Assembly: GCA_045635885.1 (NCBI GenBank)
Contig: JAZTWO010000053.1
Coordinates: 31 to 64,030 of the forward strand
Direction of reading: 5' to 3'
Length of the DNA: 64,000 nucleotides
Source of the DNA: Eubacteriales bacterium
GTDB taxonomy: Bacteria > Bacillota > Clostridia > Oscillospirales > CAG-272
In this document: piece by piece, positions 1-64,000 of the stretch
Position numbering within the stretch: position 1 is the first letter of the stretch
How the letters are laid out: every line of letters begins with the position of its first letter
Position numbers and translations under genes: made by a program
Notes under the pieces: generated by a model
What the model was told of the DNA's origin: nothing
Seen by the model: only the letters and a program-made list of their open reading frames with translations
Databases searched by the model: none

Positions 1-330
1 TTCCTCTTCGGTAGCTATTACCAAATTCGTGAAAGTAAAATTACAGGTGTTCACACATGATATGTCATCATATTCAACGCCATTAAAAAACACTTTTCCA
101 TTTTCAATTATTACCTCCAAGTCAAACTTCCAAGAGATTGCAGCTTGCACATACAAATCGGAAACAAATTTGTTTTTTGTATTACTTGCGTTGTTAAGTT
201 TTGCAAACATTTCATCTACAATATGGGGGGCAGCATTTTCACCTTGAACATTACAGCCAACCAAAAAACTCGTCGCTAAAATTATAACGAGCAGGGCTTT
301 TGTGATGAGCTTTAAAGTTTTGTTTTTCAT
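1..330 (-). CDS. putative lipoprotein, N-terminal part only (ORF runs off the left edge)
   Basis: Reverse-strand ATG at 328-330, 8 nt downstream of AGGAG (complement of 339-343). The translation MKNKTLKLITKALLVIILATSFLVGCNVQGE has a signal peptide and an LVGC lipobox. The frame stays open to position 1. It is absent from the ORF track because the window edge truncates it. Confidence 0.7.
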   Translation of the reverse strand, partial: MKNKTLKLITKALLVIILATSFLVGCNVQGENAAPHIVDEMFAKLNNASNTKNKFVSDLYVQAAISWKFDLEVIIENGKVFFNGVEYDDISCVNTCNFTFTNLVIATEEE

Positions 331-618
331 AATAAAATCTCCTTTCTGTTTTCCATAATTAATAGTAGCACACAGCAATGTGTGTTGTCAAGTTTTTTTA
401 AAAATCATCGCCTATAGCGGTGAAAGGCAAACGAATATTTTTTCTTTGCTTTCATGGTTTTCTCCTTTGTTTTTACATATTTTCACCCTCAAAAAAGGAT
501 TTTTCACCCCTTTTAATAAGTACTCTATATATATTACCTATTTTCTTCAAAAAATTCTTCAACTTTTTTGAAAAATTTCAAAAAATGCAGATTGGCACAT
601 CCAATCTGCATAATTTAT

Positions 619-1146
619 TTATATAGCAAAAAATATCTTCATATTTAACAAAAACAAATAAAGCAACCAGCAGTCATATAGAAGTGACAAAAAGAAGGAT
701 GCTTTTGAAACTCCTGCAAAGCACATTGTGGCGCAAATTGAACAAAAAAGGCAGAGCGCAGACATTCCTGCAGAAACAAGAAAAAGTCTTGCGCAAACGA
801 ATATCGGATACCATGTATATCCAATTGCAAGCGAAATAACAAACCACATAGCACCTTGATATTTTTTCTCACCGTAAATGCAAATTTGATTGCCAAGGGC
901 AATTCCCAAAGCAAATCCTGCCACAATATATGACAAGCAAAACAACAAAACAAACAACCAAATCGGTGGCACAACGTCCTTTGCCCCAACAAAATGAAGT
1001 GTTGAAATGGGGCTTCCACTTACCCAACGGGTAAAAATTCCAATAAACACAAGCAAGGCAGGAACCAACAACACAATTTTCTTGTTCGTGCGTGAGCATT
1101 CTCGCATCATGCTCTCAAATGGATTTCTTCTTTTTTTGTTCGACAT
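619..1146 (-). CDS. small multi-pass membrane protein, tentatively TspO/MBR-like
   Basis: 175-aa ORF with about 5 hydrophobic helices. The segment PPIWLFVLLFCLSYIVAGFALG resembles the PPxWxFxxVWxxLYxxMG segment of TspO. The family call is weak. Confidence 0.5.
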   Translation of the reverse strand: MSNKKRRNPFESMMRECSRTNKKIVLLVPALLVFIGIFTRWVSGSPISTLHFVGAKDVVPPIWLFVLLFCLSYIVAGFALGIALGNQICIYGEKKYQGAMWFVISLAIGYTWYPIFVCARLFLVSAGMSALCLFCSICATMCFAGVSKASFFLSLLYDCWLLYLFLLNMKIFFAI

Positions 1147-1239
1147 AAAAAACTCCGTAAAATGTATTTTATAAATCTTATGGCAATTTTTTTATTTTAA
1201 TGATTAGATACAAAATTTGATAAAAATTTCAAAAACCAC

Positions 1240-1267
1240 TTGAAATTTTATTTTATTATGATATAAT
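1240..1267 (+). promoter_or_regulatory. sigma-A type promoter for the pheST leader
   Basis: TTGAAA (1240-1245), a 16-nt spacer ending in TGa, then TATAAT (1262-1267). Confidence 0.55.
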
Positions 1268-1299
1268 ACTAATGTTAAAATAAATATACCCCAATAAAA

Positions 1300-1535
1300 A
1301 CTATGATGAAGCTTGATTTTATCGCTCGGTTTTTGCAGAGAGAGTCGCCATGGCTGTAAGCGACTTAAAATCGGATAAATATCGTTTCCCTTCGGAGTTG
1401 GTGCGGTGAATTTTTTCAGTAGTCGCTCCCGTGTGTTCGCGTTAAGAATATCAAAGTGTTAGCTTTGCTAAAAATACGGGTGGTACCACGTGCGTTTATT
1501 CGCCTCGTCCTGTTCTTTGGATGGGGCGCTTTTTA
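1300..1535 (+). promoter_or_regulatory. T-box riboswitch leader (Phe specifier) with terminator/antiterminator
   Basis: GA/K-turn-like tgatgaag at 1304-1311 and an AG bulge agagag at 1337-1344. Candidate UUC specifier at 1391-1393 (or 1386-1388). T-box sequence aaatacgggtggtaccacg at 1472-1490, with UGGU able to pair with the tRNA ACCA end. Terminator gcgcc...ggcgc plus a T-run at 1500-1535. It lies directly upstream of pheS. Confidence 0.85.
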
Positions 1536-1697
1536 TTTTGCCCTACTTTTTTAAGGAAAAAGTAGGCAAAAACCTTTTAAAAAGCTTCGCGATTGTTACC
1601 ATGAAGTTTGCGATAACTCCCAATTAAATCAAAACTTGTAATCAAAAAATATCTATATAATAACTCAAACATTTCATATTTTGAAAGGAAAGACAAA

Positions 1698-2711
1698 ATG
1701 AAAGAAACTTTGAAAAAAATCAAAGAAGAAGCTCTCTTAGCCATTGCTGACGATAATTGCGACCTTGAAGCGCTTAGAATTCAGTACCTCGGCAAAAAAG
1801 GTGAGCTTACCGCAGTTCTTCGTGGAATGGGCAAACTTACTCCCGAAGAGCGCCCCGTTATCGGTCAACTTGCGAACGAGGTTCGTGAAGAAATCGAAAA
1901 CGCAATGAAAGAAAAACAGACAGAACTCAAGGCAAAGGCACTTGAAAAGGCACTCGTTGAAGAAAAGCTCGACGTTACTATGCCTGCAAAAGCCCCCAAG
2001 AGAGGTCATCTCCATCCCCTTACAAAGATGCAACGTGAACTTGAGGACATCTTTATCGGTATGGGTTACACTATTGCAGAAGGCCCTGAAGTTGAATACG
2101 ACTATTACAACTTCCAGGCACTGAACATTCCTGAAAATCACCCCGCTCGTGACACTCAGGACACATTCTACATCACAGAAAAAATTCTTCTTCGTTCTCA
2201 GACCTCTCCCGTTCAGGCAAGAGTTATGGAACAGCAAAAGCCCCCCATCCGCATAGTTTCTCCCGGTCGTGTTTACCGTTCTGACGCTATGGATGCAACT
2301 CACTCTCCCCTTTTCCATCAGTTTGAAGGTCTTGTAGTTGACAAGGGTATCACAATGGGCAACCTTAAGAACACTCTTGAAGAATTTGCTAAAAAGACAT
2401 TCGGTGAAGAAACAAAGGTTCGTTTCCGTCCCCACCACTTCCCATTCACAGAGCCCAGTGCCGAGGTTGACGTTTCTTGCTTCGCTTGTGGAGGCAAGGG
2501 CTGTCGTCTTTGCAAGGGCGAGGGTTGGATTGAAATCCTTGGCGCAGGTATGGTTCACCCCAACGTGCTTCGCAACTGCGGAATTGACCCCGAAGAATAT
2601 AGCGGCTTCGCTTTCGGTATGGGTGTTGAAAGAATTTTGATGCTCAAATACCACGTTAACGATATCCGTCTTCTTTATGAGAACGACGTTAGATTCTTAC
2701 ATCAGTTTTAA
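1698..2711 (+). CDS. pheS: phenylalanine--tRNA ligase alpha subunit
   Basis: 337 aa with RBS aaagga. Class II aaRS motifs are present ([32 protein letters not shown]). Confidence 0.97.
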
Positions 2712-2727
2712 TTAGGAGGTAAGAAAA

Positions 2728-5124
2728 ATGAATTTATCAATTAAATGGCTTAATGATTTCGTCAACACAGACGGAATTGAAATAAAAGAATATTGCGACA
2801 GAATGACCGACACAGGTTCAAAGGTTGAGGGCTATGAGCTTCTTGGCGAAGACGTGCAGAACGTAATTGTTGCAAGAGTTGAAAAAATGGCTCGCCACGA
2901 AAACTCCGATCACCTTTGGGTTTGTCAGGTTAATATCGGTACCGAAACAGTACAGATCGTAACAGGCGCGCAGAATGTTCACGAGGGTGACATTGTTCCT
3001 GCAGCTATTCCTGTTGCTCACCTCCCCGGTGACGTTACAATTAAGGCAGGCAAGCTTCGTGGGGTTGAATCCTATGGTATGCTCTGCTCTTATCACGAGC
3101 TTGGTCTTACAGAACACGATATGCCCGGTTATGAGGGTGACGGAATACTCATCCTTGGTGAAGAATATGCAGAATACGTTGGCAAGGATGTTCGTGAAGC
3201 TCTTCTTCTTCGTGACACATGCGTTGAATTTGAAATCACATCAAACCGTCCCGACTGTCTTTCTGTAATCGGACTTGCAAGAGAAACTGCAGTTAGCTTC
3301 AACCGTCCCTGGAATTGCCCCACTCCCGTAGTTAAGGGTGCAAATGACGGTGATGATATTTCAAATTATATTAAGGTTGCAATTAACGATAGCGACCTCT
3401 GTGCAAGATATAGCGCAAAGGTTGTTAAAAACGTTAAAATCGCTCCCTCTCCCTTGTGGCTTAGAATGCGACTTCGCGCAAGTGGTGTTCGCCCCATCAA
3501 CAATATTGTTGACATTACCAACTACGTAATGCTTGAATACGGTCAGCCCATGCACGCATTTGACTATGCTTGCCTTTCAGGTGCAGAAATCAACGTTCGC
3601 CGTGCAGGTGAAAACGAAAACTTCGTTTCTCTTGACTCTAAAGACCATACACTCGACTCCTCAATGCTCGTAATTGCAGACCAGAACAAAGCAGTTGCAC
3701 TTGCAGGTGTTATGGGTGGCGAAAACTCCGAAATCAAGGACGAAACCGTTACAGTTGTATTCGAAAGCGCAAACTTCGACGGTGCTTCTGTTCGTGTAAC
3801 TGCTAAGAAGAACGGTATGAGAACAGAGTCCTCTGCTCGTTTTGAAAAGGGACTTGACGCAGAAAACACAATTCCTGCACTCCTTCGTGCTTGTGAGCTT
3901 GTTGAACTCCTTGGCGCAGGTGACGTGGTTGACGGACTTATCGACGTTTACCCCGGCAAGAAAGAGCCCGTAACTCTTCCCCTTAATCCCGAAGTTATCA
4001 ATAACTTCCTCGGTGTAAACATTTCTGAAGAATTTATGGTTGAAACACTTGAAAAGCTTGAATGTAAGGTTGAAAACGGTGTTATCACAGTTCCCACATT
4101 CCGTAATGACCTCACCTGCATGAACGATATTGCAGAGGAAGTTATTAGAATTTACGGTTATAACGATATTAAATCTTCAAAGATTACTGCAGAAAATACC
4201 GCAGGCGGCAGAACTCCTAAACAGCAGTTTAAGGTTGACCTTAGCGATACACTTTGCGGAATGGGCCTTGATGAAATTCACACATTCTCTTTCATCAGTC
4301 CAAGATATTATGATAAAATCAGACTCCCCGAGGACGAAAACGTTAGACGTTCAATCGTTATTTCTAACCCCCTTGGTGAAGATACAAGCATTATGCGTGT
4401 AACTGCTCTCCCCTCTATGATGGAAGCTCTTGCACTTAACAATAATATGGGTAACGAAGACGTTTGCCTCTATGAAATGGGCAATATCTACATTCCCGCA
4501 CAAGAGGATGACGACCTTCCCTGCGAAAGCAACGTGCTTACACTCGGTATGTACGGAAACGTTGATTTCTATACAATGAAGGGTGTAATCGAAGGTGCTT
4601 TGGCTCTTGGCAGAATTAAGGGCGCAACTTATGAAGCGGTAACAGATAACGCAACATTCCACCCCGGACGTTGCGCAAAGGTTCTTAGTGCAAATGGCGA
4701 AATGCTTGGCATCTTCGGTCAGATTCATCCATTGACCGCACAGAACTATGGATTTAATACTCCCGTTTATGCGGCAGAGCTTGATTTTGATGCTATTTTC
4801 GATAACTGCGATACAGTTATTGAATATAAGCCCCTTCCCAAATTCCCCGCCTCCACCCGTGACTTCTCATTTGTTTGTGACGAAGCACTTGAGGTTGGTA
4901 AGCTTTCAAGCGTAATTGCAAAAGCAGGTGGCAAGCTTGTTGAAGACGTTCAGCTCTTTGACATCTACCGTGGCACACAGCTTGGTGAAGGCAAAAAGTC
5001 CGTTTCCTTCCGTGTAACTCTTCGTGCAAGCGATAGAACTCTTACAGTTGAAGAAGCGGATAAGGTAAGCTCAAAAATCCTTTCCTCTCTCGAACACCAG
5101 CTCGGCTTGACATTGAGAAAATAA
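2728..5124 (+). CDS. pheT: phenylalanine--tRNA ligase beta subunit
   Basis: 798 aa, starting 16 nt after pheS with RBS AGGAGG. It has an N-terminal tRNA-binding domain (KVEGYELLGE...HLWVCQV), B3/4 and B5 regions, and a C-terminal FDX-ACB-like domain. Confidence 0.97.
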   Translation: MNLSIKWLNDFVNTDGIEIKEYCDRMTDTGSKVEGYELLGEDVQNVIVARVEKMARHENSDHLWVCQVNIGTETVQIVTGAQNVHEGDIVPAAIPVAHLPGDVTIKAGKLRGVESYGMLCSYHELGLTEHDMPGYEGDGILILGEEYAEYVGKDVREALLLRDTCVEFEITSNRPDCLSVIGLARETAVSFNRPWNCPTPVVKGANDGDDISNYIKVAINDSDLCARYSAKVVKNVKIAPSPLWLRMRLRASGVRPINNIVDITNYVMLEYGQPMHAFDYACLSGAEINVRRAGENENFVSLDSKDHTLDSSMLVIADQNKAVALAGVMGGENSEIKDETVTVVFESANFDGASVRVTAKKNGMRTESSARFEKGLDAENTIPALLRACELVELLGAGDVVDGLIDVYPGKKEPVTLPLNPEVINNFLGVNISEEFMVETLEKLECKVENGVITVPTFRNDLTCMNDIAEEVIRIYGYNDIKSSKITAENTAGGRTPKQQFKVDLSDTLCGMGLDEIHTFSFISPRYYDKIRLPEDENVRRSIVISNPLGEDTSIMRVTALPSMMEALALNNNMGNEDVCLYEMGNIYIPAQEDDDLPCESNVLTLGMYGNVDFYTMKGVIEGALALGRIKGATYEAVTDNATFHPGRCAKVLSANGEMLGIFGQIHPLTAQNYGFNTPVYAAELDFDAIFDNCDTVIEYKPLPKFPASTRDFSFVCDEALEVGKLSSVIAKAGGKLVEDVQLFDIYRGTQLGEGKKSVSFRVTLRASDRTLTVEEADKVSSKILSSLEHQLGLTLRK

Positions 5125-5143
5125 TAGTAACAAATAAAAATAA

Positions 5144-5172
5144 AGCACCGTTCATTTGAACGGTGCTTTTTG
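5144..5172. terminator. bidirectional rho-independent terminator between pheT and the PBP gene
   Basis: Hairpin agcaccgttca-ttt-gaacggtgct with a T-run on the plus strand and an A-run upstream. Confidence 0.8.
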
Positions 5173-5214
5173 TTGTCAAATTGATATTTAGCAGGGGGTA
5201 AACAAAAAACCAAT

Positions 5215-7623
5215 TCACCTCAAAACATCCCTTTCAAAAACGAGGTCTGACAAAGAAAAGTGGTTAGTAGATAGGCGATTGAATGGCTTTTTGCTTGCAC
5301 TAATACCAAAATATTTCTTCTTTTCCTCGTCCTCAAGGGGAGCAAAAAACGGCTCATTTTCTTTAAATGACGGCAAAACATCCTTGCCAAGCTCCATATA
5401 AACGTATTGCGCATCCGACACAATTATCTGAGTGGGAAATTCCCTCTCCACCAAAATCATTCCCACCTCCTGAATGTGCCCTATGGGTGTGAAAATCGTT
5501 GCCACACCGCCGCAAATGATGTCATATTCCACCAAAATATGCGTTTCACATCTATTTGTCGGCTCAGTTCCATTCACAAAATATCCCTCTTTTATCCTCG
5601 ACCCTCTTGCATCCTTTAAGCAGGCATCTGTCGGCAAAAGCCCCGAATCCATACAATAATTCACCTTTATTAAATGCGCATCCTCGTCAAATTTTCTATC
5701 CGCATAGACAGAGCGAATATCGTTTTCATATATCCGAGAAAGCACGGTATCAAAGGCATTCAAAAAGTGATTTTTTTCTGAACGAGGTATTTCCTTTGGA
5801 TATTCATATCCGTACCACACCCCGCAAATAAGCGACGGAGTGTATCCAATGCACCATCTATCCTTGTTATCCTGCGTTGTTCCTGTTTTGGCGGCAATTG
5901 CCACCTTATTTTTAACGGTTAAATCATCCGCCGTACCACCCCACACAACGTCCTCTAAAAGCTTGGTCATTATCTCGGAATTACCTTGACTTATAACACG
6001 TTCAGAGGTAGCTTTTTTCTCAAGCAACACCTCCCCCCTTGAGTTTTTCACAAGGGAGTATGAACGAGCCTCGTGATAAATTCCACCATCTGCAAAAATC
6101 GAATAGGCGGCAGTAATGTCCCTAACACTAACACCGTAATTAAGTTGTCCCAAAGCCAATGCCGCATAGTCCATATCGGTAATGAAATTACCCTTCTCAT
6201 CCCTGCTCCACTCAATCAAGTCATCAAGATGCAAATATTCCTTTAAAAAATAAAACGAGTGCGAAAGCCCAAGTTCGTCAAGAATTTTCAGCGGAATTGT
6301 GTTGGTGGAATTCGCCATGGCATAGCTCATTGTCGAAAGACCGTGATAAACTCCGTTTGCGTTTTTGGGCCACGGTTTATCGTTTTCAAATGAATATGGA
6401 GTGTCGTCATACACGCTACCGTAGGTGATAATCCCCCTCTCAAGCGCAGGGGCATAAATTGAAAGCGGCTTAATGGTCGATCCTGGGGGACGGAGCGTGT
6501 CCGTGGCATAGTTTTGAATTCTGTTTGCACTCTTTTGCCCTATTGCACCAACCACTCCCAAAACATCACCGCTTTGCGAGTCGATGATAATCATTGAGCT
6601 TTGCGCCCCCTCACCCGAAGGAAAATTGGAAGTATTTTCATAATATTCCTCCATTATTAATTGAATTTCACGGTCAATTTGAATGTAAATTTCAAGTCCA
6701 CCACCAAAAACGAGCGCATTTGCCCCCTGCCTCGTCATTCCACACTCGATTTGCAAATCACGGATTACGTCATCAATAACCATGTCCACATACCACGAAT
6801 GCACACTTGTTTTCACCACACTATCATCGGGATTTAATGCAATTTCCTTGCCATAAGCTCCCTCAAATTCGCTTTTAGTGATATATCCCTGCTCAAGCAT
6901 TACAGAAAGAATCAAATCCCGTCTTTGCTTGTTGTTTTCAGGGTGCGTTATCGGATTATAATAGCTTGGATTGTTCGTTATTGCAGCAATACAGACGCAC
7001 TCAATAAGCGAAAGCTCGCTCGGTCGCTTTGAAAAGAATCTTTGTGAGGCGCTCCCCACACCGTAACAATTCTCAGAAAGATTGATAACATTGAGATATA
7101 GTTCAAGAATTTCATCCTTCGACATTTCTTTTTCAAGCTCCAAAGCCCACGAAATTTCACGAATTTTTCGCTCAATGCTAAGCTCGTCCTCTCCCGTAAT
7201 ATTCTTAATCAATTGTTGAGTGATGGTGGACGCACCAAATCGCCCGCCAAAATGCAAAAAGTAGTTGGCAACAGCACTCAACGTCCTGTACCAGTCAACA
7301 CCGTCATGCTCATAAAATCGCTTATCCTCGATTGCAACAAAGGCATTTTTCAAATTTTCGGGAATTTCTTTAAAAGCAATGAATTCAAAATTATATAGCC
7401 CCAGTATTCTCTCTTCCTGCCACTCAACCCATTCGCCCTGCTCCATCACAAAAATTTTCGTCACCGAATGCGCACTGTCAAGCTCAAAAAGTGACAAATC
7501 AAGCTCCTGCCGAGTAACCCGCCTGATATATACCCCCACACCAATCGATAATAATAAAATCACAACCAAAAACGTGATAAACAAACTAAATATAACTTTT
7601 CTTAACCTTCTTCTCTTTTTCAA
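5215..7623 (-). CDS. class A penicillin-binding protein (GT51 transglycosylase + transpeptidase)
   Basis: 802 aa with an N-terminal TM anchor. GT51 motifs AIEDKRFYEHDGVD and GASTITQQLIKN are present, plus transpeptidase SxxK (STIKP), SxN (STN) and KTGT. Confidence 0.93.
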   Translation of the reverse strand: MKKRRRLRKVIFSLFITFLVVILLLSIGVGVYIRRVTRQELDLSLFELDSAHSVTKIFVMEQGEWVEWQEERILGLYNFEFIAFKEIPENLKNAFVAIEDKRFYEHDGVDWYRTLSAVANYFLHFGGRFGASTITQQLIKNITGEDELSIERKIREISWALELEKEMSKDEILELYLNVINLSENCYGVGSASQRFFSKRPSELSLIECVCIAAITNNPSYYNPITHPENNKQRRDLILSVMLEQGYITKSEFEGAYGKEIALNPDDSVVKTSVHSWYVDMVIDDVIRDLQIECGMTRQGANALVFGGGLEIYIQIDREIQLIMEEYYENTSNFPSGEGAQSSMIIIDSQSGDVLGVVGAIGQKSANRIQNYATDTLRPPGSTIKPLSIYAPALERGIITYGSVYDDTPYSFENDKPWPKNANGVYHGLSTMSYAMANSTNTIPLKILDELGLSHSFYFLKEYLHLDDLIEWSRDEKGNFITDMDYAALALGQLNYGVSVRDITAAYSIFADGGIYHEARSYSLVKNSRGEVLLEKKATSERVISQGNSEIMTKLLEDVVWGGTADDLTVKNKVAIAAKTGTTQDNKDRWCIGYTPSLICGVWYGYEYPKEIPRSEKNHFLNAFDTVLSRIYENDIRSVYADRKFDEDAHLIKVNYCMDSGLLPTDACLKDARGSRIKEGYFVNGTEPTNRCETHILVEYDIICGGVATIFTPIGHIQEVGMILVEREFPTQIIVSDAQYVYMELGKDVLPSFKENEPFFAPLEDEEKKKYFGISASKKPFNRLSTNHFSLSDLVFERDVLR

Positions 7624-7685
7624 ATCAACACCTTCTTTCTAAAAGATTATTGACTTGAATATTAAAATTAAATCAATTTATCAAA

Positions 7686-7716
7686 AAGGGGCAAACACTT
7701 TTGTGCTTGCCCGCTT
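7686..7716 (-). terminator. terminator downstream of the LRR gene
   Basis: Hairpin gggcaaacac-tttt-gtgcttgccc flanked by A/T runs on both strands. Confidence 0.65.
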
Positions 7717-7719
7717 TTT

Positions 7720-8580
7720 TTATTTTCCACTATCCCCTGCGCAATAGATGATAGCATCTTCGATAACGTCGTTGCCTGCGCCAATTTCAACGTATTGCCA
7801 AGATGCGCTTGTGCCGTGATAATTAACTTTTTTAATGCTTGAGCATTTATAAAATGCCATGTTGGCGATTTCGGTTACATCACGAGAAATATTCACAAAA
7901 TTGTCGGTTTTGCCTGCAGGATATGTAATCAATATGCTTCCGTCATTGCTGTAAAGAACACCCGACAAGGATGAGAACTTCGAATTGGATGCGTCAACCT
8001 CAATTTTTGTGAGATATTTGCATCCTGCAAATGCGTAATTTCCTATTTCCTTAATGGTTGACGGAATTTCCACCTCACGAATGGTTGAACCATAGAATGC
8101 ATATGCGCCAATTTTTTTAATGGAATCTGAAAACTCAATCCCCTTAATGCTTGTGCAATTTTTAAACGCATTGTCAGAAATGGCGACTACAATGTCACCG
8201 CTTGGGCTCTCCATTGGCACGATAATAAAACTATCGGTGCAATTGCCAAGTCCATCAAGCGAGCAAGTACCGTTACCGTTGCTCACAAACGAAAGCCCCT
8301 TGCTTGAGGGATCTTCAACAGGAGTTGAAGGAGTGTTTGGCTCTTCTTCCTCGTCATCGTCGGGCTTGGGCTGGGAATTAACGCTCCCTGTAGTTGTTGT
8401 TGTAGTTGTGGTGGATGTGGTAGTATCAACACCGCCACCGTTGAACACGGGAATGTAATTTTCATCATCATTCATGTTCATAGCAACCACAATCAGCATT
8501 GCCAAAATTGCCACAAGCAAAATGGGTAATACAATGGTCAACCCCTTTGCAATTTTTGTTTTGATTTCTTGTTTGTCCAT
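7720..8580 (-). CDS. membrane-anchored BspA-type leucine-rich-repeat (LRR_5) surface protein
   Basis: 286 aa with an N-terminal TM helix and a Thr-rich linker (TTSTTTTTTTTG). Repeats of the form xIxxIGxxAFxxCxxLxxIxI are present (e.g. SIKKIGAYAFYGS, IKEIGNYAFAGCKYLTKIEV). Confidence 0.8.
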   Translation of the reverse strand: MDKQEIKTKIAKGLTIVLPILLVAILAMLIVVAMNMNDDENYIPVFNGGGVDTTTSTTTTTTTTGSVNSQPKPDDDEEEEPNTPSTPVEDPSSKGLSFVSNGNGTCSLDGLGNCTDSFIIVPMESPSGDIVVAISDNAFKNCTSIKGIEFSDSIKKIGAYAFYGSTIREVEIPSTIKEIGNYAFAGCKYLTKIEVDASNSKFSSLSGVLYSNDGSILITYPAGKTDNFVNISRDVTEIANMAFYKCSSIKKVNYHGTSASWQYVEIGAGNDVIEDAIIYCAGDSGK

Positions 8581-8834
8581 AGATTTTTCCTTCCTTTGTT
8601 GTATTTGGTATTTTCATTATATATTTCCATTTTTTACCTGTCAACAAAAACTCATCGAGCGAAAGCGACTCAAAATCCACTCAAAAATTATAAAAAGACG
8701 GCATTTTTGCTCCAACTTATCGAAAACAAACGCAAAAAAACGCATTCCCTCGCTTTATGCGAACGATTTTATCATTGATTTTTGCATATTTCTGTGATAA
8801 AATGGATATATATTAATTTAATGTGGAGATAATT

Positions 8835-9542
8835 ATGGAAGCAGTAAAAAGAATTATCGCAATTGGCGGTGGCGAAATAAGAAGCAAGGAAACACTTGAA
8901 ATAGATCGTTACATATCAAACCTCGCCCACGAAAGAGCCGGTGAAAACCGCCCCTATGGGCTTTTCATTGGCACTGCGAGTCACGATTCAATGCCCTATT
9001 TCAACAGTTTCAGAAAAACATACACATCCGTTTTCGACATAAAAGCGGACGTTGCGCTCACCGTTTATGGCGAAATGGATTTGGAAAAAATCAAAGGCAA
9101 ATTTGAAAAGGCAGATTTCATTTATGTTGGCGGTGGCGATACACTTTATATGCTTAAAAGGTGGCAGGAATTTGGTCTACTCGACCTCATTAAAGACGCC
9201 TATGACCGTGGCGTTATCATTTGCGGACTTTCTGCAGGTGCAATTTGTTGGTTTGAGGATATTTACACCGACTCTACCCTTGTGGAACGTGAAGGCGCAT
9301 ATTCAATGCAAAATGGTCTTGGTTGGCTAAAGGGCAGAATTTCACCCCACTATAACGAGCGTGTTGCAGATTTTGACGAAGTTATGATTTCGCTTGGCAA
9401 AGGTGAGCGTGCCTTTGGAATTGAAAATCTTGCCGCACTTGAATTTGTCAACGGTGAATTAACCCACGCAATAACTTGCGGCGGAAAGGCATTTTTAATT
9501 GAAAATGACGGCGAAAAGCTAATCAAAAACGAGATTAAATAA
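8835..9542 (+). CDS. peptidase S51 (dipeptidase E-like) family protein
   Basis: ATG at 8835 lies 6 nt after GGAG (8825-8828). The track's GTG at 8823 is less likely. Motifs IIAIGGGE, FIYVGGGDT and the nucleophile elbow CGLSAGAICW are present. Confidence 0.8.
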   Translation: MEAVKRIIAIGGGEIRSKETLEIDRYISNLAHERAGENRPYGLFIGTASHDSMPYFNSFRKTYTSVFDIKADVALTVYGEMDLEKIKGKFEKADFIYVGGGDTLYMLKRWQEFGLLDLIKDAYDRGVIICGLSAGAICWFEDIYTDSTLVEREGAYSMQNGLGWLKGRISPHYNERVADFDEVMISLGKGERAFGIENLAALEFVNGELTHAITCGGKAFLIENDGEKLIKNEIK

Positions 9543-9605
9543 AAAGATGGGCAAAACAAAAATTGCCCATTTTTCTTTTATTTTCCTCCACATAAAAATT
9601 GGGTA

Positions 9606-9634
9606 TTGACAAATTCATTTCAATATAGTATAAT
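9606..9634 (+). promoter_or_regulatory. consensus sigma-A promoter
   Basis: TTGACA (9606-9611), a 17-nt spacer, then TATAAT (9629-9634). Confidence 0.7.
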
Positions 9635-9654
9635 GATGTGGAATAAAATCGAAG

Positions 9655-9705
9655 CCCGCGTATTGAAATGGTTTTACTCCATCGCAGAACGCGGCATTTT
9701 TTTGT
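9655..9705 (+). terminator. terminator-like hairpin inside the 5' leader of the flavoprotein gene (possible attenuator)
   Basis: ccgcgt ... acgcgg stem with a loop of about 27 nt, followed by cattttttttg. It lies between the promoter and the start codon at 9746. Confidence 0.4.
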
Positions 9706-9745
9706 GTAAAAAATCCCCTATTTTATATATCAAAGGAGAATTAAA

Positions 9746-11116
9746 ATGAGATACGATATCATAATCGTTGGTGCAGGCCCGGGTGGTATTTTCACCGCTT
9801 ATGAACTTTCAAAGCAGAATCAAAATCTCAAAATCGCAGTTTTTGAGGCAGGCCATCCCCTTAGCAAAAGACATTGCCCCATCGACGGTAAAAAGGTTAA
9901 ATCCTGTATCAACTGCAAAACCTGCTCAATTATGAGTGGTTTTGGCGGCGCAGGTGCTTTTTCAGACGGAAAATATAACATCACAAACAACTTTGGTGGC
10001 ACACTTTATGAATACATTGGCAAGGCAAAGGCAACCGAGCTTATGTACTATGTTGACGAAATCAACATGTCCCACGGTGGTGAGGGTACAAAGCTCTATT
10101 CAACAGCCAATTCAAAGTTTAAAAAGCTCTGCCTTCAAAACAAGCTCAACCTTCTTGATGCATCTGTTCGCCACCTTGGAACAGACAAGAACTATATTGT
10201 GCTTAGCAATATTTATAACGAGCTTAAGGATAAAGTTGATTTCTATTTCAACACTCCCGTTCAAAAGCTTGAATTGATTGATGGCGGCTATAAGGCAATC
10301 ACCAAAAAGGGCGACTTTGAAGCTGACAAATGCGTTGTATCTGTTGGTCGAATCGGATCTAAATGGATGGAACAGGTTTGCCGAGATCTCGGGCTTGAAA
10401 AGAAGTCAAACAGAGTTGACATTGGCGTTCGTGTTGAGCTTCCCGCATCCGTTTTCTCACACCTTACAGACGAGCTTTATGAAAGTAAAATAGTTTATAG
10501 AACCGAAAAATTTGAAGATAACGTTCGCACATTCTGTATGAACCCCAAGGGTAGCGTTGTTAACGAGAACACAAACGGTATCGTTACAGTTAACGGTCAC
10601 TCTTATGAAGACGAATCACTTCAAACCGAGAATACAAACTTTGCGCTTCTTGTTTCAAAGCACTTCACATCTCCCTTTGAAGATTCAAACGGATATGGTG
10701 AAAACATTGCTCGCCTTTCAAACATGCTTGGCGGCGGTGTAATCGTGCAAAGATTTGGCGACCTTGTTAGAGGCAGAAGAAGTAATCCCAAAAGAATTGA
10801 AGAGTCCACGGTAACTCCCACACTTGCGGCAACCCCCGGTGACCTTTCACTTGTTCTTCCCAAAAGAATTCTTGACGGAATTATCGAAATGATTTATGCG
10901 CTTGACAAAATCGCACCCGGAACTGCAAACGACGATACACTTCTTTACGGTGTTGAAGTTAAATTCTATAATATGGAAGTTTCAGTTGACGAAAATCTTG
11001 AAAGTCAGCACAAGGGACTTTACATAATTGGTGACGGTAGTGGCATTACGCACTCCCTTTCACACGCATCTGCAAGTGGCGTTCACGTTGCCCGCCACAT
11101 TGTTGGAATTGAATAA
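9746..11116 (+). CDS. FAD-dependent oxidoreductase (COG2509-like uncharacterised dehydrogenase)
   Basis: 456 aa with RBS AAGGAG. It has an N-terminal Rossmann motif DIIIVGAGPGGIFTAYEL and a C-terminal GDGSG motif. Confidence 0.8.
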   Translation: MRYDIIIVGAGPGGIFTAYELSKQNQNLKIAVFEAGHPLSKRHCPIDGKKVKSCINCKTCSIMSGFGGAGAFSDGKYNITNNFGGTLYEYIGKAKATELMYYVDEINMSHGGEGTKLYSTANSKFKKLCLQNKLNLLDASVRHLGTDKNYIVLSNIYNELKDKVDFYFNTPVQKLELIDGGYKAITKKGDFEADKCVVSVGRIGSKWMEQVCRDLGLEKKSNRVDIGVRVELPASVFSHLTDELYESKIVYRTEKFEDNVRTFCMNPKGSVVNENTNGIVTVNGHSYEDESLQTENTNFALLVSKHFTSPFEDSNGYGENIARLSNMLGGGVIVQRFGDLVRGRRSNPKRIEESTVTPTLAATPGDLSLVLPKRILDGIIEMIYALDKIAPGTANDDTLLYGVEVKFYNMEVSVDENLESQHKGLYIIGDGSGITHSLSHASASGVHVARHIVGIE

Positions 11117-11123
11117 TTCATCA

Positions 11124-11158
11124 AAAAAAGGAGAGCCGAAGCTCTCCTTTGTTTTTGT
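11124..11158. terminator. bidirectional terminator
   Basis: Hairpin aaaggagagc-cgaa-gctctccttt flanked by an A-run and a T-run. It sits between convergent genes. Confidence 0.8.
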
Positions 11159-11159
11159 T

Positions 11160-13364
11160 TTATTCACCCTTGTAGCCCCAAACCACAGGACAACCAGAAT
11201 AGTTCCAATAAGAATTCCATTCGCTTGGTTGTGACTCTGCTTCACAGTAAATTGTAAGGGATGTGCAATAAGCGAATGCATAACTACCAATACTTGTTAC
11301 TGAATCGCCTATCTCTACACTTGCAAGGGATATACAACTAGAGAATGCATAATTACCAATGCTTGTCACGGAGTCGGGTATTACTACACTTGTAAGCGAT
11401 GTGCAAGCAGAGAATGCATACGCACCAATACTTGTTACTGAATCACCTATTACTACACTTGTAAGGGATGAGCAACCATAGAATGCATGACCACCAATAC
11501 TTTTTACTGAATCGCCTATCTCTACACTTGTAAGGGATGTGCAACCATTGAATGCATCACCACCAATACTTATTACTGAATCGGGGATTACTACACTTGT
11601 AAGGGATGTGCAATAATGGAATGTCAACTCACCAATACTTGTTACTGAATCGGGGATTACTACACTTGTAAGGGATGTGCAACCATAGAATGCCCAATTA
11701 CCAATACTTGTTACTGAATCGGGGATTACTACACTTGTAAGGGATGTGCAATTATAGAATGCAGTATCACCAATACTTGTTACTGAATCAGGGATTACTA
11801 CACTTGTAAGGGATGTGCAATCACGGAATGTATCACTACCAATACTTGTTAGTGAATCACCTATTACTACACTTGTAAGGGATGAGCAATTTTGGAATAC
11901 ATTAGTACCAATACTTGTTACTGAATCGGGTATCACTACACTTGTAAGGGATTTGCAACCATTGAATGCAGAATTACCAATACTTGTTACTGAATCGCCT
12001 ATCTCTACACTTGTAAGGTATGTGCAATTTTCGAATGCAACATGACCAATACTTGTTACTGAATCGGGTATTACTACACTTGTAAGTGATGAGCAACCAG
12101 AGAATGCATAATAACCAATACTTGTTACATCCGATACAAATTCCACCGTTTCAATATTTGCGCAATTGTAAAGTGCATAACTCGGAACATATTTTCCGCC
12201 GAAAACAACTTTTTTAATAGATGCAACACCCATAAAGCTGTTATTTTCTGATGCATAAGTTGAGTTATAATAAACGGTATTCAAATTATCCGCTTTATAG
12301 AAAATCTGTGTGCCAATATCTGTTACGGATGCAGGAATGGTCATTTCAGTAATTCCCGTGCAACCGTAGAATGCTCTTGTGCCAATTGTTTTAATTGTTT
12401 CGGGAAGATTGATTTCTGTGAGCTGTGTGCATTCAGAAAATGCTTTTTCGCCAATAGCTGTTACTTTATATGTTCTAATATAATCGGGAATGTTAAGAAC
12501 AGTGCCTGCAAATGTGCCAATGCCTGTGATTGTGCAGGTTGTTCCGTCAGCATTTACTGTATATTCAAGACCAAGGTCGCCAATAAATGGAATAACCTCT
12601 TCCTGTGTCTTTTGTTTGCATGTGCTACATGTCTTATACTTATAACCGTCCTCGGTTTCGGTGGGTGCTTTTTCAATTACCCAATCGCTCTCTTTGTGTC
12701 CAAGTGCCTTGATATATGACTGAACAACAAGAACTTCACCACATCTATCGCAATGCTTACCGTCGGTAAGGCCTGCGGTTGTGCAAGTTGCAGCATAGCC
12801 CGTGTCGATAATTTCGTCGTGTCCAAGTGCATTTATAACTGTCTGCGCCTGAAGAACTTCTTCACAACCGTTGCAAATGATTCCTTCTGTAAGACCTGCT
12901 TCAGTGCAAGTGGGAGCTTTCGCTTCATATTTTGTCACGTCAGTGTGCTTGCAAGTTACGTCACGAACGAAATCACAAGTGTTACATGTTGCGTCATTTT
13001 TATCGTCATAAGAGTGCGCAATCTTGGGAATTTCAATCTGTGCCACAAAAATTACACCACAGCTCATGCAATGCAAGCCCTCTGTAAGACCTGTTTTGGT
13101 GCAAGTGGGAGCAACCGCTTCGTCAACAACCTCTTTGTGAACACCTGTTGCCGCAATGGGTGCAGTTTCCAAAACCTTGCCACAAGTTGCGCAGAATTGA
13201 CATTGTTCGCCATCCTTACAAGAAGGAGCTGTAATAGTAACCCACGCACCGGGAGTGTGAACGTGTGCAGGTTCAGTTACTGTGGGCTGTGTTTGTCCGC
13301 CACAGGCAACAAGTGCCAAAGCAAGAAGCAACACAACAAAAGTGAGGGTTAAAATTTTCTTCAT
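11160..13364 (-). CDS. large surface lipoprotein: Cys-rich modules + BspA-type LRR_5 repeat array
   Basis: 734 aa. The signal peptide has an LVAC lipobox (MKKILTLTFVVLLLALALVACGG). Three modules of about 36 aa follow, of the form PTCTxxGLTEGxxCxxCGxxLxxQxxIxALGH. They are followed by more than 15 LRR_5 repeats, 13 of them nearly identical (SLTSVVIPDSVTSIGxxAFxxCT). Confidence 0.88.
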   Translation of the reverse strand: MKKILTLTFVVLLLALALVACGGQTQPTVTEPAHVHTPGAWVTITAPSCKDGEQCQFCATCGKVLETAPIAATGVHKEVVDEAVAPTCTKTGLTEGLHCMSCGVIFVAQIEIPKIAHSYDDKNDATCNTCDFVRDVTCKHTDVTKYEAKAPTCTEAGLTEGIICNGCEEVLQAQTVINALGHDEIIDTGYAATCTTAGLTDGKHCDRCGEVLVVQSYIKALGHKESDWVIEKAPTETEDGYKYKTCSTCKQKTQEEVIPFIGDLGLEYTVNADGTTCTITGIGTFAGTVLNIPDYIRTYKVTAIGEKAFSECTQLTEINLPETIKTIGTRAFYGCTGITEMTIPASVTDIGTQIFYKADNLNTVYYNSTYASENNSFMGVASIKKVVFGGKYVPSYALYNCANIETVEFVSDVTSIGYYAFSGCSSLTSVVIPDSVTSIGHVAFENCTYLTSVEIGDSVTSIGNSAFNGCKSLTSVVIPDSVTSIGTNVFQNCSSLTSVVIGDSLTSIGSDTFRDCTSLTSVVIPDSVTSIGDTAFYNCTSLTSVVIPDSVTSIGNWAFYGCTSLTSVVIPDSVTSIGELTFHYCTSLTSVVIPDSVISIGGDAFNGCTSLTSVEIGDSVKSIGGHAFYGCSSLTSVVIGDSVTSIGAYAFSACTSLTSVVIPDSVTSIGNYAFSSCISLASVEIGDSVTSIGSYAFAYCTSLTIYCEAESQPSEWNSYWNYSGCPVVWGYKGE
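11234..12128 (-). repeat. 13 tandem near-identical 69-bp (23-codon) coding repeats
   Basis: The unit ccaatacttgttactgaatcggggattactacacttgtaagggatgtgcaa... recurs head-to-tail and in frame inside the LRR gene. Confidence 0.9.
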
Positions 13365-13535
13365 TTTTTCTTCCTTTCTACGTTTAACCTCGACAGGATA
13401 TCGATTTATTATACTACTATTATTTCACTTTTGCAATATATTTGGCAAAATTTACATTTTTTATGTGCCAAAGCTTCAAAACAGAATAAAATATCGATAT
13501 TTTTCATAAACTAAACAAAAAACGGAGTTTGGTTT

Positions 13536-14279
13536 ATGAAAAGTCAAAAAAGTAGATATGCGTTGGGCTTTGCGCTTGAATTTGCGTGCTTTTGCATTAT
13601 TTCAATGCTCATTTCACTAATTTTTATTATTCCCATGACAAGTTTTAAAACCCCTGCCCCCAACGTGATCGCTTCAAACCCAACCGATATCACAATCGTG
13701 CTTGATGCAGGACACGGTGGCGAGGACGGCGGTTGCGAGGGCAACGGACTTGTTGAAAAGGATTTGAACCTCGATATCACCCTGCGAATCGCTTCCCTGC
13801 TTAAAAATCAAGGCGTAAACGTTGTGCTAACTCGTGAAACGGACGTTCTTTTGTATGATATAAATTCCGATTATCAGGGCAAAAAGAAGTCCCAAGACCT
13901 TAAAAAACGCCTTGAAATCACCAATTCTTGCGAAAATCCCGTTCTTGTGAGCATCCATATGAACTATTTCGCTCAAACACAATATTCGGGACTTCAGGTT
14001 TGGTATTCAAAAAACAATTCCAATTCAAAAATTTTAGCAAACCTCATCCAATCAAGCGTAAAGTCAAGCTTGCAAAAATCCAACAATCGTGCTATAAAAG
14101 AGGCAACAAGCTCCATCTTTCTGCTTCATAATTCAACCTGCCCTTCCGTTTTAATTGAGTGCGGTTTTCTATCCAACAGCGAAGAAGCGAGGGCTTTAGG
14201 TGATGAAATTTACCGACAAAAGCTCGCAGAAATCATTTTTCATTCAATTATGACCTACATTTCGCAGAATAATACTTGA
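13536..14279 (+). CDS. cwlD: N-acetylmuramoyl-L-alanine amidase, CwlD-type (germination-specific)
   Basis: 247 aa with an N-terminal TM helix. Amidase_3 motifs LDAGHGGEDGG, VSIHMN and VLIECGFLSN are present, and size and architecture match CwlD. Confidence 0.8.
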   Translation: MKSQKSRYALGFALEFACFCIISMLISLIFIIPMTSFKTPAPNVIASNPTDITIVLDAGHGGEDGGCEGNGLVEKDLNLDITLRIASLLKNQGVNVVLTRETDVLLYDINSDYQGKKKSQDLKKRLEITNSCENPVLVSIHMNYFAQTQYSGLQVWYSKNNSNSKILANLIQSSVKSSLQKSNNRAIKEATSSIFLLHNSTCPSVLIECGFLSNSEEARALGDEIYRQKLAEIIFHSIMTYISQNNT

Positions 14280-14304
14280 TTTTTTCTTCATTTTTATTTA
14301 TAAT
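14276..14304 (+). promoter_or_regulatory. candidate sigma-A promoter reading into the ORF-free 14.3-14.8 kb spacer
   Basis: TTGATT (14276-14281, overlapping the cwlD stop codon), a 17-nt spacer, then TATAAT (14299-14304). Confidence 0.4.
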
Positions 14305-14842
14305 ATAAGTGTAGTATTATTCAAATTTTGATTTATCAGAAAGTTAGTTAAAACAAAACCGCTCAAGACGGAAACCCCCAAAGCTCATAAAGATCGCTTC
14401 GGGGAACCCCTAAGCCGCTTGGGCGCGCGCTTTTGAAAAAGCGCGGCAAAACAATCGCTTGGTGTGTGTCGAGTCGACGTAAATTTTCGATAAAACACGA
14501 GTGTTTTATCGGTTTGATCAATAAAATCGCCTTGTGTGAGTGAACTCCCACCAACGATTTTCTTGCCCAAACTACGAAAACCACTATTTACATAGTGATT
14601 TTCTAAAATTTACTTTGCTAAACTATAGCCGTTTGATAGTGATATGGCTACATACCCAGTAGCAAATCACAGATTTTCGAATGTATGAGAAAATCGTTAT
14701 GTAATTGTTTGATTTCAATCAAACATTACGATTTGCGCAGATTAATTTAACTCACACGATTAAAAGTTTTGCCAAGCTTTTTCAAAAGCGACCTTTTTTA
14801 TCTTTGTAACTATCCGCTAAATCCCAATTTATCATTAACCCC

Positions 14843-14871
14843 TTGACATACAAGGGGATTTTTGTTATTAT
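14843..14871 (+). promoter_or_regulatory. sigma-A promoter for the XRE-CDF operon
   Basis: TTGACA (14843-14848), a 17-nt spacer, then TATTAT (14866-14871). This explains why the track's TTG start at 14843 is unlikely to be real. Confidence 0.6.
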
Positions 14872-14902
14872 TTATGTAATGAGATTTGAAAGGACCATAG
14901 TT

Positions 14903-15418
14903 ATGGCAAGAGTATCAACTAAGAAAAATAAGAATATATATCAACAGACAAGAGAAAATCTCGAGCTTTCAAGAGAGGGTGCAAGCGAGCTTTTGGAGTG
15001 GATTTCGCCCGAGAGAATTGAGCGAATTGAGAACGAAAAGAGTAATCCTAATCCCGACGAGGTATTGCAGATGGCGGACAAATACAAATTGCCCCGACTT
15101 TGCAATTACTACTGCGCAAATCAGTGTCCCATCGGTCAGGAATACGTTCCCGAGGTTAAGGTTAAGGAGCTTTCACAATTGACACTTGAATTGCTTTCTT
15201 CACTTAATAATATGAATAGCAAAAGAGAGCGCCTTATTGAAATTACGGTTAACGGAAAGATAGATGACAACGAAATTGCGGATTTCATTGAAATTCAAGA
15301 GGAGCTTGAGCGCATTTCTTTGACTGTTGAAACTCTTCAACTTTGGTCAGAAAGAATGCTTGCTAATGGCATCATTAACGAGGAAAAATATAAGGAAATA
15401 AAGAATAGGAAGAAATAA
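14903..15418 (+). CDS. XRE-family HTH regulator with a Cys-rich segment
   Basis: ATG at 14903 follows aaagga. The HTH region is IYQQTRENLELSREGASELLEWISPERIERIENEK. A CNYYCANQCPIG motif follows the HTH. The stop codon overlaps the next start (TAATG at 15416-15420). Confidence 0.75.
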   Translation: MARVSTKKNKNIYQQTRENLELSREGASELLEWISPERIERIENEKSNPNPDEVLQMADKYKLPRLCNYYCANQCPIGQEYVPEVKVKELSQLTLELLSSLNNMNSKRERLIEITVNGKIDDNEIADFIEIQEELERISLTVETLQLWSERMLANGIINEEKYKEIKNRKK

Positions 15419-16329
15419 TGAAAACAGAAAGAAACATATTGATTGCATTTATTTTGAACCTTGCGTTTTCAATTTTTGAATTTATTGGCGGAGCGATAAC
15501 CGGGAGCGTTGCCATTGTTTCAGATGCGGTGCACGATATTGGTGATGCAATGAGCATTGGCGCATCGTATTTCCTTGAAAAAAAGAGCAAAAAGCAACCC
15601 GACGAAATATTCACTTACGGATATGCAAGATATTCTGTAATGGGTGGTGTAATTACAACATGCATTTTGCTTTTTGGCTCTGTTGCGGTAATTTACAATG
15701 CGATTTTAAGAATTATCAATCCTGTTGAAATCAATTATAACGGAATGATTATTTTCGCCATTATCGGCGCACTTGTAAATCTTGCGGCGGCATATTTTAC
15801 AAGGGAGGGCGACTCCATCAACCAAAAGGCAGTAAATCTTCATATGCTTGAGGACGTTCTTGGTTGGGTGGTAGTGCTTATTGGTGCAATTGTAATGAAG
15901 TTTACCAACATCACATATATCGACCCAATAATGTCAATTTGCGTTGCAGCGTTCATTCTTATCAATGCAATCAAAAATCTTAAAGAGGTTGTTGATTTGT
16001 TTTTGGCAAAGATTCCTGCACATTTAAGAATTGACGAAATTAAAGAACACGTTGAAAAAATAGACGGTGTTGCAGGTGTGCATCACATTCACATTTGGTC
16101 AATGGACGGTCAAAAGAACTATGCCACAATGCACGTTGTTTGCGCGGGTGAATCACAAAAGGTGAAGCACGCAATTCGTGAGAAATTGAAAGAGCAGGGC
16201 ATTAATCACGTTACGTTGGAGCTTGAAAACGAGGGCGAGGATTGCCACGAAGAGCATTGTCACGTTGAAGAAGGAAATTCGAAAGGCGGACATCACCACC
16301 ACCATCACCACCACCATCATCACCACTAA
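15418..16329 (+). CDS. cation diffusion facilitator (Zn/Co/Cd efflux) with a His12 tail
   Basis: 303 aa and 6 TM helices. CDF signature LNLAFSIFEFIGGAITGSVAIVSDAVHDIGD is present, with metal-site residues HD...HxxxD. The C-terminal end reads CHEEHCHVEEGNSKGG followed by 12 His (16291-16326). Confidence 0.9.
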   Translation: MKTERNILIAFILNLAFSIFEFIGGAITGSVAIVSDAVHDIGDAMSIGASYFLEKKSKKQPDEIFTYGYARYSVMGGVITTCILLFGSVAVIYNAILRIINPVEINYNGMIIFAIIGALVNLAAAYFTREGDSINQKAVNLHMLEDVLGWVVVLIGAIVMKFTNITYIDPIMSICVAAFILINAIKNLKEVVDLFLAKIPAHLRIDEIKEHVEKIDGVAGVHHIHIWSMDGQKNYATMHVVCAGESQKVKHAIREKLKEQGINHVTLELENEGEDCHEEHCHVEEGNSKGGHHHHHHHHHHHH

Positions 16330-16344
16330 TTAGAGGTATAAATT

Positions 16345-17445
16345 ATGTCATTAACTATGAATAAAATTGTCGAGCAGGCGGCAGAAAAACGTGCGTCCGA
16401 CCTTCACGTTATACTCGGTCAACCAATAAAATGCAGAATTGACGGTAAAATTGTCAATTTTACCGATGAAATAGTTACTTCTGAGCAGATTGAGGCATTT
16501 GCAAGGGAGCTTATTGGCGAAAAATATGACCAAATTTCATCAATTGGAGAAGCCGACGTTGGATTTACATTTCCGTGTGGAATTCGTGTTAGAGGAAACG
16601 TATATCGCCAAAGCAGAAAGCTTGCGATTGCGCTTAGAATTTTCCCCAACCAAATTCCACAAATTGAGGAACTCGGTTTGCCCGAGTGCGTTGAGCAAAT
16701 TCCCCTTATGAATAACGGAATTGTGCTTGTAACGGGCGAAACAGGGGCAGGAAAAAGCACAACCTTGGCGGCAATTCTTGATAGAATTAACCACACGAAA
16801 CCTGCGCACGTCATCACTCTTGAAGACCCCATTGAATACGTTTTTGATAATGATAAATGCATTATGACTCAAAGGGAAATTGCGGTTGATACCGAAAGCT
16901 ATAAAAGTGGACTTCGCTCCATTTTGCGTGAGGACCCCGACATTATAATGATTGGCGAAATGCGAGATTATGAAACCATTGAAGCGGCTTTAACCGCCGC
17001 CGAAACAGGACATCTTGTTCTTGCAACCTTGCACACAAATTCCGCTGCAGATACACTTGATAGAATTCTTGGTGTGTTCCCCGAGCACGCACAGGCGCAG
17101 GTTAGAATGCAGCTTTCAAACACAATTTGTTGCATTTTGTGTCAAAAGCTTTTGCCCCATAAAAATGGAGAGGGCAGAGTGCTTGCTTGCGAAGCAATGA
17201 TGGCAAATCCTGCAATCAGAACGCTTATCAGAGAGGGAAAAACCCACCAGGTTGAAACCTATCTTGGAATTGACAGTGCAAACGGAAGTGTCTTGATGGA
17301 TAACTCGCTTTATAACCTTGTGCAAGAGGGTAAATTGAGCATCGAGGTTGCCGAAAGATACGTTAAACGCAAAGAAATTCTTAATCAAAAGCTTACAAAT
17401 GAAGAGCCGACTGTTGAAAAAGGATTTTTTGGTAAGAGAAAATAA
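16345..17445 (+). CDS. pilT: type IV pilus retraction ATPase PilT-like
   Basis: 366 aa with RBS GAGG. Walker A GETGAGKST, the Asp box and Walker B (DPDIIMIGEMRD) and the His box (TGHLVLATLHTNSA) are present. Confidence 0.88.
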   Translation: MSLTMNKIVEQAAEKRASDLHVILGQPIKCRIDGKIVNFTDEIVTSEQIEAFARELIGEKYDQISSIGEADVGFTFPCGIRVRGNVYRQSRKLAIALRIFPNQIPQIEELGLPECVEQIPLMNNGIVLVTGETGAGKSTTLAAILDRINHTKPAHVITLEDPIEYVFDNDKCIMTQREIAVDTESYKSGLRSILREDPDIIMIGEMRDYETIEAALTAAETGHLVLATLHTNSAADTLDRILGVFPEHAQAQVRMQLSNTICCILCQKLLPHKNGEGRVLACEAMMANPAIRTLIREGKTHQVETYLGIDSANGSVLMDNSLYNLVQEGKLSIEVAERYVKRKEILNQKLTNEEPTVEKGFFGKRK

Positions 17446-17455
17446 ATATTTATTA

Positions 17456-17490
17456 AAACGCATTTGCTTTGCGCAGATGCGTTTTTTATT
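17456..17490 (+). terminator. rho-independent terminator after pilT
   Basis: aaacgcat...atgcgttttttatt hairpin followed by a T-run. Confidence 0.7.
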
Positions 17491-17652
17491 TGTTTGTTTT
17501 GTACAAAGTTCACATAAAAAGTATATGAACAAGGGCAATATATAGGCAACATTATGAGCATTTGTGCCAAAATTTTATTAATTTGGTAAATGTTATTTTA
17601 TTTTATTACAATTTGTGATAATATATATATAGTAGATTATCGGAGGGATAGT

Positions 17653-18213
17653 ATGCAAAAAATTAAGCAATTATGGAATTCCTTTGCCGACAAAAACCCT
17701 AAAATATCACAGTGGGTTAGAGAGGGCGGACTCTTCTTTCTTGTTAGCAATCTTATAACAATTGTAAGGGGTCTAATGATTTCAGTTTTAAAGCCGATAT
17801 TTGGCTTTATGGGTACGGGGGCAGTTGGATTTCCCGACATAACTTTAAAGCTTTTTGGCGTTGAATTTTCTTGGTACATAATTGGTGCAAGTGAAAAGCA
17901 GGGCGGTGCGGCATACTTTACTGCATTCCTTATTTCCTTGTGGGTTTGTGAAATTATCAATTTCTTTATGCAAAGAAAATTCGTTTTCCGCAGTAACGGC
18001 AAAATCGGTCGTCAAGCGGCACTTTATTTTACAACGTTCGTTTTCATCACCTGCGTTGTAAATGCGGTAAGCAATATTTGGATTGGCGTTGCAGAGTCAT
18101 TTGTCCCCGAAGTTGTTTATAATCTTGGAACAACGTTTATCACGGGTGGAGTAGCGTTGGTGGTATTCTTCTTCGCTAACAGATTCATCTTTAAAGACGT
18201 TAAGAAAAGTTAA
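17653..18213 (+). CDS. GtrA-family membrane protein
   Basis: ATG at 17653 lies 6 nt after GGAGGG. It has 4-5 TM helices and the FFMQRKFVF motif typical of GtrA-like proteins. Confidence 0.7.
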   Translation: MQKIKQLWNSFADKNPKISQWVREGGLFFLVSNLITIVRGLMISVLKPIFGFMGTGAVGFPDITLKLFGVEFSWYIIGASEKQGGAAYFTAFLISLWVCEIINFFMQRKFVFRSNGKIGRQAALYFTTFVFITCVVNAVSNIWIGVAESFVPEVVYNLGTTFITGGVALVVFFFANRFIFKDVKKS

Positions 18214-18228
18214 TTGAGGTTTATATAG

Positions 18229-19026
18229 TTGAGATTTTTTAAAAATAACAAAATAAGATTAATTTCTTGTTTGCTTTGTTTCATTTTGATTTTATGCACC
18301 TCGTGTTATGAAAAGCAAAACAAACCACACTCACCTTCCATGGGTGGCAGTGGAAATATTCCGCCAAGTAGTACGGTTGTTGATAAATTCACAGCAGATG
18401 AGAATAAAATAGTGATTTTTGAGAATGGTGCCGTGCAGGGATTTTGGGCAAGAAACGATAGGGGGAACGGACATCCCTTTAACTGCTCGTTCAGTAGTGC
18501 CAATGCGGTGATTGAAAATGGTGTTTTAACCCTTTCGCTCACCAAAACCGACAAGGGCTATGCAGGTGCTGAATATCGTTCGGGCGCAAAGTTTTCATAT
18601 GGATACTATTCGGTTTCTATGAAAGCGGCTAAATGCCCTGGGGTAATCTCCTCGTTTTTCACATATACAGGGTGGCCTTGGCACGAAATCGACATTGAAT
18701 TTTTGGGCGATGACACCACAAGAGTTCAGTTCAATTACTATACTGACGGAGAGGGCGGACACGAATACGTTTATGAACTTGGATTCGACGCATCCGAGGA
18801 TTTTCACGAATACGGATTCGATTGGCAACCCGACTCAATCACTTGGTATGTTGACGGAAAGTCGGTTTATAAGGCGACTGTTAACATTCCCTCACAAGCG
18901 GGGCATATAATGATGAATTTGTGGAACGTTGCAGATTCAAATGCAGGTTGGGCAGGAAAATTTGACGAAAGCAAGCTTCCTGTAACTGCACAATATCAAT
19001 GGATAGGATATCAAAGCGCTGAATAA
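18229..19026 (+). CDS. GH16 family beta-glucanase (licheninase/laminarinase-like) lipoprotein
   Basis: 265 aa with a TTG start after GAGG and a lipobox (LCTSC). The catalytic motif EIDIEFLG is followed by FHEYGFDWQPDSITWYVDG. Confidence 0.88.
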   Translation: MRFFKNNKIRLISCLLCFILILCTSCYEKQNKPHSPSMGGSGNIPPSSTVVDKFTADENKIVIFENGAVQGFWARNDRGNGHPFNCSFSSANAVIENGVLTLSLTKTDKGYAGAEYRSGAKFSYGYYSVSMKAAKCPGVISSFFTYTGWPWHEIDIEFLGDDTTRVQFNYYTDGEGGHEYVYELGFDASEDFHEYGFDWQPDSITWYVDGKSVYKATVNIPSQAGHIMMNLWNVADSNAGWAGKFDESKLPVTAQYQWIGYQSAE

Positions 19027-19068
19027 GCGTTGATATATTAATTTTATACTTTTACATAGGAGGAAACT

Positions 19069-22000
19069 ATGAAAACAAAACTTTTAGTTGTAATCGCATT
19101 AATGTTGGCGTTGGTTATGACGCTTAGCGGATGTCAGGCAATTAACTATTTGAAAAATCTTTTCAATCCTGACCCATATGCTAAACTCCCCACAGTAGAT
19201 ATTGATGCTCCTGCTCTTGCGGCAGAAAAAATCATTGACTTTGCGGAAGGTGCAAATCCTGATGTATTGTTCGAATCAGACGGTTGGTCAAACGGTGACG
19301 TATTCAACGTTGTTTGGAAATCACATAACGTTCATTATGAAGACGGCATCATGCGCCTTGGTATTACCGAGGAGCAGGCAAGTGCTTGGATTGACGGTGC
19401 AGAAGTACCCTATAACTACACCGCAGGTGAAGCACGCACACAGAATTACTATCACTACGGTGATTATGAAGTATCAATGAAACCCTCCGCAAACGGTGGT
19501 ACTGCAAGTACATTCTTTGTTTGCACAGGTCCTTACGATTTGAAGGATGGCGTTCCCAATGCTCATGACGAAATCGACATTGAGTTCCTTGGTGACGATA
19601 CAACACATGTTCAGTTCAACTTCTTCGTTGACGGACAGGGTGGAAATGAATATATGTATGACCTCGGCTTTGACGCTTCTGAAGAATTCCATACATACGG
19701 TTTCCGTTGGGAGCCCGACAGAATCACTTGGTTCGTTGACGGTAAGCCCGTTTATATGGTAACAACAGATAAGAGTGTTGAAAAGGCAGAAAACGTAAGA
19801 CACGTTGAAAAGCTCCCCTCAACAGCAGGTAGAATTCTTACAAACTACTGGTGCGGTAATGAAAGAGCACACGGTTGGATGGGTGAATATAAGGGTGAAA
19901 CACACGATAACGGTACAACATATCAGTGGATCGCAACAAGTGCAGAAGGCGCTCCTCTCAATCCTCCCGTAGTAGAACCCCCCGTTGTTGGCGGCGACGA
20001 AATCGATTGGACAGCAATCGAACCCGTTGCTCCCACATTTGAAACTACACCCGAATACGTAGTAGCAATTGATGGCAACAAAGCAAACGTAACTTATACA
20101 GACGTTAGCGGTAGCGCATACAAGCCCATCGAAATGGACGTTACTGAAGCGGTTGCAGGTAAGAACTACGTTTACCTTAGGGTTACAAATAACGGTACAG
20201 AAACAGTTAACGTTCGTGTTAATATGTTTGATCCCACACTTACAGGAAATAACCAAGCTACAAACATTTCTGCAACAATGAATGGTGTAGCTGTTAGAAC
20301 TGATATGGAATGGGGTGGCTCATTCTTTGATATTCCTGCAGGTGAAACAGCAGAGCTTGTTATCAATTTTGGTGTTGGCGGTGTTAAGCTTCAGCTTATG
20401 ATCGACTCCTCAAGAAATGATGGCGTTCTCCGTTCCGGTGACGTAACAATCGAAGAAATTAAGTTTACAGCAGTTGGTGACGTTGAAGTTCCTCATAAGT
20501 GTGCTGATGCTGACGAAGACGGTAAGTGTGATGAATGTGGCGCAGATATGCCCCTTCCTCCTCCTATTGTAGAAGATCCCGTTTCCGGCAATCTTACGCT
20601 CGATTTCGGTAATTTCCAAACTGCTATTGGCGGTAACGTTACTGATGGCTACGGTGTAAATGCCGAAGGAAATAAAATCAGTGTAGAATATACGAATATT
20701 ATAGGCAATTCCTATAAGAATATTTGGGCTTACATTGGTGATATTGCAGGCAATAAAACAACATTTACAATGAAGGTTACTAATGTAGGTGAAGCACCCG
20801 TTAAGCTTCGTGTTGATATTGAAAGCCAGACACAGACAAGTGCAAACACAACCTGTTGTAACGTTTCTGCTACTATGAATGGCAATCCTGTATCTACAGA
20901 TACGGAATGGGGCGGCTCAATGTTTGTTATTGAGGTTGGCGCTACCGTTACTATTGAGGTGGTTTACGATGCTTCCAAGCTTCCCACTAACTTTAAGTTT
21001 ATGATTGACAGTTGTCAATGGGATGATTCCGAATCACATGCAGGTAGTATCTTTATTACAGATATGGCCTTTACTGGTGAATATATCCCCGAAGAGGGTG
21101 GTGACGATCCCGATCCTAAGCCCGAACCCGTAGATCCTATTGTTAACGTAAGTGATCTTACAATCACAACAACAACAGATGAAGAGCTTATCCCCGGCAC
21201 AGGCATTTCTGCTTCTGCAGGTCTTGCAATTGATGGCAATAAGAAGAGCATCGACGGCTTTGATTTCACACAAAGACTTAAGCTCGGTGGCACAATGAAG
21301 ATAGAAGACGGTGTTGTTAAGGCAGGTATTCAGGTAATTACAAACGGACCTGCAAAGATCGTTCTCTATGCTATCTCCAGCTCTTCTAGCGACTCCACAA
21401 GAACACTTCAACTTGCAACTTTGGTTGACGGTGCATTTAATAAGCTTGCCGAAACTGAGGGTGTTCCCGGTGATGTAGTAGCTAAATTTGAATTTACAGT
21501 TGATGTTGCAGGCACATATTACATTGGTAGCACAAAGAGTGGTATCAACGTTTACTACATTGCAGTTGAAGCAGCTGCTGATCCCGAACCAGAACCCGAT
21601 CCTGAACCCACACCTGATCCCGAACCCGATACAGGTCTTCAGTTCAATTTCTGGACATCCAGTAACGATTATACAGTAAACGGTCATAACATTAAGTACA
21701 ATGGTGCAGGTAATGCATACTCATGCGCAGGTACTGACATTGCTTCTCTTGCGGCAGGCAAGACAACATTCACAGTAACAATTACAAATAACGGTGCGGC
21801 AGATTCTCGTGTTCGTGTTGATATTCAGGGCACAACTACAGTTGGAAATCACAAGGTTCTTAATACAAGTGCAACAGGTGGTGATGTTTGGACCGATGCA
21901 GAATGGGGCGGCTCAACAGTAACAGTTGCTGCAGGAGCAAGCGTAACTCTCGTTATTGAATTTGATGTTAATACAGGACGTGGTACCCCCGCTGATCTTA

Positions 22001-22566
22001 TTATATTCGTAGATGCTGCAAGAGGTACTGCAGACACATATTCTTCTGACATCACTCTTTCCGGTATGGCATTTAGCGGTGAAGCAGCAGCTCCCGAAGA
22101 GCCCAAGCCCGAAGATCCTAAACCCGAAGAACCCGCAGTTGAATATACAGACCTTTACGTAGAATACAAAACAGAAAACGCATACACTCTTACAACACCC
22201 GATACATATGCAAATCAGGTTAGAGTAACATATGCAGATATGGCTCAGAATTCTTGGGCAAACATCAACATTTGGGTTGAAGATAAATCTGCAGATTGCT
22301 CAGTATTCTCATTCAAGCTTACAAACCACGGTAGTGCAACCGTTAGCGTTTGGGTACAGATGAAGGATGCTTCAGGCGCAGAGCTTATCAATCAGAACGT
22401 TGATATTGCTGCAGGCGCAGAACAGGTTGTAACATTTGAATATACAGGTACTGCACAGATGATTTTCTTCTTCGTTGACTCCACTCATGAAGCAGATGCA
22501 GAGCTTAACACAGGTGACATTACAATGTCTGAACTTAAGCTTGGCAAGGTTGCTGCAGCTGAATAA
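19069..22566 (+). CDS. multimodular GH16 beta-glucanase lipoprotein with five C-terminal beta-sandwich (CBM-like) modules
   Basis: 1165 aa with RBS AGGAGG and lipobox LSGC. The GH16 core contains EIDIEFLGDDTTHVQFNFF. Four related modules follow (xVTNxGxxxVxxRVD...NxSATMNG...EWGGS) plus one unrelated module. Pro/Glu/Asp-rich linkers separate them. Confidence 0.9.
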   Translation: MKTKLLVVIALMLALVMTLSGCQAINYLKNLFNPDPYAKLPTVDIDAPALAAEKIIDFAEGANPDVLFESDGWSNGDVFNVVWKSHNVHYEDGIMRLGITEEQASAWIDGAEVPYNYTAGEARTQNYYHYGDYEVSMKPSANGGTASTFFVCTGPYDLKDGVPNAHDEIDIEFLGDDTTHVQFNFFVDGQGGNEYMYDLGFDASEEFHTYGFRWEPDRITWFVDGKPVYMVTTDKSVEKAENVRHVEKLPSTAGRILTNYWCGNERAHGWMGEYKGETHDNGTTYQWIATSAEGAPLNPPVVEPPVVGGDEIDWTAIEPVAPTFETTPEYVVAIDGNKANVTYTDVSGSAYKPIEMDVTEAVAGKNYVYLRVTNNGTETVNVRVNMFDPTLTGNNQATNISATMNGVAVRTDMEWGGSFFDIPAGETAELVINFGVGGVKLQLMIDSSRNDGVLRSGDVTIEEIKFTAVGDVEVPHKCADADEDGKCDECGADMPLPPPIVEDPVSGNLTLDFGNFQTAIGGNVTDGYGVNAEGNKISVEYTNIIGNSYKNIWAYIGDIAGNKTTFTMKVTNVGEAPVKLRVDIESQTQTSANTTCCNVSATMNGNPVSTDTEWGGSMFVIEVGATVTIEVVYDASKLPTNFKFMIDSCQWDDSESHAGSIFITDMAFTGEYIPEEGGDDPDPKPEPVDPIVNVSDLTITTTTDEELIPGTGISASAGLAIDGNKKSIDGFDFTQRLKLGGTMKIEDGVVKAGIQVITNGPAKIVLYAISSSSSDSTRTLQLATLVDGAFNKLAETEGVPGDVVAKFEFTVDVAGTYYIGSTKSGINVYYIAVEAAADPEPEPDPEPTPDPEPDTGLQFNFWTSSNDYTVNGHNIKYNGAGNAYSCAGTDIASLAAGKTTFTVTITNNGAADSRVRVDIQGTTTVGNHKVLNTSATGGDVWTDAEWGGSTVTVAAGASVTLVIEFDVNTGRGTPADLIIFVDAARGTADTYSSDITLSGMAFSGEAAAPEEPKPEDPKPEEPAVEYTDLYVEYKTENAYTLTTPDTYANQVRVTYADMAQNSWANINIWVEDKSADCSVFSFKLTNHGSATVSVWVQMKDASGAELINQNVDIAAGAEQVVTFEYTGTAQMIFFFVDSTHEADAELNTGDITMSELKLGKVAAAE

Positions 22567-22600
22567 TCTATAAAGATAATTAGATAATCAATAAACAATT

Positions 22601-22628
22601 CAAGCGGCTGTCTTTTGACAGCCGCTTG
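22601..22628 (+). terminator. strong hairpin after the GH16 gene
   Basis: caagcggctgtc-tttt-gacagccgcttg forms a 12-bp stem. The downstream T-run is poor. Confidence 0.5.
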
Positions 22629-22663
22629 ATAATAACCCACATCCTTAAAAAAAGGAGAACAAT

Positions 22664-25600
22664 ATGAAAAAACGAAAAACAGAAGGCAAAATCAAAACAA
22701 AGATATCTCCACTTATTGCGGGCATGTCTTGCTTGTTGATTTTTGCAATAATTTTCAATGTTTTGTCACTTACAAAGTTTGACAATATTTTTGAAAAATT
22801 CTTTGGTGCAACACCCTCTCGTTTAAAGGGTGACACACTTAATGCAGACGTAAATTATTACACAAGCGATTTTAATAGTCCAAGTGAGCTTTATGCTTAC
22901 GAAACGCAAAAGGTGGCGCAAATTGCCCAAGAGGGTATTACCTTGCTTGAAAATAAAGACGGTTTTCTTCCTCTTAAAGAGGGAACTGAACTCAGTTTGT
23001 TCAGCGTTTCATCCGTTGATCTTGTAAGTGGTGGTTCCGGCTCAGGATCGGGCTCATTTGAGTTGACAACCGACCTTAAAACAGGTCTTGAAGGCGCAGG
23101 ACTTAAGGTCAATGGCACTCTTTGGAATTTCTATAAGAATTATTTTGAAGAGCATAAATACGTTCTTTCGAATGACCCCGATAAAGACTCTAAGCACGTT
23201 AGAGGTAAGGGCGTTATCAACTACGGTGCAGACCTTGACTGGTCAATTAACGAATGCGCAGTATCTAACTTTGCAAATAATAGCGAAATTGTAAGTTCTT
23301 TTGATAATACGGTTGCTATGTTCGTTCTCTCCCGTACAGGCGGAGAGGGTGGTGACGAGCCTCGTGATATGGCAGCATTTGGCGGCGAGCCCGGACAGCA
23401 CTATCTTGAACCCGACAAAACAGAGCTTGAAGTTATCGCTTATCTCAACGAGCATTTCGAAAACGTTATTATTCTTATAAACTGTAATAACACAATCGAG
23501 CTTGGTTGGATAAATAATTATGAAAATATTAAAGCAGTTATCAATTTCCCCGGTGCAGGTAGAACAGGTACATACGGACTTGGCTATATGTTGAGAGGAC
23601 TTGACGTAAACAATGCAGAAATTTCTGCATCAGGTCATCTTGTTGACACTTGGGTTTATGATAACTTCTCATCCCCTGCAATGCAGAACATGGGTGACTA
23701 TATGTTCACTGGAATTGAAGGCCCTTATTACTATGTAAACTATAGCGAAGGTATTTACGTTGGCTATAGATATTACGAAACAAGATATGAGGACGCAGTT
23801 CTTGGCAGGGCAAATGTTGGCGACTATAATTATGACGACACAGTTGTATATCCGTTTGGATATGGCTTGTCATATACAAAATTCGAGTGGACTGACTTTA
23901 ATATGTCTGCTCCCGACAAGGATAATATGATTGACGTTTCTGTAAAGGTAACTAACGTCGGCTCAAGAGCAGGTATGGACGTAGTTCAAATTTACGGTCA
24001 GGCACCTTATAAAGAAGAGGTTGAAAAATCATCAGTTGTACTTGTTGGATTTGCAAAAACCCGAAATCTTGCTCCCGGTGAGGAACAAATAATTAAGATT
24101 AGAGTAAATCTTAAAGACCTTACAAGCTATGATGTAAATGCAAATAACGGTTGGGGCGGATACGTTCTTGATAGTGGTAATTACTACATCACAGCGGCAA
24201 GCAACGCACACGAAGCTATTAATCTTATTCTTAAGGAAAGAGCAGAGGTCGAAGGACTTACACTCGACCTTACAAAATGGGTTGACGGTAAGCAGGACGA
24301 TACTTCTTCACCCGAGGGTGAAAAGATGATTGGCGTTCACCTTCAGAAAGAAACTGATAATAAGACGTATGCAGTTGTTTCAGAGGGTTATCAAACAATT
24401 AAAAATCAGTTTGATAATTCCACACTTGAAGATGCGGTATATCTTTCAAGAAAGAATTGGAGTATGATGGAAAATGACGGTCTTAGATACGGATACGCAT
24501 CTGCAACCGAAAGCAGAGCCGAAATCAACGGTAAGCAGTTCCAAATTGAAGTTCCTGCATCAATTAAGGATCTTTTACCAAAAGAGGAATCACTCAATCC
24601 CAATTTGGGAAGCTATTCAACTAATATTACCTTTGGTGAGAAGGGCGATGTTGACCTTATTGACCTTCGTGGTCTTCCTTATGACGATCCTCTTTGGGAT
24701 GATCTTCTTGACCAAATCACACTTAAAGAAATTTCCAAGCTAATTGACGAGTGTGGCTATTGCTCACCCGAAATTGAGTCCATCAATAAGCCCAAGGTTA
24801 CTGACCTTGACGGTCCTGCAGGACTTAACGATATTGTTAAGCACGGCTCAATGCCCATAGGCGATGACCTTAGAGCGATGACTTGGCCCACACAGTATAT
24901 GCTTGCTTGCACTTGGAACGTAGTTCTTGCAGAAGAAATGGGCAAGGGCATTGGTGAAGACGGCTTGTATTCAGGCGTTAGCGGTTGGTATGGTCCGGGT
25001 ATGAATATTCACAGAACACCTTTTGCAGGTAGAAACTTTGAATATTACTCTGAGGACGCATTTCTTTCCGGCGAGCTTGGTAAGGCAGAGGTAAACGGAG
25101 CTGCCCAAAAGGGTATGTATGCGTTTATTAAGCACTTTGCACTTAATGACCAAGAAACTCACCGTGACGAGCGTGGTCTTGCAACCTTTGCAGACGAGCA
25201 AACAATTCGTGAAATATATCTTAAGCCATTTGAAATGACAATTGTTGATAATGAAGTTGAAATCTTCTATAACGAAGCAGTTAAGAATGATAATGGCAAG
25301 ATTATCTCCTATACAAAGAAAACAACCACAGTTCCTGCGGCAACTGCGGTTATGACGTCATTCAACCGAATTGGCGCAACCTGGGCGGGCGGTCACTATT
25401 ATCTCATTACTGAGGTTTTGAGAAATGAATGGGGCTTTAACGGTTTCGTTCTTACCGACTATGAGGTTGGCGACGGTAAGGGTGCGTATATGGATACTAA
25501 CCAAACAATTGCCGCAGGTGGTGACGCAAAGCTTAAAACTGTTGGTCTTAGTATGGAATGGGAAACAATGCTTGGCTATAAGCTCCAAAGACATCCTGAA

Positions 25601-25897
25601 TTGTTAGAGCTTGGACGTGAAGCTGCTCACCATATTCTTTATACAGTAGTTCACTCTTCAGGTATGAACGGTTTTGTTCACGGTGTTGAATTCGTTAACG
25701 GATTTGCATACTATAAATTGATTCTTATAGCATGGGATATTCTCACACTTGTTGCGATATTCTTTATGTTAAGAGCAATGAGAAAGAGATTGCGTAATCG
25801 CAAGCTTGTTGCTGCCACAGTAGATGGCGAATGTGTTGAAATTGATGCTAAAGAAGTTGAAATTGAAGAAACGGTTAACGAACCTCAAAACGAATAA
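22664..25897 (+). CDS. GH3 family beta-glucosidase with permuted domain order and TM helices at both ends
   Basis: 1077 aa with RBS AGGAG. The GH3 C-terminal domain and Fn3-like region (PFGYGLSYTKFEW, VVQIYGQ) come before the TIM-barrel catalytic domain. That domain contains KHFALNDQETHRD, SFNRIGATWAGG and the nucleophile motif GFVLTDYE. Confidence 0.88.
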   Translation: MKKRKTEGKIKTKISPLIAGMSCLLIFAIIFNVLSLTKFDNIFEKFFGATPSRLKGDTLNADVNYYTSDFNSPSELYAYETQKVAQIAQEGITLLENKDGFLPLKEGTELSLFSVSSVDLVSGGSGSGSGSFELTTDLKTGLEGAGLKVNGTLWNFYKNYFEEHKYVLSNDPDKDSKHVRGKGVINYGADLDWSINECAVSNFANNSEIVSSFDNTVAMFVLSRTGGEGGDEPRDMAAFGGEPGQHYLEPDKTELEVIAYLNEHFENVIILINCNNTIELGWINNYENIKAVINFPGAGRTGTYGLGYMLRGLDVNNAEISASGHLVDTWVYDNFSSPAMQNMGDYMFTGIEGPYYYVNYSEGIYVGYRYYETRYEDAVLGRANVGDYNYDDTVVYPFGYGLSYTKFEWTDFNMSAPDKDNMIDVSVKVTNVGSRAGMDVVQIYGQAPYKEEVEKSSVVLVGFAKTRNLAPGEEQIIKIRVNLKDLTSYDVNANNGWGGYVLDSGNYYITAASNAHEAINLILKERAEVEGLTLDLTKWVDGKQDDTSSPEGEKMIGVHLQKETDNKTYAVVSEGYQTIKNQFDNSTLEDAVYLSRKNWSMMENDGLRYGYASATESRAEINGKQFQIEVPASIKDLLPKEESLNPNLGSYSTNITFGEKGDVDLIDLRGLPYDDPLWDDLLDQITLKEISKLIDECGYCSPEIESINKPKVTDLDGPAGLNDIVKHGSMPIGDDLRAMTWPTQYMLACTWNVVLAEEMGKGIGEDGLYSGVSGWYGPGMNIHRTPFAGRNFEYYSEDAFLSGELGKAEVNGAAQKGMYAFIKHFALNDQETHRDERGLATFADEQTIREIYLKPFEMTIVDNEVEIFYNEAVKNDNGKIISYTKKTTTVPAATAVMTSFNRIGATWAGGHYYLITEVLRNEWGFNGFVLTDYEVGDGKGAYMDTNQTIAAGGDAKLKTVGLSMEWETMLGYKLQRHPELLELGREAAHHILYTVVHSSGMNGFVHGVEFVNGFAYYKLILIAWDILTLVAIFFMLRAMRKRLRNRKLVAATVDGECVEIDAKEVEIEETVNEPQNE

Positions 25898-25909
25898 ATA
25901 AAATAAAAC

Positions 25910-25940
25910 ACGGCAGTGCCTTGGCGCTGCCGTATTTTTT
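25910..25940. terminator. terminator between convergent GH3 and GT2 genes
   Basis: acggcagtgcc-ttg-gcgctgccgt followed by a T-run. Confidence 0.75.
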
Positions 25941-26958
25941 AATTATATCTAACTACCTTGTTTGCAAGATTGTAAATAAATGTTGAAAAAGCTCTGCCGA
26001 ATTTTCCCTTTATGCAAATTAAAGCAAGTGGGGAATGCCATCTGTAATGCTTATACCATTTTTCGTCAAAGCTCTTGCATTTGTTCCACATTTCTTCAAG
26101 ATCTGCATCCGTTTCTTTGGAGTTGTTTAATCGGGTAACTGCAATTGATATGGCAAACATCATAAAAAGCTCGTGTTTGAGATATTTTTTCAATTTTGGC
26201 TCTTGAATATGTGCAATATCGCAGGCAACAAAACTCTGTTCTGTAACCAAAATTTGATGTGTATAACGCTTCATCATCACGTTTCTTTGTACCGACTGGT
26301 CGGGTCTGCCTATCCAATATCTATAAAGGTCGCAGGGGAAGTAATACATTTTCTTAACGTGGGGAAGAGTCTTGCAAATCATGAGATTATCCTCATAAAA
26401 TACCTTTCTTGGAAGGGGCTCGTTCCACTGCTTCATAAGGGACGTTTTGAATGTGCAGGAATGTATCGTGAGCATTTGATGAATGCGGAATGGCTTTGTT
26501 TCCTTCCACTCAAAAATGCGCCATTTGGGAAGGGCATTTGAATAGTCTATTGAACGGTCGCCCTTTCCGTCGGTGTGAACGTAAAAATAATTTGTAATGG
26601 CAAGATCAACTCCGCCATTTCTTTCGCAAAGTTCAAGTGCGTCAATAAATGAGGGGAAATCCTCGCTCACCTTGTCGTCACTGTCAACAACCTTAAAATA
26701 TGTACCGCTTGCGTGCTTAATACCTTGATTAATGCCCTCTCCGTGACCGCCATTTTCTTGGTGGATTACTTTTACAATGTTGGGATATTCGTTTGCATAA
26801 GCATCTGCAATTGCTCCGGTTTCATCTTTAGAACCGTCGTCGATAATGATAATTTCAATGCGTTCTCCACCACAAAGCAAACTGTCAATGCAATTTCTCA
26901 TGTAATCCTGCGAATTATAGCAGGGAACGGTAACGGTTAATATCTTTTTGTTTTTCAT
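25939..26958 (-). CDS. family 2 glycosyltransferase (likely galactofuranosyltransferase partner of glf)
   Basis: 339 aa. GT-A motifs VTVPCYNSQDYM, IIIDDGSKD and VVDSDD are present. Its start overlaps the glf stop (ATGA at 26955-26958). Confidence 0.85.
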   Translation of the reverse strand: MKNKKILTVTVPCYNSQDYMRNCIDSLLCGGERIEIIIIDDGSKDETGAIADAYANEYPNIVKVIHQENGGHGEGINQGIKHASGTYFKVVDSDDKVSEDFPSFIDALELCERNGGVDLAITNYFYVHTDGKGDRSIDYSNALPKWRIFEWKETKPFRIHQMLTIHSCTFKTSLMKQWNEPLPRKVFYEDNLMICKTLPHVKKMYYFPCDLYRYWIGRPDQSVQRNVMMKRYTHQILVTEQSFVACDIAHIQEPKLKKYLKHELFMMFAISIAVTRLNNSKETDADLEEMWNKCKSFDEKWYKHYRWHSPLALICIKGKFGRAFSTFIYNLANKVVRYN

Positions 26959-28055
26959 TTTATCTCTCTTTCTGCCACATCAAGTGCTGTGAGTATTACT
27001 GCATCCATGTCGTAATAGCGGTATTGACCAAGTCTGCCACCGAAAATGACGTTTTGCTTATTTTCTGCCAACGCCTTGTATTTTTCATACAATGCGTTGT
27101 TTTCCTCGTTATTGATTGGGTAATATGGCTCGGTGTCCCTTGTCCACTCTTGGCTATATTCCCTTGAAATAACTGTTTTTTCTTGAGTACCAAAAACAAA
27201 ATGCTTGTGTTCAATTATGCGAGTGTAGGGAGTATCTTCGTCGGTGTAATTAATAACCGCATTGCCTTGATAGTTGTCGGTGTCAAGAATTTCGTTTTCA
27301 AATCTAACGCTTCGATAAGCCAATTCGCCATAACAGTAATCAAAATATGCATCAATTGTGCCCGTATATACTATTTTGTTTGCAATATTGTTCCAGTTTT
27401 CTCTGTTTTCAAAATAGTCAACGTTAAGGCGCACTTCAATTCCGTCAAGCATTCTTTCCACCATTTTGGTGTAACCTTCAGTGGGAATGCCTTGATAGAG
27501 TGCGTTGAAATAGTTGTTGTCGTATGTAAATCTAACGGGCAGACGTTTGATGATGAACGCAGGCAACTCGTTGCAGGGTCTACCCCATTGTTTTTGAGTG
27601 TATCCCTTAACAAGCTTTTCGTAAATGTCCGTTCCAACAAGACTAATTGCCTGCTCCTCAAGATTTTTTGGGTCGGTTATGCCACTTTTTGCCCTTTGCT
27701 CTGCAATTTTTGCCTTTGCTTCTTCGGGAGTAACCACACCCCACATTTTATTAAAGGTTAGCATGTTGAAGGGGAGGGAATAAAGCTCACCATTGTAGTT
27801 TGCCATGGGGGAGTTTGTGTATCTATTAAATTCTGCAAATTGATTAACATAATCCCACACTTTTTTGTCGTTGGTGTGAAATATATGCGCACCGTATTTG
27901 TGAACTTGAATTCCTTCTATGTCTTCGGTGTATATATTTCCACCTATATGTGAACGCTTGTCAATAACAAGAACAGTTTTGCCCGCGCTCTTTGCCTTTT
28001 GAGCAAAAACTGCGCCAAAAAGTCCTGCCCCGACTATAAGATAATCATATTTCAT
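26955..28055 (-). CDS. glf: UDP-galactopyranose mutase
   Basis: 366 aa. Motifs YDYLIVGAGLFGAVFA, GGNIYTE, KYGAHIFHT and GRLGQYRYYDMD are present. Confidence 0.93.
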   Translation of the reverse strand: MKYDYLIVGAGLFGAVFAQKAKSAGKTVLVIDKRSHIGGNIYTEDIEGIQVHKYGAHIFHTNDKKVWDYVNQFAEFNRYTNSPMANYNGELYSLPFNMLTFNKMWGVVTPEEAKAKIAEQRAKSGITDPKNLEEQAISLVGTDIYEKLVKGYTQKQWGRPCNELPAFIIKRLPVRFTYDNNYFNALYQGIPTEGYTKMVERMLDGIEVRLNVDYFENRENWNNIANKIVYTGTIDAYFDYCYGELAYRSVRFENEILDTDNYQGNAVINYTDEDTPYTRIIEHKHFVFGTQEKTVISREYSQEWTRDTEPYYPINNEENNALYEKYKALAENKQNVIFGGRLGQYRYYDMDAVILTALDVAEREIK

Positions 28056-28210
28056 AAAGAACCGCCCCCTTTTTTGAATTTTCTATATTATACCACAGAT
28101 TTATGAACATTTCAACACGAAAACACATTTCAATGCCATAAATTCTTTGTGTGTTTTATACATAAAACAATGTTCTGTTTTGGTGTTAATGTTGAAAATT
28201 GTCAAAATCG

Positions 28211-28239
28211 TTGACATTGGTATTTTAAAGGAGTATAAT
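28211..28239 (+). promoter_or_regulatory. consensus sigma-A promoter of the protease/cohesin operon
   Basis: TTGACA (28211-28216), a 17-nt spacer, then TATAAT (28234-28239). Confidence 0.65.
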
Positions 28240-28299
28240 AAAAATTACACAAAATATTAATAATTTATATGAATAAATTATCAAAAAGGAGAAACAGAA

Positions 28300-31200
28300 A
28301 TGAAAAGCTCTAAAAAGTTAGTAGTCATTAGTGTTTGTGCAATTGCGTTGGTGTTGGCTATTCTTGGCGCAACAATTGGCGTTAGCATTTATAATGGCTT
28401 AAAAATGCCGGAAGAAATTCCGTTGACAGATCTTGCCTCTACATATGATGGTGAGATTAAAGACGAAGAAGGTAACCTTCTCGTTCCGTTTGACGTTGCG
28501 TACCCTGAAGAATTTTCAACAGGCGCGTACAAATATAACGAGGACGTGCTTCTTCTTAAACTCAAAGAAGGATTTGGTGACAAAATTAATAGCAATTTAG
28601 AAAATTGTGGTTTTGAATCCATCGAACAATTCCTTAAAACCGATAATGGAACTTGGTATCGTGCAAAGTTAACTGAGGGCACAGAAGCCAAGGTTGCTAT
28701 TCAAAAAGCACGTTCTCTTTCTGAGGTTTTGATGGCGGATTTCGACTACATATATGAAACAGGTGCAGCAGATATTGAATATGCTGACGAAGTTCAAGAA
28801 AATCCTCTTTTGGATCAACAGTACTACCTTGGACAAAGTAATATTCAAGAGGCATGGGAATATCTTGAAGAAAATGGAATTTCTGCAGGCGGTTCTTCCT
28901 CTGTTGTCGTTGCGGTTATTGATACCGGTGTGGACTATAACCACCCCGACCTCAAGGCAAATATGTGGGTTAACACAGGTGAAATACCCAATAATGGTTA
29001 TGATGATGACGGTAATGGTTATGTAGACGACTATTATGGCTGTAGTACTATTGGTTCAGAATATAACCACAATGGTAACCCCATGGATGACCATGGACAC
29101 GGAACTCACGTTGCAGGTATTATCGCTGCTTCAAATAACAAAGAGGGTATTGTTGGTATTGCATATAACGTAAAAGTTATGGCTATTAAGGCAGGTCAGG
29201 CAACAGGTGTATTTAACCAGTCTGATATTGCCGAAGCAATTATTTACGCATATCAAATGGGTGCCGACGTTATCAATATGTCATTTGGTGGCGCAGCTTG
29301 TTCAATTGCTATTCAAGATGCTCTTTCAACAGCATACACAACAGCAACTCTTGTGGCTGCTGCGGGTAATAGTTCTATGCCTAATGAGGGCTTGTATGCT
29401 TTGCCCAACTATCCTGCGGCTCTTAGCTATGTTGTGGGTGTTATGTCTGTTGATAGATATGGCACAGAGTCTGCTTTTACAAACTATGATGTAAAGGCAT
29501 TTACAAAGGTAGAATACGAAATTTATGCAGCCGGTGAAGGCATTATGAGTACACTTCCTGACGGAAGATACGGTTCACTTTCAGGTACATCCATGGCTAC
29601 TCCTATGGTTTCTGCGGCAGCTGCCATTCTTCGTTCTTACTTTACAGACCGTGATATGTATCCTTCTAAGTTCATATCTGCACAACTTTGTGCAACAAGT
29701 GAGCATTCTGCAACTTGTTGTAATCCGAGCGTACACGGTGATCACAATATACCTATGATTTTGGATATTGAAGCTGCGCTTACAAAACTTCCTAAACCCG
29801 ACATTCAGGTTTATGATTTCTATTTCTTTGATCCTCAAACATATAATGGTGTAACGTACGACAATAATAATGGTGACGGTGTTGCAGATGCAGGCGAAAC
29901 ATTGCTTGTTGGTCTTGTACTTCGTAACCGTTGGGGTATGTCAGAAAATACCCTTGTATCTGTTGATGCAAAATCATCCCTTGGTGTAGATAGTCCATAT
30001 GTTGAAATTATTCAGGGTGAAGTGAACTTTGAAGGCATTGGAACATATTCAACCAAGAGTACACTTATATATAATGAAGAAAATGTTATTATTGGAATTT
30101 CAGATCCTATAATTATTAAGATTTCTGATGATTGTCCTAACGATTATCTTGTTGGTCTTAATGTATACATGACTTACGAAAATGCCCTTGACGAAGACGA
30201 TACAACAGTTTATGAATATGGCGAAGCCGGAAGTTATGAAGTGGAATTCTGGGCGCGTAATGGTTATATTCTTCCTTCTCAGATTACAGAAGATATGACT
30301 CTTACAAAAGATAATTACTATATCATGCCCAACTCAACATACATTTATGAAGGCGTAACAGTAACAGTTGAGCCGGGCACAAAAATTCAGTTCTGGTCAG
30401 ATGACCCCAACGACCCCTATGCCGACACATATATGGCATATCTTAACGTTGCAGGTAACTTTATCTGCCAGGGAACTGAAGAAGAACCGGTAGAACTTTT
30501 CCCAAGTGACATGATGTCAAATTATAGAGTTGAAATTAGACAACAGTCTAATGCAGTGGTAGACTTAAGTTATACCACAATAACAAATCCCTATATTGAT
30601 GCTGATAATATAGATCATTGTACATTTAAATATAATTATAACGAAAATCTCTATTATCGATATCTTTCTGAAGGTAGAGTACATTATAGTTCCAGTTATG
30701 GTATGTTAAGTGCTACCAAAGTAACCAATTCATTGTTCTATAAGTGTGGCGGTGGATGGTCTTCATTTAACTTGTATGGTAATTATGAAAGTTGTTCTTT
30801 TGTAGATTCTCATTGTAGTTATGGAGGTAATTACTCTAACTGCGTATTTATGGGAAATAACAATGAGGGATACGTATCTACTATAAACATTAGTAATACA
30901 CTTTCAACCGGTGTTGATCACGTTTTGCGCAATAGCAATACTGGTACAACATATGTTGCTGTGTATTTTAATGCTAATGGTAGTGCTGCGGCGCTTAACA
31001 CAGTTAGAAAAATTGCACAAGCTTGGGGCGGCGATATTGCTTGCTTTGAAACAGAAGAAGAATGGAACTTTATTAGAAATTCTTATATTAGTAATTACTC
31101 AAGTTCGTATTATAGATGTGGAATAGGTATAGAAAGCTCCTCTTCTACAACATGGGTAAACGGAGAACCCATTGGGGACTATATTCTTAATAATTATTAT

Positions 31201-34200
31201 AAATATGATGATGGAAGCTATGGTAACTGTACCGGAAGTATATATAAACAAAGTTCATATTATTCCTCATCTATATACTTCGATAGTTCATTAAGTTACT
31301 ATCTCATTGAAATTCCCGGTAGTATTTATGTTGATCAAATCTACCTTCGTGATTATAACGTAAGCATTGACAATGAATCAACTTATCAAATTAATGCTTC
31401 GGTTGTTCCTTCAACATTCGATAAGAGTAATCTTATATATGTAAGCGAAGATGAAAGAATTGCAACCGTTTCTGAAAGCGGTCTTGTAACTCCTGTTAGC
31501 GAGGGTAAAACCCGAATCTTTGTTTACTCTCCTGACTATAAGGCATATGGTGTATTTGATATTTCTATTATAGACAAGGTTCCTGTAACAGAAGTTAAAT
31601 TTGAGGATATGATTATTGAGTTTGGCAGCTGTCTTGAAGCCATTCCCACATATTCACCAATCAACACAACTCAGCGTGGCCTTACTTACTCATCAGAGAA
31701 CACATCCGTGGCAACCGTAAATGAGTATGGTATGGTATATGCTAATGGTACCGGAACAACAAAGATTAATGTTACTGCACAAAATGGTAATACCTATAGC
31801 TTTAACGTTAAGGTTGTTTCTAAGGTAGAATCGATTAAATTTGAAAATGCTTTCTACGTAACTCATTTGAACGACATAGACGAAAGCTGGAAGCCCGTGA
31901 TTTATCCCGCAAATGCTACAGACTATGTTGTTAATTATTCATCCTCCAATGAAAATGTGGCTTATGTTGACTCTAATGGTCAGCTTGTAAGAGCGGGCAT
32001 TGGCGTGGCAACAATTCGTGCTGAAATTGAAGGAACAAATCTCTATGCCGAAATCAACGTTAGTGTAAGTGAATCTCAAATCGATTCCCCAAGTGTTGTT
32101 GATATGGACTATTACGATTATACTGTATTAGCGGTTACAGATGACGGTTCTCTTTGGGTTTGGGGAAGAGGTCAGCAATACAGTAACTATATTAACGGTT
32201 CTTGGGTATATACAAACTCCAATATTAGAGTTCCAACTAAAATAGCAAGTGGTGTTAAATCTGCTAAATTTGGTTATTTGAATAGTTCATCTTACAGCTA
32301 TATTACATATGTTAAGAATGATGGTTCATTGGGAACACTTAGTTTATCATGGTCCAGCAACAGTGTAACTGCATATGAATATAATAGGGGATATGAAAGC
32401 CAGATTACTGATAAATTGACAAAAATTTATCGTTATTCTAATTCATATTACGCATTAACTGAAAACGGAATGGTTTATGTTGGCGGCGATAACTCTTATG
32501 GTCAACTCTGTGTTGGCACAACTGAAAATCTTTCAACCTTTGCTCTTGTTGGCATTACCGATGTTAAGGATATTCTTCCTTTTGACTGTTCTGCAGCTTT
32601 CTTAACAAATGCCGGTGAGCTTTATGTGGCTGGAACATACTATAACAAATACACATCTCCACACAAATTGGATAGTGATGTATCAGAAATTAGAGGTTAT
32701 GGTAACTATTTGATTTATGAAAAGAAAGATGGATCTCAGTATTCATATTATTCTAATAATAGTGATGAACCGTCATTTTCTATATCTTCATACAGAACAT
32801 ACTATAGATATAGTGATGTATATGTAGAAAACGGAAAACTTTATTATAGTAATAGTTTGGTAAGTGGTGTTGAAAATATTGATAATATGTTTGTTTTAGA
32901 ATCTGTTTATTATGCTTTAACTGATGATGGCAGCATTTATGGATTTGGCGAAAACTCTTACTATCAGCTTGCGGATCTTACCACAACTAATAGATACTAT
33001 GAAGCAAAGAAGATTTTCTTTGGACTTGGTTCTGATAATACACTTCCAGAGGTAGAATCAAACAACCTTGAAGAAGACGTTCTTCATGATAACAAGCTTG
33101 TTATTGACTATAATGTTGGATTGTTGACATCTTCTAACTACCCCAACATCAAGGTTACAGATTCAAAGGGAATGATTGTTTACTTTGATAAGGAAATTCG
33201 TCTTGATAAGGTTATTCTTACACCTCTTTATGAATTGAAGAATGGCGAAACATATACCCTTACAATTCCAAACAATTCATTTGTTACTGCGTGGGGTAAT
33301 AGCACAAGCACATATACACTTCAATTTACTTACGCAAATACAACTGAAATTGAATTCCTTGATTCTTCAATTAAGAATGGCGAAGTTCTTACTGATGGTA
33401 ATCTTAATGCAACAATTAATTATACATTTGCAACAGCAGGTGATAATTTCTTCTCAATCTCTCTTACAAAAGACGGTCAGGCAGTGACAGGATTTAACTT
33501 CAGTGTTGACAATGGTGCTCTCACCCTTTCTGCAACAGGTCTTGAGGTTGGCGAATATACACTTAGCATTCCTCAGGGTGCGCTCTGTGATAATGTTGGT
33601 GGCGAAAATGATGAACTTGTTTACACATTAACAGTTCCTGCAGCTGAAGAGGTTGTTTATGTTCCACTTGCAATAACATATTCTTCACTTGATTCCAAAA
33701 CAAGCGGTATAGCACTTTATCCTCAGTGGGTAGTTGTGATGAACAAGGAATTTACACTTAATAGCTCTCTTATTACTCTTGTTGATGCAGAGGGTAATTC
33801 AATTGGCGTTTACACAACTGTAAACAAGAATACTCTTGTTATCTTGGCTTCTCAGTCTCTTTCACCCAATACAACTTATACCATTAGTGTTAAGAGTGGT
33901 GCATTGACTGATGAAAAGGGAGCAAAGGCAGAGGCCATTGAGGCGACATTTACAACTCTTGAACAGAGTGAACGCTTCTTGTGGACAATTGATTCCTTTG
34001 CAGAAGAATATAGAAAGGAAGTTTACAAAAACGCATTCAACTATCGTTTCTATAACAATGCAGTTCTCAACAATTTCAATGATACAAACGTTGAACATTG
34101 GCTCAGATTTATTGCCGGCGAAGGAAGCATCAATGATAAGATCGGTCTTGGTCATAACTGGTGGGGAACTACACTTGAAGAAATGATTGATCGCCAAATC

Positions 34201-35415
34201 GTTGACTTTGATGACTATCAGTCACTTAGAGATATTGTTTATACACCATACCTCACAGAAGCTCCCTCTAACACATTCCCATTTGTTGTTGCTGCATATC
34301 TTATTAACGCAAATGGCGAAAGAGTGAACAAAGTAGGCAACGAAACAGTTACATTCGTAATCGAATTCAATCGTGATATGGATACATCCATTCCTCTTCG
34401 TGTGCGCTTCGGTTCATCTGAACCATATGCAGAATACGAAATTGATGGTGAATATGTTTCCGCACGTCGTTGGGAGGGAACATACACTCTTAAGACCACA
34501 ATTGAAAACGGAAGACAGTATTTCAAAATCGAAAATGGTGCAGCGGCAGATGATGGATATCTCGCTCTTTATGAAACTGCAGGCAGATTTGGTTTCGAAA
34601 TAGACACAACAGCGGCTCAGGCACTTATTATGCTTGGTGAAGCAACAGAAAACGGAATTAAACTTACATGGACACAGGATGACTTTGATACTCTTGCAGG
34701 ATATAACGTATATCGTTCTACATCTGAAAATGGATATTATACACGTATTAACAGTTATGTAATTCCTGCAGATACTAAGGAATTCTTTGATGACACAGTT
34801 GAACCAGGTCAGCGTTACTACTACAACTTTACAGTTGTAAAAACAGACCTTTCTGAGTCAACTCCTTCAGGTAAGATTAATTTGATGTCACTTGATACTA
34901 TGGCACCAAACATTTACCATAGCCCTGTTTATACAGCGTATACAGGCTCAAATCTTCTCATATCAGCAACAGTAACTGATAATCTTGGAATCAATAAGGT
35001 GTTTGTTCATTATCGCACAGTTGGTTCTGAGGAATGGAAGACTGTTGAAATGATAGCACATAATAGCCGTTATACAGGTGTTATTCTTGCCGATTATATT
35101 GATATTGATGGCCTTGAATATTATATCGAAGCAAATGACGGACGCAATAGCACATACAAGGGCTCTGCAAACGATCCATATAGTGTTATTGTTAAACTTG
35201 CTGTGGATGCAAACTCCAAGGGTGACGTTGATGGCGACGGTGTAATTACAAACAAAGATGCACTTATGGTTCTTCAAGCAACAAATGATCTTCTCAATCT
35301 TACAGAAGAACAGTTCTTGAGAGCTGATCTTAATGACGATGGTGAACTTTCTGCTTCTGAAGCACTTAGAATTCTTCAATATGTTAGTGGCAAAGTAACA
35401 ACCATTGTTGACTAA
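28300..35415 (+). CDS. giant secreted subtilisin-like (S8) serine protease with lectin-like, Big_2, RCC1-like, Ig-like and Fn3 modules and a C-terminal dockerin
   Basis: 2371 aa with RBS AGGAG and a signal anchor. S8 catalytic triad:
- Asp in VAVIDTGVD (codon 28921-28923)
- His in HGTHVAG (29098-29100)
- Ser in GTSMATP (29590-29592)
The C-terminus carries a duplicated Ca-binding dockerin. Confidence 0.92.
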   Translation: MKSSKKLVVISVCAIALVLAILGATIGVSIYNGLKMPEEIPLTDLASTYDGEIKDEEGNLLVPFDVAYPEEFSTGAYKYNEDVLLLKLKEGFGDKINSNLENCGFESIEQFLKTDNGTWYRAKLTEGTEAKVAIQKARSLSEVLMADFDYIYETGAADIEYADEVQENPLLDQQYYLGQSNIQEAWEYLEENGISAGGSSSVVVAVIDTGVDYNHPDLKANMWVNTGEIPNNGYDDDGNGYVDDYYGCSTIGSEYNHNGNPMDDHGHGTHVAGIIAASNNKEGIVGIAYNVKVMAIKAGQATGVFNQSDIAEAIIYAYQMGADVINMSFGGAACSIAIQDALSTAYTTATLVAAAGNSSMPNEGLYALPNYPAALSYVVGVMSVDRYGTESAFTNYDVKAFTKVEYEIYAAGEGIMSTLPDGRYGSLSGTSMATPMVSAAAAILRSYFTDRDMYPSKFISAQLCATSEHSATCCNPSVHGDHNIPMILDIEAALTKLPKPDIQVYDFYFFDPQTYNGVTYDNNNGDGVADAGETLLVGLVLRNRWGMSENTLVSVDAKSSLGVDSPYVEIIQGEVNFEGIGTYSTKSTLIYNEENVIIGISDPIIIKISDDCPNDYLVGLNVYMTYENALDEDDTTVYEYGEAGSYEVEFWARNGYILPSQITEDMTLTKDNYYIMPNSTYIYEGVTVTVEPGTKIQFWSDDPNDPYADTYMAYLNVAGNFICQGTEEEPVELFPSDMMSNYRVEIRQQSNAVVDLSYTTITNPYIDADNIDHCTFKYNYNENLYYRYLSEGRVHYSSSYGMLSATKVTNSLFYKCGGGWSSFNLYGNYESCSFVDSHCSYGGNYSNCVFMGNNNEGYVSTINISNTLSTGVDHVLRNSNTGTTYVAVYFNANGSAAALNTVRKIAQAWGGDIACFETEEEWNFIRNSYISNYSSSYYRCGIGIESSSSTTWVNGEPIGDYILNNYYKYDDGSYGNCTGSIYKQSSYYSSSIYFDSSLSYYLIEIPGSIYVDQIYLRDYNVSIDNESTYQINASVVPSTFDKSNLIYVSEDERIATVSESGLVTPVSEGKTRIFVYSPDYKAYGVFDISIIDKVPVTEVKFEDMIIEFGSCLEAIPTYSPINTTQRGLTYSSENTSVATVNEYGMVYANGTGTTKINVTAQNGNTYSFNVKVVSKVESIKFENAFYVTHLNDIDESWKPVIYPANATDYVVNYSSSNENVAYVDSNGQLVRAGIGVATIRAEIEGTNLYAEINVSVSESQIDSPSVVDMDYYDYTVLAVTDDGSLWVWGRGQQYSNYINGSWVYTNSNIRVPTKIASGVKSAKFGYLNSSSYSYITYVKNDGSLGTLSLSWSSNSVTAYEYNRGYESQITDKLTKIYRYSNSYYALTENGMVYVGGDNSYGQLCVGTTENLSTFALVGITDVKDILPFDCSAAFLTNAGELYVAGTYYNKYTSPHKLDSDVSEIRGYGNYLIYEKKDGSQYSYYSNNSDEPSFSISSYRTYYRYSDVYVENGKLYYSNSLVSGVENIDNMFVLESVYYALTDDGSIYGFGENSYYQLADLTTTNRYYEAKKIFFGLGSDNTLPEVESNNLEEDVLHDNKLVIDYNVGLLTSSNYPNIKVTDSKGMIVYFDKEIRLDKVILTPLYELKNGETYTLTIPNNSFVTAWGNSTSTYTLQFTYANTTEIEFLDSSIKNGEVLTDGNLNATINYTFATAGDNFFSISLTKDGQAVTGFNFSVDNGALTLSATGLEVGEYTLSIPQGALCDNVGGENDELVYTLTVPAAEEVVYVPLAITYSSLDSKTSGIALYPQWVVVMNKEFTLNSSLITLVDAEGNSIGVYTTVNKNTLVILASQSLSPNTTYTISVKSGALTDEKGAKAEAIEATFTTLEQSERFLWTIDSFAEEYRKEVYKNAFNYRFYNNAVLNNFNDTNVEHWLRFIAGEGSINDKIGLGHNWWGTTLEEMIDRQIVDFDDYQSLRDIVYTPYLTEAPSNTFPFVVAAYLINANGERVNKVGNETVTFVIEFNRDMDTSIPLRVRFGSSEPYAEYEIDGEYVSARRWEGTYTLKTTIENGRQYFKIENGAAADDGYLALYETAGRFGFEIDTTAAQALIMLGEATENGIKLTWTQDDFDTLAGYNVYRSTSENGYYTRINSYVIPADTKEFFDDTVEPGQRYYYNFTVVKTDLSESTPSGKINLMSLDTMAPNIYHSPVYTAYTGSNLLISATVTDNLGINKVFVHYRTVGSEEWKTVEMIAHNSRYTGVILADYIDIDGLEYYIEANDGRNSTYKGSANDPYSVIVKLAVDANSKGDVDGDGVITNKDALMVLQATNDLLNLTEEQFLRADLNDDGELSASEALRILQYVSGKVTTIVD
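35221..35391 (+). other. dockerin module of the S8 protease
   Basis: GDVDGDGVITNKDALMVLQ ... ADLNDDGELSASEALRILQYVSG. This is two EF-hand-like DxDxDG loops, each followed by a helix. Confidence 0.85.
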
Positions 35416-35427
35416 CGGGTAAAGAAA

Positions 35428-38400
35428 ATGAAAATCAAAATACACTTATTAGCAATACTGTTAACTTTGATTTTAATATTTGGTTCCCTCTCTGCTTTTG
35501 CAGAGGGGGATTCCCAAATTCCAACGATTTATTCATACGATCAAGAGGTTACAGCAGGAAATTATATTACATTATATGTATATTTGTCCGACGTTGAGTC
35601 TCTTGGTGCACTTGAATTCTTTGTTTTTTATGATACCGATGTTTTTGAACTTAATTATTGCTATAAAACTAATTTAGCAAATAATCAGCAGACGTCAATT
35701 AATACTGACACGGATGGTGTTATTAGTTTTAATATGATTTCTGCAAATGGAGTAAGCGGATCAGGTTCAATTTTTTATTTTAGCTTATATGTTAAGCGAG
35801 ATACAGTGGCAGGGTCATATGGTATTACATATGCCGTGGGAGATGCGTATAACACATCTCTTGAACCTATAACCATTTCTGCAACATCTCCAAAGATCAA
35901 CGTAAAATCTCCAACTGTTCAACAACAACAAATCTATTTTTATTCATCAGGATATTATTATGACACACGCTATTTGGGTGATACAATAACAATGAGTTTT
36001 GCCGCAAATGATGCCTATGGATTTGCTTCGGGAGATTTTGAAATAGAATATGACAAAAACATTCTTGAACTTCAAGATGCTTCGTTGGGTTCACAGTTAA
36101 CTTATAACCAAAATGCAATATACTCTATTAATACAGAACTTGCTGGATATGTAAAGATCTCCTATGCTTCAACGCAGGGAATTACGGGATATACTAATCC
36201 AATAATTAGTTTAACGTTTAAAGTTATTGCAGACATTGATGCAACAACCGAAGTAAAGTTTGTCGCATCAAATCTTTACGATCAAGAATTAAATGCTATT
36301 ATTGGCGGCACAGTTTCGCAAAATCTGTACATTGGTAAACAGGTTGTTAGTGAAGAATTACCAAAAATAACCGTAAGCGGATATGATGGAACTGATGAGA
36401 ACTTTGAGGTTAGTATTATAGCTCCAGGATCAAGTAATCTTGCAGCTATTGATTTTGAAATCTATTTTGATTCAAAAAAAATATCTTGTTCCTCTGCAGA
36501 ATGTGAACTTGAAAACGGTTTTGTTGTTCATAAAATTGATAATGAAAATGGTAAAATAACATTTTCATTTATTAGCGAAAATGGTATAACCGAAGATTCT
36601 GAGTTAATTAAATTAAGCTTTACAAGAGAAGGACTTTCGGGTGGTACATCTACACTCTATGTTTATGGTAAGAATGCTGTAAATGCTGATTTTGAAAGTA
36701 TTAATTTTAGCTATGAATATTCTACATTAGCTTGTCATGTTCTTGGTGATGAAGCTAATTGTACAACTGCCCAAATTTGTACCATTTGTCATAAACAGTT
36801 TGTAGAGCCTCTTGGACACGATGTAATTTCACACGAGGGTAAGAACTCTACATGTATCGAAGAAGGTTGGCAAGAATATGTAACCTGTTCAAGATGCGAT
36901 TATACAACCTACCAATCCATTGCTTGTATTCCTCATACATCCACATATTATGAGGGTAAGGAAGCAACGTGTTTAGAAATTGGTTGGCTTGCATACGAAA
37001 TTTGTTCTGTTTGTGACTATTCAAGTTACCAAGAAATTGCGGCTTTAGGTCATAGAATATGGGGATATGATTCGGTATCACAAAATGCATTGACATATAC
37101 AAACGATTCTATGTATCCCTTTAATTATGAAAATGGATATTATTATTCAACAAACAAGTATGACTCAACCGACTCATATTTCTATATTACAGCTAATAAT
37201 GATTGTACTGTAACCATTGAATATAACGTTTCAAGCGAACAAAGCTGGGATATTCTTTACATAAAATATAATGGTATGATTTATGTAAATGCATCTGGTT
37301 CTGTGTGTTCATCAATAACATTTGAACTTACTGCGGGAGATGTTATTACTATCAATTACCATAAGGACGGAAGTGTATCAAATGGTAGTGATGTTGGTTG
37401 GTTTAAATGTACGATTTCTAATTCCTATATTCCGCTTCCTGCAGAAAATTTTGATCCCACATGTACTGATGCGGTGGTTTGTGATTTCTGTTCAGCTACA
37501 GTGAAAGAAGCATTGGGACATGATGAAACATCTCATGAAGCACAGGATGCAACCTGTACAGAAAATGGATGGGAAGCATATGTAACATGCTCAAGGTGTG
37601 ATTACACCACTTACAGTGAAATTAGTGCATTGGGTCACACATTTACTGATGCTACATGTACAAGTGCAAAAACATGTTCGGTTTGTGGTGCAACCGAAGG
37701 AGAAGCACTTGGTCATACGTGGACACAAGCTACATGCACTAGCGCAAAGACATGTATTGTTTGCGGAGTGATTGAAGGTTCATCGCTTGGTCACACATGG
37801 ACGCAAGCAACATGTACAACTGCAAAAACATGTACAGCTTGTGGTGTAACTGAAGGAGAAGCACTTGGTCATGCATGGGCAAATGCAACTTGTATAACTC
37901 CTCAAACATGTACAGTATGTGGCGTGACAGAGGGAACACCCCTCGGACACACATGGGTTGAAGCAGATATCTCCTCCCCCAAAACTTGTTCAGTGTGCGG
38001 AGTAACAGAAGGCTCGACATTGGAGCATATATGGGCGGATGCAACATGCACAACAGCAAAGATTTGTTTAATTTGTGGAACAACAGAGGGAGCAGCTCTT
38101 GGCCACGATTTTGCAAATTATATATCTAATAACAATGCAACTTGTACAGAAGATGGAACAAAGACATCAACATGTACACGTTGTTCGGTAACAAATACAA
38201 TTACAGATGAAAACTCCAAGCTTGGTCACGATATGTCATTTACAACATGTACAGAGGCATCAAAGTGTCAAAGAGATGGATGTAATCATACTGAAGGCAC
38301 AGCTTTTGGACATGATATGTTGCCTGCGACATGTACAAGTGCAAAAACATGTTGGGTTTGTGGTGTAACAGAAGGCAATGCAACTGGTCATAATTGGATT

Positions 38401-38907
38401 AATGCTACTTGTGTAACTCCTAAAACATGCACAGTTTGTGGTGCAACCGAAGGTGAAGCACTTGGTCATACGTGGACACAAGCTACATGCACTAGCGCAA
38501 AGATATGTATTGTTTGCGGAACAACTGACGGCACACACATGGGACACACTTGGAGCAGTGGCATTGTTACAAAAGAACCTACTGCTGAAGAATTTGGAAT
38601 TAAACTTTACACATGTATCGTATGTGGAGAAGAAAAAACCGAAAGTATTCCAATGCTTACAGAAGTCTCTGGAGACATTGATGGTGATAAACAGATCACA
38701 TATTCTGACGCCGTATATCTTTTGATGTATTCTTACTTCCCGGATGACTATCCTGTTAGTCAAGAGTGTGATATTAACGGTGATGGAGAAATCAATTATT
38801 CTGACGCCGTACATCTTTTGATGTACACCTTTTTCCCAGAGGAATATCCTTTGAAAAACGAAACAGAATATGCAATTTTGCCACAAAAGAAAAGAGAGGA
38901 CGAATAA
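35428..38907 (+). CDS. scaffoldin-like protein: three cohesin-like modules, Cys-rich repeat array, C-terminal dockerin
   Basis: 1159 aa with a signal peptide. Cohesin-like modules are marked by LGALEFFVFYDTDVFEL, ASGDFEIEYDKNILEL and LAAIDFEIYFDSKKIS. About 10 repeats of 27 aa follow (LGHxWxxATCTxxKTCxVCGxTEG). Confidence 0.85.
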   Translation: MKIKIHLLAILLTLILIFGSLSAFAEGDSQIPTIYSYDQEVTAGNYITLYVYLSDVESLGALEFFVFYDTDVFELNYCYKTNLANNQQTSINTDTDGVISFNMISANGVSGSGSIFYFSLYVKRDTVAGSYGITYAVGDAYNTSLEPITISATSPKINVKSPTVQQQQIYFYSSGYYYDTRYLGDTITMSFAANDAYGFASGDFEIEYDKNILELQDASLGSQLTYNQNAIYSINTELAGYVKISYASTQGITGYTNPIISLTFKVIADIDATTEVKFVASNLYDQELNAIIGGTVSQNLYIGKQVVSEELPKITVSGYDGTDENFEVSIIAPGSSNLAAIDFEIYFDSKKISCSSAECELENGFVVHKIDNENGKITFSFISENGITEDSELIKLSFTREGLSGGTSTLYVYGKNAVNADFESINFSYEYSTLACHVLGDEANCTTAQICTICHKQFVEPLGHDVISHEGKNSTCIEEGWQEYVTCSRCDYTTYQSIACIPHTSTYYEGKEATCLEIGWLAYEICSVCDYSSYQEIAALGHRIWGYDSVSQNALTYTNDSMYPFNYENGYYYSTNKYDSTDSYFYITANNDCTVTIEYNVSSEQSWDILYIKYNGMIYVNASGSVCSSITFELTAGDVITINYHKDGSVSNGSDVGWFKCTISNSYIPLPAENFDPTCTDAVVCDFCSATVKEALGHDETSHEAQDATCTENGWEAYVTCSRCDYTTYSEISALGHTFTDATCTSAKTCSVCGATEGEALGHTWTQATCTSAKTCIVCGVIEGSSLGHTWTQATCTTAKTCTACGVTEGEALGHAWANATCITPQTCTVCGVTEGTPLGHTWVEADISSPKTCSVCGVTEGSTLEHIWADATCTTAKICLICGTTEGAALGHDFANYISNNNATCTEDGTKTSTCTRCSVTNTITDENSKLGHDMSFTTCTEASKCQRDGCNHTEGTAFGHDMLPATCTSAKTCWVCGVTEGNATGHNWINATCVTPKTCTVCGATEGEALGHTWTQATCTSAKICIVCGTTDGTHMGHTWSSGIVTKEPTAEEFGIKLYTCIVCGEEKTESIPMLTEVSGDIDGDKQITYSDAVYLLMYSYFPDDYPVSQECDINGDGEINYSDAVHLLMYTFFPEEYPLKNETEYAILPQKKREDE
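35506..36720 (+). other. three tandem cohesin-like modules (approximate bounds)
   Basis: Each module is about 130 aa. Each has the pattern (G/A)xxxFx(I/V)xYDxxxLxL and a later xIxxLxFKV-type strand. Confidence 0.6.
37681..37767 (+). repeat. 87-bp intragenic repeat, copy A
   Basis: Differs from copy B (38434-38520) at only 2 positions: a/t at 37701 vs 38454, and c/t at 37751 vs 38504. Confidence 0.9.
38434..38520 (+). repeat. 87-bp intragenic repeat, copy B
   Basis: gtttgtggtgcaaccgaaggtgaagcacttggtcatacgtggacacaagctacatgcactagcgcaaagatatgtattgtttgcgga. Confidence 0.9.
38671..38850 (+). other. dockerin module of the scaffoldin-like protein (sequence class distinct from the protease dockerin)
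   Basis: GDIDGDKQITYSDAVYLLMYSYFPDDYP ... DINGDGEINYSDAVHLLMYTFFPEEYP. Confidence 0.8.
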
Positions 38908-40212
38908 ATGAAAAGGAAGTTTTTATTAATAACAATCTTGCTTGTGCTTGTCTTGTTGCCATTAACTGCGAAGGCTGCAGGGATATCCGCAAATATGGAT
39001 AATGAATCCTGCGCTAAAGGAAGCACGGTAACATTGAGCGTTTCACTTTCCGAGTCTATAGATGTGGCATCGGGAGCGATTGAAGTTATGTATGATAAAA
39101 CAAAACTTCAACTTGTAGAAGGCGTTTGGAATGTTCCTGGATCACTTATAACCAATTTTGATATTGCTAAAGAAAAAGGAGCATTTGCTTTTTCTTCAAC
39201 ATCAACAGTTGGTGGAAATATATTTTATTTAACATTCAAAGTGCTTTCTGGCGCATCATTAGGTGATACAGAAGTAAAATGTACAATACAACTTAGAGAT
39301 GCTGCAAATAACAATGTATTTGTTGATGATGTAAAGGCACAAATCATAGTTACTTGTGAACATAACTTTAGTAGCAAAACAAATAACTATCTTGCGGAAA
39401 ATGCAACTTGTACTTCAGCCGCAACATATTATTATTCTTGTTCAATTTGTGGAATCAAGGGAGAAACAACTTATACAGTTGGAGAACCTAAAGAACACAA
39501 ATATAATAGAATGGTTACTTCGGCAGAATATCTTGTAACTAATGTTAAATGTGTGGATTCTGCAGAGTATTACTATAGTTGCGCATGTGGAGCAAGAGGA
39601 TTTGAAAAGTTCAAAGGTGATGCTTCGTGGACTCATAATTACAATAATGCATGGTACATTGATGAATATGGACATTGGAATGCTTGTGTAGATTGTGGTG
39701 CAAAAAAGAATTATGCAACTCATGATGCAACAAACAATGTTTGTAATACATGTTTCTTTGTTATTGAAAGTGAAGGAGAACATATACACAATTTTAGTAT
39801 TATGTTAAAAACTGACGAAGTGGGACACTGGTATGAATGTTATTGTGGGGAAAAGAAAGATTACGCTCCTCATAATTATGGTAATGCCACAACAATAAAG
39901 CAACCCACCGAATCTGAAAAAGGTGAAGAAATCGTTGTTTGCGAAATTTGTTATCACGCAACTATAAGGGAAGTTCCAATGATTATTGTGAATAACTCCG
40001 AAGAGCCAAAATCCAATATCGCTTTGGTAGTGATTGTAACTATTTGTTGCGTTTTAGGTGTAGAAGCAATAATCTATATCTTGTATAAAAATTTCAAAAA
40101 GAAGCCGGTGGAAATTGTAGAGCGATCAAATCCCATTGAAGCTATTATTGAACCCGAAGTGCAAGAAAACACCGAAGTCGTTGAAGAAAACAACGAGAAA
40201 ATAAATAATTAA
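38908..40212 (+). CDS. membrane-anchored cohesin-like protein with Cys-rich modules
   Basis: 434 aa. The ATG directly follows the upstream TAA. It has a signal peptide and a cohesin-like module (ASGAIEVMYDKTKLQLVEG, IFYLTFKVL). HxxxxxxxCxxxxxYYYSCxCG modules follow. The C-terminal TM helix is IALVVIVTICCVLGVEAIIYILY, followed by an acidic tail. Confidence 0.85.
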   Translation: MKRKFLLITILLVLVLLPLTAKAAGISANMDNESCAKGSTVTLSVSLSESIDVASGAIEVMYDKTKLQLVEGVWNVPGSLITNFDIAKEKGAFAFSSTSTVGGNIFYLTFKVLSGASLGDTEVKCTIQLRDAANNNVFVDDVKAQIIVTCEHNFSSKTNNYLAENATCTSAATYYYSCSICGIKGETTYTVGEPKEHKYNRMVTSAEYLVTNVKCVDSAEYYYSCACGARGFEKFKGDASWTHNYNNAWYIDEYGHWNACVDCGAKKNYATHDATNNVCNTCFFVIESEGEHIHNFSIMLKTDEVGHWYECYCGEKKDYAPHNYGNATTIKQPTESEKGEEIVVCEICYHATIREVPMIIVNNSEEPKSNIALVVIVTICCVLGVEAIIYILYKNFKKKPVEIVERSNPIEAIIEPEVQENTEVVEENNEKINN

Positions 40213-40258
40213 AAAAAGCTTCCAAGGTTGCTAAAGCAACCTTGGAAGCTTTTTGTTT
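40211..40258. terminator. bidirectional terminator
   Basis: aaagcttccaaggttgc-taaa-gcaaccttggaagcttt forms a 17-bp stem flanked by an A-run and a T-run. Confidence 0.85.
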
Positions 40259-40269
40259 CTAAAATATTA

Positions 40270-41484
40270 TCAATTTTCAATAATAAATTCCTTTGTGATT
40301 TTATTAAATGAAAGATAGAACATGGGGATAAGTGAGATTGCGCTGCCCACAGCAAATACGAGGTAAAGTGGGAAAATGTCGCCAAGCACACCGTAAACAA
40401 CTGCTGACAATGCGCTTCCACCAACTGATGCCGACGAGATGAAGCCCATAATCGAGCCCCTGTTTTTCTCGGGAAGAGCAAGCATAAGTGAGGCGTTGAA
40501 AATGGCATTTCCTGCGGCATTTGCAAATCCACCCAAAAATGCCATTATGCACATAGGGATAAATCTAACCGACATAAATGCAAGTATCATAAATATGCCC
40601 GAAAGCGAAAAGCCAATAGCCAACGTCCAAAATCTTGCTTTGGGATTCAATTTCAATACACCTAAAAGTATCATACAAATCAGGTGTGAAACACTCCACA
40701 TAAAAAGCAAAATGCCATATTTTTCAACAGAAAATCCCTTTTCTATAACAAAAGGCAATATCAATGAAAACGGTCCTGACGCAAGGAAATTGATGATGAT
40801 CAAGCAGGGGATAAAGAGCTTCAAATGAACGTCAGAAAAGATGGTTTTTATAGCAGATTTAGTATCGTTTAAAACACCCTTAATCGTTACTGCCTCACCC
40901 TGTTGTGCGCTTTTTGGAATGGATATGAACAATTCTGAAATAGCGGCATAAAGATTGCTAAGACCGTTAATTACAATAATAAGCGGAACACTGAAAAATG
41001 CAACCATAGCACCACTAAATGCCGTTCCCACCATGTTGATACTGGAGCACACACCTGAGAAAAGCGATTGACCACGCACCATATCGTTGCGGGGGATAAT
41101 ATCAACAAGCGAGGTGTTTGCTGCAGGCGAATAGAATACACCGCCAAGAGCCGCAAGGAATGCCGCCACAAGAACACCGATAATGCTTAATTTGTCCATA
41201 AAAGCAAAAATACCAACCGTAAGCATTATTATGCTTTGAAAAAGGTCGCCAATAACAAGTACCCATTTTCTGTTACATTTATCTATTACACTTCCGGCAA
41301 AAGGGGAAAGGAACATTGTCACAAACATTGAAATTGAGGACATAATTCCCATCAATGCGCTTGAACCGGTTTGCTCATATACCCAATAACCAATTGCAAC
41401 GCTATACATCAAGTCGCCAATCAAACTGACTGCGCTGCTTTGCAAGAGCAAAATATAATTTTTATTCCATAATTTTTCAGCCAT
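40270..41484 (-). CDS. MFS transporter
   Basis: 404 aa, about 12 TM helices, with an N-terminal region typical of MFS_3/efflux-type carriers. Confidence 0.85.
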   Translation of the reverse strand: MAEKLWNKNYILLLQSSAVSLIGDLMYSVAIGYWVYEQTGSSALMGIMSSISMFVTMFLSPFAGSVIDKCNRKWVLVIGDLFQSIIMLTVGIFAFMDKLSIIGVLVAAFLAALGGVFYSPAANTSLVDIIPRNDMVRGQSLFSGVCSSINMVGTAFSGAMVAFFSVPLIIVINGLSNLYAAISELFISIPKSAQQGEAVTIKGVLNDTKSAIKTIFSDVHLKLFIPCLIIINFLASGPFSLILPFVIEKGFSVEKYGILLFMWSVSHLICMILLGVLKLNPKARFWTLAIGFSLSGIFMILAFMSVRFIPMCIMAFLGGFANAAGNAIFNASLMLALPEKNRGSIMGFISSASVGGSALSAVVYGVLGDIFPLYLVFAVGSAISLIPMFYLSFNKITKEFIIEN

Positions 41485-41640
41485 AAAATCCTCCGTGTGT
41501 TTTATAAGATTGTATCAAAATCAAAACAAAATTACCATACATTTTGGGTTTCAATCTTGCAAAACACTGCAACTATTGGTTGCTTTTATCATTATAGCAC
41601 ACATTTTTTACCATTTCAATAGTCAAGTATGAAATAATTG

Positions 41641-41669
41641 TTGTCAAATGTCAATTTGTATGGTATAAT
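41641..41669 (+). promoter_or_regulatory. sigma-A promoter (extended -10)
   Basis: TTGTCA (41641-41646), a 17-nt spacer ending in TGg, then TATAAT (41664-41669). Confidence 0.55.
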
Positions 41670-41699
41670 AAACATATTATTTTTGAAAGGATAGCGCTA

Positions 41700-42971
41700 A
41701 TGGATTTTAAAATTGACTATAAAGAATGCACATATGAAGAATTTGTTGCGTTAGAGCCCATAAAGCACCTCCCACCAAAATCTCCAAATCGCTTGTTGAG
41801 ATCGCTTGCGTGGGGTTTATCCGTGCCCGAACTTAAAAAAACGCATTTCAAGTATAAAAAAATAGGTATGGAGCGACTTGGCAAAAATGAACCTGCACTG
41901 ATTTTGATGAATCACTCTGCGTTTATTGATTTTCAAATTGCCATGCACGTTTTTCGTTCAAGAAAAATAAATATTGTCACAGGACTTGGCGGTTGCATTT
42001 GCAAAGAAAGAGTTATGCGCCACATTGGTTGTATTCCAACAAGAAAATTCACCACTGATTTTGCATTGGTCAAGGATATGAAATATTGCATCAAGACACT
42101 CAAAACCTCGGTTTTGATGTATCCCGAGGCAGACTATTCATATAGCGGACTTTCTCACACTCTCCCCTCAAGCTTGGGTGGACTTGTTAAATTGCTTGGT
42201 GCACCGCTTGTTGTAATAGAAACGTTTGGTGCATTCATCAACGATCCGATTTATCGCAAATTAAAGCCAAGAAACACGCCCGTTAGTGCAGAGGTGCGTT
42301 ACGTTCTCTCTCCCGAGGAAATCAAGCAAATGAGCGCCGAAGAAATTGATGCGATAATCAAAAAAGAGTTCACGTTTGACGGTTTTCGTTGGCAACAGGA
42401 AAACAAATTGGTAATTGACGATCCAAACAGAGCAAAGGATTTGGATAAGATTTTATATAAATGCCCACATTGTCAAAGTGAAGGATATATGAAGGGGGCA
42501 GGCACTAAATTAACCTGCCACAAATGTGGAAAAGAATGGGAACTTACCGAGCTTGGCTTTATGAAAGCTATATCTGGCGAAACTGAATTTGACCACATTC
42601 CAAATTGGTTTGAGTGGCAACGACAATGTGTTCGCCAAGAGGTTCTTGATGGCAAATTCCTTATCGAAACGCCTGTAAATCTTTATGGCATTGTCAATAC
42701 AAAGGCAATGTATATTCTCGGCAAGGGAAATGTTACATACGATAAAAACGGAATTCGACTTGTCGCCTATGACGGCAAGATTGATTTTTACAAATCCTCA
42801 ATTTCAATGTATGCAATTGGGGCAGACCTTCAGTGGCCCATTATTGGGGACGGTATGTGCTTTGGTGACAACAAGGTTACATATTTCGCTTCACCCGTGG
42901 ATGCTTCTCATCTTGTGGTTAAGGCACGTTTGGCTTCAGAGGAAATATATAAAATACTAAAAAAGCAATAA
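41700..42971 (+). CDS. lysophospholipid (PlsC-type) acyltransferase family protein with internal zinc-ribbon
   Basis: 423 aa. The HX4D motif occurs in LILMNHSAFID. The motif CPHCQS...CHKCG forms a CxxC-x17-CxxC zinc ribbon. Confidence 0.75.
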   Translation: MDFKIDYKECTYEEFVALEPIKHLPPKSPNRLLRSLAWGLSVPELKKTHFKYKKIGMERLGKNEPALILMNHSAFIDFQIAMHVFRSRKINIVTGLGGCICKERVMRHIGCIPTRKFTTDFALVKDMKYCIKTLKTSVLMYPEADYSYSGLSHTLPSSLGGLVKLLGAPLVVIETFGAFINDPIYRKLKPRNTPVSAEVRYVLSPEEIKQMSAEEIDAIIKKEFTFDGFRWQQENKLVIDDPNRAKDLDKILYKCPHCQSEGYMKGAGTKLTCHKCGKEWELTELGFMKAISGETEFDHIPNWFEWQRQCVRQEVLDGKFLIETPVNLYGIVNTKAMYILGKGNVTYDKNGIRLVAYDGKIDFYKSSISMYAIGADLQWPIIGDGMCFGDNKVTYFASPVDASHLVVKARLASEEIYKILKKQ

Positions 42972-43007
42972 AAAAATCAGGACGTTAACGTCCTGATTTT
43001 TGTTTTT
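42971..43007. terminator. bidirectional terminator
   Basis: atcaggacg-ttaa-cgtcctgat flanked by an A-run and a T-run. Confidence 0.8.
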
Positions 43008-44433
43008 AAACGTCGCTTTCGCGTTTGGGTTCAATTTTGTAATAGTCAAGCAAGGGTATCATAATAAGTGCAGTAAGCCCTGCGGTGAAACCACCGTTGT
43101 AAAGAACGAAGCCACCGTGCATACTTGATGTAACGGTGCAGATGGTTGCGCTTAACATACCTGCAATTATTCCGTATTTAGAACCGTATTTTCCGGTAAT
43201 AGGGCAAAGACCTGTGGCGAATGCAAGACCGTTGATGTAAGCTTGCGTTGAAAGTGTCCAGGGAACAGAAATTCCTGCGGCAAGACAAATCAAAACCACA
43301 ATAGTTTGAAGACTAATATATCCAAGAACAATGGGAGCAACGTTTCTGGGATGTTGACCGTCAGAAGCAAAGGTTAAAGCACCCAAAACTGCACCAACGG
43401 CAGGACCTGTAAATCCAACGCCTTCGGGAAGGAAGGGGAAGATTTCGGGCAAAACGAATGCAAAATTAAGATATAGCACAAACGCCAAACCGTATATTGC
43501 GATATTAATAAAGCACAGGGGCATTCCGAATTTATCAACGAAGTCAGTACCGTAACCGGTGCATTTTAGCAATTTGCGATAATCAGAAATTTTTCCACGA
43601 CGCATATATAAACCAATTATAAACGTCAGACTAAAGAAAATTAAATAAAAAACGTTCATAAATCCACGGTATGCATAGGGCATGGAATAATACTCGGGAT
43701 TATTGATAACAAGTGCAGGCGGTGTTGGTATGCCGAGTGTATTGTACATAAAGGCATAGATGAATATGCCCATTATACCAACGGCAAGCCCCGCTTTAAA
43801 AAGATTGTATTCTCTGTGCATTTCGGTTGTGCCGGGCAACAGGGGTAAAACAACAAATCCAATGGCAATTCCGCACACAATGGCAATCATCACGCCAATA
43901 AAGGTGATTTGAGAGCTTTCGGGATTGGATTTTCCAATTGGGTATCTAAATAAAAATTCACTAACAAACGGTCCAAGTGCGGTGGCAAAAAATGCGATAT
44001 GTATGTTTTCTGCAATTTTTTTCTTCATAATAACGCAGAAAAGAATAACCCCGATAAATGGCGGCCACATATTGATGAAATTAAGACCGTAAAATGCGTG
44101 TGCAATAACAAGCATATATCCAGCCAAGGTTTTGGCATTGGCATGCACACCACTAACAAAAATTATTGCAGTTGCCAACAAACCGCAAATGCTAACATTA
44201 AGCAAGGTGCTGCCAAGACCACCAAGGGCAAAGTAATCCACACCTGATTTTGCAGGGGATGTGAGTATTGTTTTAAGGTTGTCAAAAATATCCCATTCCT
44301 TTGCATAAATCACGGCAATCGGAACTGATGCAAGAAAGAATAAACTGACAAATAGGGAGTATAAGCGTATGATACGTTCGTTGAACGTGTATGTTTTTCT
44401 TGCCTCAAGGGCACAAGCGGACGTGTAATTCAT
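43006..44433 (-). CDS. polytopic membrane protein (possibly DUF1576 family)
   Basis: 475 aa with about 11-12 hydrophobic helices. The family guess is from memory of similar clostridial proteins and is not verified. Confidence 0.7.
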   Translation of the reverse strand: MNYTSACALEARKTYTFNERIIRLYSLFVSLFFLASVPIAVIYAKEWDIFDNLKTILTSPAKSGVDYFALGGLGSTLLNVSICGLLATAIIFVSGVHANAKTLAGYMLVIAHAFYGLNFINMWPPFIGVILFCVIMKKKIAENIHIAFFATALGPFVSEFLFRYPIGKSNPESSQITFIGVMIAIVCGIAIGFVVLPLLPGTTEMHREYNLFKAGLAVGIMGIFIYAFMYNTLGIPTPPALVINNPEYYSMPYAYRGFMNVFYLIFFSLTFIIGLYMRRGKISDYRKLLKCTGYGTDFVDKFGMPLCFINIAIYGLAFVLYLNFAFVLPEIFPFLPEGVGFTGPAVGAVLGALTFASDGQHPRNVAPIVLGYISLQTIVVLICLAAGISVPWTLSTQAYINGLAFATGLCPITGKYGSKYGIIAGMLSATICTVTSSMHGGFVLYNGGFTAGLTALIMIPLLDYYKIEPKRESDV

Positions 44434-44550
44434 ATGTTCTCCTGATTATATAAAAGTTCGGTGAATTTAATTAATTTTACCATATTTTTCGACACAAGTC
44501 AACAAAATTAATCTGATCAGTTGCACAATTAATATGTTGTAGCTGAAAAA

Positions 44551-44597
44551 TAGCTAAAAACAAAATCCACAGTCAATTGAATTTTGACTGTGGATTT
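44551..44597 (-). terminator. terminator downstream of the frdB-like gene
   Basis: aaatccacagtcaa-ttgaatt-ttgactgtggattt, with a T-run on the minus strand. Confidence 0.75.
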
Positions 44598-44603
44598 TAT
44601 TAT

Positions 44604-45278
44604 TTATTTACGGTTCATCTTCATAATTGAAGTGAGTGTTTCAATTCCAACGGGGCAAACGTTTTGGCAGGAGAGGGATTTTGAGCATCCTGCACCAAAA
44701 TGTATTTTGTATTCTTTTATAATGTTAACCGGCTTTTCTTCAGATTGACTTGCAATCAAATAGCTTTCGTTAGCAAAAACCGCACCATAAAAATTTTCAC
44801 CCGTGCGATAGTTGGGGCAAACCTCAAGACAAAGACCACATTTAAGGCATTTAGCCACCGAATACTGATGCTCATAACTCTTTTTGTCACTCACAACACG
44901 GCTTTCAATATATGCTTTTGCTTTGTTCAGGTTATCGTAAATGATGCTTCTGTCTACAATAAGGTCGGCAACCACGTGGAATTTACTCAAGGGTTCAAGC
45001 ACCAAATCCGTTTTTGCCACTTTGTCAACAAATGTATTACAAGCAAGTTCAGGAACACCGTTAATAACCATTGCACAACCGCCGCAAACGGCTTGCAAGC
45101 AGCTGCATTCCCATCTAACTCTTGTTGTGGGATTTCCGTCCACGTCAAAAATATCGTCGGTATAGTTGATAATATCAAGCAAAGCAGAAACGGTTATGTG
45201 TTTGTCGCCGTTATAATAGAAGCTCTGCCAATAGGGAGCAGAAGTTGGACTGCTTTGACGTTTGATTTTAACTATCAT
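44604..45278 (-). CDS. succinate dehydrogenase/fumarate reductase iron-sulfur subunit
   Basis: 224 aa. 2Fe-2S ligands occur in CSCLQAVCGGCAMVINGVPELAC. 4Fe-4S/3Fe-4S ligands occur in CLKCGLCLEVCP and CQNVCPVGI. Confidence 0.85.
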   Translation of the reverse strand: MIVKIKRQSSPTSAPYWQSFYYNGDKHITVSALLDIINYTDDIFDVDGNPTTRVRWECSCLQAVCGGCAMVINGVPELACNTFVDKVAKTDLVLEPLSKFHVVADLIVDRSIIYDNLNKAKAYIESRVVSDKKSYEHQYSVAKCLKCGLCLEVCPNYRTGENFYGAVFANESYLIASQSEEKPVNIIKEYKIHFGAGCSKSLSCQNVCPVGIETLTSIMKMNRK

Positions 45279-45925
45279 AACTCGTCCTCCTTTATATATG
45301 AGATAAAATGCTCTCCGTTTTTGTACTCACAAATTGAGGAAAGTGCAAAGTTTTCATTTCTTTCGGGATAATCGTTTCTGATGTGCGCACCACGAGTTTC
45401 CTTGCGTTCAAGTGCGCTTGTAAGAATTGCACGGGCAAGGAGCAACATAGGACGCAAAGAGTAACCAATGTAAAGGGAAACGTCTGAATCGTACATCAAC
45501 TTGTCGGCAATAGAGAGATAGTAATCCACGCTGTGAATACCCTCAACAAGCTTTTCCTCGGTGCGAGTAATACCAAGGCAATCGTTTAATATTTTGGCGA
45601 TTTCATAACGAACATAAACGGCGGTGAATTGGCTTTTTGATGACAGTTGTTCACTAATTGCGTGTTCCTGTGCAGAAATATATTCGTTAAAATTAGGATG
45701 TCCGCTATTTTCTGCCAAACTTCCAATGGAATTTGCCGCAACCTGTCCGCTATAAATAGCCGCTAATAATGAGTTGCCACCAAGTCTGTTAGCTCCGTGA
45801 TACATAGAAGCGCACTCACCAACGGCATACAAATTGTCAATGGATGTTTTGTGGTCTTTGTTAACCGCCAAACCGCCCATAAAGAAGTGAACGGAGGGAT
45901 AAACAGGAATACTTTTCTTTGTGAC
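45275..45925 (-). pseudogene. C-terminal about 215 codons of a fumarate reductase/succinate dehydrogenase flavoprotein subunit (5' truncated)
   Basis: Homology begins at KKSIPVYPSVHFFMGG (the HxxMGG motif that lies past the midpoint of full-length FrdA/SdhA). It continues through ERKETRGAHIRNDYPER to the stop. The FAD-binding N-terminal half is absent. The upstream part of the 265-aa ORF is read-through into unrelated sequence. Confidence 0.8.
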
Positions 45926-46577
45926 CTTGAGATTAGCATATGAAAATATATTTTCCAGAATGATTGTATGTGGTGATTGTGGCACTATATACGGCCCAGT
46001 TGTATGGCACTCAAACGATAAATATCGTCGTGTTGTTTGGCGATGCGCCAATAAATTTGAAAACGAAGTCAAGTGCGAAACAACACATCTTACCGAAGAA
46101 ATTATGAGGGAAAAATTCGTAGAAATGCTGGGTATCTACTTTGCCGACCGAAAGGGAATTCTAGATTCACTTCGCTATGTGCAAAGAAATCTCACGGATG
46201 CGAGTGCTATTGACGAGGATATTGCCGACACCGAAAGAGAGATGGATATGCTGGCTGAAATGCTGCATCAAACGGTGATGATGAATGCCTCCGCCTCTGT
46301 TAGCGAGGAGGAATACCGCCATCGTTACAATGACCTCACCGAACGTTTCAAAGCCGAAGAAGAGAAACACGCGCAGCTTGTCGCAGAACACAATCGTATG
46401 GAAGAGGAGTCTATTGCCATCGGTGGTATGATGTTTGAACTGACGGAACTTGATGGAATGCCCATAGAATTTGACGAAAAGCTCTGGTTCGCCACCGTCG
46501 ACCACGTCACCGTCTATGGCGATGATACCCTCGTCTATTCCCTCAGAGACGGAACGGAAGTGAAGGTTGAGTTGTGA
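45921..46577 (+). pseudogene. C-terminal about 210 codons of a large serine recombinase (5' truncated)
   Basis: Starts inside the zinc-ribbon region (FSRMIVCGDCG...WRCANKFENEVKCET). A coiled-coil follows, then a DUF4368-like tail (FDEKLWFATVDHVTVYGDD). The resolvase catalytic domain is missing. Confidence 0.8.
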
Positions 46578-46634
46578 TGAAAATGGAAAAGTCCCCGAAT
46601 AGCACCTGGGTACGATGCTGTTCGGGGATGTTGT

Positions 46635-48266
46635 TTATTTTATTGTAGAATCAATAGAATCTGTATCAATAATTACTAGTCTTCTCTTTATTTCTTCAAC
46701 GAATGCTGAAGCTCGTTTTTTTATAAAAGTATCGAAATCATCGTTCTGTATTCCATAGTCACTGATATCAAAAATTAAGTGATCATTTAATGTTTTCTGA
46801 AGTTCACTATTGTTTTTGGAGAACTCCTCGATGTAATCACTGGGACGTCGATTTCCAATATCCACCTGGTTTGTTGATGCATCTTGCAAAATAATGTTGC
46901 AGATGTTGTTTATAGGCTCATTTGTCCATGCTTGACCGACCATTTTCAATGGGAAGAAATGATGATAATTATTTTTATCTGGCATTGATACCCAATTTTG
47001 ATCAAAGCTTACCAAAGAATTCTTTGAAAGAGACTTGGGAGCCAATGACATAAGCAATCCAATCATTCCCTTGATATACGCAGTTTTTTGACCGAAAGAG
47101 CCATTTGCAACAAAAAGCTCTACGGACAAAGTAACATTGAATTGTTCGGGAGATTCGTCTTTGAGAATCTTATCAATAACATTTTTTGCATCACTTGCAA
47201 TTCTTGTATCAGTAGCTCTGCCAAAACGTCCAGTAAGGATGCAGCGCCAATAATAATCAATGAGATAATCCTGCTGTTTTTTACTGGGAGATTCTATTGA
47301 ATGCGTTTGGTTATACCTGTAGAAGAAATAGACATACAAGTAGAGAATAGGGGTATATGCTAACATATTTCCAACAGGAATTTTCAAGGAATGGATACAA
47401 AATGAAATAGCTGAATTAAGTGCTTTAACAACGGAGTCAAAGGAAGAAATCATTTCGTCACGTGTTAATCTTAGCTGGTCTTTTTTTGTTGTTCCTCCCT
47501 TTACACACAGTGCCACCATCTTTACAAGATCACTATCCGATACAACACTCTTGTATGCAACATTTAGATTATCTCGGCACTCTTTGGCTTTTTCAACCAA
47601 ATTGAATACGTCCGGCTTGTACGTTTTAGCTGTTATGATTTCAAAAGGAGTTAATTTTTTACCACCAGTGTTTAAGCGGGTAAAAATATCTGTAGCAACA
47701 TCTATATTTACACTATCAATTTTGATAGAGGGGAAATCTAACTCGTTTAGTTTTTTCTGGATTGCAGATATTTTGTCTATGTGATTAGGATAGTTGAGAA
47801 CAAAATACTTTAAGTCATTTTCACACAATTTAGCAAAGCTGATATTTACAAAATCTACATCTTCTGAGCGAACTGTAACAATGTCAGTTTCATAGTCCGT
47901 AAGATCGGCATCCAAGTTGATAATAATATCGGCATAAGATTTGTTTTTTATGGTCAACCCTTTAACGGCAGCAAAAATACTAGTGATACGTTGTTGACCG
48001 TCCAATATATATGTAGTCTTTGCAGTTTCGTCCTGCTTGTCATATATTACAGTGTTGCCGATTTGCTTTATTTTACAAAGCACTTCGTCCGTTGTCCATA
48101 AAATGAAAGCACCAAGAGGGTATCCCTTAATCCAGCTATCTAGCAGTTGTGCGGATTGCTCTATATCCCAAACAAAATCTCTTTGAAAGTCGGGAATGAC
48201 GTAAGTTCCATTAGATAAATTTGTTTCTATATCTGAAAGTTTGAGTGGTATGGATATCGGTCTCAT
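46635..48266 (-). CDS. DUF262 + DUF1524-like (GmrSD-family) putative type IV restriction endonuclease
   Basis: 543 aa. N-terminal ParB-like motifs IPDFQRDFVW and LDGQQRITS are present. The C-terminal His-Me-finger-like segment is HHFFPLK...NNICNIILQDASTNQ. Confidence 0.7.
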   Translation of the reverse strand: MRPISIPLKLSDIETNLSNGTYVIPDFQRDFVWDIEQSAQLLDSWIKGYPLGAFILWTTDEVLCKIKQIGNTVIYDKQDETAKTTYILDGQQRITSIFAAVKGLTIKNKSYADIIINLDADLTDYETDIVTVRSEDVDFVNISFAKLCENDLKYFVLNYPNHIDKISAIQKKLNELDFPSIKIDSVNIDVATDIFTRLNTGGKKLTPFEIITAKTYKPDVFNLVEKAKECRDNLNVAYKSVVSDSDLVKMVALCVKGGTTKKDQLRLTRDEMISSFDSVVKALNSAISFCIHSLKIPVGNMLAYTPILYLYVYFFYRYNQTHSIESPSKKQQDYLIDYYWRCILTGRFGRATDTRIASDAKNVIDKILKDESPEQFNVTLSVELFVANGSFGQKTAYIKGMIGLLMSLAPKSLSKNSLVSFDQNWVSMPDKNNYHHFFPLKMVGQAWTNEPINNICNIILQDASTNQVDIGNRRPSDYIEEFSKNNSELQKTLNDHLIFDISDYGIQNDDFDTFIKKRASAFVEEIKRRLVIIDTDSIDSTIK

Positions 48267-48391
48267 AATTGCCTCCTATTCCCATAATAAACATATTATA
48301 CCACATTTTTCGACATAGTACAATAGTTTTTGGAAAAGAGACTGAAAAACAAATCGGGAGTCCAATTTACTTTATTTTATTACACTCAATA

Positions 48392-48464
48392 GTGATAACA
48401 ACGGTGATAACGATAGTGATAAGTGCTCCGTTTATGATTTCAAAGTGCTCTGTTTATGATTTCG
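48392..48464 (+). repeat. short tandem direct repeats in a divergent promoter region (3 x 12 bp, then 2 x 22 bp)
   Basis: gtgataac at 48392 and 48404, and gtgataag at 48416. Then aagtgctccgtttatgatttca (48421-48442) followed by aagtgctctgtttatgatttcg (48443-48464). Confidence 0.85.
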
Positions 48465-48513
48465 AAATATTATTGCAATCATTGTCATTTTGTGGTATAA
48501 TAATGTTGAAATT

Positions 48514-48924
48514 ATGACAATGATTGGAAAGATTGCAATGGTAACAGAAGTAGTGGCTGCACTTGTGTGGCGAGATGATAAATTTATGATATGCCAACGT
48601 CCTGCGCACAAGGCGAGAGGACTTCTGTGGGAGTTCGTTGGCGGCAAGGTCGAGCCGGGAGAAACGAAAGAACAAGCCCTAATCCGCGAGTGCAGAGAAG
48701 AGCTTGCAGTGACAATTTCGGTTGGCAACGTATTTATGGACGTAACGCACGAATACCCCGACTTGACGGTGCACTTGACATTGTTCAATGCGACCATCAC
48801 CGATGGCGAGCCACAAAAGTTGGAGCACAACGATATAAAATGGATAACCCCGAGCGAAATATCAAGCTACGAGTTCTGCCCAGCGGATGTGGAGATTTTA
48901 AATACGATTAAGCAAGAAATGTAA
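48514..48924 (+). CDS. Nudix hydrolase, MutT/(d)CTP pyrophosphohydrolase-like
   Basis: The Nudix box GKVEPGETKEQALIRECREELAV matches Gx5Ex7REUxEExGU except for the last G. The start is uncertain (ATG at 48514, 48520 or 48538). The track's TTG at 48490 overlaps an extended -10 element, TGgTATAAT (48493-48501). Confidence 0.8.
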   Translation: MTMIGKIAMVTEVVAALVWRDDKFMICQRPAHKARGLLWEFVGGKVEPGETKEQALIRECREELAVTISVGNVFMDVTHEYPDLTVHLTLFNATITDGEPQKLEHNDIKWITPSEISSYEFCPADVEILNTIKQEM

Positions 48925-48972
48925 ATTGGCAATTAGTAGTCAACAAATTTATGTAAAGAAAGGAAAACAGCA

Positions 48973-49713
48973 ATGACAGAACTTGAGAAAATAGCATATG
49001 CCAAATCATTTATAGATAAGTTGGCACAGGGAATCAATCCTATAGACGAAACCCCAATCCCGGAGAATGATATTGCTAATAATGTTCGGCTTTCACGTTG
49101 TTTTTTCTATGTGTCAGATATTTTGCGCCAAGTGATTGATAACGGTGGGGTATCTAATGTCAAGCCTATAAAGGTAAAGAAAACAGATTTTAAAATAACT
49201 CAAGAAGAGCGTGCTAAAATTAAAACTTCTGATGTTCCACTTTCAAGTAGAGAGATAGTTGATAATCTAAACAGTATTATTAATTTGGAAACTACTAAAA
49301 AGATTACATCCAATGCTATTAACGAGTGGCTTGTAGAATTAGGATTGTTAGAAGTTGTAGAATTCTCTAATGGCAAACACAGAAAACTTCCAACTTCTCA
49401 AGGAAATGACATGGGTATTTTTACCGAAGAAAGAGAAGGTCAGTATGGTAAATATATAATCGTTATGTTTTCACCTGATGCACAACAATTTATTTATGAC
49501 AATATTGAAGGTATAATAGAGAACAAAAACAAAAAATATAGTGGCGAATTTCAAGGCAGTGCTTGGACAAAAGAACAGGATGAGCAATTAATCTATTTGT
49601 TTAGAAATAACATTCCACTTGTAGAAATGGCATCAATGATGAAACGTTCTGAAGGCGGTATTCGAGCGAGACTTAAAAAATTAGGCTTGATTGAAAATAG
49701 ATACGATATTTAA
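48973..49713 (+). CDS. hypothetical protein with C-terminal Myb/SANT-like HTH
   Basis: 246 aa with RBS aaagga. The C-terminus WTKEQDEQLIYLFRNNIPLVEMASMMKRSEGGIRARLKKLGL resembles a Myb-like three-helix DNA-binding domain. It ends 19 nt before the giant helicase gene. Confidence 0.7.
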   Translation: MTELEKIAYAKSFIDKLAQGINPIDETPIPENDIANNVRLSRCFFYVSDILRQVIDNGGVSNVKPIKVKKTDFKITQEERAKIKTSDVPLSSREIVDNLNSIINLETTKKITSNAINEWLVELGLLEVVEFSNGKHRKLPTSQGNDMGIFTEEREGQYGKYIIVMFSPDAQQFIYDNIEGIIENKNKKYSGEFQGSAWTKEQDEQLIYLFRNNIPLVEMASMMKRSEGGIRARLKKLGLIENRYDI

Positions 49714-49732
49714 CTAATAATGGAGGCCAAAT

Positions 49733-52700
49733 ATGGCAAAAAACGTAGTATTTTTTGACACAGAAGTAAGTCGAGAAGACAATAGAATATGTGATATAGG
49801 AGCAGTACGTGATGACAAGGGAACTTTGCATACGGCATCTATTACGGATTTTTGCGCCTTTTCAGAGGGAGCGGATTTCTTGTGTGGTCACAATGCAGTG
49901 CATCATGATATGAGATATCTTGCATCTGTTGTTGATGCAAGAGTTCCTAAAAAAATAATAGATACGCTATATTTATCTCCGTTACTTTTTCCTAAGAGAC
50001 CTTATCATAGACTTCTTAAGGATGATAAAATCCAGGTAGAAGAATTGAACAATCCAGTAAACGATAGTCACAAAGCAAAAGATCTGTTCTTAGATGAGGT
50101 GAATGCTTTTTATCAGCTGTCCATCGGAAAGAAAAAGATATTTTGTGGATTGTTATATAATCATAAAGAATTTCAGGGATTTTTTGATTATGTGGAATTT
50201 AAGCCATATTCATACAAAATGACACAAATGATTTTGGAGGAATACAAAGGTAAGGTTTGTGCTAATGCGGATATTGATATTTTGATAAAATATTATCCAG
50301 TAGAACTTGCGTATGCGCTTGCTTTAATTGGTTCCAATGATTATAGTTCCATAACTCCTCCTTGGTTATTAAAAAACTATCCAAAAATTGAAAATGTCAT
50401 TAAGTTTTTGTGTAACACACCCTGTAAAGATGGTTGTGAGTATTGCAATAGTATATTGGATATTCACAAAAGTCTTAAATCTATATTTGGTTTTGATAAT
50501 TTTAGAACCTATAATGGTGAACCTTTACAAGAAAAGGCAGCAAGGGCTGCGGTTGAGGGAGAATCATTACTTGCGGTTTTTCCAACTGGTGGGGGGAAGT
50601 CCATTACTTTTCAGTTGCCAGCTCTAATGGCTGGTAAAACAACTCATGGATTAACAGTTGTAATCTCTCCATTGCAGTCTCTTATGAAAGATCAAGTTGA
50701 TAATCTTGTTGAAAAGGGAATAGAGAGCGCGGTTACTGTGAATGGCATGCTTAACCCTATTGAAAGAGCTGAGGCATTGGATCGTGTTAAATCCGGAAAG
50801 GCATCACTATTATATATTTCACCCGAGCAATTACGTTCAAAAACTATAGAAAAGCTCCTTATTTCAAGAAGTATTGTTAGATTTGTAATAGACGAGGCGC
50901 ATTGCTTTTCAGCTTGGGGACAAGATTTTAGAGTTGATTACTTATATATTGGTGATTTTATTAGAAAACTTCAAAAGAAAAAAGGCGATAAAAAGCCTGT
51001 GCCTGTATCTTGCTTTACTGCTACTGCTAAGCAAAAAGTTATTTCTGACATTAAAGATTATTTTAAACAGAAATTGGACTTAGATCTTAAGCTTTTTGCA
51101 TCAACGGCTACACGAGAAAACTTGCATTATACGGTTTTACATAAAGAAACAGACGAAGAAAAATACAATGCTTTGCGTGCATTAATTGAGCAGAAGAATT
51201 GTCCGACAATCGTTTATGTTTCAAGAACCAAAAGAACAGTGGAATTGGCTCAAAAACTAACCAGTGACGGATTCCCGGCACTTCCATACAACGGCAAGAT
51301 GGACTCGAACGATAAAATTGCTAATCAAGAAGCATTTATGAATAACGAGGTTTCAATTATTGTAGCAACCTCGGCTTTTGGTATGGGTGTGGATAAGAGC
51401 GATGTTAAGCTTGTTGTACATTATGATATTTCCGACTCTCTCGAAAACTATGTTCAAGAGGCAGGAAGAGCAGGAAGAAATCCTCAACTGCAAGCTGATT
51501 GCTATGTATTATTCAATGATAATGATCTTGATAAACACTTTATTCTTTTGAATCAAACTAAACTTAGTATCAGTGAGATTCAGCAAGTATGGAAGGCAAT
51601 TAAAGACTTAACCAAAGAAAGACCTAATGTATGTTGTTCAGCGCTTGAGATTGCAAGGCAAGCAGGTTGGGACGACACTATGGTCTCAGAGATGGAAACG
51701 CGAGTCAGGACAGCGATTTCCGCTTTGGAAACTGCAGGGTATATAAAGAGAGGCATGAATATGCCTCGTGTGTATGCGACAAGTATTCTTGCTAAAGATA
51801 TGGCCGAAGCATCTTTTACAATAAGAGAATCAAAGCTATTCACAGATGAGAATAGGGAAAATTCTCTTAGGATAATTAAGTCGTTGATTTCAAGTAGAAG
51901 TATAGCTTCTGCTGATAATGGAGATGCAGAATCTCGTGTTGATTATCTCGCTGATATGTTGGGTATTCCCAAAGAGCAGGTAATTGAGTCTATTAATTTA
52001 ATGCGCCAAGCTGGACTTCTTGAAGATTACAGCGATATGTCCGCATATATTAATGACTCAAATACACAAAATAGATCTAATCATATACTTGATAGATTTG
52101 CAAAATTAGAAAAGTTTATTCTTTCCAAGATAACTGAAGAAGGTTTCAAATTTGGATTTAAGGAACTTAATGAAGAGGCACAAGATTCGGGTATTACAAC
52201 CTCTAATATTAAAAATATCAGGACAATATTGTTCTATTTATCAATAAAGAATTATATCGTCAAGAAAGAAAATAGGGACGATTGCTCTGTAGAACTTGTA
52301 CCATCCCTTGATATCGAAAAGATGATAGAAAAATTTGAAAAGCGTATTGATATATGTAAGTTCATTATTAAGGAATTATATGGAAAAGTTCTCCCTGAAA
52401 CTAATGAGGGAGAAGAGCAAAAACCTATAGAGTTTTCTTTGGTAGGTATTTATAAAGCATACCAAGAAGAACCTAAAATGCAAGTTTATTCAACTCCTAT
52501 TCAATTGAATGATGTTGAAGATGCATTGCTTTATCTGTCTAAAATAGGCGCATTGAAACTTGAAGGTGGATTTCTTGTTCTTTATAATGCTATGGAGATC
52601 AAGCGTATTGTGAGGGATAATAAAATACGTTACAAACTTGAAGACTATCGTTTACTTGATGAATTTTATAAACAAAAAATACGTCAAATACACATAGTTG

Positions 52701-54538
52701 GTGAATATGCTAACTTAATGGTTAAGGATTACGAAGCAGCACTACAGTTTGTTCAGGATTATTTCCAAATGGACTTCAAGAAATTCATTGCTACATATTT
52801 CAAGGGTGAGCGAGCCAAAGAAATTGAGCGCAATATAACTCCTGCAAAATACGATCAATTATTTGGAGAACTATCAGACAAGCAGGCCGAGATTATTAAT
52901 GATGCGGATTCCAAATGTATTGTTGTTGCAGCAGGCCCCGGAAGTGGCAAAACAAGAGTTCTTGTACACAAATTGGCTTCACTATTGCTTCTTGAAGATG
53001 TTAAGCATGAACAACTTTTGATGGTTACATTTTCACGTGCAGCAGCAACGGAATTTAAGCAACGTTTGCGTTCCTTGATTGGAAATGCTGCCAACTTTGT
53101 AGAGATTAAAACGTTCCATTCATATTGCTTTGACTTGCTTGGTAAAGTTGGTACTATTGAGGCATCCAATAATGTTGTCAGGGATGCTGCGCAAATGATT
53201 CTTGACGGAGAAGTAGAGCAGGGCAAGATTTCTAAGAGTGTTCTCGTTATTGATGAGGCTCAAGATATGGATGAAAGCGAATTTATGCTTGTGGAAGCGC
53301 TTATGAAGAATAACGACGATATGCGTGTTATAGCAGTTGGCGATGATGATCAGAATATCTACGAATTCCGAGGCTCAGACTCTAAATATTTAAGAAAATT
53401 AATTGAAGATCACGCGGGTAATTTTTATGAAATGACTGAGAACTATCGAAGCAGAACTAATATTGTTGCCTTTGCTAATGCATTTGCAGAGTCTATTACC
53501 GATAGAATGAAAGTTACTCCTATCGAGGCAGTATCAAGTGAATATGGCAAAGTACATCACACTTACCATACTTGTGCTAATATAGAAGAAGCAGTTGTCA
53601 ATAAAGTTATTGAAACTCATAAAGGTGGTAGTGCTTGTATATTAACAAATACTAATGATGAAGCTTTGCGCATTCTTGGATTGCTTCTTAAAAATGGTAA
53701 GAGAGCAAGATTAATACAATCAATTGATGGTTTTAAACTCATAAACTTGGTTGAAATTAGAGCTTTTTTGAGGTTGATTGATAGAGATTTGAAAACTCCT
53801 CTAATTAAAGACGAAGTTTGGAATGAAGCCAAGAAGACATTATTTAACCAATATAAAAACAGTGCTTGCATAAATAATATTAAGAATCTTATAAGAGATT
53901 TCGAGGAAACTCACAACAAAAAATATCGTTCGGATTTGGAATGCTTTATTAATGAATCAAGTTACGAAGATTTTTATGATGACCACGATATCGAGACTAT
54001 CTATGTATCTACAATACATAAATCTAAAGGTAGAGAATTCGATAGTGTATATATGATGCTTAAAAATGTTGTTGCTTCTACTGATGAAGAAAGAAGAAAA
54101 ATCTATGTTGGTATTACAAGAGCTAAAGATAATCTATTTATTCATACTAATACACGTCTATTTAGCAGATTTATTGTGGAGGGTGTAAGACATTTTGAAG
54201 ATAAGCAACAATATGTTGAACCTGCAGAAATAATGCTTCAAACTAATCACAGAGATGTTGTTCTTGACTATTTCAGAAACAAGAGAGAAATAATATTCTC
54301 TTTGCGTAGTGGTCAGCTCCTAAAAATTGATGATGTTTATTTGACAGCAGAGATTAATAATCGCGATGTAAGAATTGCTAAGTTTTCTAAGGCATATACT
54401 GAAACGCTTGAAAAACTTAAAAACAAGGGTTATGAACTTCATAAAGCTGAGGTGAATTTCATTGTTGCATGGAAGCATGAAGATGATGAACAAGAAACCC
54501 CCATTATCTTAGCAAATTTGTACTACGTAAAGAAATAA
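49733..54538 (+). CDS. DnaQ-like 3'-5' exonuclease + RecQ-like SF2 helicase + UvrD-like SF1 helicase fusion protein
   Basis: 1601 aa with RBS GGAGG. Motifs by domain:
- Exonuclease: FFDTEV, GHNAVHHDMRYL, SHKAKD
- RecQ-like: FPTGGGKS, DEAHCFSAWGQDFR, FTATA, QEAGRAGRN
- UvrD-like: AAGPGSGKT, LVIDEAQDMD, GDDDQNIYEFRG, ENYRSR, STIHKSKGREFD, YVGITRAKDNLFI. Confidence 0.9.
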   Translation: MAKNVVFFDTEVSREDNRICDIGAVRDDKGTLHTASITDFCAFSEGADFLCGHNAVHHDMRYLASVVDARVPKKIIDTLYLSPLLFPKRPYHRLLKDDKIQVEELNNPVNDSHKAKDLFLDEVNAFYQLSIGKKKIFCGLLYNHKEFQGFFDYVEFKPYSYKMTQMILEEYKGKVCANADIDILIKYYPVELAYALALIGSNDYSSITPPWLLKNYPKIENVIKFLCNTPCKDGCEYCNSILDIHKSLKSIFGFDNFRTYNGEPLQEKAARAAVEGESLLAVFPTGGGKSITFQLPALMAGKTTHGLTVVISPLQSLMKDQVDNLVEKGIESAVTVNGMLNPIERAEALDRVKSGKASLLYISPEQLRSKTIEKLLISRSIVRFVIDEAHCFSAWGQDFRVDYLYIGDFIRKLQKKKGDKKPVPVSCFTATAKQKVISDIKDYFKQKLDLDLKLFASTATRENLHYTVLHKETDEEKYNALRALIEQKNCPTIVYVSRTKRTVELAQKLTSDGFPALPYNGKMDSNDKIANQEAFMNNEVSIIVATSAFGMGVDKSDVKLVVHYDISDSLENYVQEAGRAGRNPQLQADCYVLFNDNDLDKHFILLNQTKLSISEIQQVWKAIKDLTKERPNVCCSALEIARQAGWDDTMVSEMETRVRTAISALETAGYIKRGMNMPRVYATSILAKDMAEASFTIRESKLFTDENRENSLRIIKSLISSRSIASADNGDAESRVDYLADMLGIPKEQVIESINLMRQAGLLEDYSDMSAYINDSNTQNRSNHILDRFAKLEKFILSKITEEGFKFGFKELNEEAQDSGITTSNIKNIRTILFYLSIKNYIVKKENRDDCSVELVPSLDIEKMIEKFEKRIDICKFIIKELYGKVLPETNEGEEQKPIEFSLVGIYKAYQEEPKMQVYSTPIQLNDVEDALLYLSKIGALKLEGGFLVLYNAMEIKRIVRDNKIRYKLEDYRLLDEFYKQKIRQIHIVGEYANLMVKDYEAALQFVQDYFQMDFKKFIATYFKGERAKEIERNITPAKYDQLFGELSDKQAEIINDADSKCIVVAAGPGSGKTRVLVHKLASLLLLEDVKHEQLLMVTFSRAAATEFKQRLRSLIGNAANFVEIKTFHSYCFDLLGKVGTIEASNNVVRDAAQMILDGEVEQGKISKSVLVIDEAQDMDESEFMLVEALMKNNDDMRVIAVGDDDQNIYEFRGSDSKYLRKLIEDHAGNFYEMTENYRSRTNIVAFANAFAESITDRMKVTPIEAVSSEYGKVHHTYHTCANIEEAVVNKVIETHKGGSACILTNTNDEALRILGLLLKNGKRARLIQSIDGFKLINLVEIRAFLRLIDRDLKTPLIKDEVWNEAKKTLFNQYKNSACINNIKNLIRDFEETHNKKYRSDLECFINESSYEDFYDDHDIETIYVSTIHKSKGREFDSVYMMLKNVVASTDEERRKIYVGITRAKDNLFIHTNTRLFSRFIVEGVRHFEDKQQYVEPAEIMLQTNHRDVVLDYFRNKREIIFSLRSGQLLKIDDVYLTAEINNRDVRIAKFSKAYTETLEKLKNKGYELHKAEVNFIVAWKHEDDEQETPIILANLYYVKK

Positions 54539-54561
54539 TATGGATTTTCAGGAGAATACTG

Positions 54562-54936
54562 ATGAAAAATTATCAAGCTGAAGTTCGTGCCCGTTATGGC
54601 AACACCGATGCCTACCGCGAGCACGAACAGAAAACAAAGAATTATACAAAAGAGAAGTGGGCAGAGGCGAATGATGGCTTGATGGCTATCTTTGGTGAGT
54701 TTGCTGCTTGCAAGGATAGCGGCATGGGTGCCGATTCATATGAAGCGCAATCATTGGTAGCCAAGCTTCAGGCGCACATCACAGCCAATTACTACACCTG
54801 CACCGACGAAATTCTCGCAGGGCTTGGCAAGATGTACGTTGCCGACGAGCGATTCAAGAAGAACATCGACAAGTATGGAGAGGGCACTGCAAAGTTTACT
54901 TCAGAAGCAATTAAGACTTTTTGTGATTGTCGATAG
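54562..54936 (+). CDS. stand-alone TipAS-like (antibiotic-recognition) domain protein
   Basis: 124 aa with RBS AGGAG. The pattern YGNTDAYREHEQKTKNYTKEKW...LGKMYVADERFKKNIDKYGEG is typical of the TipAS C-terminal domain of MerR/TipAL proteins. No MerR HTH is present. Confidence 0.7.
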   Translation: MKNYQAEVRARYGNTDAYREHEQKTKNYTKEKWAEANDGLMAIFGEFAACKDSGMGADSYEAQSLVAKLQAHITANYYTCTDEILAGLGKMYVADERFKKNIDKYGEGTAKFTSEAIKTFCDCR

Positions 54937-55001
54937 TAGAAACTGTCGCTAAAATCTGTTTCATACATTATTTTGAAAGCGAAATATAGATGTGGTGACG
55001 T

Positions 55002-55589
55002 ATGGTAAATAGAATAATTAAAGAAGTTAAAACAGCATTAGATAATGAGTGTTATATAGTTGCGCTTATGGGCGCGTTAACATTGCCGGATATCTGTGGT
55101 AAAAGTGCGTACCCGAATTTGAGTGTTGGGGAACGATATAGGAACTGGTGTGATACGTATGTATATCCCAAAAAACAACATACTGACGAAGATGGAAAAA
55201 CTTTGGACTGTGGCATAACAGATTTGAGTGGAAAAATCATATACAGTTTGAGGTGTTGTCTACTGCATCAAGGTAGTGCAGATATTGATGGCAAGAAATG
55301 TGAGGTTGAAAATTTTGAATTGCTTATTCAACCCCAAAATGAATTTAACATCTATGTGGATAACTTTGGTGTGATTTGGTCGAACGATAACTATGAACAT
55401 CGTGAGCGACATATGAGCCTACACATCAGGAATATCTGCAAGGATCTTTGTAATGCTGCGGAAATGTATTATCAAAACAACAAGGCTTCGTTTGGATTTA
55501 TTAAGTACAAGATATCGCAAATTGATCCCAACGCTGAACATCCTTGGGATTATAGCAAAGGAACACCTGACGAATGGTATGGCAAATAA
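55002..55589 (+). CDS. hypothetical protein with HEPN-like Rx4H motif
   Basis: 195 aa. It has an N-terminal helical segment ECYIVALMGALTLPDICGK and the motif SLRCCLLHQG (R-x4-H). The family assignment is speculative. Confidence 0.6.
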   Translation: MVNRIIKEVKTALDNECYIVALMGALTLPDICGKSAYPNLSVGERYRNWCDTYVYPKKQHTDEDGKTLDCGITDLSGKIIYSLRCCLLHQGSADIDGKKCEVENFELLIQPQNEFNIYVDNFGVIWSNDNYEHRERHMSLHIRNICKDLCNAAEMYYQNNKASFGFIKYKISQIDPNAEHPWDYSKGTPDEWYGK

Positions 55590-55615
55590 AATTTATTTGA
55601 AATGGAATCAAAACA

Positions 55616-56041
55616 ATGGTTAAAGAATTAATGCACGATCCCATCTTCCTCGCAGGGAAGTCGGAGGTCGCAACGAAAGAAGATTTGCAGGTCTCACAGG
55701 ATTTGCTTGATACGCTGATGGCGCACAGGGAAAGCTGCGTCGGTATGGCTGCAAATATGATTGGTGTGCGCAAGCGCATCATCGCCTTTCTCGACGAAAG
55801 CGGACGAGCTCCCACTTATACGGTGATGCTCAATCCCGAGATTATCAAGAAGGACGGCGCATACGATACCGAGGAAGGCTGTCTATCACTTCTCGGCGGC
55901 CCACGCAAATGCAAGCGCTACAAGAACATCAAGGTGCAGTATCAAACCCTTGAAATGCAAACGCGCATCAAAACCTACATCGGCTGGACGGCGCAGATCA
56001 TTCAGCATGAGGTAGATCATTGTAATGGGGTGTTAATTTGA
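55616..56041 (+). CDS. def: short, divergent peptide deformylase
   Basis: 141 aa. Motif 2 (EGCLS) and motif 3 (HEVDH) are intact. Motif 1 reads GMAANMIG rather than the canonical GxAAxQ. Confidence 0.8.
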   Translation: MVKELMHDPIFLAGKSEVATKEDLQVSQDLLDTLMAHRESCVGMAANMIGVRKRIIAFLDESGRAPTYTVMLNPEIIKKDGAYDTEEGCLSLLGGPRKCKRYKNIKVQYQTLEMQTRIKTYIGWTAQIIQHEVDHCNGVLI

Positions 56042-56050
56042 GGAGGCAAT

Positions 56051-57013
56051 ATGGAATATAAACTCCATAGTTATTTTTGTTCCCCTAAAAAATATAGGGA
56101 AGAATACTTTTTTGGAAATACAATTGTCAAGCTTATTTCTCATGGTGAAAAATGTGCAGATATTAACTTTTCAGTACAAGGAGAGACTACATATGAAATT
56201 AAAATAGAAACCACTGATTCTCCTGCTACGGTGCGAAAAGTATTAGATTTATTGTGTTGCTCATATACATTGGTCTATGGATATAACGAATACGATAGCG
56301 ATGATTTGGCTGACCATATTATACCCGAATCGGAAAAGGATGATTATTTTTGGGTAGGACGTCCTTTGTACCATGTTTCCGGTGATGATTATTGGTATTA
56401 TGCACTGCTTTTGGCTGAAAAGGCATATGGAAATCAGAAAATGATTAATGCTATAACAAGGTATCATTCAGCTCATAAAATCGTAAATTTACATCCAATG
56501 GATTTAGATCCTCGTAATGACCCATTTCAAAACGAATACCTATTATCTAAACAAATGAATATTGCCAATTGCATATTGTCTTGTTATGCAGCTTTAGAGG
56601 AAATTGATTTGTGTGTCGAATTAAAAAGAGGTGCGGGTTTATTGAATGAAGAAAAAAACGGTTGGAATTACGATACGTATAGAACTACTATTGAAAAACT
56701 AACAAATTCCGGTATCGATCCTAATATGGAAATAGTATGGCTATATAGAGGAAACACCGCACAAACAAATGTTGATATAGCAGTGAAAGTGATGAGAACA
56801 TGCGAATGGAGTTTTGGAGAGATCAGTGATTATTATACTACACCTGTTGATGCTTTATTAATAATTAAGTATTTAAGAAACAAAGCAGGAGCGCACAATG
56901 ATGATGAAAAAATAGGGTCATTATCTATTTATGATGCTGAGAACGCATTTTACTTAAGCAGAACTCTCTTGCTTATTAAATTTGGTATTTATGAACTAAT
57001 GGAAAAAGAGTGA
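56051..57013 (+). CDS. hypothetical protein with C-terminal HEPN-like RNxxxxH motif
   Basis: 320 aa, starting 9 nt after def. YLRNKAGAHND gives R-x5-H with Asn after the Arg, as in many Abi/HEPN RNases. I recognised no other motif. Confidence 0.6.
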   Translation: MEYKLHSYFCSPKKYREEYFFGNTIVKLISHGEKCADINFSVQGETTYEIKIETTDSPATVRKVLDLLCCSYTLVYGYNEYDSDDLADHIIPESEKDDYFWVGRPLYHVSGDDYWYYALLLAEKAYGNQKMINAITRYHSAHKIVNLHPMDLDPRNDPFQNEYLLSKQMNIANCILSCYAALEEIDLCVELKRGAGLLNEEKNGWNYDTYRTTIEKLTNSGIDPNMEIVWLYRGNTAQTNVDIAVKVMRTCEWSFGEISDYYTTPVDALLIIKYLRNKAGAHNDDEKIGSLSIYDAENAFYLSRTLLLIKFGIYELMEKE

Positions 57014-57152
57014 AAAAACAGTCGATGCCGTAATTATTTATTATACCACAAAACAAAAGTGGATTGAAAATTTAATATAGTTGTGTAGCCCCCCCTGAAT
57101 TTTTCAATCCAATTGAGAGTTGTGATATAATATAGTCACCAACAAAAGAGAG

Positions 57153-57539
57153 GTGACAAATATGACAAACAAAGAAACAGTAGTAAATTCGCTTATTCAT
57201 GCGACTGAACAAATAGGGATTATTCCAACACTCTATTCGGTTTTTGGAAAAACGGTTGCTGTTAAAGTTCCTTTTACAAAAAAAGCTTGCGAAACTGAGA
57301 TAGATGAGATTGATTTTTCACCACGTGCGAATCATGCGCTAAAAAGGGCATCTATATTTTCTATCGGACAAGTTATTGATGTTATTAACGGAGAAGATGG
57401 ACTTAAGCGCATTCGCAATCTTGGGACTAAAACTGAAAATGAAATAAAAACTAAAATTTTAGCATTTGCATATGGGCATCTTAATGATAAAGAAAAGAGA
57501 ATTTTCTTTTATGATATTTTAGAGGTGAATTGCAGATGA
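57153..57539 (+). CDS. RNA polymerase alpha-CTD-like helix-hairpin-helix protein
   Basis: 128 aa with RBS agagagg. FSPRANHALKRASIFSIGQVIDV...IRNLGTKTENEI matches the LSVRxxNCLKxAxIxTxGxL...NxGxKSxxEI pattern of the RpoA CTD. Confidence 0.6.
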   Translation: MTNMTNKETVVNSLIHATEQIGIIPTLYSVFGKTVAVKVPFTKKACETEIDEIDFSPRANHALKRASIFSIGQVIDVINGEDGLKRIRNLGTKTENEIKTKILAFAYGHLNDKEKRIFFYDILEVNCR

Positions 57540-57563
57540 CAGTAACATTAGGAGAAATACGGT

Positions 57564-57836
57564 ATGAGTTCTCATAAAAAATTTGCAGGTAGAGGAATGT
57601 ACGAATTTTATATGCCTACAACTGGCAAAGGGAGTAAAGGTAGAAGAGATAGAAGAAAATGTTCTTATTATGACCCAACTTCAAAATATTGTTATGCTAT
57701 AAACAATACTTGTGTCGGCCCTGCTATTTGCAAGAAATATCATCCTTTTGTTAGTGATAAAACTATCAAAAAAGATGGTTTGATTGGGAAAGAGATTTTT
57801 AACGAATATTACGGCAAAGGAATCGTTATCTTCTAA
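57564..57836 (+). CDS. small basic Cys-containing hypothetical protein (uncertain)
   Basis: 90 aa with RBS AGGAG. Its 3' 156 nt overlap the convergent DUF3846-like ORF, so the two cannot both be taken at face value. Confidence 0.35.
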   Translation: MSSHKKFAGRGMYEFYMPTTGKGSKGRRDRRKCSYYDPTSKYCYAINNTCVGPAICKKYHPFVSDKTIKKDGLIGKEIFNEYYGKGIVIF

Positions 57837-57977
57837 CCATACAAATTCGATAAGACCTTGATAGTCAGCTCCTATGCTAACTGCCTTCTGCAGAGAATCG
57901 AGATCGGTGTTGAGGTCTACCACGCAGGGATGCTTGTTTGGCTCAACCATTAATGCTTTAACTGTTTTTGCTTTCAT
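57681..57977 (-). CDS. DUF3846-like protein
   Basis: 98 aa with RBS AAGGAG 8 nt upstream. VKALMVEPNKHPCVVDL...LQKAV...GLIE...AVIF...PNQTI aligns with its paralogue at 58060-58464 (IKVLKIEPKQHPYVYYV...GGIE...YAIF...PNRSI). Confidence 0.55.
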   Translation of the reverse strand: MKAKTVKALMVEPNKHPCVVDLNTDLDSLQKAVSIGADYQGLIEFVWLEDNDSFAVIFVKNLFPNQTIFFDSFITNKRMIFLANSRADTSIVYSITIF

Positions 57978-57994
57978 AATAAAAACTCCTTAAA

Positions 57995-58035
57995 TAAAAA
58001 TATCGGTAATAGCGCTGTGGCTATTACCGATTACT
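57995..58035 (-). terminator. hairpin after the upstream DUF3846 gene
   Basis: atcggtaatagc-gctgtg-gctattaccgat forms a 12-bp stem, with a T-rich tract on the minus strand. Confidence 0.6.
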
Positions 58036-58059
58036 TTTATGATATATAGGTATAATTTT

Positions 58060-58464
58060 TCATTTTTCGTTATTAAGAAAACGAGCTGAGAAGATATCCA
58101 TATTAGCATCAATGACATCTATCTCATCGAAATCCTGATATTCATATAGGAGCATAGAATATCTTGATATTTGTCCTTCTGTGAGCGAGCAAGGGAGTCT
58201 ATTGTTGCCAATACCGATAATAAGGATATTACCGACAATTATATCGCTAGCTATTGAACGATTGGGAACGAGTCCTGTAAGAAATCTGTCTTTATTGAAG
58301 ATTGCATATATTCCTTGACCAATTTTCTTTGCTTCAATGCCACCGTCAGCTATTACATCTGCTTGTATTTCATCTTTAAATGCTTGTATTGATGGTTTGA
58401 CATAGTAGACATATGGATGTTGCTTGGGTTCTATTTTTAAAACTTTTATTCTTTCTTCAAACAT
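58060..58464 (-). CDS. DUF3846 domain protein (conjugative-element associated)
   Basis: The likely start is MFEERIKVLKIEPKQHP at 58464, after aaagga. The longer 162-aa track ORF would overlap the Xis-like gene. Confidence 0.65.
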   Translation of the reverse strand: MFEERIKVLKIEPKQHPYVYYVKPSIQAFKDEIQADVIADGGIEAKKIGQGIYAIFNKDRFLTGLVPNRSIASDIIVGNILIIGIGNNRLPCSLTEGQISRYSMLLYEYQDFDEIDVIDANMDIFSARFLNNEK

Positions 58465-58669
58465 TGCCTTGTTCCTTTCTATTGTTATCGCAACTGCAAC
58501 TGCTGAGTGCATTTTCGAATTGTTCTCTTGGAACGTACATGCGTCCACCGATAGTTGTGACAGTTGTGTTCTTTTTTACAAATTCGCGTATTTTCTTGAC
58601 ACTTATGGGGAGGTACTCCTTTTGTATTTCCTTGACCGATAAGTATCTACGTTCTATTTTTGTTGCCAT
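58457..58669 (-). CDS. excisionase/MerR-like small HTH DNA-binding protein
   Basis: The start MATKIERRYLSVKEIQKEY at 58669 follows AGGAG. YLSVKEI...ISVKKIREFV...GGRMYVPRE is the typical Xis-family HTH pattern. Confidence 0.65.
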   Translation of the reverse strand: MATKIERRYLSVKEIQKEYLPISVKKIREFVKKNTTVTTIGGRMYVPREQFENALSSCSCDNNRKEQGNV

Positions 58670-58793
58670 ATTTGTACTCCTTTGTGTTTTTTTAATTATT
58701 TGTTTAAATGTGGGCGCAAGAAACAAAAAAGAAGCATTTTGTGGAAAAATAATGAGTTTTGACATTCGGATGTGAAAAACTGGTATATTCTTG

Positions 58794-58822
58794 TTGAAAA
58801 ATACAAAAAAATGTGATACAAT
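58794..58822 (+). promoter_or_regulatory. sigma-A promoter (extended -10) for the GHKL/Z1/PD-(D/E)XK operon
   Basis: TTGAAA (58794-58799), a 17-nt spacer ending in TGa, then TACAAT (58817-58822). Confidence 0.5.
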
Positions 58823-58889
58823 GATGTAATAATATAAATATTTAAATAAATATTAATATTTTTAATATATTTTTGTGCAGGAGGCATAT

Positions 58890-60371
58890 ATGGTTAATTT
58901 GAAAGAAAACAAGCCCACGGCCGATATTTTGATGAATTCTATGAGATCAATGGGATATTCATTCGAAAGTGCAATTGCCGATATTGTTGATAATAGTATT
59001 AGCGCCGCTGCACATAATATTTGGATTCGTTTCCCGATCGACCCTTTGGACTGCTATGTGGCTATTTGTGATGATGGTTGTGGAATGAGCAAAGAAGAAC
59101 TTTTTGATGCTATGAAATATGGAAGCGAGCAAAAGCGCAACTACCGATCATCGGATGATTTGGGAAGATTTGGGCTTGGATTGAAATCCGCATCACTTTC
59201 ACAGTGTAGAAAACTAACTGTAGCTAGCAAGAAAAACGGAGAAGTTTCTGCATATATTTGGGACCTTGATATCATCCTCGAAAAAAAAGATTGGTATATG
59301 GTAGAATGTTCCGAGCAACAAATAGAGTCAATTAAACAAATCTCGTGGTTAAACAACTTAGATAGTGGTACCGTGGTTGTTTGGGAAAATTTTGATGTTA
59401 TAGAAAAAGCATCAGGAAATGTATATTCCGAGTTGAACAAGTATCAAGAAGATACCGCTGATTATTTATCATTGATTTTTCATAGATTTATCAATCGTGT
59501 TGGTAATGCCAAAGTTTCATTCAAAGTTAATAATTTTATTCTTTGTGGAATGGATCCATTTTTAGAATCTCATCCCAAGACCAATGTGCGCAAAAGAATA
59601 GAAATTCCTATTTTAGACTCCCAAAACATTGAGCGCATGGTTGTTGTACAACCTTATGTGTTGCCTTTTCAAAAAGATCTTACAGCAGAAGATAAAAAAT
59701 TGTCTGGAGGTATTGAAAATTATCGTTCTAAACAAGGATTTTATGTTTATAGGAACGAAAGATTGATTGTTTGGGGCAATTGGTTTGGAAGGCATAGAGA
59801 TGAACTCACAAAATATGCGAGAATTCGTGTGGATATTCCCAATACATTGGATGATATTTGGGGTATAGATATTAAAAAGCAGAGTGCAAAAATTCCGTCG
59901 GTAATCAAAAATAGACTAACTAGAGCCGTAGATGAGGCTATGGACATAGCCGTTAAAGCGCAGAAATTTAGAGGACGTGTTGATAAAGCAAATGATAAAA
60001 TTGATTACATTTGGCTTCCAATCAAGACACGTGAAGAGCAACATGCTTTTGTGATAAATCGAGATGCCAAGATTTTTGATTTAATTAAAGGGCAAGTGGA
60101 TGATGAAACTTGGGCAAGGATAGATATGGTTTTAGAAGAAATTGAAAACTCATTACCGTATCAGCAAATCTATATAGATAAATCTCAAAATAAAATTGAT
60201 GATACTGTTGATGATGAACGCAAAGCGGAAATCGAAAACAAAGCAAGAATGTTAATAATGATGGCTTTAGCGATGGGAAATGCAGATAAATCAAACATTA
60301 TTGAATCCCTTTTTAATTCTGAACCATTTAACAATTATCCGGAGTTGAAAATCAAATTGTTGGAGGAATGA
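58890..60371 (+). CDS. GHKL (HATPase_c_3, MutL/Hsp90-like) ATPase
   Basis: ATG at 58890 follows AGGAGG. The track's GTG at 58875 is less likely. Bergerat-fold motifs ESAIADIVDNSISA, ICDDGCGM and GRFGLGLKSAS are present. Confidence 0.85.
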   Translation: MVNLKENKPTADILMNSMRSMGYSFESAIADIVDNSISAAAHNIWIRFPIDPLDCYVAICDDGCGMSKEELFDAMKYGSEQKRNYRSSDDLGRFGLGLKSASLSQCRKLTVASKKNGEVSAYIWDLDIILEKKDWYMVECSEQQIESIKQISWLNNLDSGTVVVWENFDVIEKASGNVYSELNKYQEDTADYLSLIFHRFINRVGNAKVSFKVNNFILCGMDPFLESHPKTNVRKRIEIPILDSQNIERMVVVQPYVLPFQKDLTAEDKKLSGGIENYRSKQGFYVYRNERLIVWGNWFGRHRDELTKYARIRVDIPNTLDDIWGIDIKKQSAKIPSVIKNRLTRAVDEAMDIAVKAQKFRGRVDKANDKIDYIWLPIKTREEQHAFVINRDAKIFDLIKGQVDDETWARIDMVLEEIENSLPYQQIYIDKSQNKIDDTVDDERKAEIENKARMLIMMALAMGNADKSNIIESLFNSEPFNNYPELKIKLLEE

Positions 60372-60372
60372 T

Positions 60373-63207
60373 ATGAGTATTAACATAGAGAAAATTGGTA
60401 AATTAGTAGGTTTTGTTGTTAAGTTTATTGAGATTAGAGAGTTGGAGCATTCTTTGGACGAACAAATCGTATCAGAGTTAATAGAGCAAGCCAGTGATAT
60501 CAGTGGAGTTGAGTATACTTTAGAAGAAAAAGAAGCCGCTAAACGAGATATTACGTGGAAATTTCAAATTTTTGCCGACCCCGGACAAAGCATTCTTGCT
60601 GATTATGATCAAGAAAATTGGTACGATGATCGCAAAGCTGAAATTGAACCAAAATTTTGGACTAGATATAAAAATTATCTTATTGACACAAAGCACTTTA
60701 GTCCCAACATAGTTAGTACACTAGGCGAAGATACTTTAGATCAAAAATTGATGAATTATATACTTGATCCCAAAGCAGAGTACCCTCACCCTGTTTTGAG
60801 ACGCGGATTGATCATAGGTGATGTACAATCCGGTAAAACTTCTACATATATAGGATTTCTCTGCAAAGCCGCTGATGCTGGATATAAGGTGTTTATACTT
60901 TTAACGGGCACTATAGAGTCTCTTAGAAAACAAACTCAAGAAAGAGTAGAAGAGGGGTTTGTTGGTATTGATATGTCTGCTAATACTACTGGCGGAAAGA
61001 GAGTGGGTGTTGGCTTGGATAATAAGCCTATTCATGCTATGGCTATGACTTCCCGGGCTAGTGATTTTAAAGGAGATAATGATAAAATTGCTGTGTCATT
61101 GGCAGGAAATAACGATGCAGTAGTATTTGTTATTAAAAAGAATACTACTACATTGACTAAACTGACTAATTGGCTTGTTACATTAAATGCTGATCCTGTC
61201 ACTAAAAAAATTGATATGCCTATGCTTATGATTGACGATGAAGCGGACAATGCTTCCATTAACACAAGTGCTAGCAAAGAAGATCCTACAAAAATTAATA
61301 AATTGATTCGCGAATTAGCTAATGTATTTACAAAATCCAATTATGTGGGCTTTACAGCTACTCCTTTTGCAAATGTATTTATTGATCCTGAAACAACTGA
61401 AAAGATGGAAACACAGGATTTGTTTTCAGAAGACTTTATTGTTGCATTGCCAACTCCTAGTAATTATATTGGACCTAATAAAATATTTGCAGAACAAGGT
61501 GAATATCATTCTCAGTTGGTATATATTACTGATGCTGGGCGTGAGCAAGAAGATGGATATCCATTCTATTTTAAGCATAAGAAAGAGTGGGAAGATGAAT
61601 TGCCAGACAGTTTAACTGATGCTATATATACATTTTATTTGGCTAATGCGATTCGCGATTTAAGGGGTGACTTAAAGGATCATCGTTCTATGTTAATTAA
61701 TATTTCTCGATTTGTTAAGGTGCAGAAATATATCAAGGGAGAAGTGGAAGGTATACACTCGAGTGCATATAGGTCTATTAAATACAATCTTAGTAACAAT
61801 TTTGCTGAATCTATGCAAGATCCTAATTTGAAAAGGTTATATTTGATATGGAAAAAGCACTATGAAAAATGTGAATTTACTTGGGACCAAATTGTTGATG
61901 TTCTTTTTAGTTCTATCGAAAATATGCAAATTAAAATTGTCAATAGTTCTAAAAATTCTGAAAAGTTAGACTATCCTAAAAATGAATCATTGCGTGTTAT
62001 TGCAATTGGTGGTTTAGCCTTGTCGCGTGGACTGACTCTTGAAGGATTGGTTGTTAGTTATTTTTACAGAAACACGTGTACATATGACGTATTGATGCAA
62101 ATGGGACGCTGGTTTGGATACAGAAAGAACTACGATGATCTCTTCCGCATTTGGACTCACAAATCTTCCGCAAGATGGTACGCTGAAATCGCAGAGGCAA
62201 CAGACAGATTGAAAGACGATATGACTTTAATGCGTGATCTTGGTCAAAGACCGCGTGATTTCGGTATTCGTGTTCGTAACAACTCTGCCGAGTTAAGCAT
62301 TACCGCATACAACAAAATGCGTAATGCAACAGATGAATATGAGTTTTCCAGTTACTTTGGTGGTATAGTGGAAACGCCATATTTACATTTGAATCCTGCA
62401 GCACATAAAAACAATTTCGAAGCGGTACGACAGCTTGTAGCACAGGTTGTTGCTGGCGAATCCAGTTTTGATAGGCAGCAAAATATGGGCGCTAGAGGCC
62501 ACTATATTATTCCCGATATTCCCAAAGCTCATATAGTAGACCTTATACGCAAGCTTAAGATCTCACGTTTCAGTTCCAATTTTGATCCGAAACAAATCGC
62601 AGATTTTCTTGAAAATTGTTCTGATCATTCGATAGACCTATTCGATATCGCTTTTATGGAAGGATCCCCCACGCAAGAAGAACAACTACTCGTTAACTTG
62701 GAAGGTCGTATCATTCCTAAAGTTTTAAGAAAAAATTGCATTATCGATAGCGATACAGATCGACTTGGAATTGGTCAGCGCGGAAAACTCGGTGGTCCTG
62801 GAGATGGTCGAACCGGAATTATTGATTTTAACGGAAGCACATTTGAAGAAATCATTGAAAATGCTAAAGTGCAGTATCGTAAAGAGTATCAGCGTGTTCA
62901 CGGATATGCATTTACAGACGGTAAAACTTATCCTTCCGATACATGGTTTAAGTTTGTAAAAAATAGAAAGCCCATCTTGCTTGTTTACTTTATTGATGTC
63001 GGCGTCGATGAGGATGAAAAGAATCAGATCCGCCAAATCGAAAAGTTCCGCAGTGAAATGGGCAGCATACCTGCGGTAGGCTTTGCGCTTGGGTTGCCTC
63101 AAAACAAAGAAGCGGCAATGATTAGTGGAACTAAATACAAAGCTAATAAAGTATATAACTGGTTTGAACAAGATGAAATCTTAGCGGAGGCAGGTGAAGA
63201 AGAATGA
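60373..63207 (+). CDS. Z1-domain SF2 helicase-like ATPase
   Basis: 944 aa, starting 1 nt after the previous stop. Walker A GDVQSGKTS, Walker B MIDDEADNAS, FTATPFAN, GGLALSRGLTLEGL and QMGRWFGYR are present. Confidence 0.85.
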   Translation: MSINIEKIGKLVGFVVKFIEIRELEHSLDEQIVSELIEQASDISGVEYTLEEKEAAKRDITWKFQIFADPGQSILADYDQENWYDDRKAEIEPKFWTRYKNYLIDTKHFSPNIVSTLGEDTLDQKLMNYILDPKAEYPHPVLRRGLIIGDVQSGKTSTYIGFLCKAADAGYKVFILLTGTIESLRKQTQERVEEGFVGIDMSANTTGGKRVGVGLDNKPIHAMAMTSRASDFKGDNDKIAVSLAGNNDAVVFVIKKNTTTLTKLTNWLVTLNADPVTKKIDMPMLMIDDEADNASINTSASKEDPTKINKLIRELANVFTKSNYVGFTATPFANVFIDPETTEKMETQDLFSEDFIVALPTPSNYIGPNKIFAEQGEYHSQLVYITDAGREQEDGYPFYFKHKKEWEDELPDSLTDAIYTFYLANAIRDLRGDLKDHRSMLINISRFVKVQKYIKGEVEGIHSSAYRSIKYNLSNNFAESMQDPNLKRLYLIWKKHYEKCEFTWDQIVDVLFSSIENMQIKIVNSSKNSEKLDYPKNESLRVIAIGGLALSRGLTLEGLVVSYFYRNTCTYDVLMQMGRWFGYRKNYDDLFRIWTHKSSARWYAEIAEATDRLKDDMTLMRDLGQRPRDFGIRVRNNSAELSITAYNKMRNATDEYEFSSYFGGIVETPYLHLNPAAHKNNFEAVRQLVAQVVAGESSFDRQQNMGARGHYIIPDIPKAHIVDLIRKLKISRFSSNFDPKQIADFLENCSDHSIDLFDIAFMEGSPTQEEQLLVNLEGRIIPKVLRKNCIIDSDTDRLGIGQRGKLGGPGDGRTGIIDFNGSTFEEIIENAKVQYRKEYQRVHGYAFTDGKTYPSDTWFKFVKNRKPILLVYFIDVGVDEDEKNQIRQIEKFRSEMGSIPAVGFALGLPQNKEAAMISGTKYKANKVYNWFEQDEILAEAGEEE

Positions 63208-64000
63208 TTAATATAAAAGAATTGTTTTCCAAATTTGAAAATGCTAATTATTTTTCGAGAGTGGATAATGTTCACCCACTTGAGTTACATATAGGGCTGG
63301 ATGATAAGGGTAGAAAGGCTATTGAGCTTAGAGCTATTTTTACACCTCGAAAAATCACAGGAACTTCTGCTATAGAAGTTAATCAATATAAAAAGCAAGA
63401 TTACAATACCATTCGTTTTTCTCTTTGTGATGAGGATATAAGTGGTTTGTTCTATAAGTTTTGTGATGATTTGATAGAGCAAACTAGAAACGTAGAGGAA
63501 AAGAGCGAAGGATATGCAGCGATTGTGGGGCGTTTTTTTCAGTGGAAAAAGATGTTTGTGTCTTCAAAGAATAATTTTCTTACCGAACCTGAAATTATGG
63601 GTCTAATAGGTGAGATTTTGGTGTTGAGGGGCTATCTTGCAAAACGTATAGGATTGACTAAAGCATTGGAAAGCTGGAGTGGTCAAGAATTGACGCATAA
63701 AGATTTTTCTTTTGAAGATACTTGGATTGAAGCTAAGACTATTAGCAGAGGCGCTCAAGCAGTTAAAATATCTTCTTTGGAACAGCTTGATAGTGATAAT
63801 GCAGGAGAACTTGCTGTACATAGTTTGGAAAAGATGAGTACAGCTTACAATGGAATTACACTTAATAAGTTGATTCTTGAAACAAGAAATATGTTTCATC
63901 CGGGTGAAGAGCAGGATGCCTTTATGGCAAAAGTAGCTTTGCAAGGATATGAATACAATAACTATTATGATGATTTTGTTTACGAAATAAGTAATTTTAA
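63204..64000 (+). CDS. PD-(D/E)XK motif protein (DUF4420-like), 3' end outside the window
   Basis: The ATG overlaps the Z1 stop (ATGA at 63204-63207). The frame is open to the window edge (265 codons). EIMGLIGEILVLRGYL and HKDFSFEDTWIEAKT give D...ExK. It is not in the ORF track because the window truncates it. Confidence 0.75.
   Translation, partial: MINIKELFSKFENANYFSRVDNVHPLELHIGLDDKGRKAIELRAIFTPRKITGTSAIEVNQYKKQDYNTIRFSLCDEDISGLFYKFCDDLIEQTRNVEEKSEGYAAIVGRFFQWKKMFVSSKNNFLTEPEIMGLIGEILVLRGYLAKRIGLTKALESWSGQELTHKDFSFEDTWIEAKTISRGAQAVKISSLEQLDSDNAGELAVHSLEKMSTAYNGITLNKLILETRNMFHPGEEQDAFMAKVALQGYEYNNYYDDFVYEISNF

What the first reader, a model, noticed from the sequence alone, without database searches (positions are those of the whole stretch)
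28300..40212. Cellulosome-style cohesin/dockerin operon whose cargo is a giant S8 protease and whose anchor is a TM helix
Three co-directional genes are essentially fused. One stop is at 35415 with the next start at 35428, and the TAA at 38905-38907 is followed directly by the ATG at 38908.
- Gene 1 is a 2,371-aa subtilase with an intact D/H/S triad, ending in a canonical duplicated-loop dockerin (GDVDGDGVITNKD...DLNDDGELSASE).
- Gene 2 has three cohesin-like modules and a clearly different dockerin (GDIDGDKQITYSD...DINGDGEINYSD).
- Gene 3 has one cohesin-like module and a C-terminal TM helix.

This matches the enzyme -> scaffoldin -> anchor logic established for cellulosomes. Here, however, the only dockerin-bearing catalytic subunit in the locus is a protease. 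Anchoring also appears to use a membrane helix rather than SLH domains or sortase. The two dockerin classes suggest a built-in two-tier specificity. A self-contained surface proteolytic complex (a 'proteosome-like cellulosome') would be unusual.
Basis: partly seen in the sequence, partly recalled or inferred. Interest (0 to 1): 0.65.

Follow-up and report, generated by a model that had tools for sequence, protein, structure and literature searches.

The report
Membrane-anchored cohesin-dockerin display of giant protease
Three co-transcribed genes encode a giant subtilisin-type protease, a three-cohesin adaptor and a membrane-anchored cohesin protein, which probably snap together like a cellulosome to hold the protease on the cell surface; the protease/three-cohesin pair recurs in many gut bacteria and wall-less mollicutes and has not been characterised.

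Summary
Three tightly packed genes (28300-40212) lie between a consensus promoter and a strong terminator.
- g1 is a 2371-aa S8 protease with an intact catalytic triad and a C-terminal dockerin.
- g2 has three cohesins, a Cys-rich stalk and a dockerin of a different class.
- g3 has one cohesin, a Cys/His module and a C-terminal TM helix.

All four cohesin modules pass Pfam. In AlphaFold models they match solved cohesins.

The enzyme -> adaptor -> anchor reading is supported by comparative genomics, not by binding data. All 19 dockerin-bearing lineages of this protease have a neighbouring gene with exactly three N-terminal cohesins. Three of three reciprocal look-ups agree. In 5 of 5 loci the g3-type anchor directly follows a gene ending in the g2-type dockerin.

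- The three cohesins are ancient and non-equivalent, not repeated docking sites.
- Most homologues of the protease are also lipoproteins.
- Dockerin-borne S8 proteases and TM-anchored cohesin proteins are already in the literature.

This is not a cellulosome: the window has no dockerin-bearing glycoside hydrolase, no CBM, no SLH domain and no sortase signal. I rate it a widespread, uncharacterised variant of a known assembly principle. Binding specificity and substrate remain untested.

The parts
28211..28239 (+). Sigma-70-type promoter TTGACA-17-TATAAT (12 of 12 matches), about 60 nt upstream of g1
   Evidence: sequence
28287..28295 (+). Shine-Dalgarno sequence AAAGGAGAA upstream of the g1 ATG
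   Evidence: read directly
28300..35415 (+). g1: 2371-aa pre-pro S8 subtilase with a C-terminal dockerin
28321..28377 (+). g1 aa 8-26: N-terminal hydrophobic helix, either a signal peptide or a signal anchor. It has no lipobox Cys, unlike 95 of 120 homologues.
28897..29667 (+). g1 aa 200-456: Peptidase_S8 catalytic domain with D208, H267, N357 and S431
31312..32073 (+). g1 about aa 1005-1258: three Big_2 Ig-like domains (approximate bounds)
32083..33024 (+). g1 about aa 1262-1575: RCC1-like beta-propeller (approximate bounds)
33037..33969 (+). g1 about aa 1580-1890: Big_5 Ig-like repeats (approximate bounds)
34012..35199 (+). g1 aa 1905-2300: family-specific conserved C-terminal region, including Fn3-like and Ig-like modules. 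This region was used as the family marker (alignment A2).
35218..35385 (+). g1 aa 2307-2362: type-I-like dockerin (GDVDGDGVITNKD...DLNDDGELSASE)
35428..38907 (+). g2: 1159-aa adaptor made of a signal peptide, three cohesins, a Cys-rich stalk and a dockerin
35509..35907 (+). g2 cohesin 1 (aa 28-160)
35929..36333 (+). g2 cohesin 2 (aa 168-302)
36346..36735 (+). g2 cohesin 3 (aa 307-436)
36760..37062 (+). g2 aa 445-545: first block of Cys-rich modules (CxxxxxCxxC...GH and TCxExGW..Y.TCSRCDY types)
37090..37422 (+). g2 aa 555-665: confidently predicted beta-sandwich domain of unknown family (pLDDT 82-96)
37462..38652 (+). g2 aa 679-1075: second block of Cys-rich repeats, mostly 26-aa units (78-nt tandem period); presumed stalk
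38671..38847 (+). g2 aa 1082-1140: dockerin of a second class, with a near-perfect internal duplication (YSDAV[YH]LLMY..FP[DE][DE]YP)
38887..38907 (+). Codons for the g2 C-terminal tail KKREDE plus the stop. This purine-rich stretch (aaaagagaggacgaa) doubles as the ribosome-binding site of g3, giving translational coupling.
38908..40212 (+). g3: 434-aa membrane anchor made of a signal peptide, one cohesin, a Cys/His module, a TM helix and an acidic tail
38986..39354 (+). g3 cohesin (aa 27-149)
39355..39975 (+). g3 aa 150-356: Cys/His-rich module with 24 invariant C or H positions across 25 orthologues (pLDDT about 90)
40018..40086 (+). g3 aa 371-393: C-terminal transmembrane helix, followed by KNFKKK and an acidic cytoplasmic tail
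40213..40254 (.). Hairpin with a 19-bp stem and flanking A and T runs. It acts as a bidirectional terminator between g3 and the convergent MFS gene.

Best explanation
**What it is.** The locus is a self-contained operon for displaying a protease on the cell surface, built from cohesin-dockerin parts.

**How it most likely works.**
- g1 is exported as a pre-pro subtilase, initially held at the membrane by its N-terminal hydrophobic segment. In most homologues this segment is a lipid anchor.
- Autocatalytic removal of the propeptide would cut that tether (inferred).
- The mature protease, roughly 2200 aa, would then be retained by its C-terminal type-I-like dockerin, bound to the three-cohesin head of g2 (inferred from conserved adjacency).
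- g2 is a secreted adaptor. Its roughly 650-aa Cys-rich stalk ends in a second-class dockerin that plugs into the single cohesin of g3 (inferred from conserved adjacency).
- g3 is fixed in the cytoplasmic membrane by a C-terminal TM helix.
- Stacked together, g3 and g2 would carry the protease out through the peptidoglycan layer of this walled Bacillota organism (inferred).

**What it most likely does.**
- The enzyme most likely degrades extracellular proteins or glycoproteins at the cell surface to supply peptides. This is analogous to lactococcal and streptococcal cell-envelope proteinases, with a dockerin in place of LPXTG.
- Its Ig-like, beta-propeller and Fn3 modules probably act as substrate-binding or spacer elements.

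**Shown versus inferred.**
- Shown: domain identities, cohesin folds, intact catalytic residues, operon structure and conserved gene pairing.
- Inferred: which dockerin binds which cohesin, propeptide processing and the substrate.
For: **Domain identities.**
- S8 domain with invariant D208, H267, N357 and S431.
- All four cohesin modules score above the Pfam gathering score.
- The AlphaFold2 models have pLDDT above 90 over the cohesins. Foldseek against the PDB returns cohesins: for g3 the top 49 hits, probability 1.0, target-normalised TM-score (TMt) 0.35-0.74, mostly 0.6-0.74; for g2 a TMt up to 0.84 at about 2 A rmsd.

**Operon structure.**
- Consensus promoter, 12-nt and 0-nt gene junctions, and a terminator.

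**Pairing of the g1 dockerin with the g2 cohesins.**
- Among 26 lineages (clustered at 90% identity) that carry the g1-specific C-terminal region, all 19 with the dockerin have an adjacent gene with exactly three N-terminal cohesins. The 7 distant, dockerin-less homologues have none.
- These lineages include MAGs of Oscillospirales, Erysipelotrichaceae and Bacilli, a common human-gut species (51 contigs), Acholeplasma laidlawii and a Mycoplasmatota genome.
- Reciprocally, 3 of 3 triple-cohesin proteins chosen from the g2 search have an S8+dockerin gene immediately upstream.
- Within about 10 kb, the protease is the only dockerin-bearing enzyme found by a two-loop dockerin scan in every lineage where the scan scored it. 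The only extra dockerin ORFs (domains unknown) are in L011.

**Pairing of the g2 dockerin with the g3 cohesin.**
- In 5 of 5 loci (window, L002, L147, L148, L149) the g3 orthologue directly follows, and is translationally coupled to, a gene whose product ends in the FFPE[DE]YP-type dockerin.

**The anchor is an exchangeable module.**
- Triple-cohesin proteins end in a TM helix, SLH domains or a dockerin. This is what one expects if the invariant function of the head is to hold the protease at the surface.

**Precedents.**
- g1's dockerin is most similar to that of the C. thermocellum S8 protease (PDB 8X39, E 3e-8). That dockerin binds the cell-bound scaffoldin ScaD (PMC12484212).

**Cell envelope of the host.**
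- The organism has a class A PBP and a MurNAc-L-Ala amidase, so it has a wall to span.
Against:
- The three cohesins are non-equivalent (16-20% identity). Some may bind other partners, or nothing at all.
- The dockerin is far more conserved than any of the cohesins: 58% against 28-30% mean identity. A mirror-tree test did not single out a partner cohesin.
- In most homologues the protease is itself a lipoprotein. The dockerin may therefore not be needed merely for retention, unless propeptide cleavage removes the lipid anchor, and that is not shown.
- The g2 dockerin scores 1.3 bits below Pfam's gathering score.
- The g2-type dockerin also occurs on a BspA-like LRR protein next to a g3 orthologue (L148). 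g3 is therefore a general anchor, not one specific to the protease.
- Only 64 kb of the genome was seen. Other dockerin proteins, including glycoside hydrolases, could exist elsewhere.
- The substrate is unknown.
Confidence: 0.68

Rival explanations
1. The locus is an ordinary accessory of a larger cellulosome or amylosome. On this view g2 and g3 are general scaffoldins of a multi-enzyme polysaccharide-degrading complex encoded elsewhere in the genome, and the protease is one minor cargo that trims or turns over other components.
For: - Dockerin-borne proteases are accessory components of known cellulosomes and amylosomes.
- g3-type anchors also sit next to an LRR protein that carries the g2-type dockerin.
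- Three non-equivalent cohesins could serve three classes of dockerin.
- Related genomes encode further dockerin proteins nearby (L085; L011).
- GH16 and GH3 genes lie 2-10 kb upstream.
Against: - The protease/triple-cohesin pairing is strict in all 19 dockerin-bearing lineages and in 3 of 3 reciprocal look-ups. These include Acholeplasma and Mycoplasmatota genomes of about 1.6 Mb.
- The window's GH16 x2 and GH3 have no dockerin. They are lipoproteins or TM proteins.
- No CBM was found on g2 or g3.
- The protease is the only dockerin-bearing enzyme found near the cassette in every lineage where the two-loop dockerin scan scored it; the only extra dockerin ORFs are in L011.
Confidence: 0.12
2. 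The assembly is as proposed, but the role is different. The complex would be a processing or shedding protease, or a host-interaction protease, rather than a nutritional one. Candidate activities are maturation or release of other surface proteins, attack on competitors' surface layers, or cleavage of host proteins such as mucins or immunoglobulins.
For: - The many binding-type modules (Big_2, RCC1-like propeller, Big_5, Fn3) suggest specific macromolecular targets.
- The family is common in human-gut and animal-gut metagenomes.
- The literature proposes processing or turnover roles for cellulosomal S8 proteases (PMC12484212).
- From my own knowledge: related large surface subtilases such as the streptococcal C5a peptidase are host-directed.
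Against: - The catalytic domain is closest to a broad-specificity collagenolytic subtilase, deseasin MCP-01.
- No specific substrate gene is conserved in the neighbourhood.
- The cassette is also present in environmental mollicutes.
Confidence: 0.15
3. The three-cohesin head is not a dockerin receptor. On this view the cohesin-like modules are a rigid structural or substrate-binding unit, or a maturation partner of the protease. The dockerins would then act only as Ca-binding stabilising modules or bind something else.
For: - The three modules are only 16-20% identical, and each position is separately conserved, as in a fixed multi-domain unit.
- Sequence similarity to any solved cohesin is marginal: the best single-sequence hit is 2XDH at E 0.027.
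- The dockerin is much more conserved than the cohesins, and the co-evolution signal is weak.
- From my own knowledge: many non-cellulosomal cohesin-like modules have no known partner.
Against: - Presence of the dockerin on the protease and presence of the triple-cohesin neighbour go together perfectly: 19 of 19 against 0 of 7.
- The independent g2-dockerin/g3-cohesin adjacency (5 of 5 loci) shows the same logic operating in these organisms.
- The predicted folds superpose on dockerin-binding cohesins at about 2 A.
Confidence: 0.05

Closest known systems
Acetivibrio (Clostridium) thermocellus S8 serine protease with a tandem double dockerin (dDoc_0689; PDB 8X39/8X3A), which binds the cell-bound scaffoldin ScaD
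   Same: - It is an S8 protease carrying a type-I-like dockerin, and anchoring at the cell surface has been proposed for it (PMC12484212).
- Its dockerin is the best PDB sequence match to the g1 dockerin: E 3e-8 for the single sequence and 4e-9 for the family profile.
   Different: - g1 has a single dockerin, not two.
- g1 is a giant multi-domain protein of 2371 aa.
- The partner here is a dedicated adjacent three-cohesin protein, not a general SLH scaffoldin of a cellulosome.
- No cellulosomal enzymes are present in the locus.
Cell-surface anchoring scaffoldins with one cohesin: R. bromii Sca2 and R. flavefaciens ScaE
   Same: - Each is a single-cohesin protein that ties other dockerin-bearing proteins to the cell.
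- Sca2 binds dockerins of peptidases and LRR proteins as well as amylases, which suggests a general anchoring role (PMC4611034).
- g3 orthologues likewise sit next to both triple-cohesin and LRR proteins that carry the same dockerin type.
   Different: - Sca2 and ScaE are attached to the wall by sortase. g3 has a C-terminal TM helix and a Cys/His-rich module.
- No LPXTG motif is present.
Single-cohesin proteins with a C-terminal TM helix noted bioinformatically in H. luporum, C. cibarium and Lachnoclostridium sp. MSJ-17 (PMC11557425)
   Same: They have a cohesin plus a C-terminal transmembrane helix and were proposed as non-SLH anchoring scaffoldins.
   Different: - Their binding partners were left open.
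- Here the likely partner dockerin is identified by translationally coupled adjacency in 5 of 5 loci.
- Sequence relatedness to those proteins was not tested.
Cell-envelope proteinases of Gram-positive bacteria: lactocepin PrtP and the streptococcal C5a peptidase ScpA (from my own knowledge)
   Same: - They are very large pre-pro S8 subtilases with Ig/Fn3-type spacer domains.
- They are held at the cell surface by a C-terminal anchoring module.
- Their roles are nutritional or host-directed proteolysis.
   Different: - Their anchor is LPXTG/sortase, or they are released autoproteolytically. Here it is a dockerin plus dedicated cohesin proteins.
- No PA-domain hit was found in g1.
- NCBIfam models for related surface or secretion-associated subtilases (mycosin, dentilisin PrtP) score far below their cut-offs.
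The minimal two-gene cohesin/dockerin operon ClcC-ClcD of Cellulosilyticum lentocellum (PMC13487519)
   Same: It is a small, dedicated operon in which a single dockerin-bearing enzyme is encoded next to its cohesin partner.
   Different: - The cargo is a GH5 cellulase and the cohesin protein carries a CBM3 for cellulose.
- There is no membrane anchor and no second tier.

Membership tests
Cohesin domain (Pfam PF00963) | Sequence match to the family profile at or above the curated cut-off | tested here: met
   g2 scores 71.1 bits in 3 stretches and g3 scores 36.6 bits, against a gathering score of 24.1. A local HMM delineates four modules.
Cohesin domain (Pfam PF00963) | Nine-stranded beta-sandwich fold that superposes on solved cohesins | tested here: met
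   - AlphaFold2 pLDDT is above 90 over all four modules.
- Foldseek against the PDB: for g3 the top 49 hits are all cohesins (TMt 0.35-0.74, mostly 0.6-0.74). For g2 the hits include 3UL4_A, 6KGC_A and 2XDH at TMt 0.83-0.84 and rmsd 1.9-2.1 A.
- These are predicted structures, not experimental ones.
Cohesin domain (Pfam PF00963) | Ca2+-dependent high-affinity binding of a dockerin | not testable with these tools
Only gene-adjacency evidence is available.
Dockerin type I (Pfam PF00404) | Profile match at or above the cut-off | tested here: inconclusive
   - The g1 dockerin scores 33.3 bits against a gathering score of 22.9, so it is met.
- The g2 dockerin scores 21.6 bits, which is 1.3 bits short.
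- The g2 dockerin does match the solved dockerin 2Y3N_B at E 2e-4.
Dockerin type I (Pfam PF00404) | Two tandem segments of about 22 residues, each an EF-hand-like Ca loop (DxDxDG...D/E at position 12) followed by a helix | tested here: met
   - g1: DVDGDGVITNKD and DLNDDGELSASE.
- g2: DIDGDKQITYSD and DINGDGEINYSD.
- In the g2 model a helix follows each loop, at aa 1092-1103 and 1124-1135.
Peptidase S8 (subtilase) | Catalytic Asp-His-Ser in that order, plus the oxyanion Asn, in the conserved motifs DTG, HGTH and GTSMA | tested here: met
   - D208 lies in VIDTGVDY, H267 in HGHGTHV, N357 in AAGN and S431 in GTSMATP.
- All four are invariant in alignment A1 and align to 3VV3.
- Pfam E-value 2e-50.
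Cellulosome (multi-enzyme plant-cell-wall-degrading complex) | Dockerin-bearing glycoside hydrolases or other CAZymes as cargo | tested here: not met
   - Only two dockerins occur in the 64 kb, on the protease and on g2.
- The nearby GH16 x2 and GH3 lack dockerins and are lipoproteins or TM proteins.
- The rest of the genome was not available.
Cellulosome (multi-enzyme plant-cell-wall-degrading complex) | Primary scaffoldin with several similar cohesins, usually with a cellulose-binding CBM | tested here: not met
   - Three cohesins are present, but they are only 16-20% identical to each other and are positionally orthologous across lineages.
- No CBM family was detected on g2 or g3.
Cellulosome (multi-enzyme plant-cell-wall-degrading complex) | Attachment to the cell wall through SLH domains or a sortase signal | tested here: not met
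   - g1, g2 and g3 have no SLH hit and no LPXTG-like motif.
- g3 ends in a TM helix.
- Some homologous triple-cohesin proteins do carry SLH domains (P0007/L151).
Bacterial lipoprotein (for g1) | Lipobox [LVI][ASTVI][GAS]C at the end of the signal peptide | tested here: not met
   - The window's g1 has no lipobox Cys. Its N-terminus reads MKSSKKLVVISVCAIALVLAILGATIG...
- 95 of 120 family members do have one.

The most novel reading that the evidence does not exclude
The giant S8 protease and the three-cohesin head are two halves of an ancient surface machine dedicated to a protease. This machine would be a cohesin-dockerin system separate from cellulosomes.
- The three non-equivalent cohesins would form one fixed receptor. 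It might grip the single, highly conserved dockerin and possibly other parts of the enzyme, or gate its activity.
- The membrane, wall or second-tier anchor would be swapped freely between lineages.
- The machine is present in human-gut Oscillospirales, Erysipelotrichaceae and wall-less mollicutes. It could therefore be a major, so far unrecognised route of extracellular protein or host-glycoprotein degradation in anaerobic gut Bacillota.
Probability: 0.3. Interest if true: 0.75.

Novelty: new variant of a known kind. Interest (0 to 1): 0.55.

Why it matters
**Where this fits.** Cohesin-dockerin assembly is textbook for cellulosomes and has been extended to amylosomes. Its use outside polysaccharide degradation is mostly a list of orphan modules.

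**What this adds.**
- This locus and its relatives give a concrete, testable non-carbohydrate case: a conserved two-gene cassette of a giant S8 protease with a dockerin plus a three-cohesin head.
- The cassette comes with interchangeable anchors: a TM helix, SLH domains, or a dockerin that plugs into a TM-anchored cohesin protein.
- It is found in hundreds of sequence clusters. These include a common human-gut species and Acholeplasma laidlawii, a species that can be grown in culture.

**Why that is useful if confirmed.**
- It would define how many uncultured gut Bacillota display their main extracellular protease.
- It would supply new orthogonal cohesin-dockerin pairs for protein engineering.
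- It would show that a fixed set of three diverged cohesins, rather than repeated identical ones, can be the functional unit.

Tried and rejected
- **Modelling cohesin-dockerin complexes.** No multimer evidence was therefore obtained.
- **Finding the source genome or organism name.**
  - g3 is not on record by exact look-up.
  - Cluster members of PheS, PheT, Def and the T2SSE protein carry no organism names.
  - The organism is therefore only placed as a walled Bacillota, from its PBP and amidase and from the taxa of its relatives.
- **Single-sequence searches of the cohesins against PDB sequences.** These were nearly empty. The best hit was the A. fulgidus cohesin 2XDH at E 0.027. Fold comparison was needed instead.
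- **Mirror-tree test for which cohesin co-evolves with the g1 dockerin.** Partial correlations were 0.37, 0.38 and 0.24 for positions 1 to 3. This does not discriminate between them.
- **PDB sequence search of g1 aa 491-1010.** No hits were found. That region stays unassigned.
- **Rfam over the whole window.** No hits were found, so no riboswitch or leader was detected upstream of the operon. No tRNAs were found either.
- **A g3-like anchor next to the cassette in the human-gut species and in L011.** None was found. Their anchors, if any, are encoded elsewhere.
- **Peer et al. 2009 on non-cellulosomal cohesins and dockerins.** The paper is not held in the library. Statements about it rest on my memory.
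- **The idea that the host might be a wall-less mollicute**, which would have explained the TM anchor. I rejected this because the window encodes a class A PBP and a muramoyl-alanine amidase.

Full report
**1.

- g1: 28300-35415, 2371 aa.
- g2: 35428-38907, 1159 aa.
- g3: 38908-40212, 434 aa.

All three are on the + strand and in the same reading frame.
- Twelve bases separate the g1 stop from the g2 start. The g2 TAA is followed directly by the g3 ATG.
- A perfect TTGACA-17-TATAAT promoter lies at 28211-28239, with a good Shine-Dalgarno sequence before g1.
- A hairpin with a 19-bp stem at 40213-40254 separates g3 from a convergent MFS gene.
- I read this as one transcription unit.

**2. What the three proteins are**

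*g1.*
- Pfam finds Peptidase_S8 (aa 200-456, E 2e-50), three Big_2 domains, an RCC1-like propeller, Big_5 repeats and Dockerin_1 (aa 2307-2362, 33.3 bits against a gathering score of 22.9).
- D208, H267, S431 and the oxyanion N357 are invariant among ten full-length homologues.
- These residues align with those of the collagenolytic subtilase deseasin MCP-01 (3VV3, E 1e-46).

*g2.*
- It has a cleavable-looking signal peptide and three cohesins (Pfam 71 bits; modules at aa 28-160, 168-302 and 307-436).
- Two blocks of Cys-rich repeats flank a confidently predicted beta-sandwich at aa 555-665.
- It ends in a dockerin that scores 21.6 bits, just under the gathering score.
- That dockerin has two canonical Ca-loop/helix segments and a sequence match to a solved dockerin (2Y3N_B, E 2e-4).

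*g3.*
- It has a signal peptide, one cohesin (36.6 bits), a Cys/His module with 24 invariant C or H positions across 25 orthologues, a TM helix followed by basic residues, and an acidic tail.

*Fold check.*
- AlphaFold2 models built on homologue alignments have pLDDT above 90 over all four cohesins.
- Foldseek against the PDB returns cohesins. For g3 the top 49 hits are cohesins at TMt 0.35-0.74, mostly 0.6-0.74. For g2, single cohesins superpose at TMt up to 0.84 and about 2 A rmsd.

*The two dockerins.*
- They are clearly different.
- g1's two segments share 7 of 22 positions. g2's are a near-perfect duplication, sharing 18 of 27 (YSDAV[YH]LLMY..FP[DE][DE]YP).

**3. Context in the window**

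- A six-frame scan finds no other dockerin in the 64 kb.
- The upstream GH16 x2 and GH3 genes lack dockerins. They are lipoproteins or TM proteins.
- None of g1, g2 or g3 has an LPXTG motif or an SLH domain.
- The organism has a class A PBP and a MurNAc-L-Ala amidase. It is therefore walled, not a mollicute.
- I could not obtain its name.

**4. The cassette is conserved and widespread**

*The protease family.*
- g1 has dozens of full-length homologues (39-66% identity, same domain order) and hundreds of shorter S8+dockerin relatives.
- Named sources include Clostridiales/Clostridia MAGs, Acholeplasma laidlawii, Paracholeplasma and a Mycoplasmatota genome.

*From the protease side.*
- I collected loci using a profile of the family-specific C-terminal region and analysed them with local HMMs.
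- This gave 26 lineages at 90% identity.
- All 19 lineages whose protease carries the dockerin have, immediately adjacent, a gene with exactly three N-terminal cohesins.
- The 7 distant, dockerin-less homologues (Paraferrimonas, Chloroflexi, Pirellulales, Verrucomicrobiota and others) have none.
- One lineage is a common human-gut organism, seen on 51 contigs.

*From the cohesin side.*
- Every cohesin-bearing g2 homologue in the first search has three cohesins at aa ~25-440, apart from one N-terminally cut sequence and two weak single-module hits.
- For 3 of 3 such proteins that I looked up, an S8+dockerin gene lies directly upstream.
- An exhaustive HMMER search with the 440-aa head finds 532 clusters (at 50% identity) at E <= 1e-3 and 170 at E <= 1e-30. 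Among the 150 best, which are the ones listed, nearly all match as one collinear stretch at their own N-terminus.

**5. The three cohesins are not equivalent sockets**

- Within g2 the three cohesins are 16-20% identical.
- Across 18 lineages, 55 of 56 modules find their best match at the same position in another lineage.
- This is unlike classical scaffoldins, whose cohesins are recent near-identical copies (my own knowledge).
- It suggests a fixed three-module head.
- Which module binds the dockerin is open. A mirror-tree test was uninformative.

**6. The anchor is modular**

Triple-cohesin proteins end in one of three ways.
- A TM helix plus basic residues: A. laidlawii, L001, L010, L086-L088 and many database hits.
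- SLH domains: P0007/L151.
- A dockerin: the window, L002, L011, L090 and the human-gut species.

For the FFPE[DE]YP-type dockerin that the window's g2 carries, I found the following.
- A g3 orthologue (single cohesin, Cys/His module, TM helix) follows immediately in 5 of 5 loci examined: the window, L002, L147, L148 and L149.
- In L148 the upstream dockerin protein is a 2180-aa BspA-like LRR protein, not a triple-cohesin protein. g3 is therefore a general membrane anchor for this dockerin class.
- In all five junctions the purine-rich codons of the conserved C-terminal tail (...K[RK]EDE[E]) sit where the ribosome-binding site of g3 should be, with adjacent or overlapping stop and start codons. 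This points to translational coupling.

**7. N-terminal tether of the protease**

- 95 of 120 family members have a lipobox.
- The window's g1 and its closest relatives instead have a long Cys-less hydrophobic helix.
- A propeptide normally lies between the signal and the catalytic domain of subtilases, and it is cleaved on maturation (established knowledge for S8).
- I therefore infer that the N-terminal tether is lost on maturation and that the dockerin provides the lasting attachment. This step is not shown.

**8. Comparison with what is known**

- Dockerin-borne proteases are established accessory cargo.
  - The C. thermocellum S8 protease with a double dockerin binds the cell-bound scaffoldin ScaD (PMC12484212).
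  - Its dockerin is the best PDB match to g1's (E 3e-8; 4e-9 with the family profile).
- R. bromii Sca2 binds peptidase and LRR dockerins, and a general anchoring role was proposed for it (PMC4611034).
- R. flavefaciens has many peptidase dockerins (PMC2930009).
- Rumen metagenomes show protein-catabolic dockerin proteins (PMC6487960).
- Single-cohesin proteins with C-terminal TM helices have been noted without partners (PMC11557425).
- A minimal cohesin/dockerin operon was recently characterised (PMC13487519).
- Functionally, g1 resembles Gram-positive cell-envelope proteinases, with a dockerin where they have LPXTG (my own knowledge).
- My searches found no description of the conserved S8-dockerin/three-cohesin cassette or of its presence in mollicutes.
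- The library lacks most subscription journals, so absence there is weak evidence.

**9. Verdict**

The assembly logic is well backed by adjacency statistics, but it is untested biochemically.
- The system is not a cellulosome: the window has no dockerin-bearing CAZyme, no CBM, no similar repeated cohesins, and no SLH or sortase anchoring.
- Each individual element has a precedent. What is new is their combination into a widespread, protease-dedicated cassette with a fixed three-cohesin head and swappable anchors.
- I rate it a new variant of a known kind, with interest 0.55.

Noticed in passing
window 36760-37062 and 37462-38652 (g2), 39355-39975 (g3); also the N-terminus of the LRR lipoprotein at 11160-13364 (-): - There are Cys-rich modules with no Pfam family.
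  - One is a 26-aa unit, ATCTSAKTCxVCGxTEGEALGHTW (78-nt tandem period, at least 8 copies).
  - The other is a longer TCTExGWxxYxTCSRCDY...ALGH unit.
- In g3 orthologues 24 Cys or His positions are invariant, and the module is predicted with pLDDT of about 90.
- In the human-gut species, the g2 homologue varies from 511 to 1602 aa between contigs. Expansion and contraction of these repeats is one possible cause; fragmented ORFs on draft contigs are another.
- These modules may bind metal or form disulfide-stabilised stalk units.
   Followed up: partly
window 38887-38910; L002 about 15845-15875; L147 about 1140-1172; L148 about 6870-6904; L149 about 9970-10004: - Proteins carrying the FFPE[DE]YP-type dockerin share a conserved C-terminal tail, ...K[RK]EDE(E).
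- The purine-rich codons of this tail (aaagaggacgaa and similar) lie exactly where the Shine-Dalgarno sequence of the downstream anchor gene should be.
- The stop and start codons are adjacent or overlap (ATGA).
- The peptide tail may therefore be conserved partly because of this overlapping translation signal.
   Followed up: partly
window 46635-48266 (-), 49733-54538 (+), 58875-63207 (+): A likely anti-phage defence island lies downstream. It contains:
- a GmrSD-type nuclease (PADLOC PDC-M55C/HEC-05);
- a 1601-aa fused DEAD-box + UvrD helicase (DpdF-like and GajB-like halves);
- an MzaB-MzaC pair (E 8e-86 and 2e-120).

Other Mza components were not looked for.
   Followed up: partly
window 18229-19026, 19069-22566, 22664-25897 (+): - Two GH16 enzymes have lipoprotein signal peptides.
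- A GH3 has N-terminal and C-terminal TM helices.
- None has a dockerin.
- In this organism, glycoside hydrolases appear to be tethered to the membrane directly rather than through cohesin-dockerin pairs.
   Followed up: partly
L017 9692-15810 (contig LJKL01000014.1, labelled Methanomassiliicoccales archaeon RumEn M2): - The S8-dockerin/three-cohesin cassette occurs on a contig binned to a rumen methanogenic archaeon.
- It is 46% identical to g1 in its best-matching segment, and its cohesins are 49-53% identical to those of a Eubacteriales MAG.
- The protease gene is split into three ORFs.
- Mis-binning, horizontal transfer or a pseudogene are all possible. The neighbouring genes gave no taxonomic clue.
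   Followed up: partly
window 7720-8580 (-) and 11160-13364 (-); L148 362-6904: - BspA-type leucine-rich-repeat surface proteins are encoded in the window. One is TM-anchored and one is a lipoprotein.
- In a related locus, an LRR protein of this type carries the g2-type dockerin and sits directly before a g3 orthologue.
- LRR proteins are therefore a second class of cargo for this anchor.
   Followed up: partly
window 44604-46072 (-): - The fumarate reductase/succinate dehydrogenase flavoprotein ORF (45275-46072, 265 aa) matches only the last 70 or so positions of FAD_binding_2 plus the C-terminal domain.
- The gene therefore looks truncated or split at its 5' end.
- It lies next to the iron-sulfur subunit and close to the defence island.
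   Followed up: no
L085 1-2915 and 25765-27443 (Mycoplasmatota CP076020): Near the cassette this mollicute genome also encodes two other giant proteins, which shows that further dockerin cargo exists in these small genomes.
- One is a 3131-aa RCC1-repeat protein.
- The other is a 5935-aa protein with a Dockerin_1 domain.
   Followed up: no
window 1-64000: No tRNA gene and no Rfam family at gathering threshold was found anywhere in the window. There is also no T-box hit upstream of pheS/pheT (1698-5124).
   Followed up: no

What the first reader, a model, noticed from the sequence alone, without database searches (positions are those of the whole stretch)
48973..54538. Two-gene module: Myb-like 246-aa protein plus a 1,601-aa DnaQ-exonuclease/RecQ/UvrD triple fusion in a defence island
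One polypeptide carries three complete catalytic motif sets:
- DEDDh-type exonuclease: FFDTEV, GHNxxxxD, SHKAKD
- RecQ-type SF2 helicase: GGGKS, DEAH, QEAGRAGRN
- UvrD-type SF1 helicase: GSGKT, DEAQD, YRSR, TIHKSKGREFD, GITRAK
About 400 aa of unassigned sequence lie between the two helicases.

The gene is translationally close-coupled (19-nt gap, GGAGG) to a small protein with a Myb/SANT-like C-terminus. The pair is very AT-rich (15 of 60 G+C in line 52081-52140). It sits between a GmrSD-like gene and other defence-like genes.

Combining two helicases from different superfamilies with a proofreading-type exonuclease is not the architecture of any defence system I can name. Gabija GajB, Nhi, Hachiman HamB, DISARM DrmA and Druantia DruE all differ. 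I consider this the best candidate in the window for an undescribed anti-phage or anti-plasmid nuclease-helicase system.
Basis: partly seen in the sequence, partly recalled or inferred. Interest (0 to 1): 0.7.

Follow-up and report, generated by a model that had tools for sequence, protein, structure and literature searches.

The report
Mobile exonuclease-like RecQ–UvrD helicase, optional partner
A real but uncharacterised 1,601-residue protein joins an exonuclease-like head to two different DNA helicase motors; it travels between gut bacteria on mobile DNA, sometimes with a small DNA-binding partner that also pairs with other helicases, which makes it a plausible but unproven candidate for a new anti-phage or anti-plasmid system.

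Summary
Both ORFs, the 19-nt GGAGG junction and both helicase motif sets are real. All helicase motifs are invariant in 54 full-length homologues. The true motif is N-[N/D]-P-x-x-D, so this is not a canonical DEDDh site and nuclease activity is unproven.

The fusion is not rare. It occurs in 74 species-level genomes across at least six phyla, and more distantly (27-35% identity) on plasmids of Proteobacteria, Cyanobacteria and Campylobacterota. All are labelled only "RecQ family helicase".

Only 12 of 53 species representatives keep the partner next to it. The partner is a large unannotated family. It more often pairs with a 950-aa UvrD-type helicase, or an Upf1-like helicase, inside defence islands.

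In the window the pair lies inside a ~9.5-kb co-directional array (NUDIX ... peptide deformylase), flanked by a GmrSD-like gene and Mza genes. Partner-bearing copies ride on mobile elements. Partnerless copies mostly sit among housekeeping genes.

No PADLOC model or searchable paper describes this architecture. Verdict: a new variant of helicase-nuclease conflict genes, with function untested.

The parts
48473..48501 (+). Promoter-like site (TTGCAA-17-TATAAT with TG extension) at the head of the co-directional array
   Evidence: Consensus scan only. It is the best + strand match upstream of the array; function is not shown.
48490..48924 (+). NUDIX/MutT-like hydrolase, a recurrent flank of partner-helicase cassettes. 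The true start is probably downstream of 48490.
   Evidence: PF14815/PF00293 and NF007834-like hits. Homologues at 75-86% aa identity lie next to other helicase cassettes in L010, L033, L086, L089, L171 and L172.
48973..49713 (+). Partner protein, 246 aa. It has a very conserved N-terminal helical hairpin (aa 3-56), a winged-helix-like alpha/beta domain (aa 77-187) and a Myb/SANT/GcrA-like three-helix HTH (aa 200-236).
   Evidence: ORF confirmed. No hit in Pfam, NCBIfam, PADLOC or PDB sequences. The family has 2589 homologues, and 682 clusters at 50% identity reach E <= 1e-30. AlphaFold model pLDDT 86, pTM 0.52. No significant PDB fold match. The C-terminus matches PHROG 323 at E = 3.6e-6. Many homologues (~187 aa) lack the C-terminal HTH.
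49714..49732 (+). 19-nt junction with Shine-Dalgarno GGAGG at 49722-49726
   Evidence: Read directly from the sequence.
49733..50116 (+). Fusion aa 1-128: DEDD-exonuclease-like (RNase H-fold) domain. Invariant residues are D9, E11, H53, N54, D59, N106, N107 and D111. The DEDDh histidine is replaced by Asn.
   Evidence: Motif conservation. AlphaFold pLDDT 87.8. Foldseek top hits are DEDD exonucleases: S. aureus DinG E = 2.8e-4, RNase AS, REXO2 and the phi29 exonuclease domain. No Pfam or PDB sequence hit.
50117..50467 (+). Fusion aa 129-245: helical linker with a conserved Cys cluster (C231, C235 and C238 invariant; C227 in 33 of 54), a probable Zn site
   Evidence: Model secondary structure. 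Conservation. Zn binding is inferred.
50468..51532 (+). Fusion aa 246-600: RecQ-family SF2 helicase core (Walker A GGGKS 286-290, DEAH 387-390, arginine finger QEAGRAGR 575-582)
   Evidence: Pfam DEAD and Helicase_C. TIGR00614 scores above its cut-off. All motifs are invariant in 54 homologues, and mean identity is 80%.
51533..52852 (+). Fusion aa 601-1040: conserved region of unknown fold, with several winged-helix-like segments
   Evidence: Only sub-threshold HTH hits (DUF2250, HTH_Crp_2, TrmB, MarR_2) around aa 729-772. A profile of 43 homologues finds no PDB sequence relative. Mean identity is 65% with many invariant residues.
52853..54157 (+). Fusion aa 1041-1475: UvrD/PcrA-type SF1 helicase core (GSGKT 1070-1074, DEAQD 1174-1178, motif III, motif IV YRS, motif V, motif VI TRAK)
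   Evidence: PF00580, PF13245, PF13361 and PF13538. Motifs are invariant in 54 homologues.
54158..54538 (+). Fusion aa 1476-1601 plus stop: C-terminal beta-rich domain of unknown function, the least conserved part (mean identity 46%)
   Evidence: No Pfam hit above threshold. The profile finds no PDB sequence relative. Conservation figures.
54562..54936 (+). TipAS-domain protein without a MerR HTH, a recurrent flank
   Evidence: PF07739 at E = 4.5e-40. Homologues at 80-83% identity occur in L033 and L086.
55002..55589 (+). 195-aa protein of unknown function in the same array
   Evidence: Matches phrog_18591 at E = 1.7e-29.
55616..56041 (+). Short peptide-deformylase-like protein with EGCLS and HEVDH motifs intact; a recurrent neighbour of the partner and of the helicases
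   Evidence: NF006670 scores 187 bits against a cut-off of 162. PF01327. Sequence read. Homologues at 74-93% identity are adjacent to the cassettes in L033, L081-84, L086, L089 and L171.
56051..57836 (+). Rest of the array: a 320-aa protein (weak GmrSD_C-like hit), a 128-aa RNA-polymerase-alpha-CTD-like protein and a 90-aa ORF
   Evidence: ORF list. PF03118 at E = 3.4e-12; PF07510 at E = 0.028, which is below threshold.
58002..58031 (.). Bidirectional terminator-like hairpin (12-bp stem) closing the array
   Evidence: It is the only strong terminator-like site between 48.5 and 58.0 kb.
46635..48266 (-). Upstream neighbour: 543-aa GmrSD_N (DUF262) protein, matching the PDC-M55C and HEC-05 candidate defence models
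   Evidence: PF03235 at E = 1.1e-33. PADLOC hits.
58875..63207 (+). Downstream neighbours: MzaB (58875-60371) and MzaC (60373-63207) of the Mza defence system
   Evidence: PADLOC MzaB at E = 7.6e-86 and MzaC at E = 1.6e-120, both near full length.

Best explanation
**What it is (shown).** The 1,601-aa protein is a self-contained, horizontally mobile DNA-processing enzyme. It comprises:
- a DEDD-exonuclease-fold head;
- a Cys-cluster linker;
- an intact RecQ-family SF2 motor;
- a conserved ~440-aa region rich in winged-helix-like segments;
- an intact UvrD-type SF1 motor;
- a small C-terminal domain.

It belongs to a large family carried as cargo on mobile elements and plasmids: serine-recombinase and Tn4451-like mobilisable elements, conjugative-element accessory regions, and capsid-plus-primase islands.

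In the clade that includes the window it is preceded by a 190-250-aa DNA-binding partner. That partner is a member of a much larger family, which also pairs with at least two other helicase types inside defence islands.

**How it most likely works (inferred).** It acts as an inter-genome conflict module, either defence of the host and element against phages or plasmids, or competition between mobile elements.
- The two motors, both from families that translocate 3'->5' on ssDNA, load on 3' tails, gaps or forks of replicating or incoming foreign DNA and unwind it.
- The DEDD head binds the freed 3' end and, if active, trims it.
- The partner, through its winged-helix and SANT-like domains, either targets the helicase to DNA or restrains it until triggered, as RqlI restrains RqlH. 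This would explain why the partner is interchangeable between helicase types and dispensable in many lineages.
For: **Intact catalytic motifs under purifying selection**
- All RecQ and UvrD motifs are invariant in 54 homologues.
- D9, E11, D59 and D111 are invariant down to 27% identity.
- The exonuclease fold is supported by the model and Foldseek.

**Mobility**
- Identity is 55-84% across Clostridia, Bacteroidales, Desulfovibrio, Planctomycetes, Negativicutes and Opitutales.
- The gene lies on plasmids.
- It is flanked by serine recombinases, a relaxase, TnpV, Tn916-Xis, capsid plus D5 primase, and YodL/DUF4316.
- G+C is lower than in the rest of the window.

**Defence context of partner-bearing cassettes**
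- The window has GmrSD_N and MzaB/C.
- L081 has cytosine methylases plus HNH, SIR2_2 and AAA_15/21 plus HNH.
- L085 has McrBC and AAA_21.
- L086 has a Cap4-nuclease STAND protein and a Schlafen helicase.
- The partner plus UvrD-950 pairs are flanked by a full-length type IV mREase, DruE1, HsdR, PDC-S13 and PDC-S01.

**Conserved flanks with a variable core**
- NUDIX, TipAS and PDF are 75-93% identical between loci, while the helicase between them is swapped.

**The pair behaves as a unit**
- It is kept as a unit in about 16 different contexts.
- Tight spacing and a Shine-Dalgarno site link the two genes.
Against: - There is no functional test of any family member.
- 41 of 53 species-level fusions lack the partner. 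All six plasmid-borne distant homologues lack it too.
- Among 22 partnerless loci, the 88 nearest neighbours are mainly two-component regulators, transporters, proteases and metabolic enzymes. Only about a dozen are defence-type hits.
- In Opitutales and in L003 the gene sits alone among housekeeping genes.
- The sequence is unusually conserved for an immune gene: the RecQ core averages 80% identity across phyla.
- The DEDDh general-base His is replaced by Asn, so nuclease activity may be weak or absent. No other nuclease domain was found.
- Some partners are solitary, next to DUF711 or transporter genes.
- The surrounding operon (NUDIX, PDF, TipAS; elsewhere Macro and ADP-ribosylglycohydrolase) could equally serve counter-defence.
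Confidence: 0.4

Rival explanations
1. The helicase serves the mobile element's own DNA metabolism. It would help replication, single-strand-to-duplex conversion, repair or establishment of the plasmid, ICE or IME after transfer or excision. Known analogies are PcrA/UvrD-type helicases used by ICEs and conjugative plasmids. The partner would be an element-encoded loader or regulator.
For: - In Aliarcobacter pACIB the gene lies directly between parA/parB-rep-dnaB and the type IV coupling protein.
- In a Bacteroides plasmid it lies a few kb from SSB genes and parA/parG.
- Relaxase/TnpV, ParA/YodL/DUF4316 and D5-type primase neighbours occur elsewhere.
- Strong sequence conservation fits a housekeeping-like role for the element.
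- A recipient UvrD is reported to act in ssDNA-to-dsDNA conversion of conjugative plasmids (title and abstract of PMC10085688, listed).
Against: - Many copies lie in chromosomal housekeeping neighbourhoods with no element genes within the two nearest genes on either side.
- The position relative to rep, par and mob genes is not conserved.
- The partner's other helicase cassettes sit between restriction and Druantia genes rather than in replication modules.
- The gene is not found on sequenced phages or IMG/VR contigs.
Confidence: 0.25
2. It is an accessory host DNA-repair or recombination helicase, a bacterial WRN-like exonuclease-RecQ enzyme extended by a UvrD motor. It would be inherited patchily and occasionally captured by mobile elements. 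The partner would be just a local transcription factor.
For: - PGAP names it a RecQ family helicase.
- TIGR00614 scores above its cut-off.
- Partnerless copies have housekeeping neighbours.
- Conservation is high.
- The exonuclease-then-RecQ order resembles WRN, and the exonuclease fold resembles the DinG head.
Against: - Identity of 55-84% across six phyla, and location on plasmids, imply frequent horizontal transfer.
- RecQ's own C-terminal Zn/WH/HRDC modules are not detected. The match to TIGR01389 stops at model position 375 of 591, at half the cut-off score.
- G+C is low relative to the host.
- A partner that is tightly conserved and pairs selectively with helicases is not typical of a plain regulator.
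Confidence: 0.2
3. The array (NUDIX, partner, helicase, TipAS, peptide deformylase; elsewhere Macro, ADP-ribosylglycohydrolase and Fic) is a counter-defence or establishment operon of a mobile element. The helicase would displace or outcompete host nucleases on the element's DNA.
For: - The flank genes recur together.
- Macro and ADP-ribosylglycohydrolase genes lie immediately upstream in L173, and YodL/LPD18/DUF4316 polyvalent-protein domains nearby.
- DUF3846 lies next to the array in the window.
- Polyvalent proteins of conjugative elements include helicases, among them UvrD-like ones (PMC5512222).
Against: - No known anti-defence protein family was detected in the pair.
- L180 carries the pair without any of these flank genes.
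- The same islands hold bona fide defence systems.
Confidence: 0.1

Closest known systems
PsyrTA / RqlHI (RecQ-like helicase toxin plus small partner; listed as a defence system)
   Same: A RecQ-family helicase is encoded next to a small partner gene. The PADLOC PsyrT model matches residues 245-625 at E = 2.9e-82. The idea that a partner restrains a genotoxic helicase is a usable working model.
   Different: The match covers only the helicase core (model positions 9-376 of 689). There is no exonuclease head and no UvrD motor in PsyrT. The partner here hits no PADLOC model, including PsyrA. It is a winged-helix plus SANT-like protein, and most fusions have no partner.
Gabija (GajA OLD-type nuclease plus GajB UvrD-like helicase)
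   Same: It contains a UvrD-type SF1 motor in a defence setting. GajB models match residues ~1045-1489 (best E = 4e-47).
   Different: None of the ten window proteins scanned against PADLOC, the partner included, hit a GajA model. The helicase is fused to a RecQ motor and a DEDD-like head. GajB models cover only one quarter of the protein.
Dpd system helicase DpdF
   Same: It gives the best PADLOC and NCBIfam hits for the SF2 part: PDLC02864 at E = 2.2e-98, and NF041063 at 214.7 bits.
   Different: The score is below the NF041063 cut-off (214.7 against 550). The match covers only residues 242-637. No other Dpd component hit any of the ten window proteins scanned against PADLOC.
Werner-syndrome helicase (WRN) type: DEDD exonuclease followed by a RecQ helicase
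   Same: The domain order at the N-terminus is the same: a 3'-5' exonuclease-fold domain, then a RecQ-family motor.
   Different: No sequence relationship of the exonuclease head was detected. RQC and HRDC domains were not detected. An additional UvrD motor is present. The catalytic Tyr/His position is Asn. It is of bacterial, mobile-element origin.
Firmicute DinG (DEDD exonuclease fused to an SF2 helicase; S. aureus DinG structures 8zef and 9ii8)
   Same: It is the best structural match for the N-terminal domain (Foldseek E = 2.8e-4, probability 1.0). The principle is the same: an exonuclease head on a helicase.
   Different: Sequence identity is 14-16%. From general knowledge, DinG's motor is XPD-like, not RecQ-like. 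DinG has no second motor.
Single-chain or two-gene helicase-nuclease defence genes (Nhi, Hna, Hachiman HamAB, Mokosh)
   Same: The general logic is shared: a helicase coupled to a nuclease-type domain, carried in islands or on mobile elements.
   Different: No PADLOC model of these systems was among the 25 best of the 68 models that hit the fusion. None combines an SF2 RecQ motor with an SF1 UvrD motor. Resemblance to these systems is recalled from general knowledge, not tested further here.

Membership tests
RecQ family helicases (NCBIfam TIGR00614 subfamily) | Whole-protein score above the curated cut-off; helicase motifs 0-VI with DEAH | tested here: met
   276.7 bits against a cut-off of 219.8. 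The motifs are invariant in 54 homologues.
Bacterial RecQ proper (TIGR01389 / PRK11057 equivalogs) | Full-length match including the RecQ-Ct Zn-binding, winged-helix and HRDC domains | tested here: not met
   315 bits against a cut-off of 640. The match ends at model position 375 of 591. No HRDC or RQC Pfam hit. No four-Cys cluster follows motif VI in the sequence.
UvrD/Rep/PcrA SF1A helicases | Pfam UvrD-helicase and UvrD_C domains above threshold; motifs Q, I-VI | tested here: met
   PF00580 at 113 bits (cut-off 23) and PF13361 at 81.9 bits (cut-off 25.6). The motifs are invariant. Equivalog models (pcrA, uvrD, rep) score far below their cut-offs, so it is a family member, not an orthologue.
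DEDDh (DnaQ-like) 3'-5' exonucleases | ExoI D-x-E and ExoII D | tested here: met
   D9, E11 and D59 are invariant in 55 close homologues and in six distant ones.
DEDDh (DnaQ-like) 3'-5' exonucleases | ExoIII H-x4-D with a catalytic histidine | tested here: not met
The conserved motif is N106-N107-P-x-N-D111, or N-[N/D]-P-x-x-D in distant members.
DEDDh (DnaQ-like) 3'-5' exonucleases | Sequence-profile membership (for example Pfam RNase_T) | tested here: not met
   No exonuclease family at E <= 1 for residues 1-256. No PDB sequence hit.
DEDDh (DnaQ-like) 3'-5' exonucleases | RNase H-like DEDD fold | tested here: met
   The AlphaFold model has pLDDT 87.8. The top Foldseek PDB hits are DEDD exonuclease domains, at modest E-values (2.8e-4 to 3e-2) with probability ~1.0.
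DEDDh (DnaQ-like) 3'-5' exonucleases | Metal-dependent 3'-5' exonuclease activity | not testable with these tools
   This needs biochemistry with D9A/E11A and N106A controls.
PsyrTA / RqlHI | PsyrT-type helicase over its full length plus an adjacent PsyrA/RqlI partner | tested here: not met
   The PsyrT model matches the core only (positions 9-376 of 689). The partner has zero PADLOC hits.
Gabija | GajA (ATPase-TOPRIM OLD nuclease) adjacent to GajB | tested here: not met
   None of the ten window proteins scanned hits a GajA model. Not every ORF in the island was scanned.
Dpd (7-deazaguanine DNA modification) cluster | DpdF above the equivalog cut-off and neighbouring dpdA-K genes | tested here: not met
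   NF041063 scores 214.7 bits against a cut-off of 550. No other Dpd hits among the neighbours scanned.
Defence-island gene (guilt-by-association criterion) | A majority of family members lie next to known defence genes | tested here: inconclusive
   Partner-bearing cassettes lie in islands or on mobile elements with RM, SIR2, McrBC, Druantia, type IV and Mza genes. For 22 partnerless loci, only about a dozen of 88 nearest neighbours are defence-type. Only two genes per side were sampled, and no background rate was computed.

The most novel reading that the evidence does not exclude
The unannotated partner family would define a new modular class of immune cassette: one conserved DNA-binding adaptor or gatekeeper plus an interchangeable helicase effector. 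The family has at least 680 clusters at 50% identity and no Pfam model. The known effectors are a 950-aa Zn-ribbon UvrD, an Upf1-like SF1 helicase, and the exonuclease-like-RecQ-UvrD single chain. These cassettes occupy variable slots of mobile-element operons and defence islands in gut bacteria. In this reading the triple fusion is a dual-motor effector that destroys or stalls replicating foreign DNA, by a mechanism distinct from Gabija, Hachiman, Nhi and PsyrTA.
Probability: 0.25. Interest if true: 0.75.

Novelty: new variant of a known kind. Interest (0 to 1): 0.55.

Why it matters
If the fusion or the partner-helicase cassettes protect against phages or plasmids, they would add a widespread gut-microbiome immune module. 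It would have an unusual design: two helicase motors from different superfamilies and a DEDD-type head in one chain, with a swappable adaptor.

It would also give a function to two large protein families. One is currently labelled only "RecQ family helicase". The other is labelled "hypothetical protein".

If instead the helicase serves plasmid or ICE DNA metabolism, it would be a new element-encoded factor affecting gene transfer among gut anaerobes.

Either way, the work corrects the annotation. This is not a RecQ orthologue and not a canonical DEDDh proofreading exonuclease.

Tried and rejected
**Searches that found nothing**
- Sequence-level identification of the N-terminal domain: no Pfam hit at E <= 1 and no PDB phmmer hit. 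Only the structure prediction helped.
- The partner has no hit in Pfam, NCBIfam, PADLOC or PDB sequences. Whole-model Foldseek against PDB and BFVD gave no significant match. The model's low pTM (0.52) limits whole-chain searches.
- Profiles of the middle region (aa 600-1045) and of the C-terminal domain found no PDB relatives.
- Partner in sequenced phages and plasmids: only two unannotated faecal 'Bacteriophage sp.' contigs and one irrelevant HTH hit, plus one IMG/VR contig.
- Fusion in IMG/VR: none.
- Six full-text literature searches for RecQ/UvrD/exonuclease fusions in defence found nothing relevant. Two candidate papers were checked directly.
- There are no tRNA genes in the window that could mark an integration site.

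**Ideas considered and rejected**
- That ~200-aa ORFs upstream of partnerless fusions are divergent partners. The HMM search with --max gave E > 0.7 for all of them. They are Fic, AbiE-like, NUDIX, esterase and membrane proteins, unrelated to each other.
- That the SF2 helicases upstream of the partner in gut metagenome loci are a split form of the RecQ part. They are complete type IV restriction enzymes, DruE1 or HsdR, which are independent systems.
- That the two-component genes recurring downstream are functionally linked. They are a generic family, so the recurrence is by chance.

Full report
**1. Observation**

They are separated by 19 nt containing GGAGG at 49722-49726.

Pfam finds DEAD (264-436) and Helicase_C (476-583), then UvrD-helicase, AAA_19 and UvrD_C (1048-1473). 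NCBIfam's RecQ-family model TIGR00614 scores 276.7 bits against a cut-off of 219.8. All equivalog models (recQ, pcrA, uvrD, rep, DpdF) score far below their cut-offs.

I aligned 54 full-length homologues recovered from species-representative genomes. Every Walker A, DEAH/DEAQD, arginine-finger and other helicase motif is invariant or nearly so. Both motors are therefore under selection to remain active.

The G+C claim holds: 15 of 60 in the cited line, and the pair is 33-35% GC against 38.6% for the window. The neighbours are indeed defence-like. A GmrSD_N protein lies upstream, and near-full-length MzaB and MzaC lie downstream.

**2. The exonuclease claim is only partly right**

Residues 1-256 hit no exonuclease family in Pfam even at E <= 1, and no PDB sequence.

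An AlphaFold model was built on 104 sequences (pLDDT 87.8). It shows a five-stranded alpha/beta core in residues 1-128. The best Foldseek matches in the PDB are DEDD 3'-5' exonuclease domains. S. aureus DinG comes first (E = 2.8e-4), then PolB and phi29 exonuclease domains, RNase AS, REXO2 and NrnC.

D9/E11 and G52-H53-N54...D59 are invariant. The conserved third motif is N106-N107-P-x-N-D111. In homologues only 27-35% identical, from Proteobacteria, Cyanobacteria and Campylobacterota, it reads N-[N/D]-P-x-x-D-[S/A]. It sits exactly where DEDDh enzymes have H-x4-D.

The four acidic ligands are thus kept, but the general-base His is an invariant Asn. The domain has a DEDD fold; whether it cuts DNA or only binds 3' ends is open.

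A conserved Cys cluster (C231, C235, C238) follows in a helical linker. RecQ's own Zn/WH/HRDC tail is not detectable.

Residues 601-1040 are strongly conserved (65% mean identity). They give only sub-threshold winged-helix-type hits and no PDB relative. The last 125 residues are the most variable and are also unassigned.

**3. The fusion is a large, mobile family that is usually solitary**

The protein database holds at least 120 clusters (at 90% identity) of ~1600-aa full-length relatives at 68% identity or more. Where named at all, they are called 'RecQ family ATP-dependent DNA helicase'.

A scan of one genome per species found 74 loci at 55-84% identity. They come from Clostridia, Bacteroidales, Desulfovibrio, Planctomycetes and Negativicutes. 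An Opitutales genome also carries it. This is clear horizontal spread among gut and rumen organisms.

tblastn against plasmids found full-length relatives on Phocaeicola and Bacteroides plasmids (57%) and on Aliarcobacter pACIB (35%). More distant relatives (27-34%) lie on large plasmids of Nostoc, Calothrix, Thiothrix, Allochromatium, Croceicoccus, Paracoccus, Sulfitobacter and Cereibacter. Those whose annotated gene I extracted are 1599-1720 aa.

In Aliarcobacter the gene lies between parAB/rep/dnaB and the type IV coupling protein. Elsewhere it sits among TA, RES, H-NS and IS genes. None was found in IMG/VR.

**4. The partner**

The 246-aa protein has no hit in Pfam, NCBIfam, PADLOC or PDB sequences. 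It nevertheless belongs to a very large family: 2589 hits in the word-indexed search. In the exhaustive HMM search, 682 clusters at 50% identity reach E <= 1e-30. All are stand-alone proteins of about 190 or 245 aa.

The first ~60 residues are almost invariant. The model (pLDDT 86, pTM 0.52) shows three parts: an N-terminal helical hairpin, a winged-helix-like alpha/beta domain (77-187) and a C-terminal three-helix bundle (200-236). It matches PHROG 323 (E = 3.6e-6), and some homologues match GcrA. The short forms lack it.

Whole-model fold searches were not significant.

**5. Is it a two-gene module?**

*For.* The partner lies immediately next to the fusion in 12 species-representative loci (11 upstream, one downstream). 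It also does so in the window, in L081-84, in L172 (a divergent partner, HMM E = 7e-31) and in L180. The flanking genes differ between these loci. In L180 the pair stands alone between two serine-recombinase genes.

*Against.*
- Only 12 of 53 species representatives with readable flanks have the partner.
- No other gene recurs next to the partnerless copies.
- None of six plasmid-borne homologues has it.
- The partner is not specific to this helicase. In about 45 of 80 metagenome loci it directly precedes an unrelated 945-954-aa UvrD-type helicase with N- and C-terminal Zn ribbons. In L086 it follows a 1004-aa Upf1/Mokosh-like SF1 helicase. In about 20 loci it is solitary.

In the window itself the pair is embedded in a tightly spaced co-directional array: NUDIX, partner, fusion, TipAS, a 195-aa protein, a short peptide deformylase, a 320-aa protein, an alpha-CTD-like protein and a 90-aa ORF. 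The array runs from a promoter-like site at 48473 to the only strong terminator at 58002-58031.

NUDIX, TipAS and the deformylase recur at 75-93% identity beside other partner-helicase cassettes (L033, L086, L089, L171, L172), while the helicase between them is exchanged. This is a conserved-flank, variable-core pattern.

**6. Context**

Partner-bearing cassettes lie on mobile elements or in defence islands:
- L081 has a serine recombinase, two cytosine methylases plus HNH, SIR2_2 and AAA_15/21 plus HNH.
- L085 has AAA_21 and McrBC.
- L086 has a Cap4-nuclease STAND protein, a Y-family polymerase and a Schlafen helicase.
- The gut-metagenome partner plus UvrD pairs are flanked by a full-length type IV methyl-directed enzyme, DruE1, HsdR plus YgjP, PDC-S13 and PDC-S01.
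- Neighbours of the 12 partner-positive fusions include Schlafen helicases, NUDIX, phage capsid plus D5/NrS-1 primase, Tn916-Xis and Fic.
- L171 and L173 show relaxase/TnpV/DUF6809 and ParA/YodL/DUF4316 respectively.

For 22 partnerless loci the picture differs. The 88 nearest neighbours are mostly two-component regulators, TamB, tricorn-type proteases, transporters and metabolic enzymes. There are about a dozen defence-type hits: type III REase, PtuA/B, PDC-M12A/B, ShosA, SoFic and AriA. In Opitutales and in L003 the gene is alone among housekeeping genes.

**7. Interpretation**

*Shown.*
- The protein is a conserved multi-domain enzyme with two intact helicase motors and a DEDD-fold head.
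- It has a mobile, patchy distribution.
- It has a facultative DNA-binding partner shared with other helicases.
- The partner-bearing clade is associated with mobile elements and defence islands.

*Inferred.* It is a conflict module that loads on 3' tails, gaps or forks of foreign DNA, unwinds them and possibly trims 3' ends. The partner would be an adaptor or gatekeeper. I put this at about 0.4.

*Rivals.*
- An element-serving replication or establishment helicase (0.25).
- A mobile accessory repair helicase of the WRN or DinG kind (0.2).
- Part of a counter-defence operon (0.1).

High cross-phylum conservation, the many solitary copies in housekeeping neighbourhoods and the missing catalytic His weigh against a classical immune nuclease. 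The island contexts, the hot-spot-like cassette exchange and the partner's selective pairing with helicases weigh for it.

**8. Comparison and novelty**

PADLOC-DB v2 models match only parts of the protein: DpdF, PsyrT and an 'alternative Cas3' model on the SF2 core, and GajB and RTasHel on the SF1 core. The partner matches nothing.

The defining companions of PsyrTA, Gabija and Dpd are absent. RecQ and UvrD orthology is not met, and the DEDDh criterion fails at motif III (see the membership table). Six full-text searches and three papers checked directly gave no description of an exonuclease-RecQ-UvrD fusion or of the partner family. I could not run DefenseFinder, so a recent name cannot be excluded.

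I rate it a new variant of a known kind: helicase-nuclease-type genes of mobile elements and defence islands. It is not categorically new.

Interest is 0.55. The architecture and the partner's modularity are unusual and testable, but the immune role is unproven. The 'two-gene system' holds only for one clade, and the nuclease assignment is weaker than claimed.

Noticed in passing
window 48473-58031: About nine tightly spaced co-directional genes form one operon-like array between a promoter-like site and a single strong bidirectional terminator. They are NUDIX, partner, fusion, a TipAS-only protein, a 195-aa phrog_18591 protein, a short peptide deformylase with intact EGCLS/HEVDH motifs, a 320-aa protein, an RNAP-alpha-CTD-like protein and a 90-aa ORF. 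NUDIX, TipAS and the deformylase recur at 75-93% identity beside different helicases in other genomes.
   Followed up: partly
L085, L089, L090, L093-L155 (e.g. L103:10001-13591): The commonest context of the partner family in human-gut metagenomes is a pair with a 945-954-aa UvrD-type helicase that carries N- and C-terminal Zn ribbons. The pair sits between a full-length type IV methyl-directed restriction enzyme, DruE1 or HsdR, and PDC-S13 or PDC-S01 genes. It looks like a separate uncatalogued two-gene candidate.
   Followed up: partly
L086:6950-11098: A 365-aa partner homologue follows a 1004-aa Upf1/Mokosh-like (AAA_11/AAA_12) SF1 helicase. The flanks (NUDIX ... TipAS, deformylase) are the same as in the window.
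   Followed up: partly
L180:2034-7605: A 76%-identical partner plus fusion pair lies alone between two serine-recombinase (Resolvase) genes. A cytosine methylase and an SNF2 helicase lie nearby.
   Followed up: no
window 58875-63207 (and 58413-58775): MzaB and MzaC of the Mza defence system are present. MzaD/E would lie beyond the window end. A 120-aa ORF just upstream could be MzaA but was not tested.
   Followed up: no
window 46635-48266 (-): A 543-aa protein has only the GmrSD N-terminal (DUF262) domain detectable. Its best PADLOC hits are the candidate models PDC-M55C and HEC-05.
   Followed up: no
window 45275-46072 (-): A fumarate-reductase/succinate-dehydrogenase flavoprotein-like ORF retains only the C-terminal end of FAD_binding_2 plus Succ_DH_flav_C. 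It may have been truncated at the left edge of the low-GC island.
   Followed up: no
window 28300-40212: A 2371-aa subtilase carries Big_2, RCC1-like and dockerin domains. Two cohesin-bearing scaffoldin-like proteins follow it. This indicates a cellulosome- or amylosome-type Clostridia host.
   Followed up: no
L010, L012-L015, L058, L081-84, L171 (e.g. L081:15130-15396): A small DUF6809 protein recurs just downstream of the fusion or nearby. In L171 it lies with TnpV and a relaxase, which suggests Tn4451-like mobilisable elements as carriers.
   Followed up: partly
L132:8188-9831 and related loci: A 547-aa protein with no Pfam, PADLOC or PDB match precedes otherwise solitary partner genes. In many loci it is reduced to 90-170-aa remnants.
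   Followed up: partly
L012, L013, L015, L058 (e.g. L013:9043-9978): Upstream of the fusion, the partner ORF is 311 aa long and contains a second, partial copy of the winged-helix-like domain (an internal duplication).
   Followed up: no

What the first reader, a model, noticed from the sequence alone, without database searches (positions are those of the whole stretch)
58794..64000. Methylase-less GHKL-ATPase / Z1 helicase-like ATPase / PD-(D/E)XK triad
Three overlapping or abutting genes follow a good promoter. There is a 1-nt gap at 60371/60373 and an ATGA overlap at 63204-63207. They encode:
- a Bergerat-fold ATPase (DNSISA, DDGCGM, GLGLKS)
- a Z1-domain protein with Walker A/B and QxxGRxxR helicase motifs
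- a DUF4420-like protein with D...ExK

As I recall it, this gene set is typically found next to Dcm-type cytosine methyltransferase and vsr genes, often followed by an AIPR protein. It has been flagged in comparative-genomic surveys as defence-island enriched. I do not know of a mechanism.

In this window, the upstream neighbours are Xis/DUF3846 genes on the opposite strand, and no methyltransferase is visible. That suggests a modification-independent, or modification-dependent type IV-like, mode of action. The system continues beyond the window.
Basis: partly seen in the sequence, partly recalled or inferred. Interest (0 to 1): 0.6.

Follow-up and report, generated by a model that had tools for sequence, protein, structure and literature searches.

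The report
Methylase-linked Mza-type restriction operon

Summary
Three tightly coupled genes encode a GHKL ATPase, a DEAD-Z1 motor protein and a DUF4420 PD-(D/E)XK nuclease, with all catalytic motifs intact.

The contig runs 10.8 kb beyond the window. The operon continues with an AIPR protein and, overlapping it by ATGA, a Dcm-type C5 cytosine methyltransferase.

The same five-gene order recurs in 7 of 7 full-length related loci. It also recurs in every more distant relative sampled (down to 31% AIPR identity) whose contig reaches that far.

The family is already described:
- It is the "third type" of MORC/paraMORC restriction-modification operon of Iyer, Abhiman and Aravind (2008).
- It is the "type II" putative defence system of Miller et al. 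(2022).
- It is a distant, methylase-bearing relative of the validated mzaABCDE system. It is not Mza in the strict sense: all four NCBIfam scores are far below cut-off and there is no mzaA.

The most likely mechanism is ATP-dependent, restriction-modification-like cleavage of DNA that lacks the operon's own 5mC mark. This is inferred, not shown.

Verdict: new member of a known kind, with low to moderate interest.

The parts
58794..58822 (+). Promoter-like site: TTGAAA, 17-nt spacer, TACAAT, with an extended -10 TG.
   Evidence: One search gives 10 of 12 matches, the second-best site in the region. The site count in the region equals chance, so this is plausible only. Sequence read.
58890..60371 (+). 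MORC-type GHKL ATPase (MzaB-like), 493 aa counted from ATG 58890. The mechanical ORF list starts at GTG 58875.
   Evidence: Family matches: Pfam HATPase_c_3 4.5e-36; PADLOC MzaB 7.6e-86; NCBIfam MzaB 305.6 bits against a cut-off of 850. The best PDB sequence hits are MORC4, MORC3 and MORC2.

Motifs: DIVDNS aa 31-36, DDGCG aa 61-65, GRFGLG aa 92-97, SGTVV aa 159-163, and the MORC S5 motif GFYVYRNERLI aa 283-293. All are invariant in alignment A1.

Start site: RBS GGAGG at 58880-58884.
60373..63207 (+). DEAD-Z1 SF2 helicase-like motor protein (MzaC-like), 944 aa, with a conserved C-terminal domain of about 300 aa and unknown fold.
   Evidence: Family matches: Pfam Z1 1.5e-76 and ResIII 8.5e-4; PADLOC MzaC 1.6e-120; NCBIfam MzaC 466.7 bits against a cut-off of 1500.

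Motifs: Walker A aa 149-156, DEAD aa 289-292, TAT aa 328-330, and the Z1 motif DVLMQMGRWFG aa 572-582.

C-terminal region aa 641-944: conserved in 11 loci (A4). The AF2 model has pLDDT 79.3 and no PDB fold match.
63204..64000 (+). DUF4420 PD-(D/E)XK nuclease (MzaD-like), cut by the window end. The operon CONTINUES BEYOND THE WINDOW; the evidence field lists the downstream genes.
   Evidence: **The DUF4420 gene.**
- Pfam DUF4420 5.3e-52 for the full 305-aa protein.
- PADLOC MzaD 3.2e-15.
- NCBIfam MzaD 88.9 bits against a cut-off of 420.
- E137, D167 and E176-x-K178 are invariant in A2.
- It overlaps the Z1 gene by ATGA.

**Downstream parts.** These are given in window-equivalent coordinates, where window = L001 + 58000 and contig C53 = window + 30. 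The schema does not accept them as separate entries.
1. The DUF4420 gene ends at 64121.
2. AIPR_N + AIPR protein (MzaE-like, AbiU-like), 753 aa, at 64135-66396 (+).
   - Pfam AIPR 6.3e-81 and AIPR_N 4.5e-24.
   - PADLOC MzaE 3.5e-48.
   - NCBIfam MzaE 238.8 bits against 1050.
   - The AF2 model has pLDDT 84.6 and no PDB fold match.
3. Dcm-type C5 methyltransferase, 424 aa, at 66393-67667 (+), overlapping AIPR by ATGA.
   - Pfam 4.9e-52.
   - TIGR00675 138.3 bits, above its cut-off of 100.65.
   - Motifs FSGIG, PCQ, ENV, QNRPR and GNSI.
   - The closest solved relative is CG-specific M.MpeI 4dkj at 4.2e-51, without the target-recognition domain.
4. HNH gene at 67715-68506 (+), broken by an in-frame TAA at 68210-68212. 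It is probably not a core component.
5. tRNA-Met at 68889-68966 (-) and tRNA-Leu at 68984-69072 (-).

Best explanation
**What it is.** This is a five-gene, horizontally acquired defence operon. It runs from window 58.79 kb to window-equivalent 67.67 kb. The genes, in order, are:
1. a prokaryotic MORC-type GHKL ATPase;
2. a DEAD-Z1 SF2 motor;
3. a DUF4420 PD-(D/E)XK nuclease;
4. an AIPR protein;
5. a Dcm-type C5 cytosine methyltransferase.

**Shown here.**
- The gene content, the translational coupling and the intact catalytic motifs.
- The methyltransferase is a constant member of the cassette across distant relatives.
- The cassette is absent from 40 related genomes.

**Inferred mechanism: an ATP-dependent restriction-modification system.**
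- The methyltransferase marks the host's copies of a still unknown target sequence with 5-methylcytosine.
- Incoming DNA that lacks the mark is recognised.
- The Z1 motor hydrolyses ATP to translocate along double-stranded DNA, as the CglI H-subunit does.
- The MORC dimer acts as an ATP-gated clamp or licensing switch, as MutL does for MutH and UvrD.
- The DUF4420 nuclease then cuts the DNA.

In most relatives a Vsr nuclease repairs T:G mismatches left by 5mC deamination. This copy lacks vsr and instead carries a stop-broken HNH gene.

**Confidence.** About 0.9 that it is this kind of operon, and about 0.55 that the restriction-modification logic and the assignment of roles are right.
For: **Gene content and families.**

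**Tight coupling, with no terminator-like hairpin between the genes.** Junctions are TGA-T-ATG, ATGA, a 13-nt gap, then ATGA.

**Catalytic residues are invariant in relatives.** Alignments A1 and A2.

**The layout is conserved.**
- The ~495 / ~940 / ~305 / ~752 / ~427 aa layout is present in all seven full-length related loci: L002, L003, L004, L006, L007, L009 and L011. Pfam assignments were confirmed for L009.
- Relatives at 31-41% AIPR identity keep GHKL-Z1-DUF4420-AIPR followed by a C5 methyltransferase wherever the contig reaches: L017, L025, L026 and L027.

**Modular swap.** A sister architecture keeps Dcm, GHKL, AIPR and Vsr but replaces Z1 with an SNF2 helicase plus a B3/EcoRII-N protein, and replaces DUF4420 with HNH (L014-L016). 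This shows a motor-plus-nuclease design.

**Horizontal acquisition.** The Z1 gene is found in 1 of 41 genomes (own plus 40 relatives, 22 of them in the same genus), while a 90%-identical copy sits in another lineage.

**Literature.**
- Iyer et al. 2008 (PMC2292703) described this operon type and proposed the MutL/MutH/UvrD analogy.
- The CglI H-subunit DEAD-Z1 domain is a dsDNA translocase that activates a nuclease (PMC5861437).
- E. coli mzaABCDE protects against T4 without growth arrest, and purified MzaD cuts DNA (bioRxiv 10.1101/2022.06.16.496414).
- Miller et al. 2022 (PMC9523054) list Z1 + DUF4420 + cytosine methyltransferase as the core, and AIPR plus a MORC-like ATPase as "type II".
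Against: - No experiment exists for any methylase-linked member.
- The validated relative, mzaABCDE, works without its own methyltransferase. It restricts T4 with unmodified C and with hmC about equally. The BCDE-like module therefore need not read methylation at all.
- The component that would read sequence or methylation is not identified. AIPR and the Z1 C-terminal domain gave no structural match in the PDB and no sequence match either.
- The MORC general base is Asp rather than the Glu of MutL and MORC2-4 (A1). Its effect on ATPase activity is unknown.
- The methyltransferase's target is unknown.
Confidence: 0.6

Rival explanations
1. The MORC-Z1-DUF4420-AIPR module acts independently of methylation, as mzaABCDE appears to. 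The neighbouring Dcm is an independent orphan or the remnant of an ordinary type II system that merely travels with it.
For: - E. coli mzaABCDE has no methyltransferase and still restricts T4(C) and T4(hmC) 10^3-10^4-fold.
- PADLOC's best match for the MTase is an "orphan methyltransferase" model at 7.7e-57.
- A broken HNH gene follows the MTase. It could be the dead cognate nuclease of an ordinary type II system.
Against: - The MTase start overlaps the AIPR stop by ATGA.
- A C5 MTase directly follows AIPR in all seven close loci, and in L017, L025, L026 and L027 at 33-41% AIPR identity. That is far beyond what hitch-hiking would preserve.
- Most of those loci have Vsr after the MTase and not the 263-aa HNH.
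- Published surveys count the MTase as a core gene.
Confidence: 0.12
2. Abortive infection. AIPR (AbiU-like) is a toxic effector released when the MORC/Z1 sensor detects phage DNA. It kills or arrests the infected cell rather than cutting the phage genome.
For: - AIPR matches PADLOC AbiU at 1.3e-20.
- The family is named for abortive infection.
- Makarova et al. 2012 (PMC3506569) link AbiU1/AIPR to restriction-modification systems and to a coupling of immunity with suicide.
Against: - E. coli mzaABCDE showed no growth arrest at any multiplicity of infection.
- The AF2 model of the AIPR N-terminal region is alpha/beta, not an all-helical HEPN. I saw no Rx4-6H motif by eye in that region of the translation; I did not run a pattern scan for it.
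- A dedicated nuclease (DUF4420) is already present.
Confidence: 0.08
3. Modification-dependent (type IV-like) restriction. The machine attacks DNA carrying foreign modifications. The operon's own Dcm serves another purpose, for example blocking a competing nuclease.
For: - McrA-type HNH or ScoMcrA-SBD genes lie just downstream of the MTase here and in L002, L003 and L025.
- GmrSD_N genes lie in the same islands.
Against: - A system that cuts 5mC DNA would be incompatible with a co-transcribed C5 methyltransferase unless the specificities differ.
- mzaABCDE restricts unmodified T4(C) as well as T4(hmC), and is weakened by glucosyl-hmC.
- The downstream type IV-like genes vary between loci, so they are neighbours and not core genes.
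Confidence: 0.06
4. Not defence. It is a mobile MutL-like mismatch or very-short-patch repair module that accompanies a selfish methyltransferase.
For: - A MutL-family ATPase, a helicase-like motor, an RE-fold nuclease and Vsr (in relatives) together mirror MutL/UvrD/MutH/Vsr.
- Iyer et al. 2008 note occasional recruitment of such modules to repair.
Against: - The operon lies in a defence island with a GmrSD_N gene and next to tRNA genes.
- It is absent from 40 related genomes.
- This copy has no vsr.
- The homologous Mza system protects against phage.
Confidence: 0.04

Closest known systems
MORC/paraMORC restriction-modification operons, "third type" (Iyer, Abhiman and Aravind 2008, Biol Direct 3:8, PMC2292703)
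   Same: Every listed component matches:
- a GHKL ATPase with the MORC S5 motif;
- a distinct SFII helicase with the DThhQXuRhFG (Z1) motif;
- an extra conserved RE-fold protein with E-D-ExK;
- DCM;
- AIPR;
- Vsr, present in relatives.

It also behaves as a mobile island.
   Different: Nothing essential differs. This copy lacks vsr and has a broken HNH gene in that position. The 2008 description is purely computational.
"Type II" putative defence system of Miller et al. 2022 (Nat Commun 13:5731, PMC9523054)
   Same: The core is a ~925-aa Z1 protein, a PD-(D/E)XK DUF4420 protein and a cytosine methyltransferase. AIPR is added and a MORC-family ATPase is associated. Similarity to mzaBCDE is low.
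   Different: The transcriptional regulator they often found is not evident here. I could not assign subtype II-A or II-B from the text available.
mzaABCDE (Mza) anti-phage system of Salmonella and E. coli. Papers read here attribute it to earlier screens. I recall Gao et al. 2020, Science, from my own knowledge.
   Same: It has the same four families in the same order: MzaB GHKL, MzaC Z1, MzaD DUF4420, MzaE AIPR. PADLOC E-values run from 1e-120 to 3e-15.
   Different: - There is no mzaA (sigma-factor-like gene).
- This operon has a co-transcribed C5 methyltransferase, which the strict-sense mzaABCDE set tested in E. coli does not include.
- All four NCBIfam equivalog scores are 21-36% of their cut-offs.
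- The Z1 protein extends about 110-180 aa beyond the matched part of the MzaC models.
CglI / NgoAVII ATP-dependent restriction enzymes (H-subunit DEAD-Z1 motor; PMC5861437)
   Same: [quoted passage not shown] It translocates on dsDNA to activate a separate nuclease within a restriction-modification system.
   Different: - The CglI nuclease is a PLD/B3 R-subunit, not a PD-(D/E)XK protein.
- CglI has no GHKL or AIPR partner.
- There was no sequence-level PDB hit.
- The C-terminal domain model did not match any PDB chain.
MutL-MutH-UvrD with Dam, and MutL-Vsr with Dcm (E. coli mismatch and very-short-patch repair)
   Same: The functional logic is the same. A GHKL clamp licenses an RE-fold nuclease and a helicase, guided by a DNA methylation mark.
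   Different: This is an analogy, not membership. There is no MutS-like mismatch sensor. The helicase family differs. The element is mobile and lies in a defence island.

Membership tests
mzaABCDE (Mza) in the strict sense | MzaB, MzaC, MzaD and MzaE equivalogs that score above the NCBIfam cut-offs. | tested here: not met
   Scores against cut-offs are 305.6 vs 850, 466.7 vs 1500, 88.9 vs 420 and 238.8 vs 1050 bits. The PADLOC models do hit. The relationship is therefore at family level, not equivalog level.
mzaABCDE (Mza) in the strict sense | A MzaA gene (sigma-factor-like, 726-position model) at the head of the operon. | tested here: not met
   NF041931 finds only generic sigma-70-like genes on other contigs (C24, C47, C61, C37, C33). 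None is over the cut-off, and the same model also hits 10 of the 14 control genomes. Upstream of the GHKL gene are minus-strand HTH and DUF3846 genes.
mzaABCDE (Mza) in the strict sense | Anti-phage protection shown by experiment. | not testable with these tools
   Only E. coli and Salmonella Mza have been tested.
MORC + Z1 helicase restriction-modification operon (Iyer 2008, third type) | A GHKL ATPase with four ATP-binding motifs and the MORC-specific S5 motif GhXhhpXXRhl. | tested here: met
   The motifs are DIVDNS, DDGCG, GRFGLG, SGTVV and GFYVYRNERLI (aa 283-293). They are invariant in A1. The best PDB hits are MORC4, MORC3 and MORC2.
MORC + Z1 helicase restriction-modification operon (Iyer 2008, third type) | An SFII helicase with a C-terminal globular domain that carries DThhQXuRhFG. 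| tested here: met
   DVLMQMGRWFG is at aa 572-582, with V in place of T. Walker A, DEAD and TAT are present. Pfam Z1 matches at 1.5e-76.
MORC + Z1 helicase restriction-modification operon (Iyer 2008, third type) | An additional conserved RE-fold protein with E-D-ExK. | tested here: met
   DUF4420 matches at 5.3e-52. E137, D167 and E176-x-K178 are invariant (A2).
MORC + Z1 helicase restriction-modification operon (Iyer 2008, third type) | Linked DNA (mostly cytosine) methylase, often Vsr, and AIPR. | tested here: met
   AIPR and Dcm lie directly downstream. Vsr is absent here but present in L003, L004, L007, L009 and L011.
Miller 2022 putative defence system, type II | A core of Z1 protein, DUF4420 PD-(D/E)XK protein and cytosine methyltransferase, plus AIPR, associated with a MORC-family ATPase. 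| tested here: met
   for this locus. for relatives. The definition was read.
Classical restriction-modification system (functional class) | The methyltransferase protects host DNA from the linked nuclease. | not testable with these tools
   This rests only on conserved operon linkage. The target motif is unknown. Genome CpG observed/expected is 1.00, which gives no signal.
M.MpeI / M.SssI family of CG-specific C5 methyltransferases | A target-recognition domain that specifies CG. | tested here: inconclusive
   The catalytic domain (aa 7-235) and motifs IX-X (aa 353-414) align with M.MpeI 4dkj at 4.2e-51. The TRD (about aa 236-352) is not aligned. 4DKJ is identified as CG-specific M.MpeI by the papers.
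ParB / DUF262 (DGQQR) NTPase fold, considered for AIPR | Structural similarity of the NGGQT-bearing domain to ParB/Srx-fold proteins. | tested here: not met
   An AF2 model with pLDDT 84.6 gave no Foldseek PDB hit with E below 1.

The most novel reading that the evidence does not exclude
The operon's methyltransferase belongs, by its catalytic domain, to the M.MpeI/M.SssI group of CpG methyltransferases. If its divergent target-recognition domain still specifies CG or another very short motif, the MORC-Z1-DUF4420-AIPR machine would use dense, genome-wide cytosine methylation as the self mark. That would be a bacterial counterpart of the eukaryotic pairing of MORC ATPases with CpG methylation.

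AIPR or the fold-orphan C-terminal domain of the Z1 protein would then be a new kind of reader of unmethylated DNA.

Evidence against:
- The TRD does not align with M.MpeI.
- Genome CpG is not depleted.
- Nothing here shows which protein reads DNA.
Probability: 0.08. Interest if true: 0.6.

Novelty: new member of a known kind. Interest (0 to 1): 0.22.

Why it matters
It matters mainly as a correction. A window edge, not biology, produced the "methylase-less" reading.

The family itself is widespread, and its mechanism is still unsolved. No methylase-linked member has been tested. The only tested relative, Mza, works without a methylase.

A compact, intact copy from a gut Firmicute is a reasonable candidate for asking three questions:
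- How do a MORC-type clamp, a Z1 translocase and a PD-(D/E)XK nuclease cooperate?
- What does AIPR do?
- How is self told from non-self?

Eukaryotic MORCs are thought to derive from these bacterial systems (Iyer et al. 2008), so a worked-out mechanism would also inform MORC biology. None of this is specific to this copy.

Tried and rejected
1. **AIPR as a ParB/DUF262-like NTPase.**
   - A confident AF2 model (pLDDT 84.6) found no PDB relative. The best Foldseek E was 1.1, with only faint hits to Can2 and HamA nucleases at probability 0.16 or less. The idea is not supported.
2. **AIPR N-terminal HEPN domain (PMC3506569).** The model's N-terminal region is alpha/beta. I saw no Rx4-6H motif by eye in the translation, but I ran no pattern scan. 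The HEPN paper lists AbiU2, not AIPR.
3. **Z1 C-terminal domain (aa 641-944) as a CglI-like or B3-like DNA-binding domain.** The model has pLDDT 79.3 and pTM 0.78. It gave no PDB match; the best E was 0.24 with TM at or below 0.16.
4. **Sequence searches of the PDB.** The Z1, AIPR and DUF4420 proteins gave nothing meaningful.
5. **CpG depletion as a trace of CpG methylation.** The genome odds ratio is 1.00 and the operon's is 0.89. This is uninformative.
6. **A tRNA-derived att repeat to delimit the island.** The 20-mer occurs only twice, 231 bp apart, next to the tRNA. The left boundary was not found.
8. **Mapping all operon proteins onto related loci in Python.** The loci fetched by the search for related loci were not placed in the Python box. 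I used ORF lists and Pfam scans instead.
9. **A literature search on MzaB-E.** It was swamped by journal article identifiers such as "mzad...".
10. **Separate report entries for the downstream genes.** The report schema accepts only coordinates within the window. They are described under the last part instead.

Full report
**Observation**

The three ORFs are present as described.
- The first encodes a GHKL ATPase (Pfam HATPase_c_3, 4.5e-36).
- The second encodes a 944-aa protein with a Z1 domain (1.5e-76) behind a weak ResIII match.
- The third encodes a DUF4420 PD-(D/E)XK protein.

The junctions are a 1-nt gap (TGA-T-ATG at 60369-60375) and an ATGA overlap at 63204-63207.

One correction applies to the first gene. 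Its mechanical ORF starts at GTG 58875. GGAGG at 58880-58884 followed by ATG at 58890 gives a 493-aa protein, the length found in the closest relatives.

The promoter-like site at 58794-58822 is a good match (10 of 12, with an extended -10 TG). The region as a whole has no more such sites than shuffled sequence.

**Beyond the window**

The window is bases 31-64030 of a 74,898-base contig in a 1.72-Mb genome of 83 contigs. I fetched the continuation as L001, where window coordinate = L001 + 58000. In window-equivalent coordinates:
- The DUF4420 gene ends at 64121 (305 aa).
- A 753-aa gene follows after 13 nt (64135-66396).
- A 424-aa gene overlaps that by ATGA (66393-67667).

The 753-aa protein is AIPR_N + AIPR (4.5e-24 and 6.3e-81). 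The 424-aa protein is a C5 cytosine DNA methyltransferase. It matches Pfam at 4.9e-52 and TIGR00675 at 138 bits, above the cut-off of 100.65. Motifs FSGIG, PCQ, ENV, QNRPR and GNSI are all present.

Further downstream lie:
- an HNH gene split by an in-frame TAA;
- two hairpins;
- tRNA-Met and tRNA-Leu on the minus strand;
- core genes such as recG.

**Named system**

PADLOC matches all four non-methylase proteins to the Mza models: MzaB 7.6e-86, MzaC 1.6e-120, MzaD 3.2e-15 and MzaE 3.5e-48.

The NCBIfam equivalog models also hit, but at 21-36% of their cut-offs: 305.6 vs 850, 466.7 vs 1500, 88.9 vs 420 and 238.8 vs 1050.

MzaA, a sigma-factor-like protein, is not in the locus. The MzaA model finds only ordinary sigma-70-type genes on other contigs, as it does in 10 of the 14 control genomes.

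This is therefore a family-level relative of Mza, not Mza in the strict sense.

**Conservation**

A scan of one genome per species found 12 related loci, at 90% to 52% Z1 identity. They come from Eubacteriales, Ruminococcus, Acutalibacteraceae, Oscillospiraceae, Candidatus Coproplasma and one Bacteroidia MAG.

All seven loci with full flanks have the same ~495 / ~940 / ~305 / ~752 / ~427 aa layout. Pfam assignments were confirmed for L009.

To reach further, I searched 1.84 billion representative proteins with a 93%-identical AIPR. This gave 3612 hits at E of 0.001 or better. I then looked up the contigs of distant hits.
- At 41%, 40%, 39% and 33% identity, the order (GHKL)-Z1-DUF4420-AIPR is again followed by one or two C5 methyltransferases (L017, L025, L026, L027).
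- At 31% the contig ends too early to tell (L028).
- At 57% identity, AIPR sits in a sister operon next to a relaxase: HTH, Dcm, SNF2 helicase, EcoRII-N/B3 protein, GHKL, HNH, AIPR, Vsr fusion (L014-L016).

GHKL, AIPR, Dcm and Vsr thus form a constant scaffold, while the motor and the nuclease are interchangeable. This matches the "second" and "third" operon types of Iyer et al. 2008.

**Motifs**

Across eight loci the following residues are invariant. GHKL numbers are counted from the ATG start. In the GTG-start numbering used in alignment A1 they are 5 higher.
- GHKL: D31, D34 and N35 (motif I); D61-x-G63-x-G65; G92-x-x-G95-x-G97; G160-T161.
- DUF4420: E137, D167 and E176-x-K178.

The GHKL protein carries GFYVYRNERLI, which fits the GhXhhpXXRhl motif that Iyer et al. 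use to separate true MORCs from paraMORCs. Its best PDB sequence hits are human MORC4, MORC3 and MORC2.

The residue aligned with the catalytic Glu of MutL and MORC is Asp throughout this clade. That assignment rests on my knowledge of MutL E29.

**Horizontal origin**

The Z1 gene is present in this genome only, out of 41 genomes searched (own plus 40 relatives, 22 of them in the same genus). A 90%-identical copy sits in a different lineage.

The surroundings contain:
- a GmrSD_N gene and a RecQ-UvrD fusion helicase;
- HTH and DUF3846 remnants of a conjugative element;
- two tRNA genes at the end.

**The methyltransferase**

Its closest solved relative is 4dkj/8c56 at E 4e-51, against 1e-12 for M.HhaI. 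Papers identify 4DKJ as the CG-specific M.MpeI.

The alignment covers aa 7-235 and 353-414. It does not cover the target-recognition domain, so the specificity is open.

Genome CpG is not depleted, with an odds ratio of 1.00. For a recently acquired element this decides nothing.

**Attempts to find the DNA reader**

AIPR has 23 invariant residues in 65 diverse homologues, mostly Asn, Gln, Arg and Gly. They include NVR, NNG, NGGQT and ER. I suspected a ParB/DUF262-like fold.
- A confident model (pLDDT 84.6) found no PDB relative.
- The Z1 protein's C-terminal ~300 aa are conserved down to 24% identity. The PADLOC and NCBIfam MzaC matches stop at residues 836 and 766 of this 944-aa protein.
- The model of that C-terminal region (pLDDT 79.3, pTM 0.78) also found nothing.

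Both are fold orphans among solved structures.

**Mechanism**

Shown:
- gene content, coupling, motif integrity and conserved linkage to a C5 methyltransferase.

From the literature:
- The only characterised Z1 protein, the CglI H-subunit, is an ATP-driven dsDNA translocase that activates a nuclease.
- E. coli mzaABCDE protects against T4 without growth arrest, and purified MzaD cuts DNA.
- GHKL clamps such as MutL license RE-fold nucleases (MutH, Vsr) and a helicase (UvrD) under guidance of methylation.

Inferred:
- The methyltransferase marks self.
- Unmarked DNA is sensed.
- The Z1 motor translocates.
- The MORC dimer gates the reaction.
- DUF4420 cleaves.

The main caveat is that Mza works without a methylase and treats C and hmC alike. 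The nuclease module may therefore have a trigger unrelated to methylation.

**Comparison and novelty**

This operon type was described computationally in 2008. It was re-derived in 2022 as a "type II" putative defence system with ~20% identity to mzaBCDE. A Listeria methyltransferase has also been reported as part of an mza system.

Unchecked notes from this scan report the same methylase-linked cassette in at least 29 other genomes. I reached my reading before seeing them and treat them only as consistent.

The copy here is a new member of a known kind.

**Limits**

I could not test transcription or the reality of the HNH stop codon. No methylome data were available.

Noticed in passing
Beyond the window: window-equivalent 67715-68506 (L001 9715-10506): An HNH endonuclease gene directly after the methyltransferase is broken by an in-frame TAA at 68210-68212. 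The stop aligns with codon 166 of an intact 263-aa homologue in L002 (72% and 69% identity for the two halves). It occupies the slot where five of seven relatives carry vsr. Only its HNH core matches PADLOC's type IV restriction model, and the N-terminal ~150 aa are unassigned. I could not check the stop codon in reads.
   Followed up: partly
L003, L006, L007, L009, L011 at about 17.2-19.7 kb of each locus: The gene after Dcm(-Vsr) differs in every relative:
- L003: a 657-aa HNH protein.
- L007: a second AIPR.
- L006: a KAP NTPase, with no vsr.
- L011: a GIY-YIG protein.
- L009: a GmrSD_N protein.

This is a variable slot for extra nucleases or NTPases.
   Followed up: partly
L014-L016 (ENA metagenome scaffolds): A sister operon with a 57%-identical AIPR lies beside a relaxase/MobC module. 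Its order is HTH, Dcm, SNF2 helicase, EcoRII-N/B3 DNA-binding protein, GHKL ATPase, HNH, AIPR, a 292-aa Vsr fusion and a WYL protein. The motor and nuclease are swapped relative to the window's operon.
   Followed up: no
Beyond the window: window-equivalent 68658-68677 and 68889-68908: The first 20 bases of the tRNA-Met gene as it reads on the + strand (its 3' end), TGGTTGCGGGGGTGGGATTT, are repeated once 231 bp upstream. No other copy exists in the genome. This looks like an att-type remnant of an old integration at the tRNA.
   Followed up: partly
window 58980-58982 (GHKL residue D31 counted from ATG 58890): The residue aligned with the catalytic Glu of MutL and MORC is Asp (A-D-I-V/I-D-N-S) in this protein and in all seven relatives aligned. 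Whether this changes the ATPase rate is unknown.
   Followed up: no
L013 (Bacteroidia MAG, contig_80058) 10001-12754: The only relative outside the Firmicutes (52% identity) has its Z1 region broken into short ORFs of 252 and 184 aa. It is either a decayed copy or carries frameshift errors from a long-read assembly.
   Followed up: no
window 46638-48266 (-): A 543-aa protein with a GmrSD_N (DUF262) domain (1.1e-33) lies 10 kb upstream, between the cellulosome-type genes and the RecQ-UvrD fusion helicase. The distal 18 kb of the window is a defence island.
   Followed up: no
whole genome G000: Several short palindromes are strongly under-represented relative to a maximal-order Markov expectation: CTAG 0.14, GGCC 0.23, CGCG 0.29, GATC 0.44, CATG 0.46, GAGCTC 0.24 and GGCGCC 0.24. 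CpG as a dinucleotide is at 1.00. This is consistent with long exposure to restriction systems, and I could not link it to this operon.
   Followed up: no
L025 7686-11361: A relative with 40% AIPR identity carries two tandem C5 methyltransferases after AIPR, followed by a protein with the sulfur-binding domain of ScoMcrA (PF26340).
   Followed up: no
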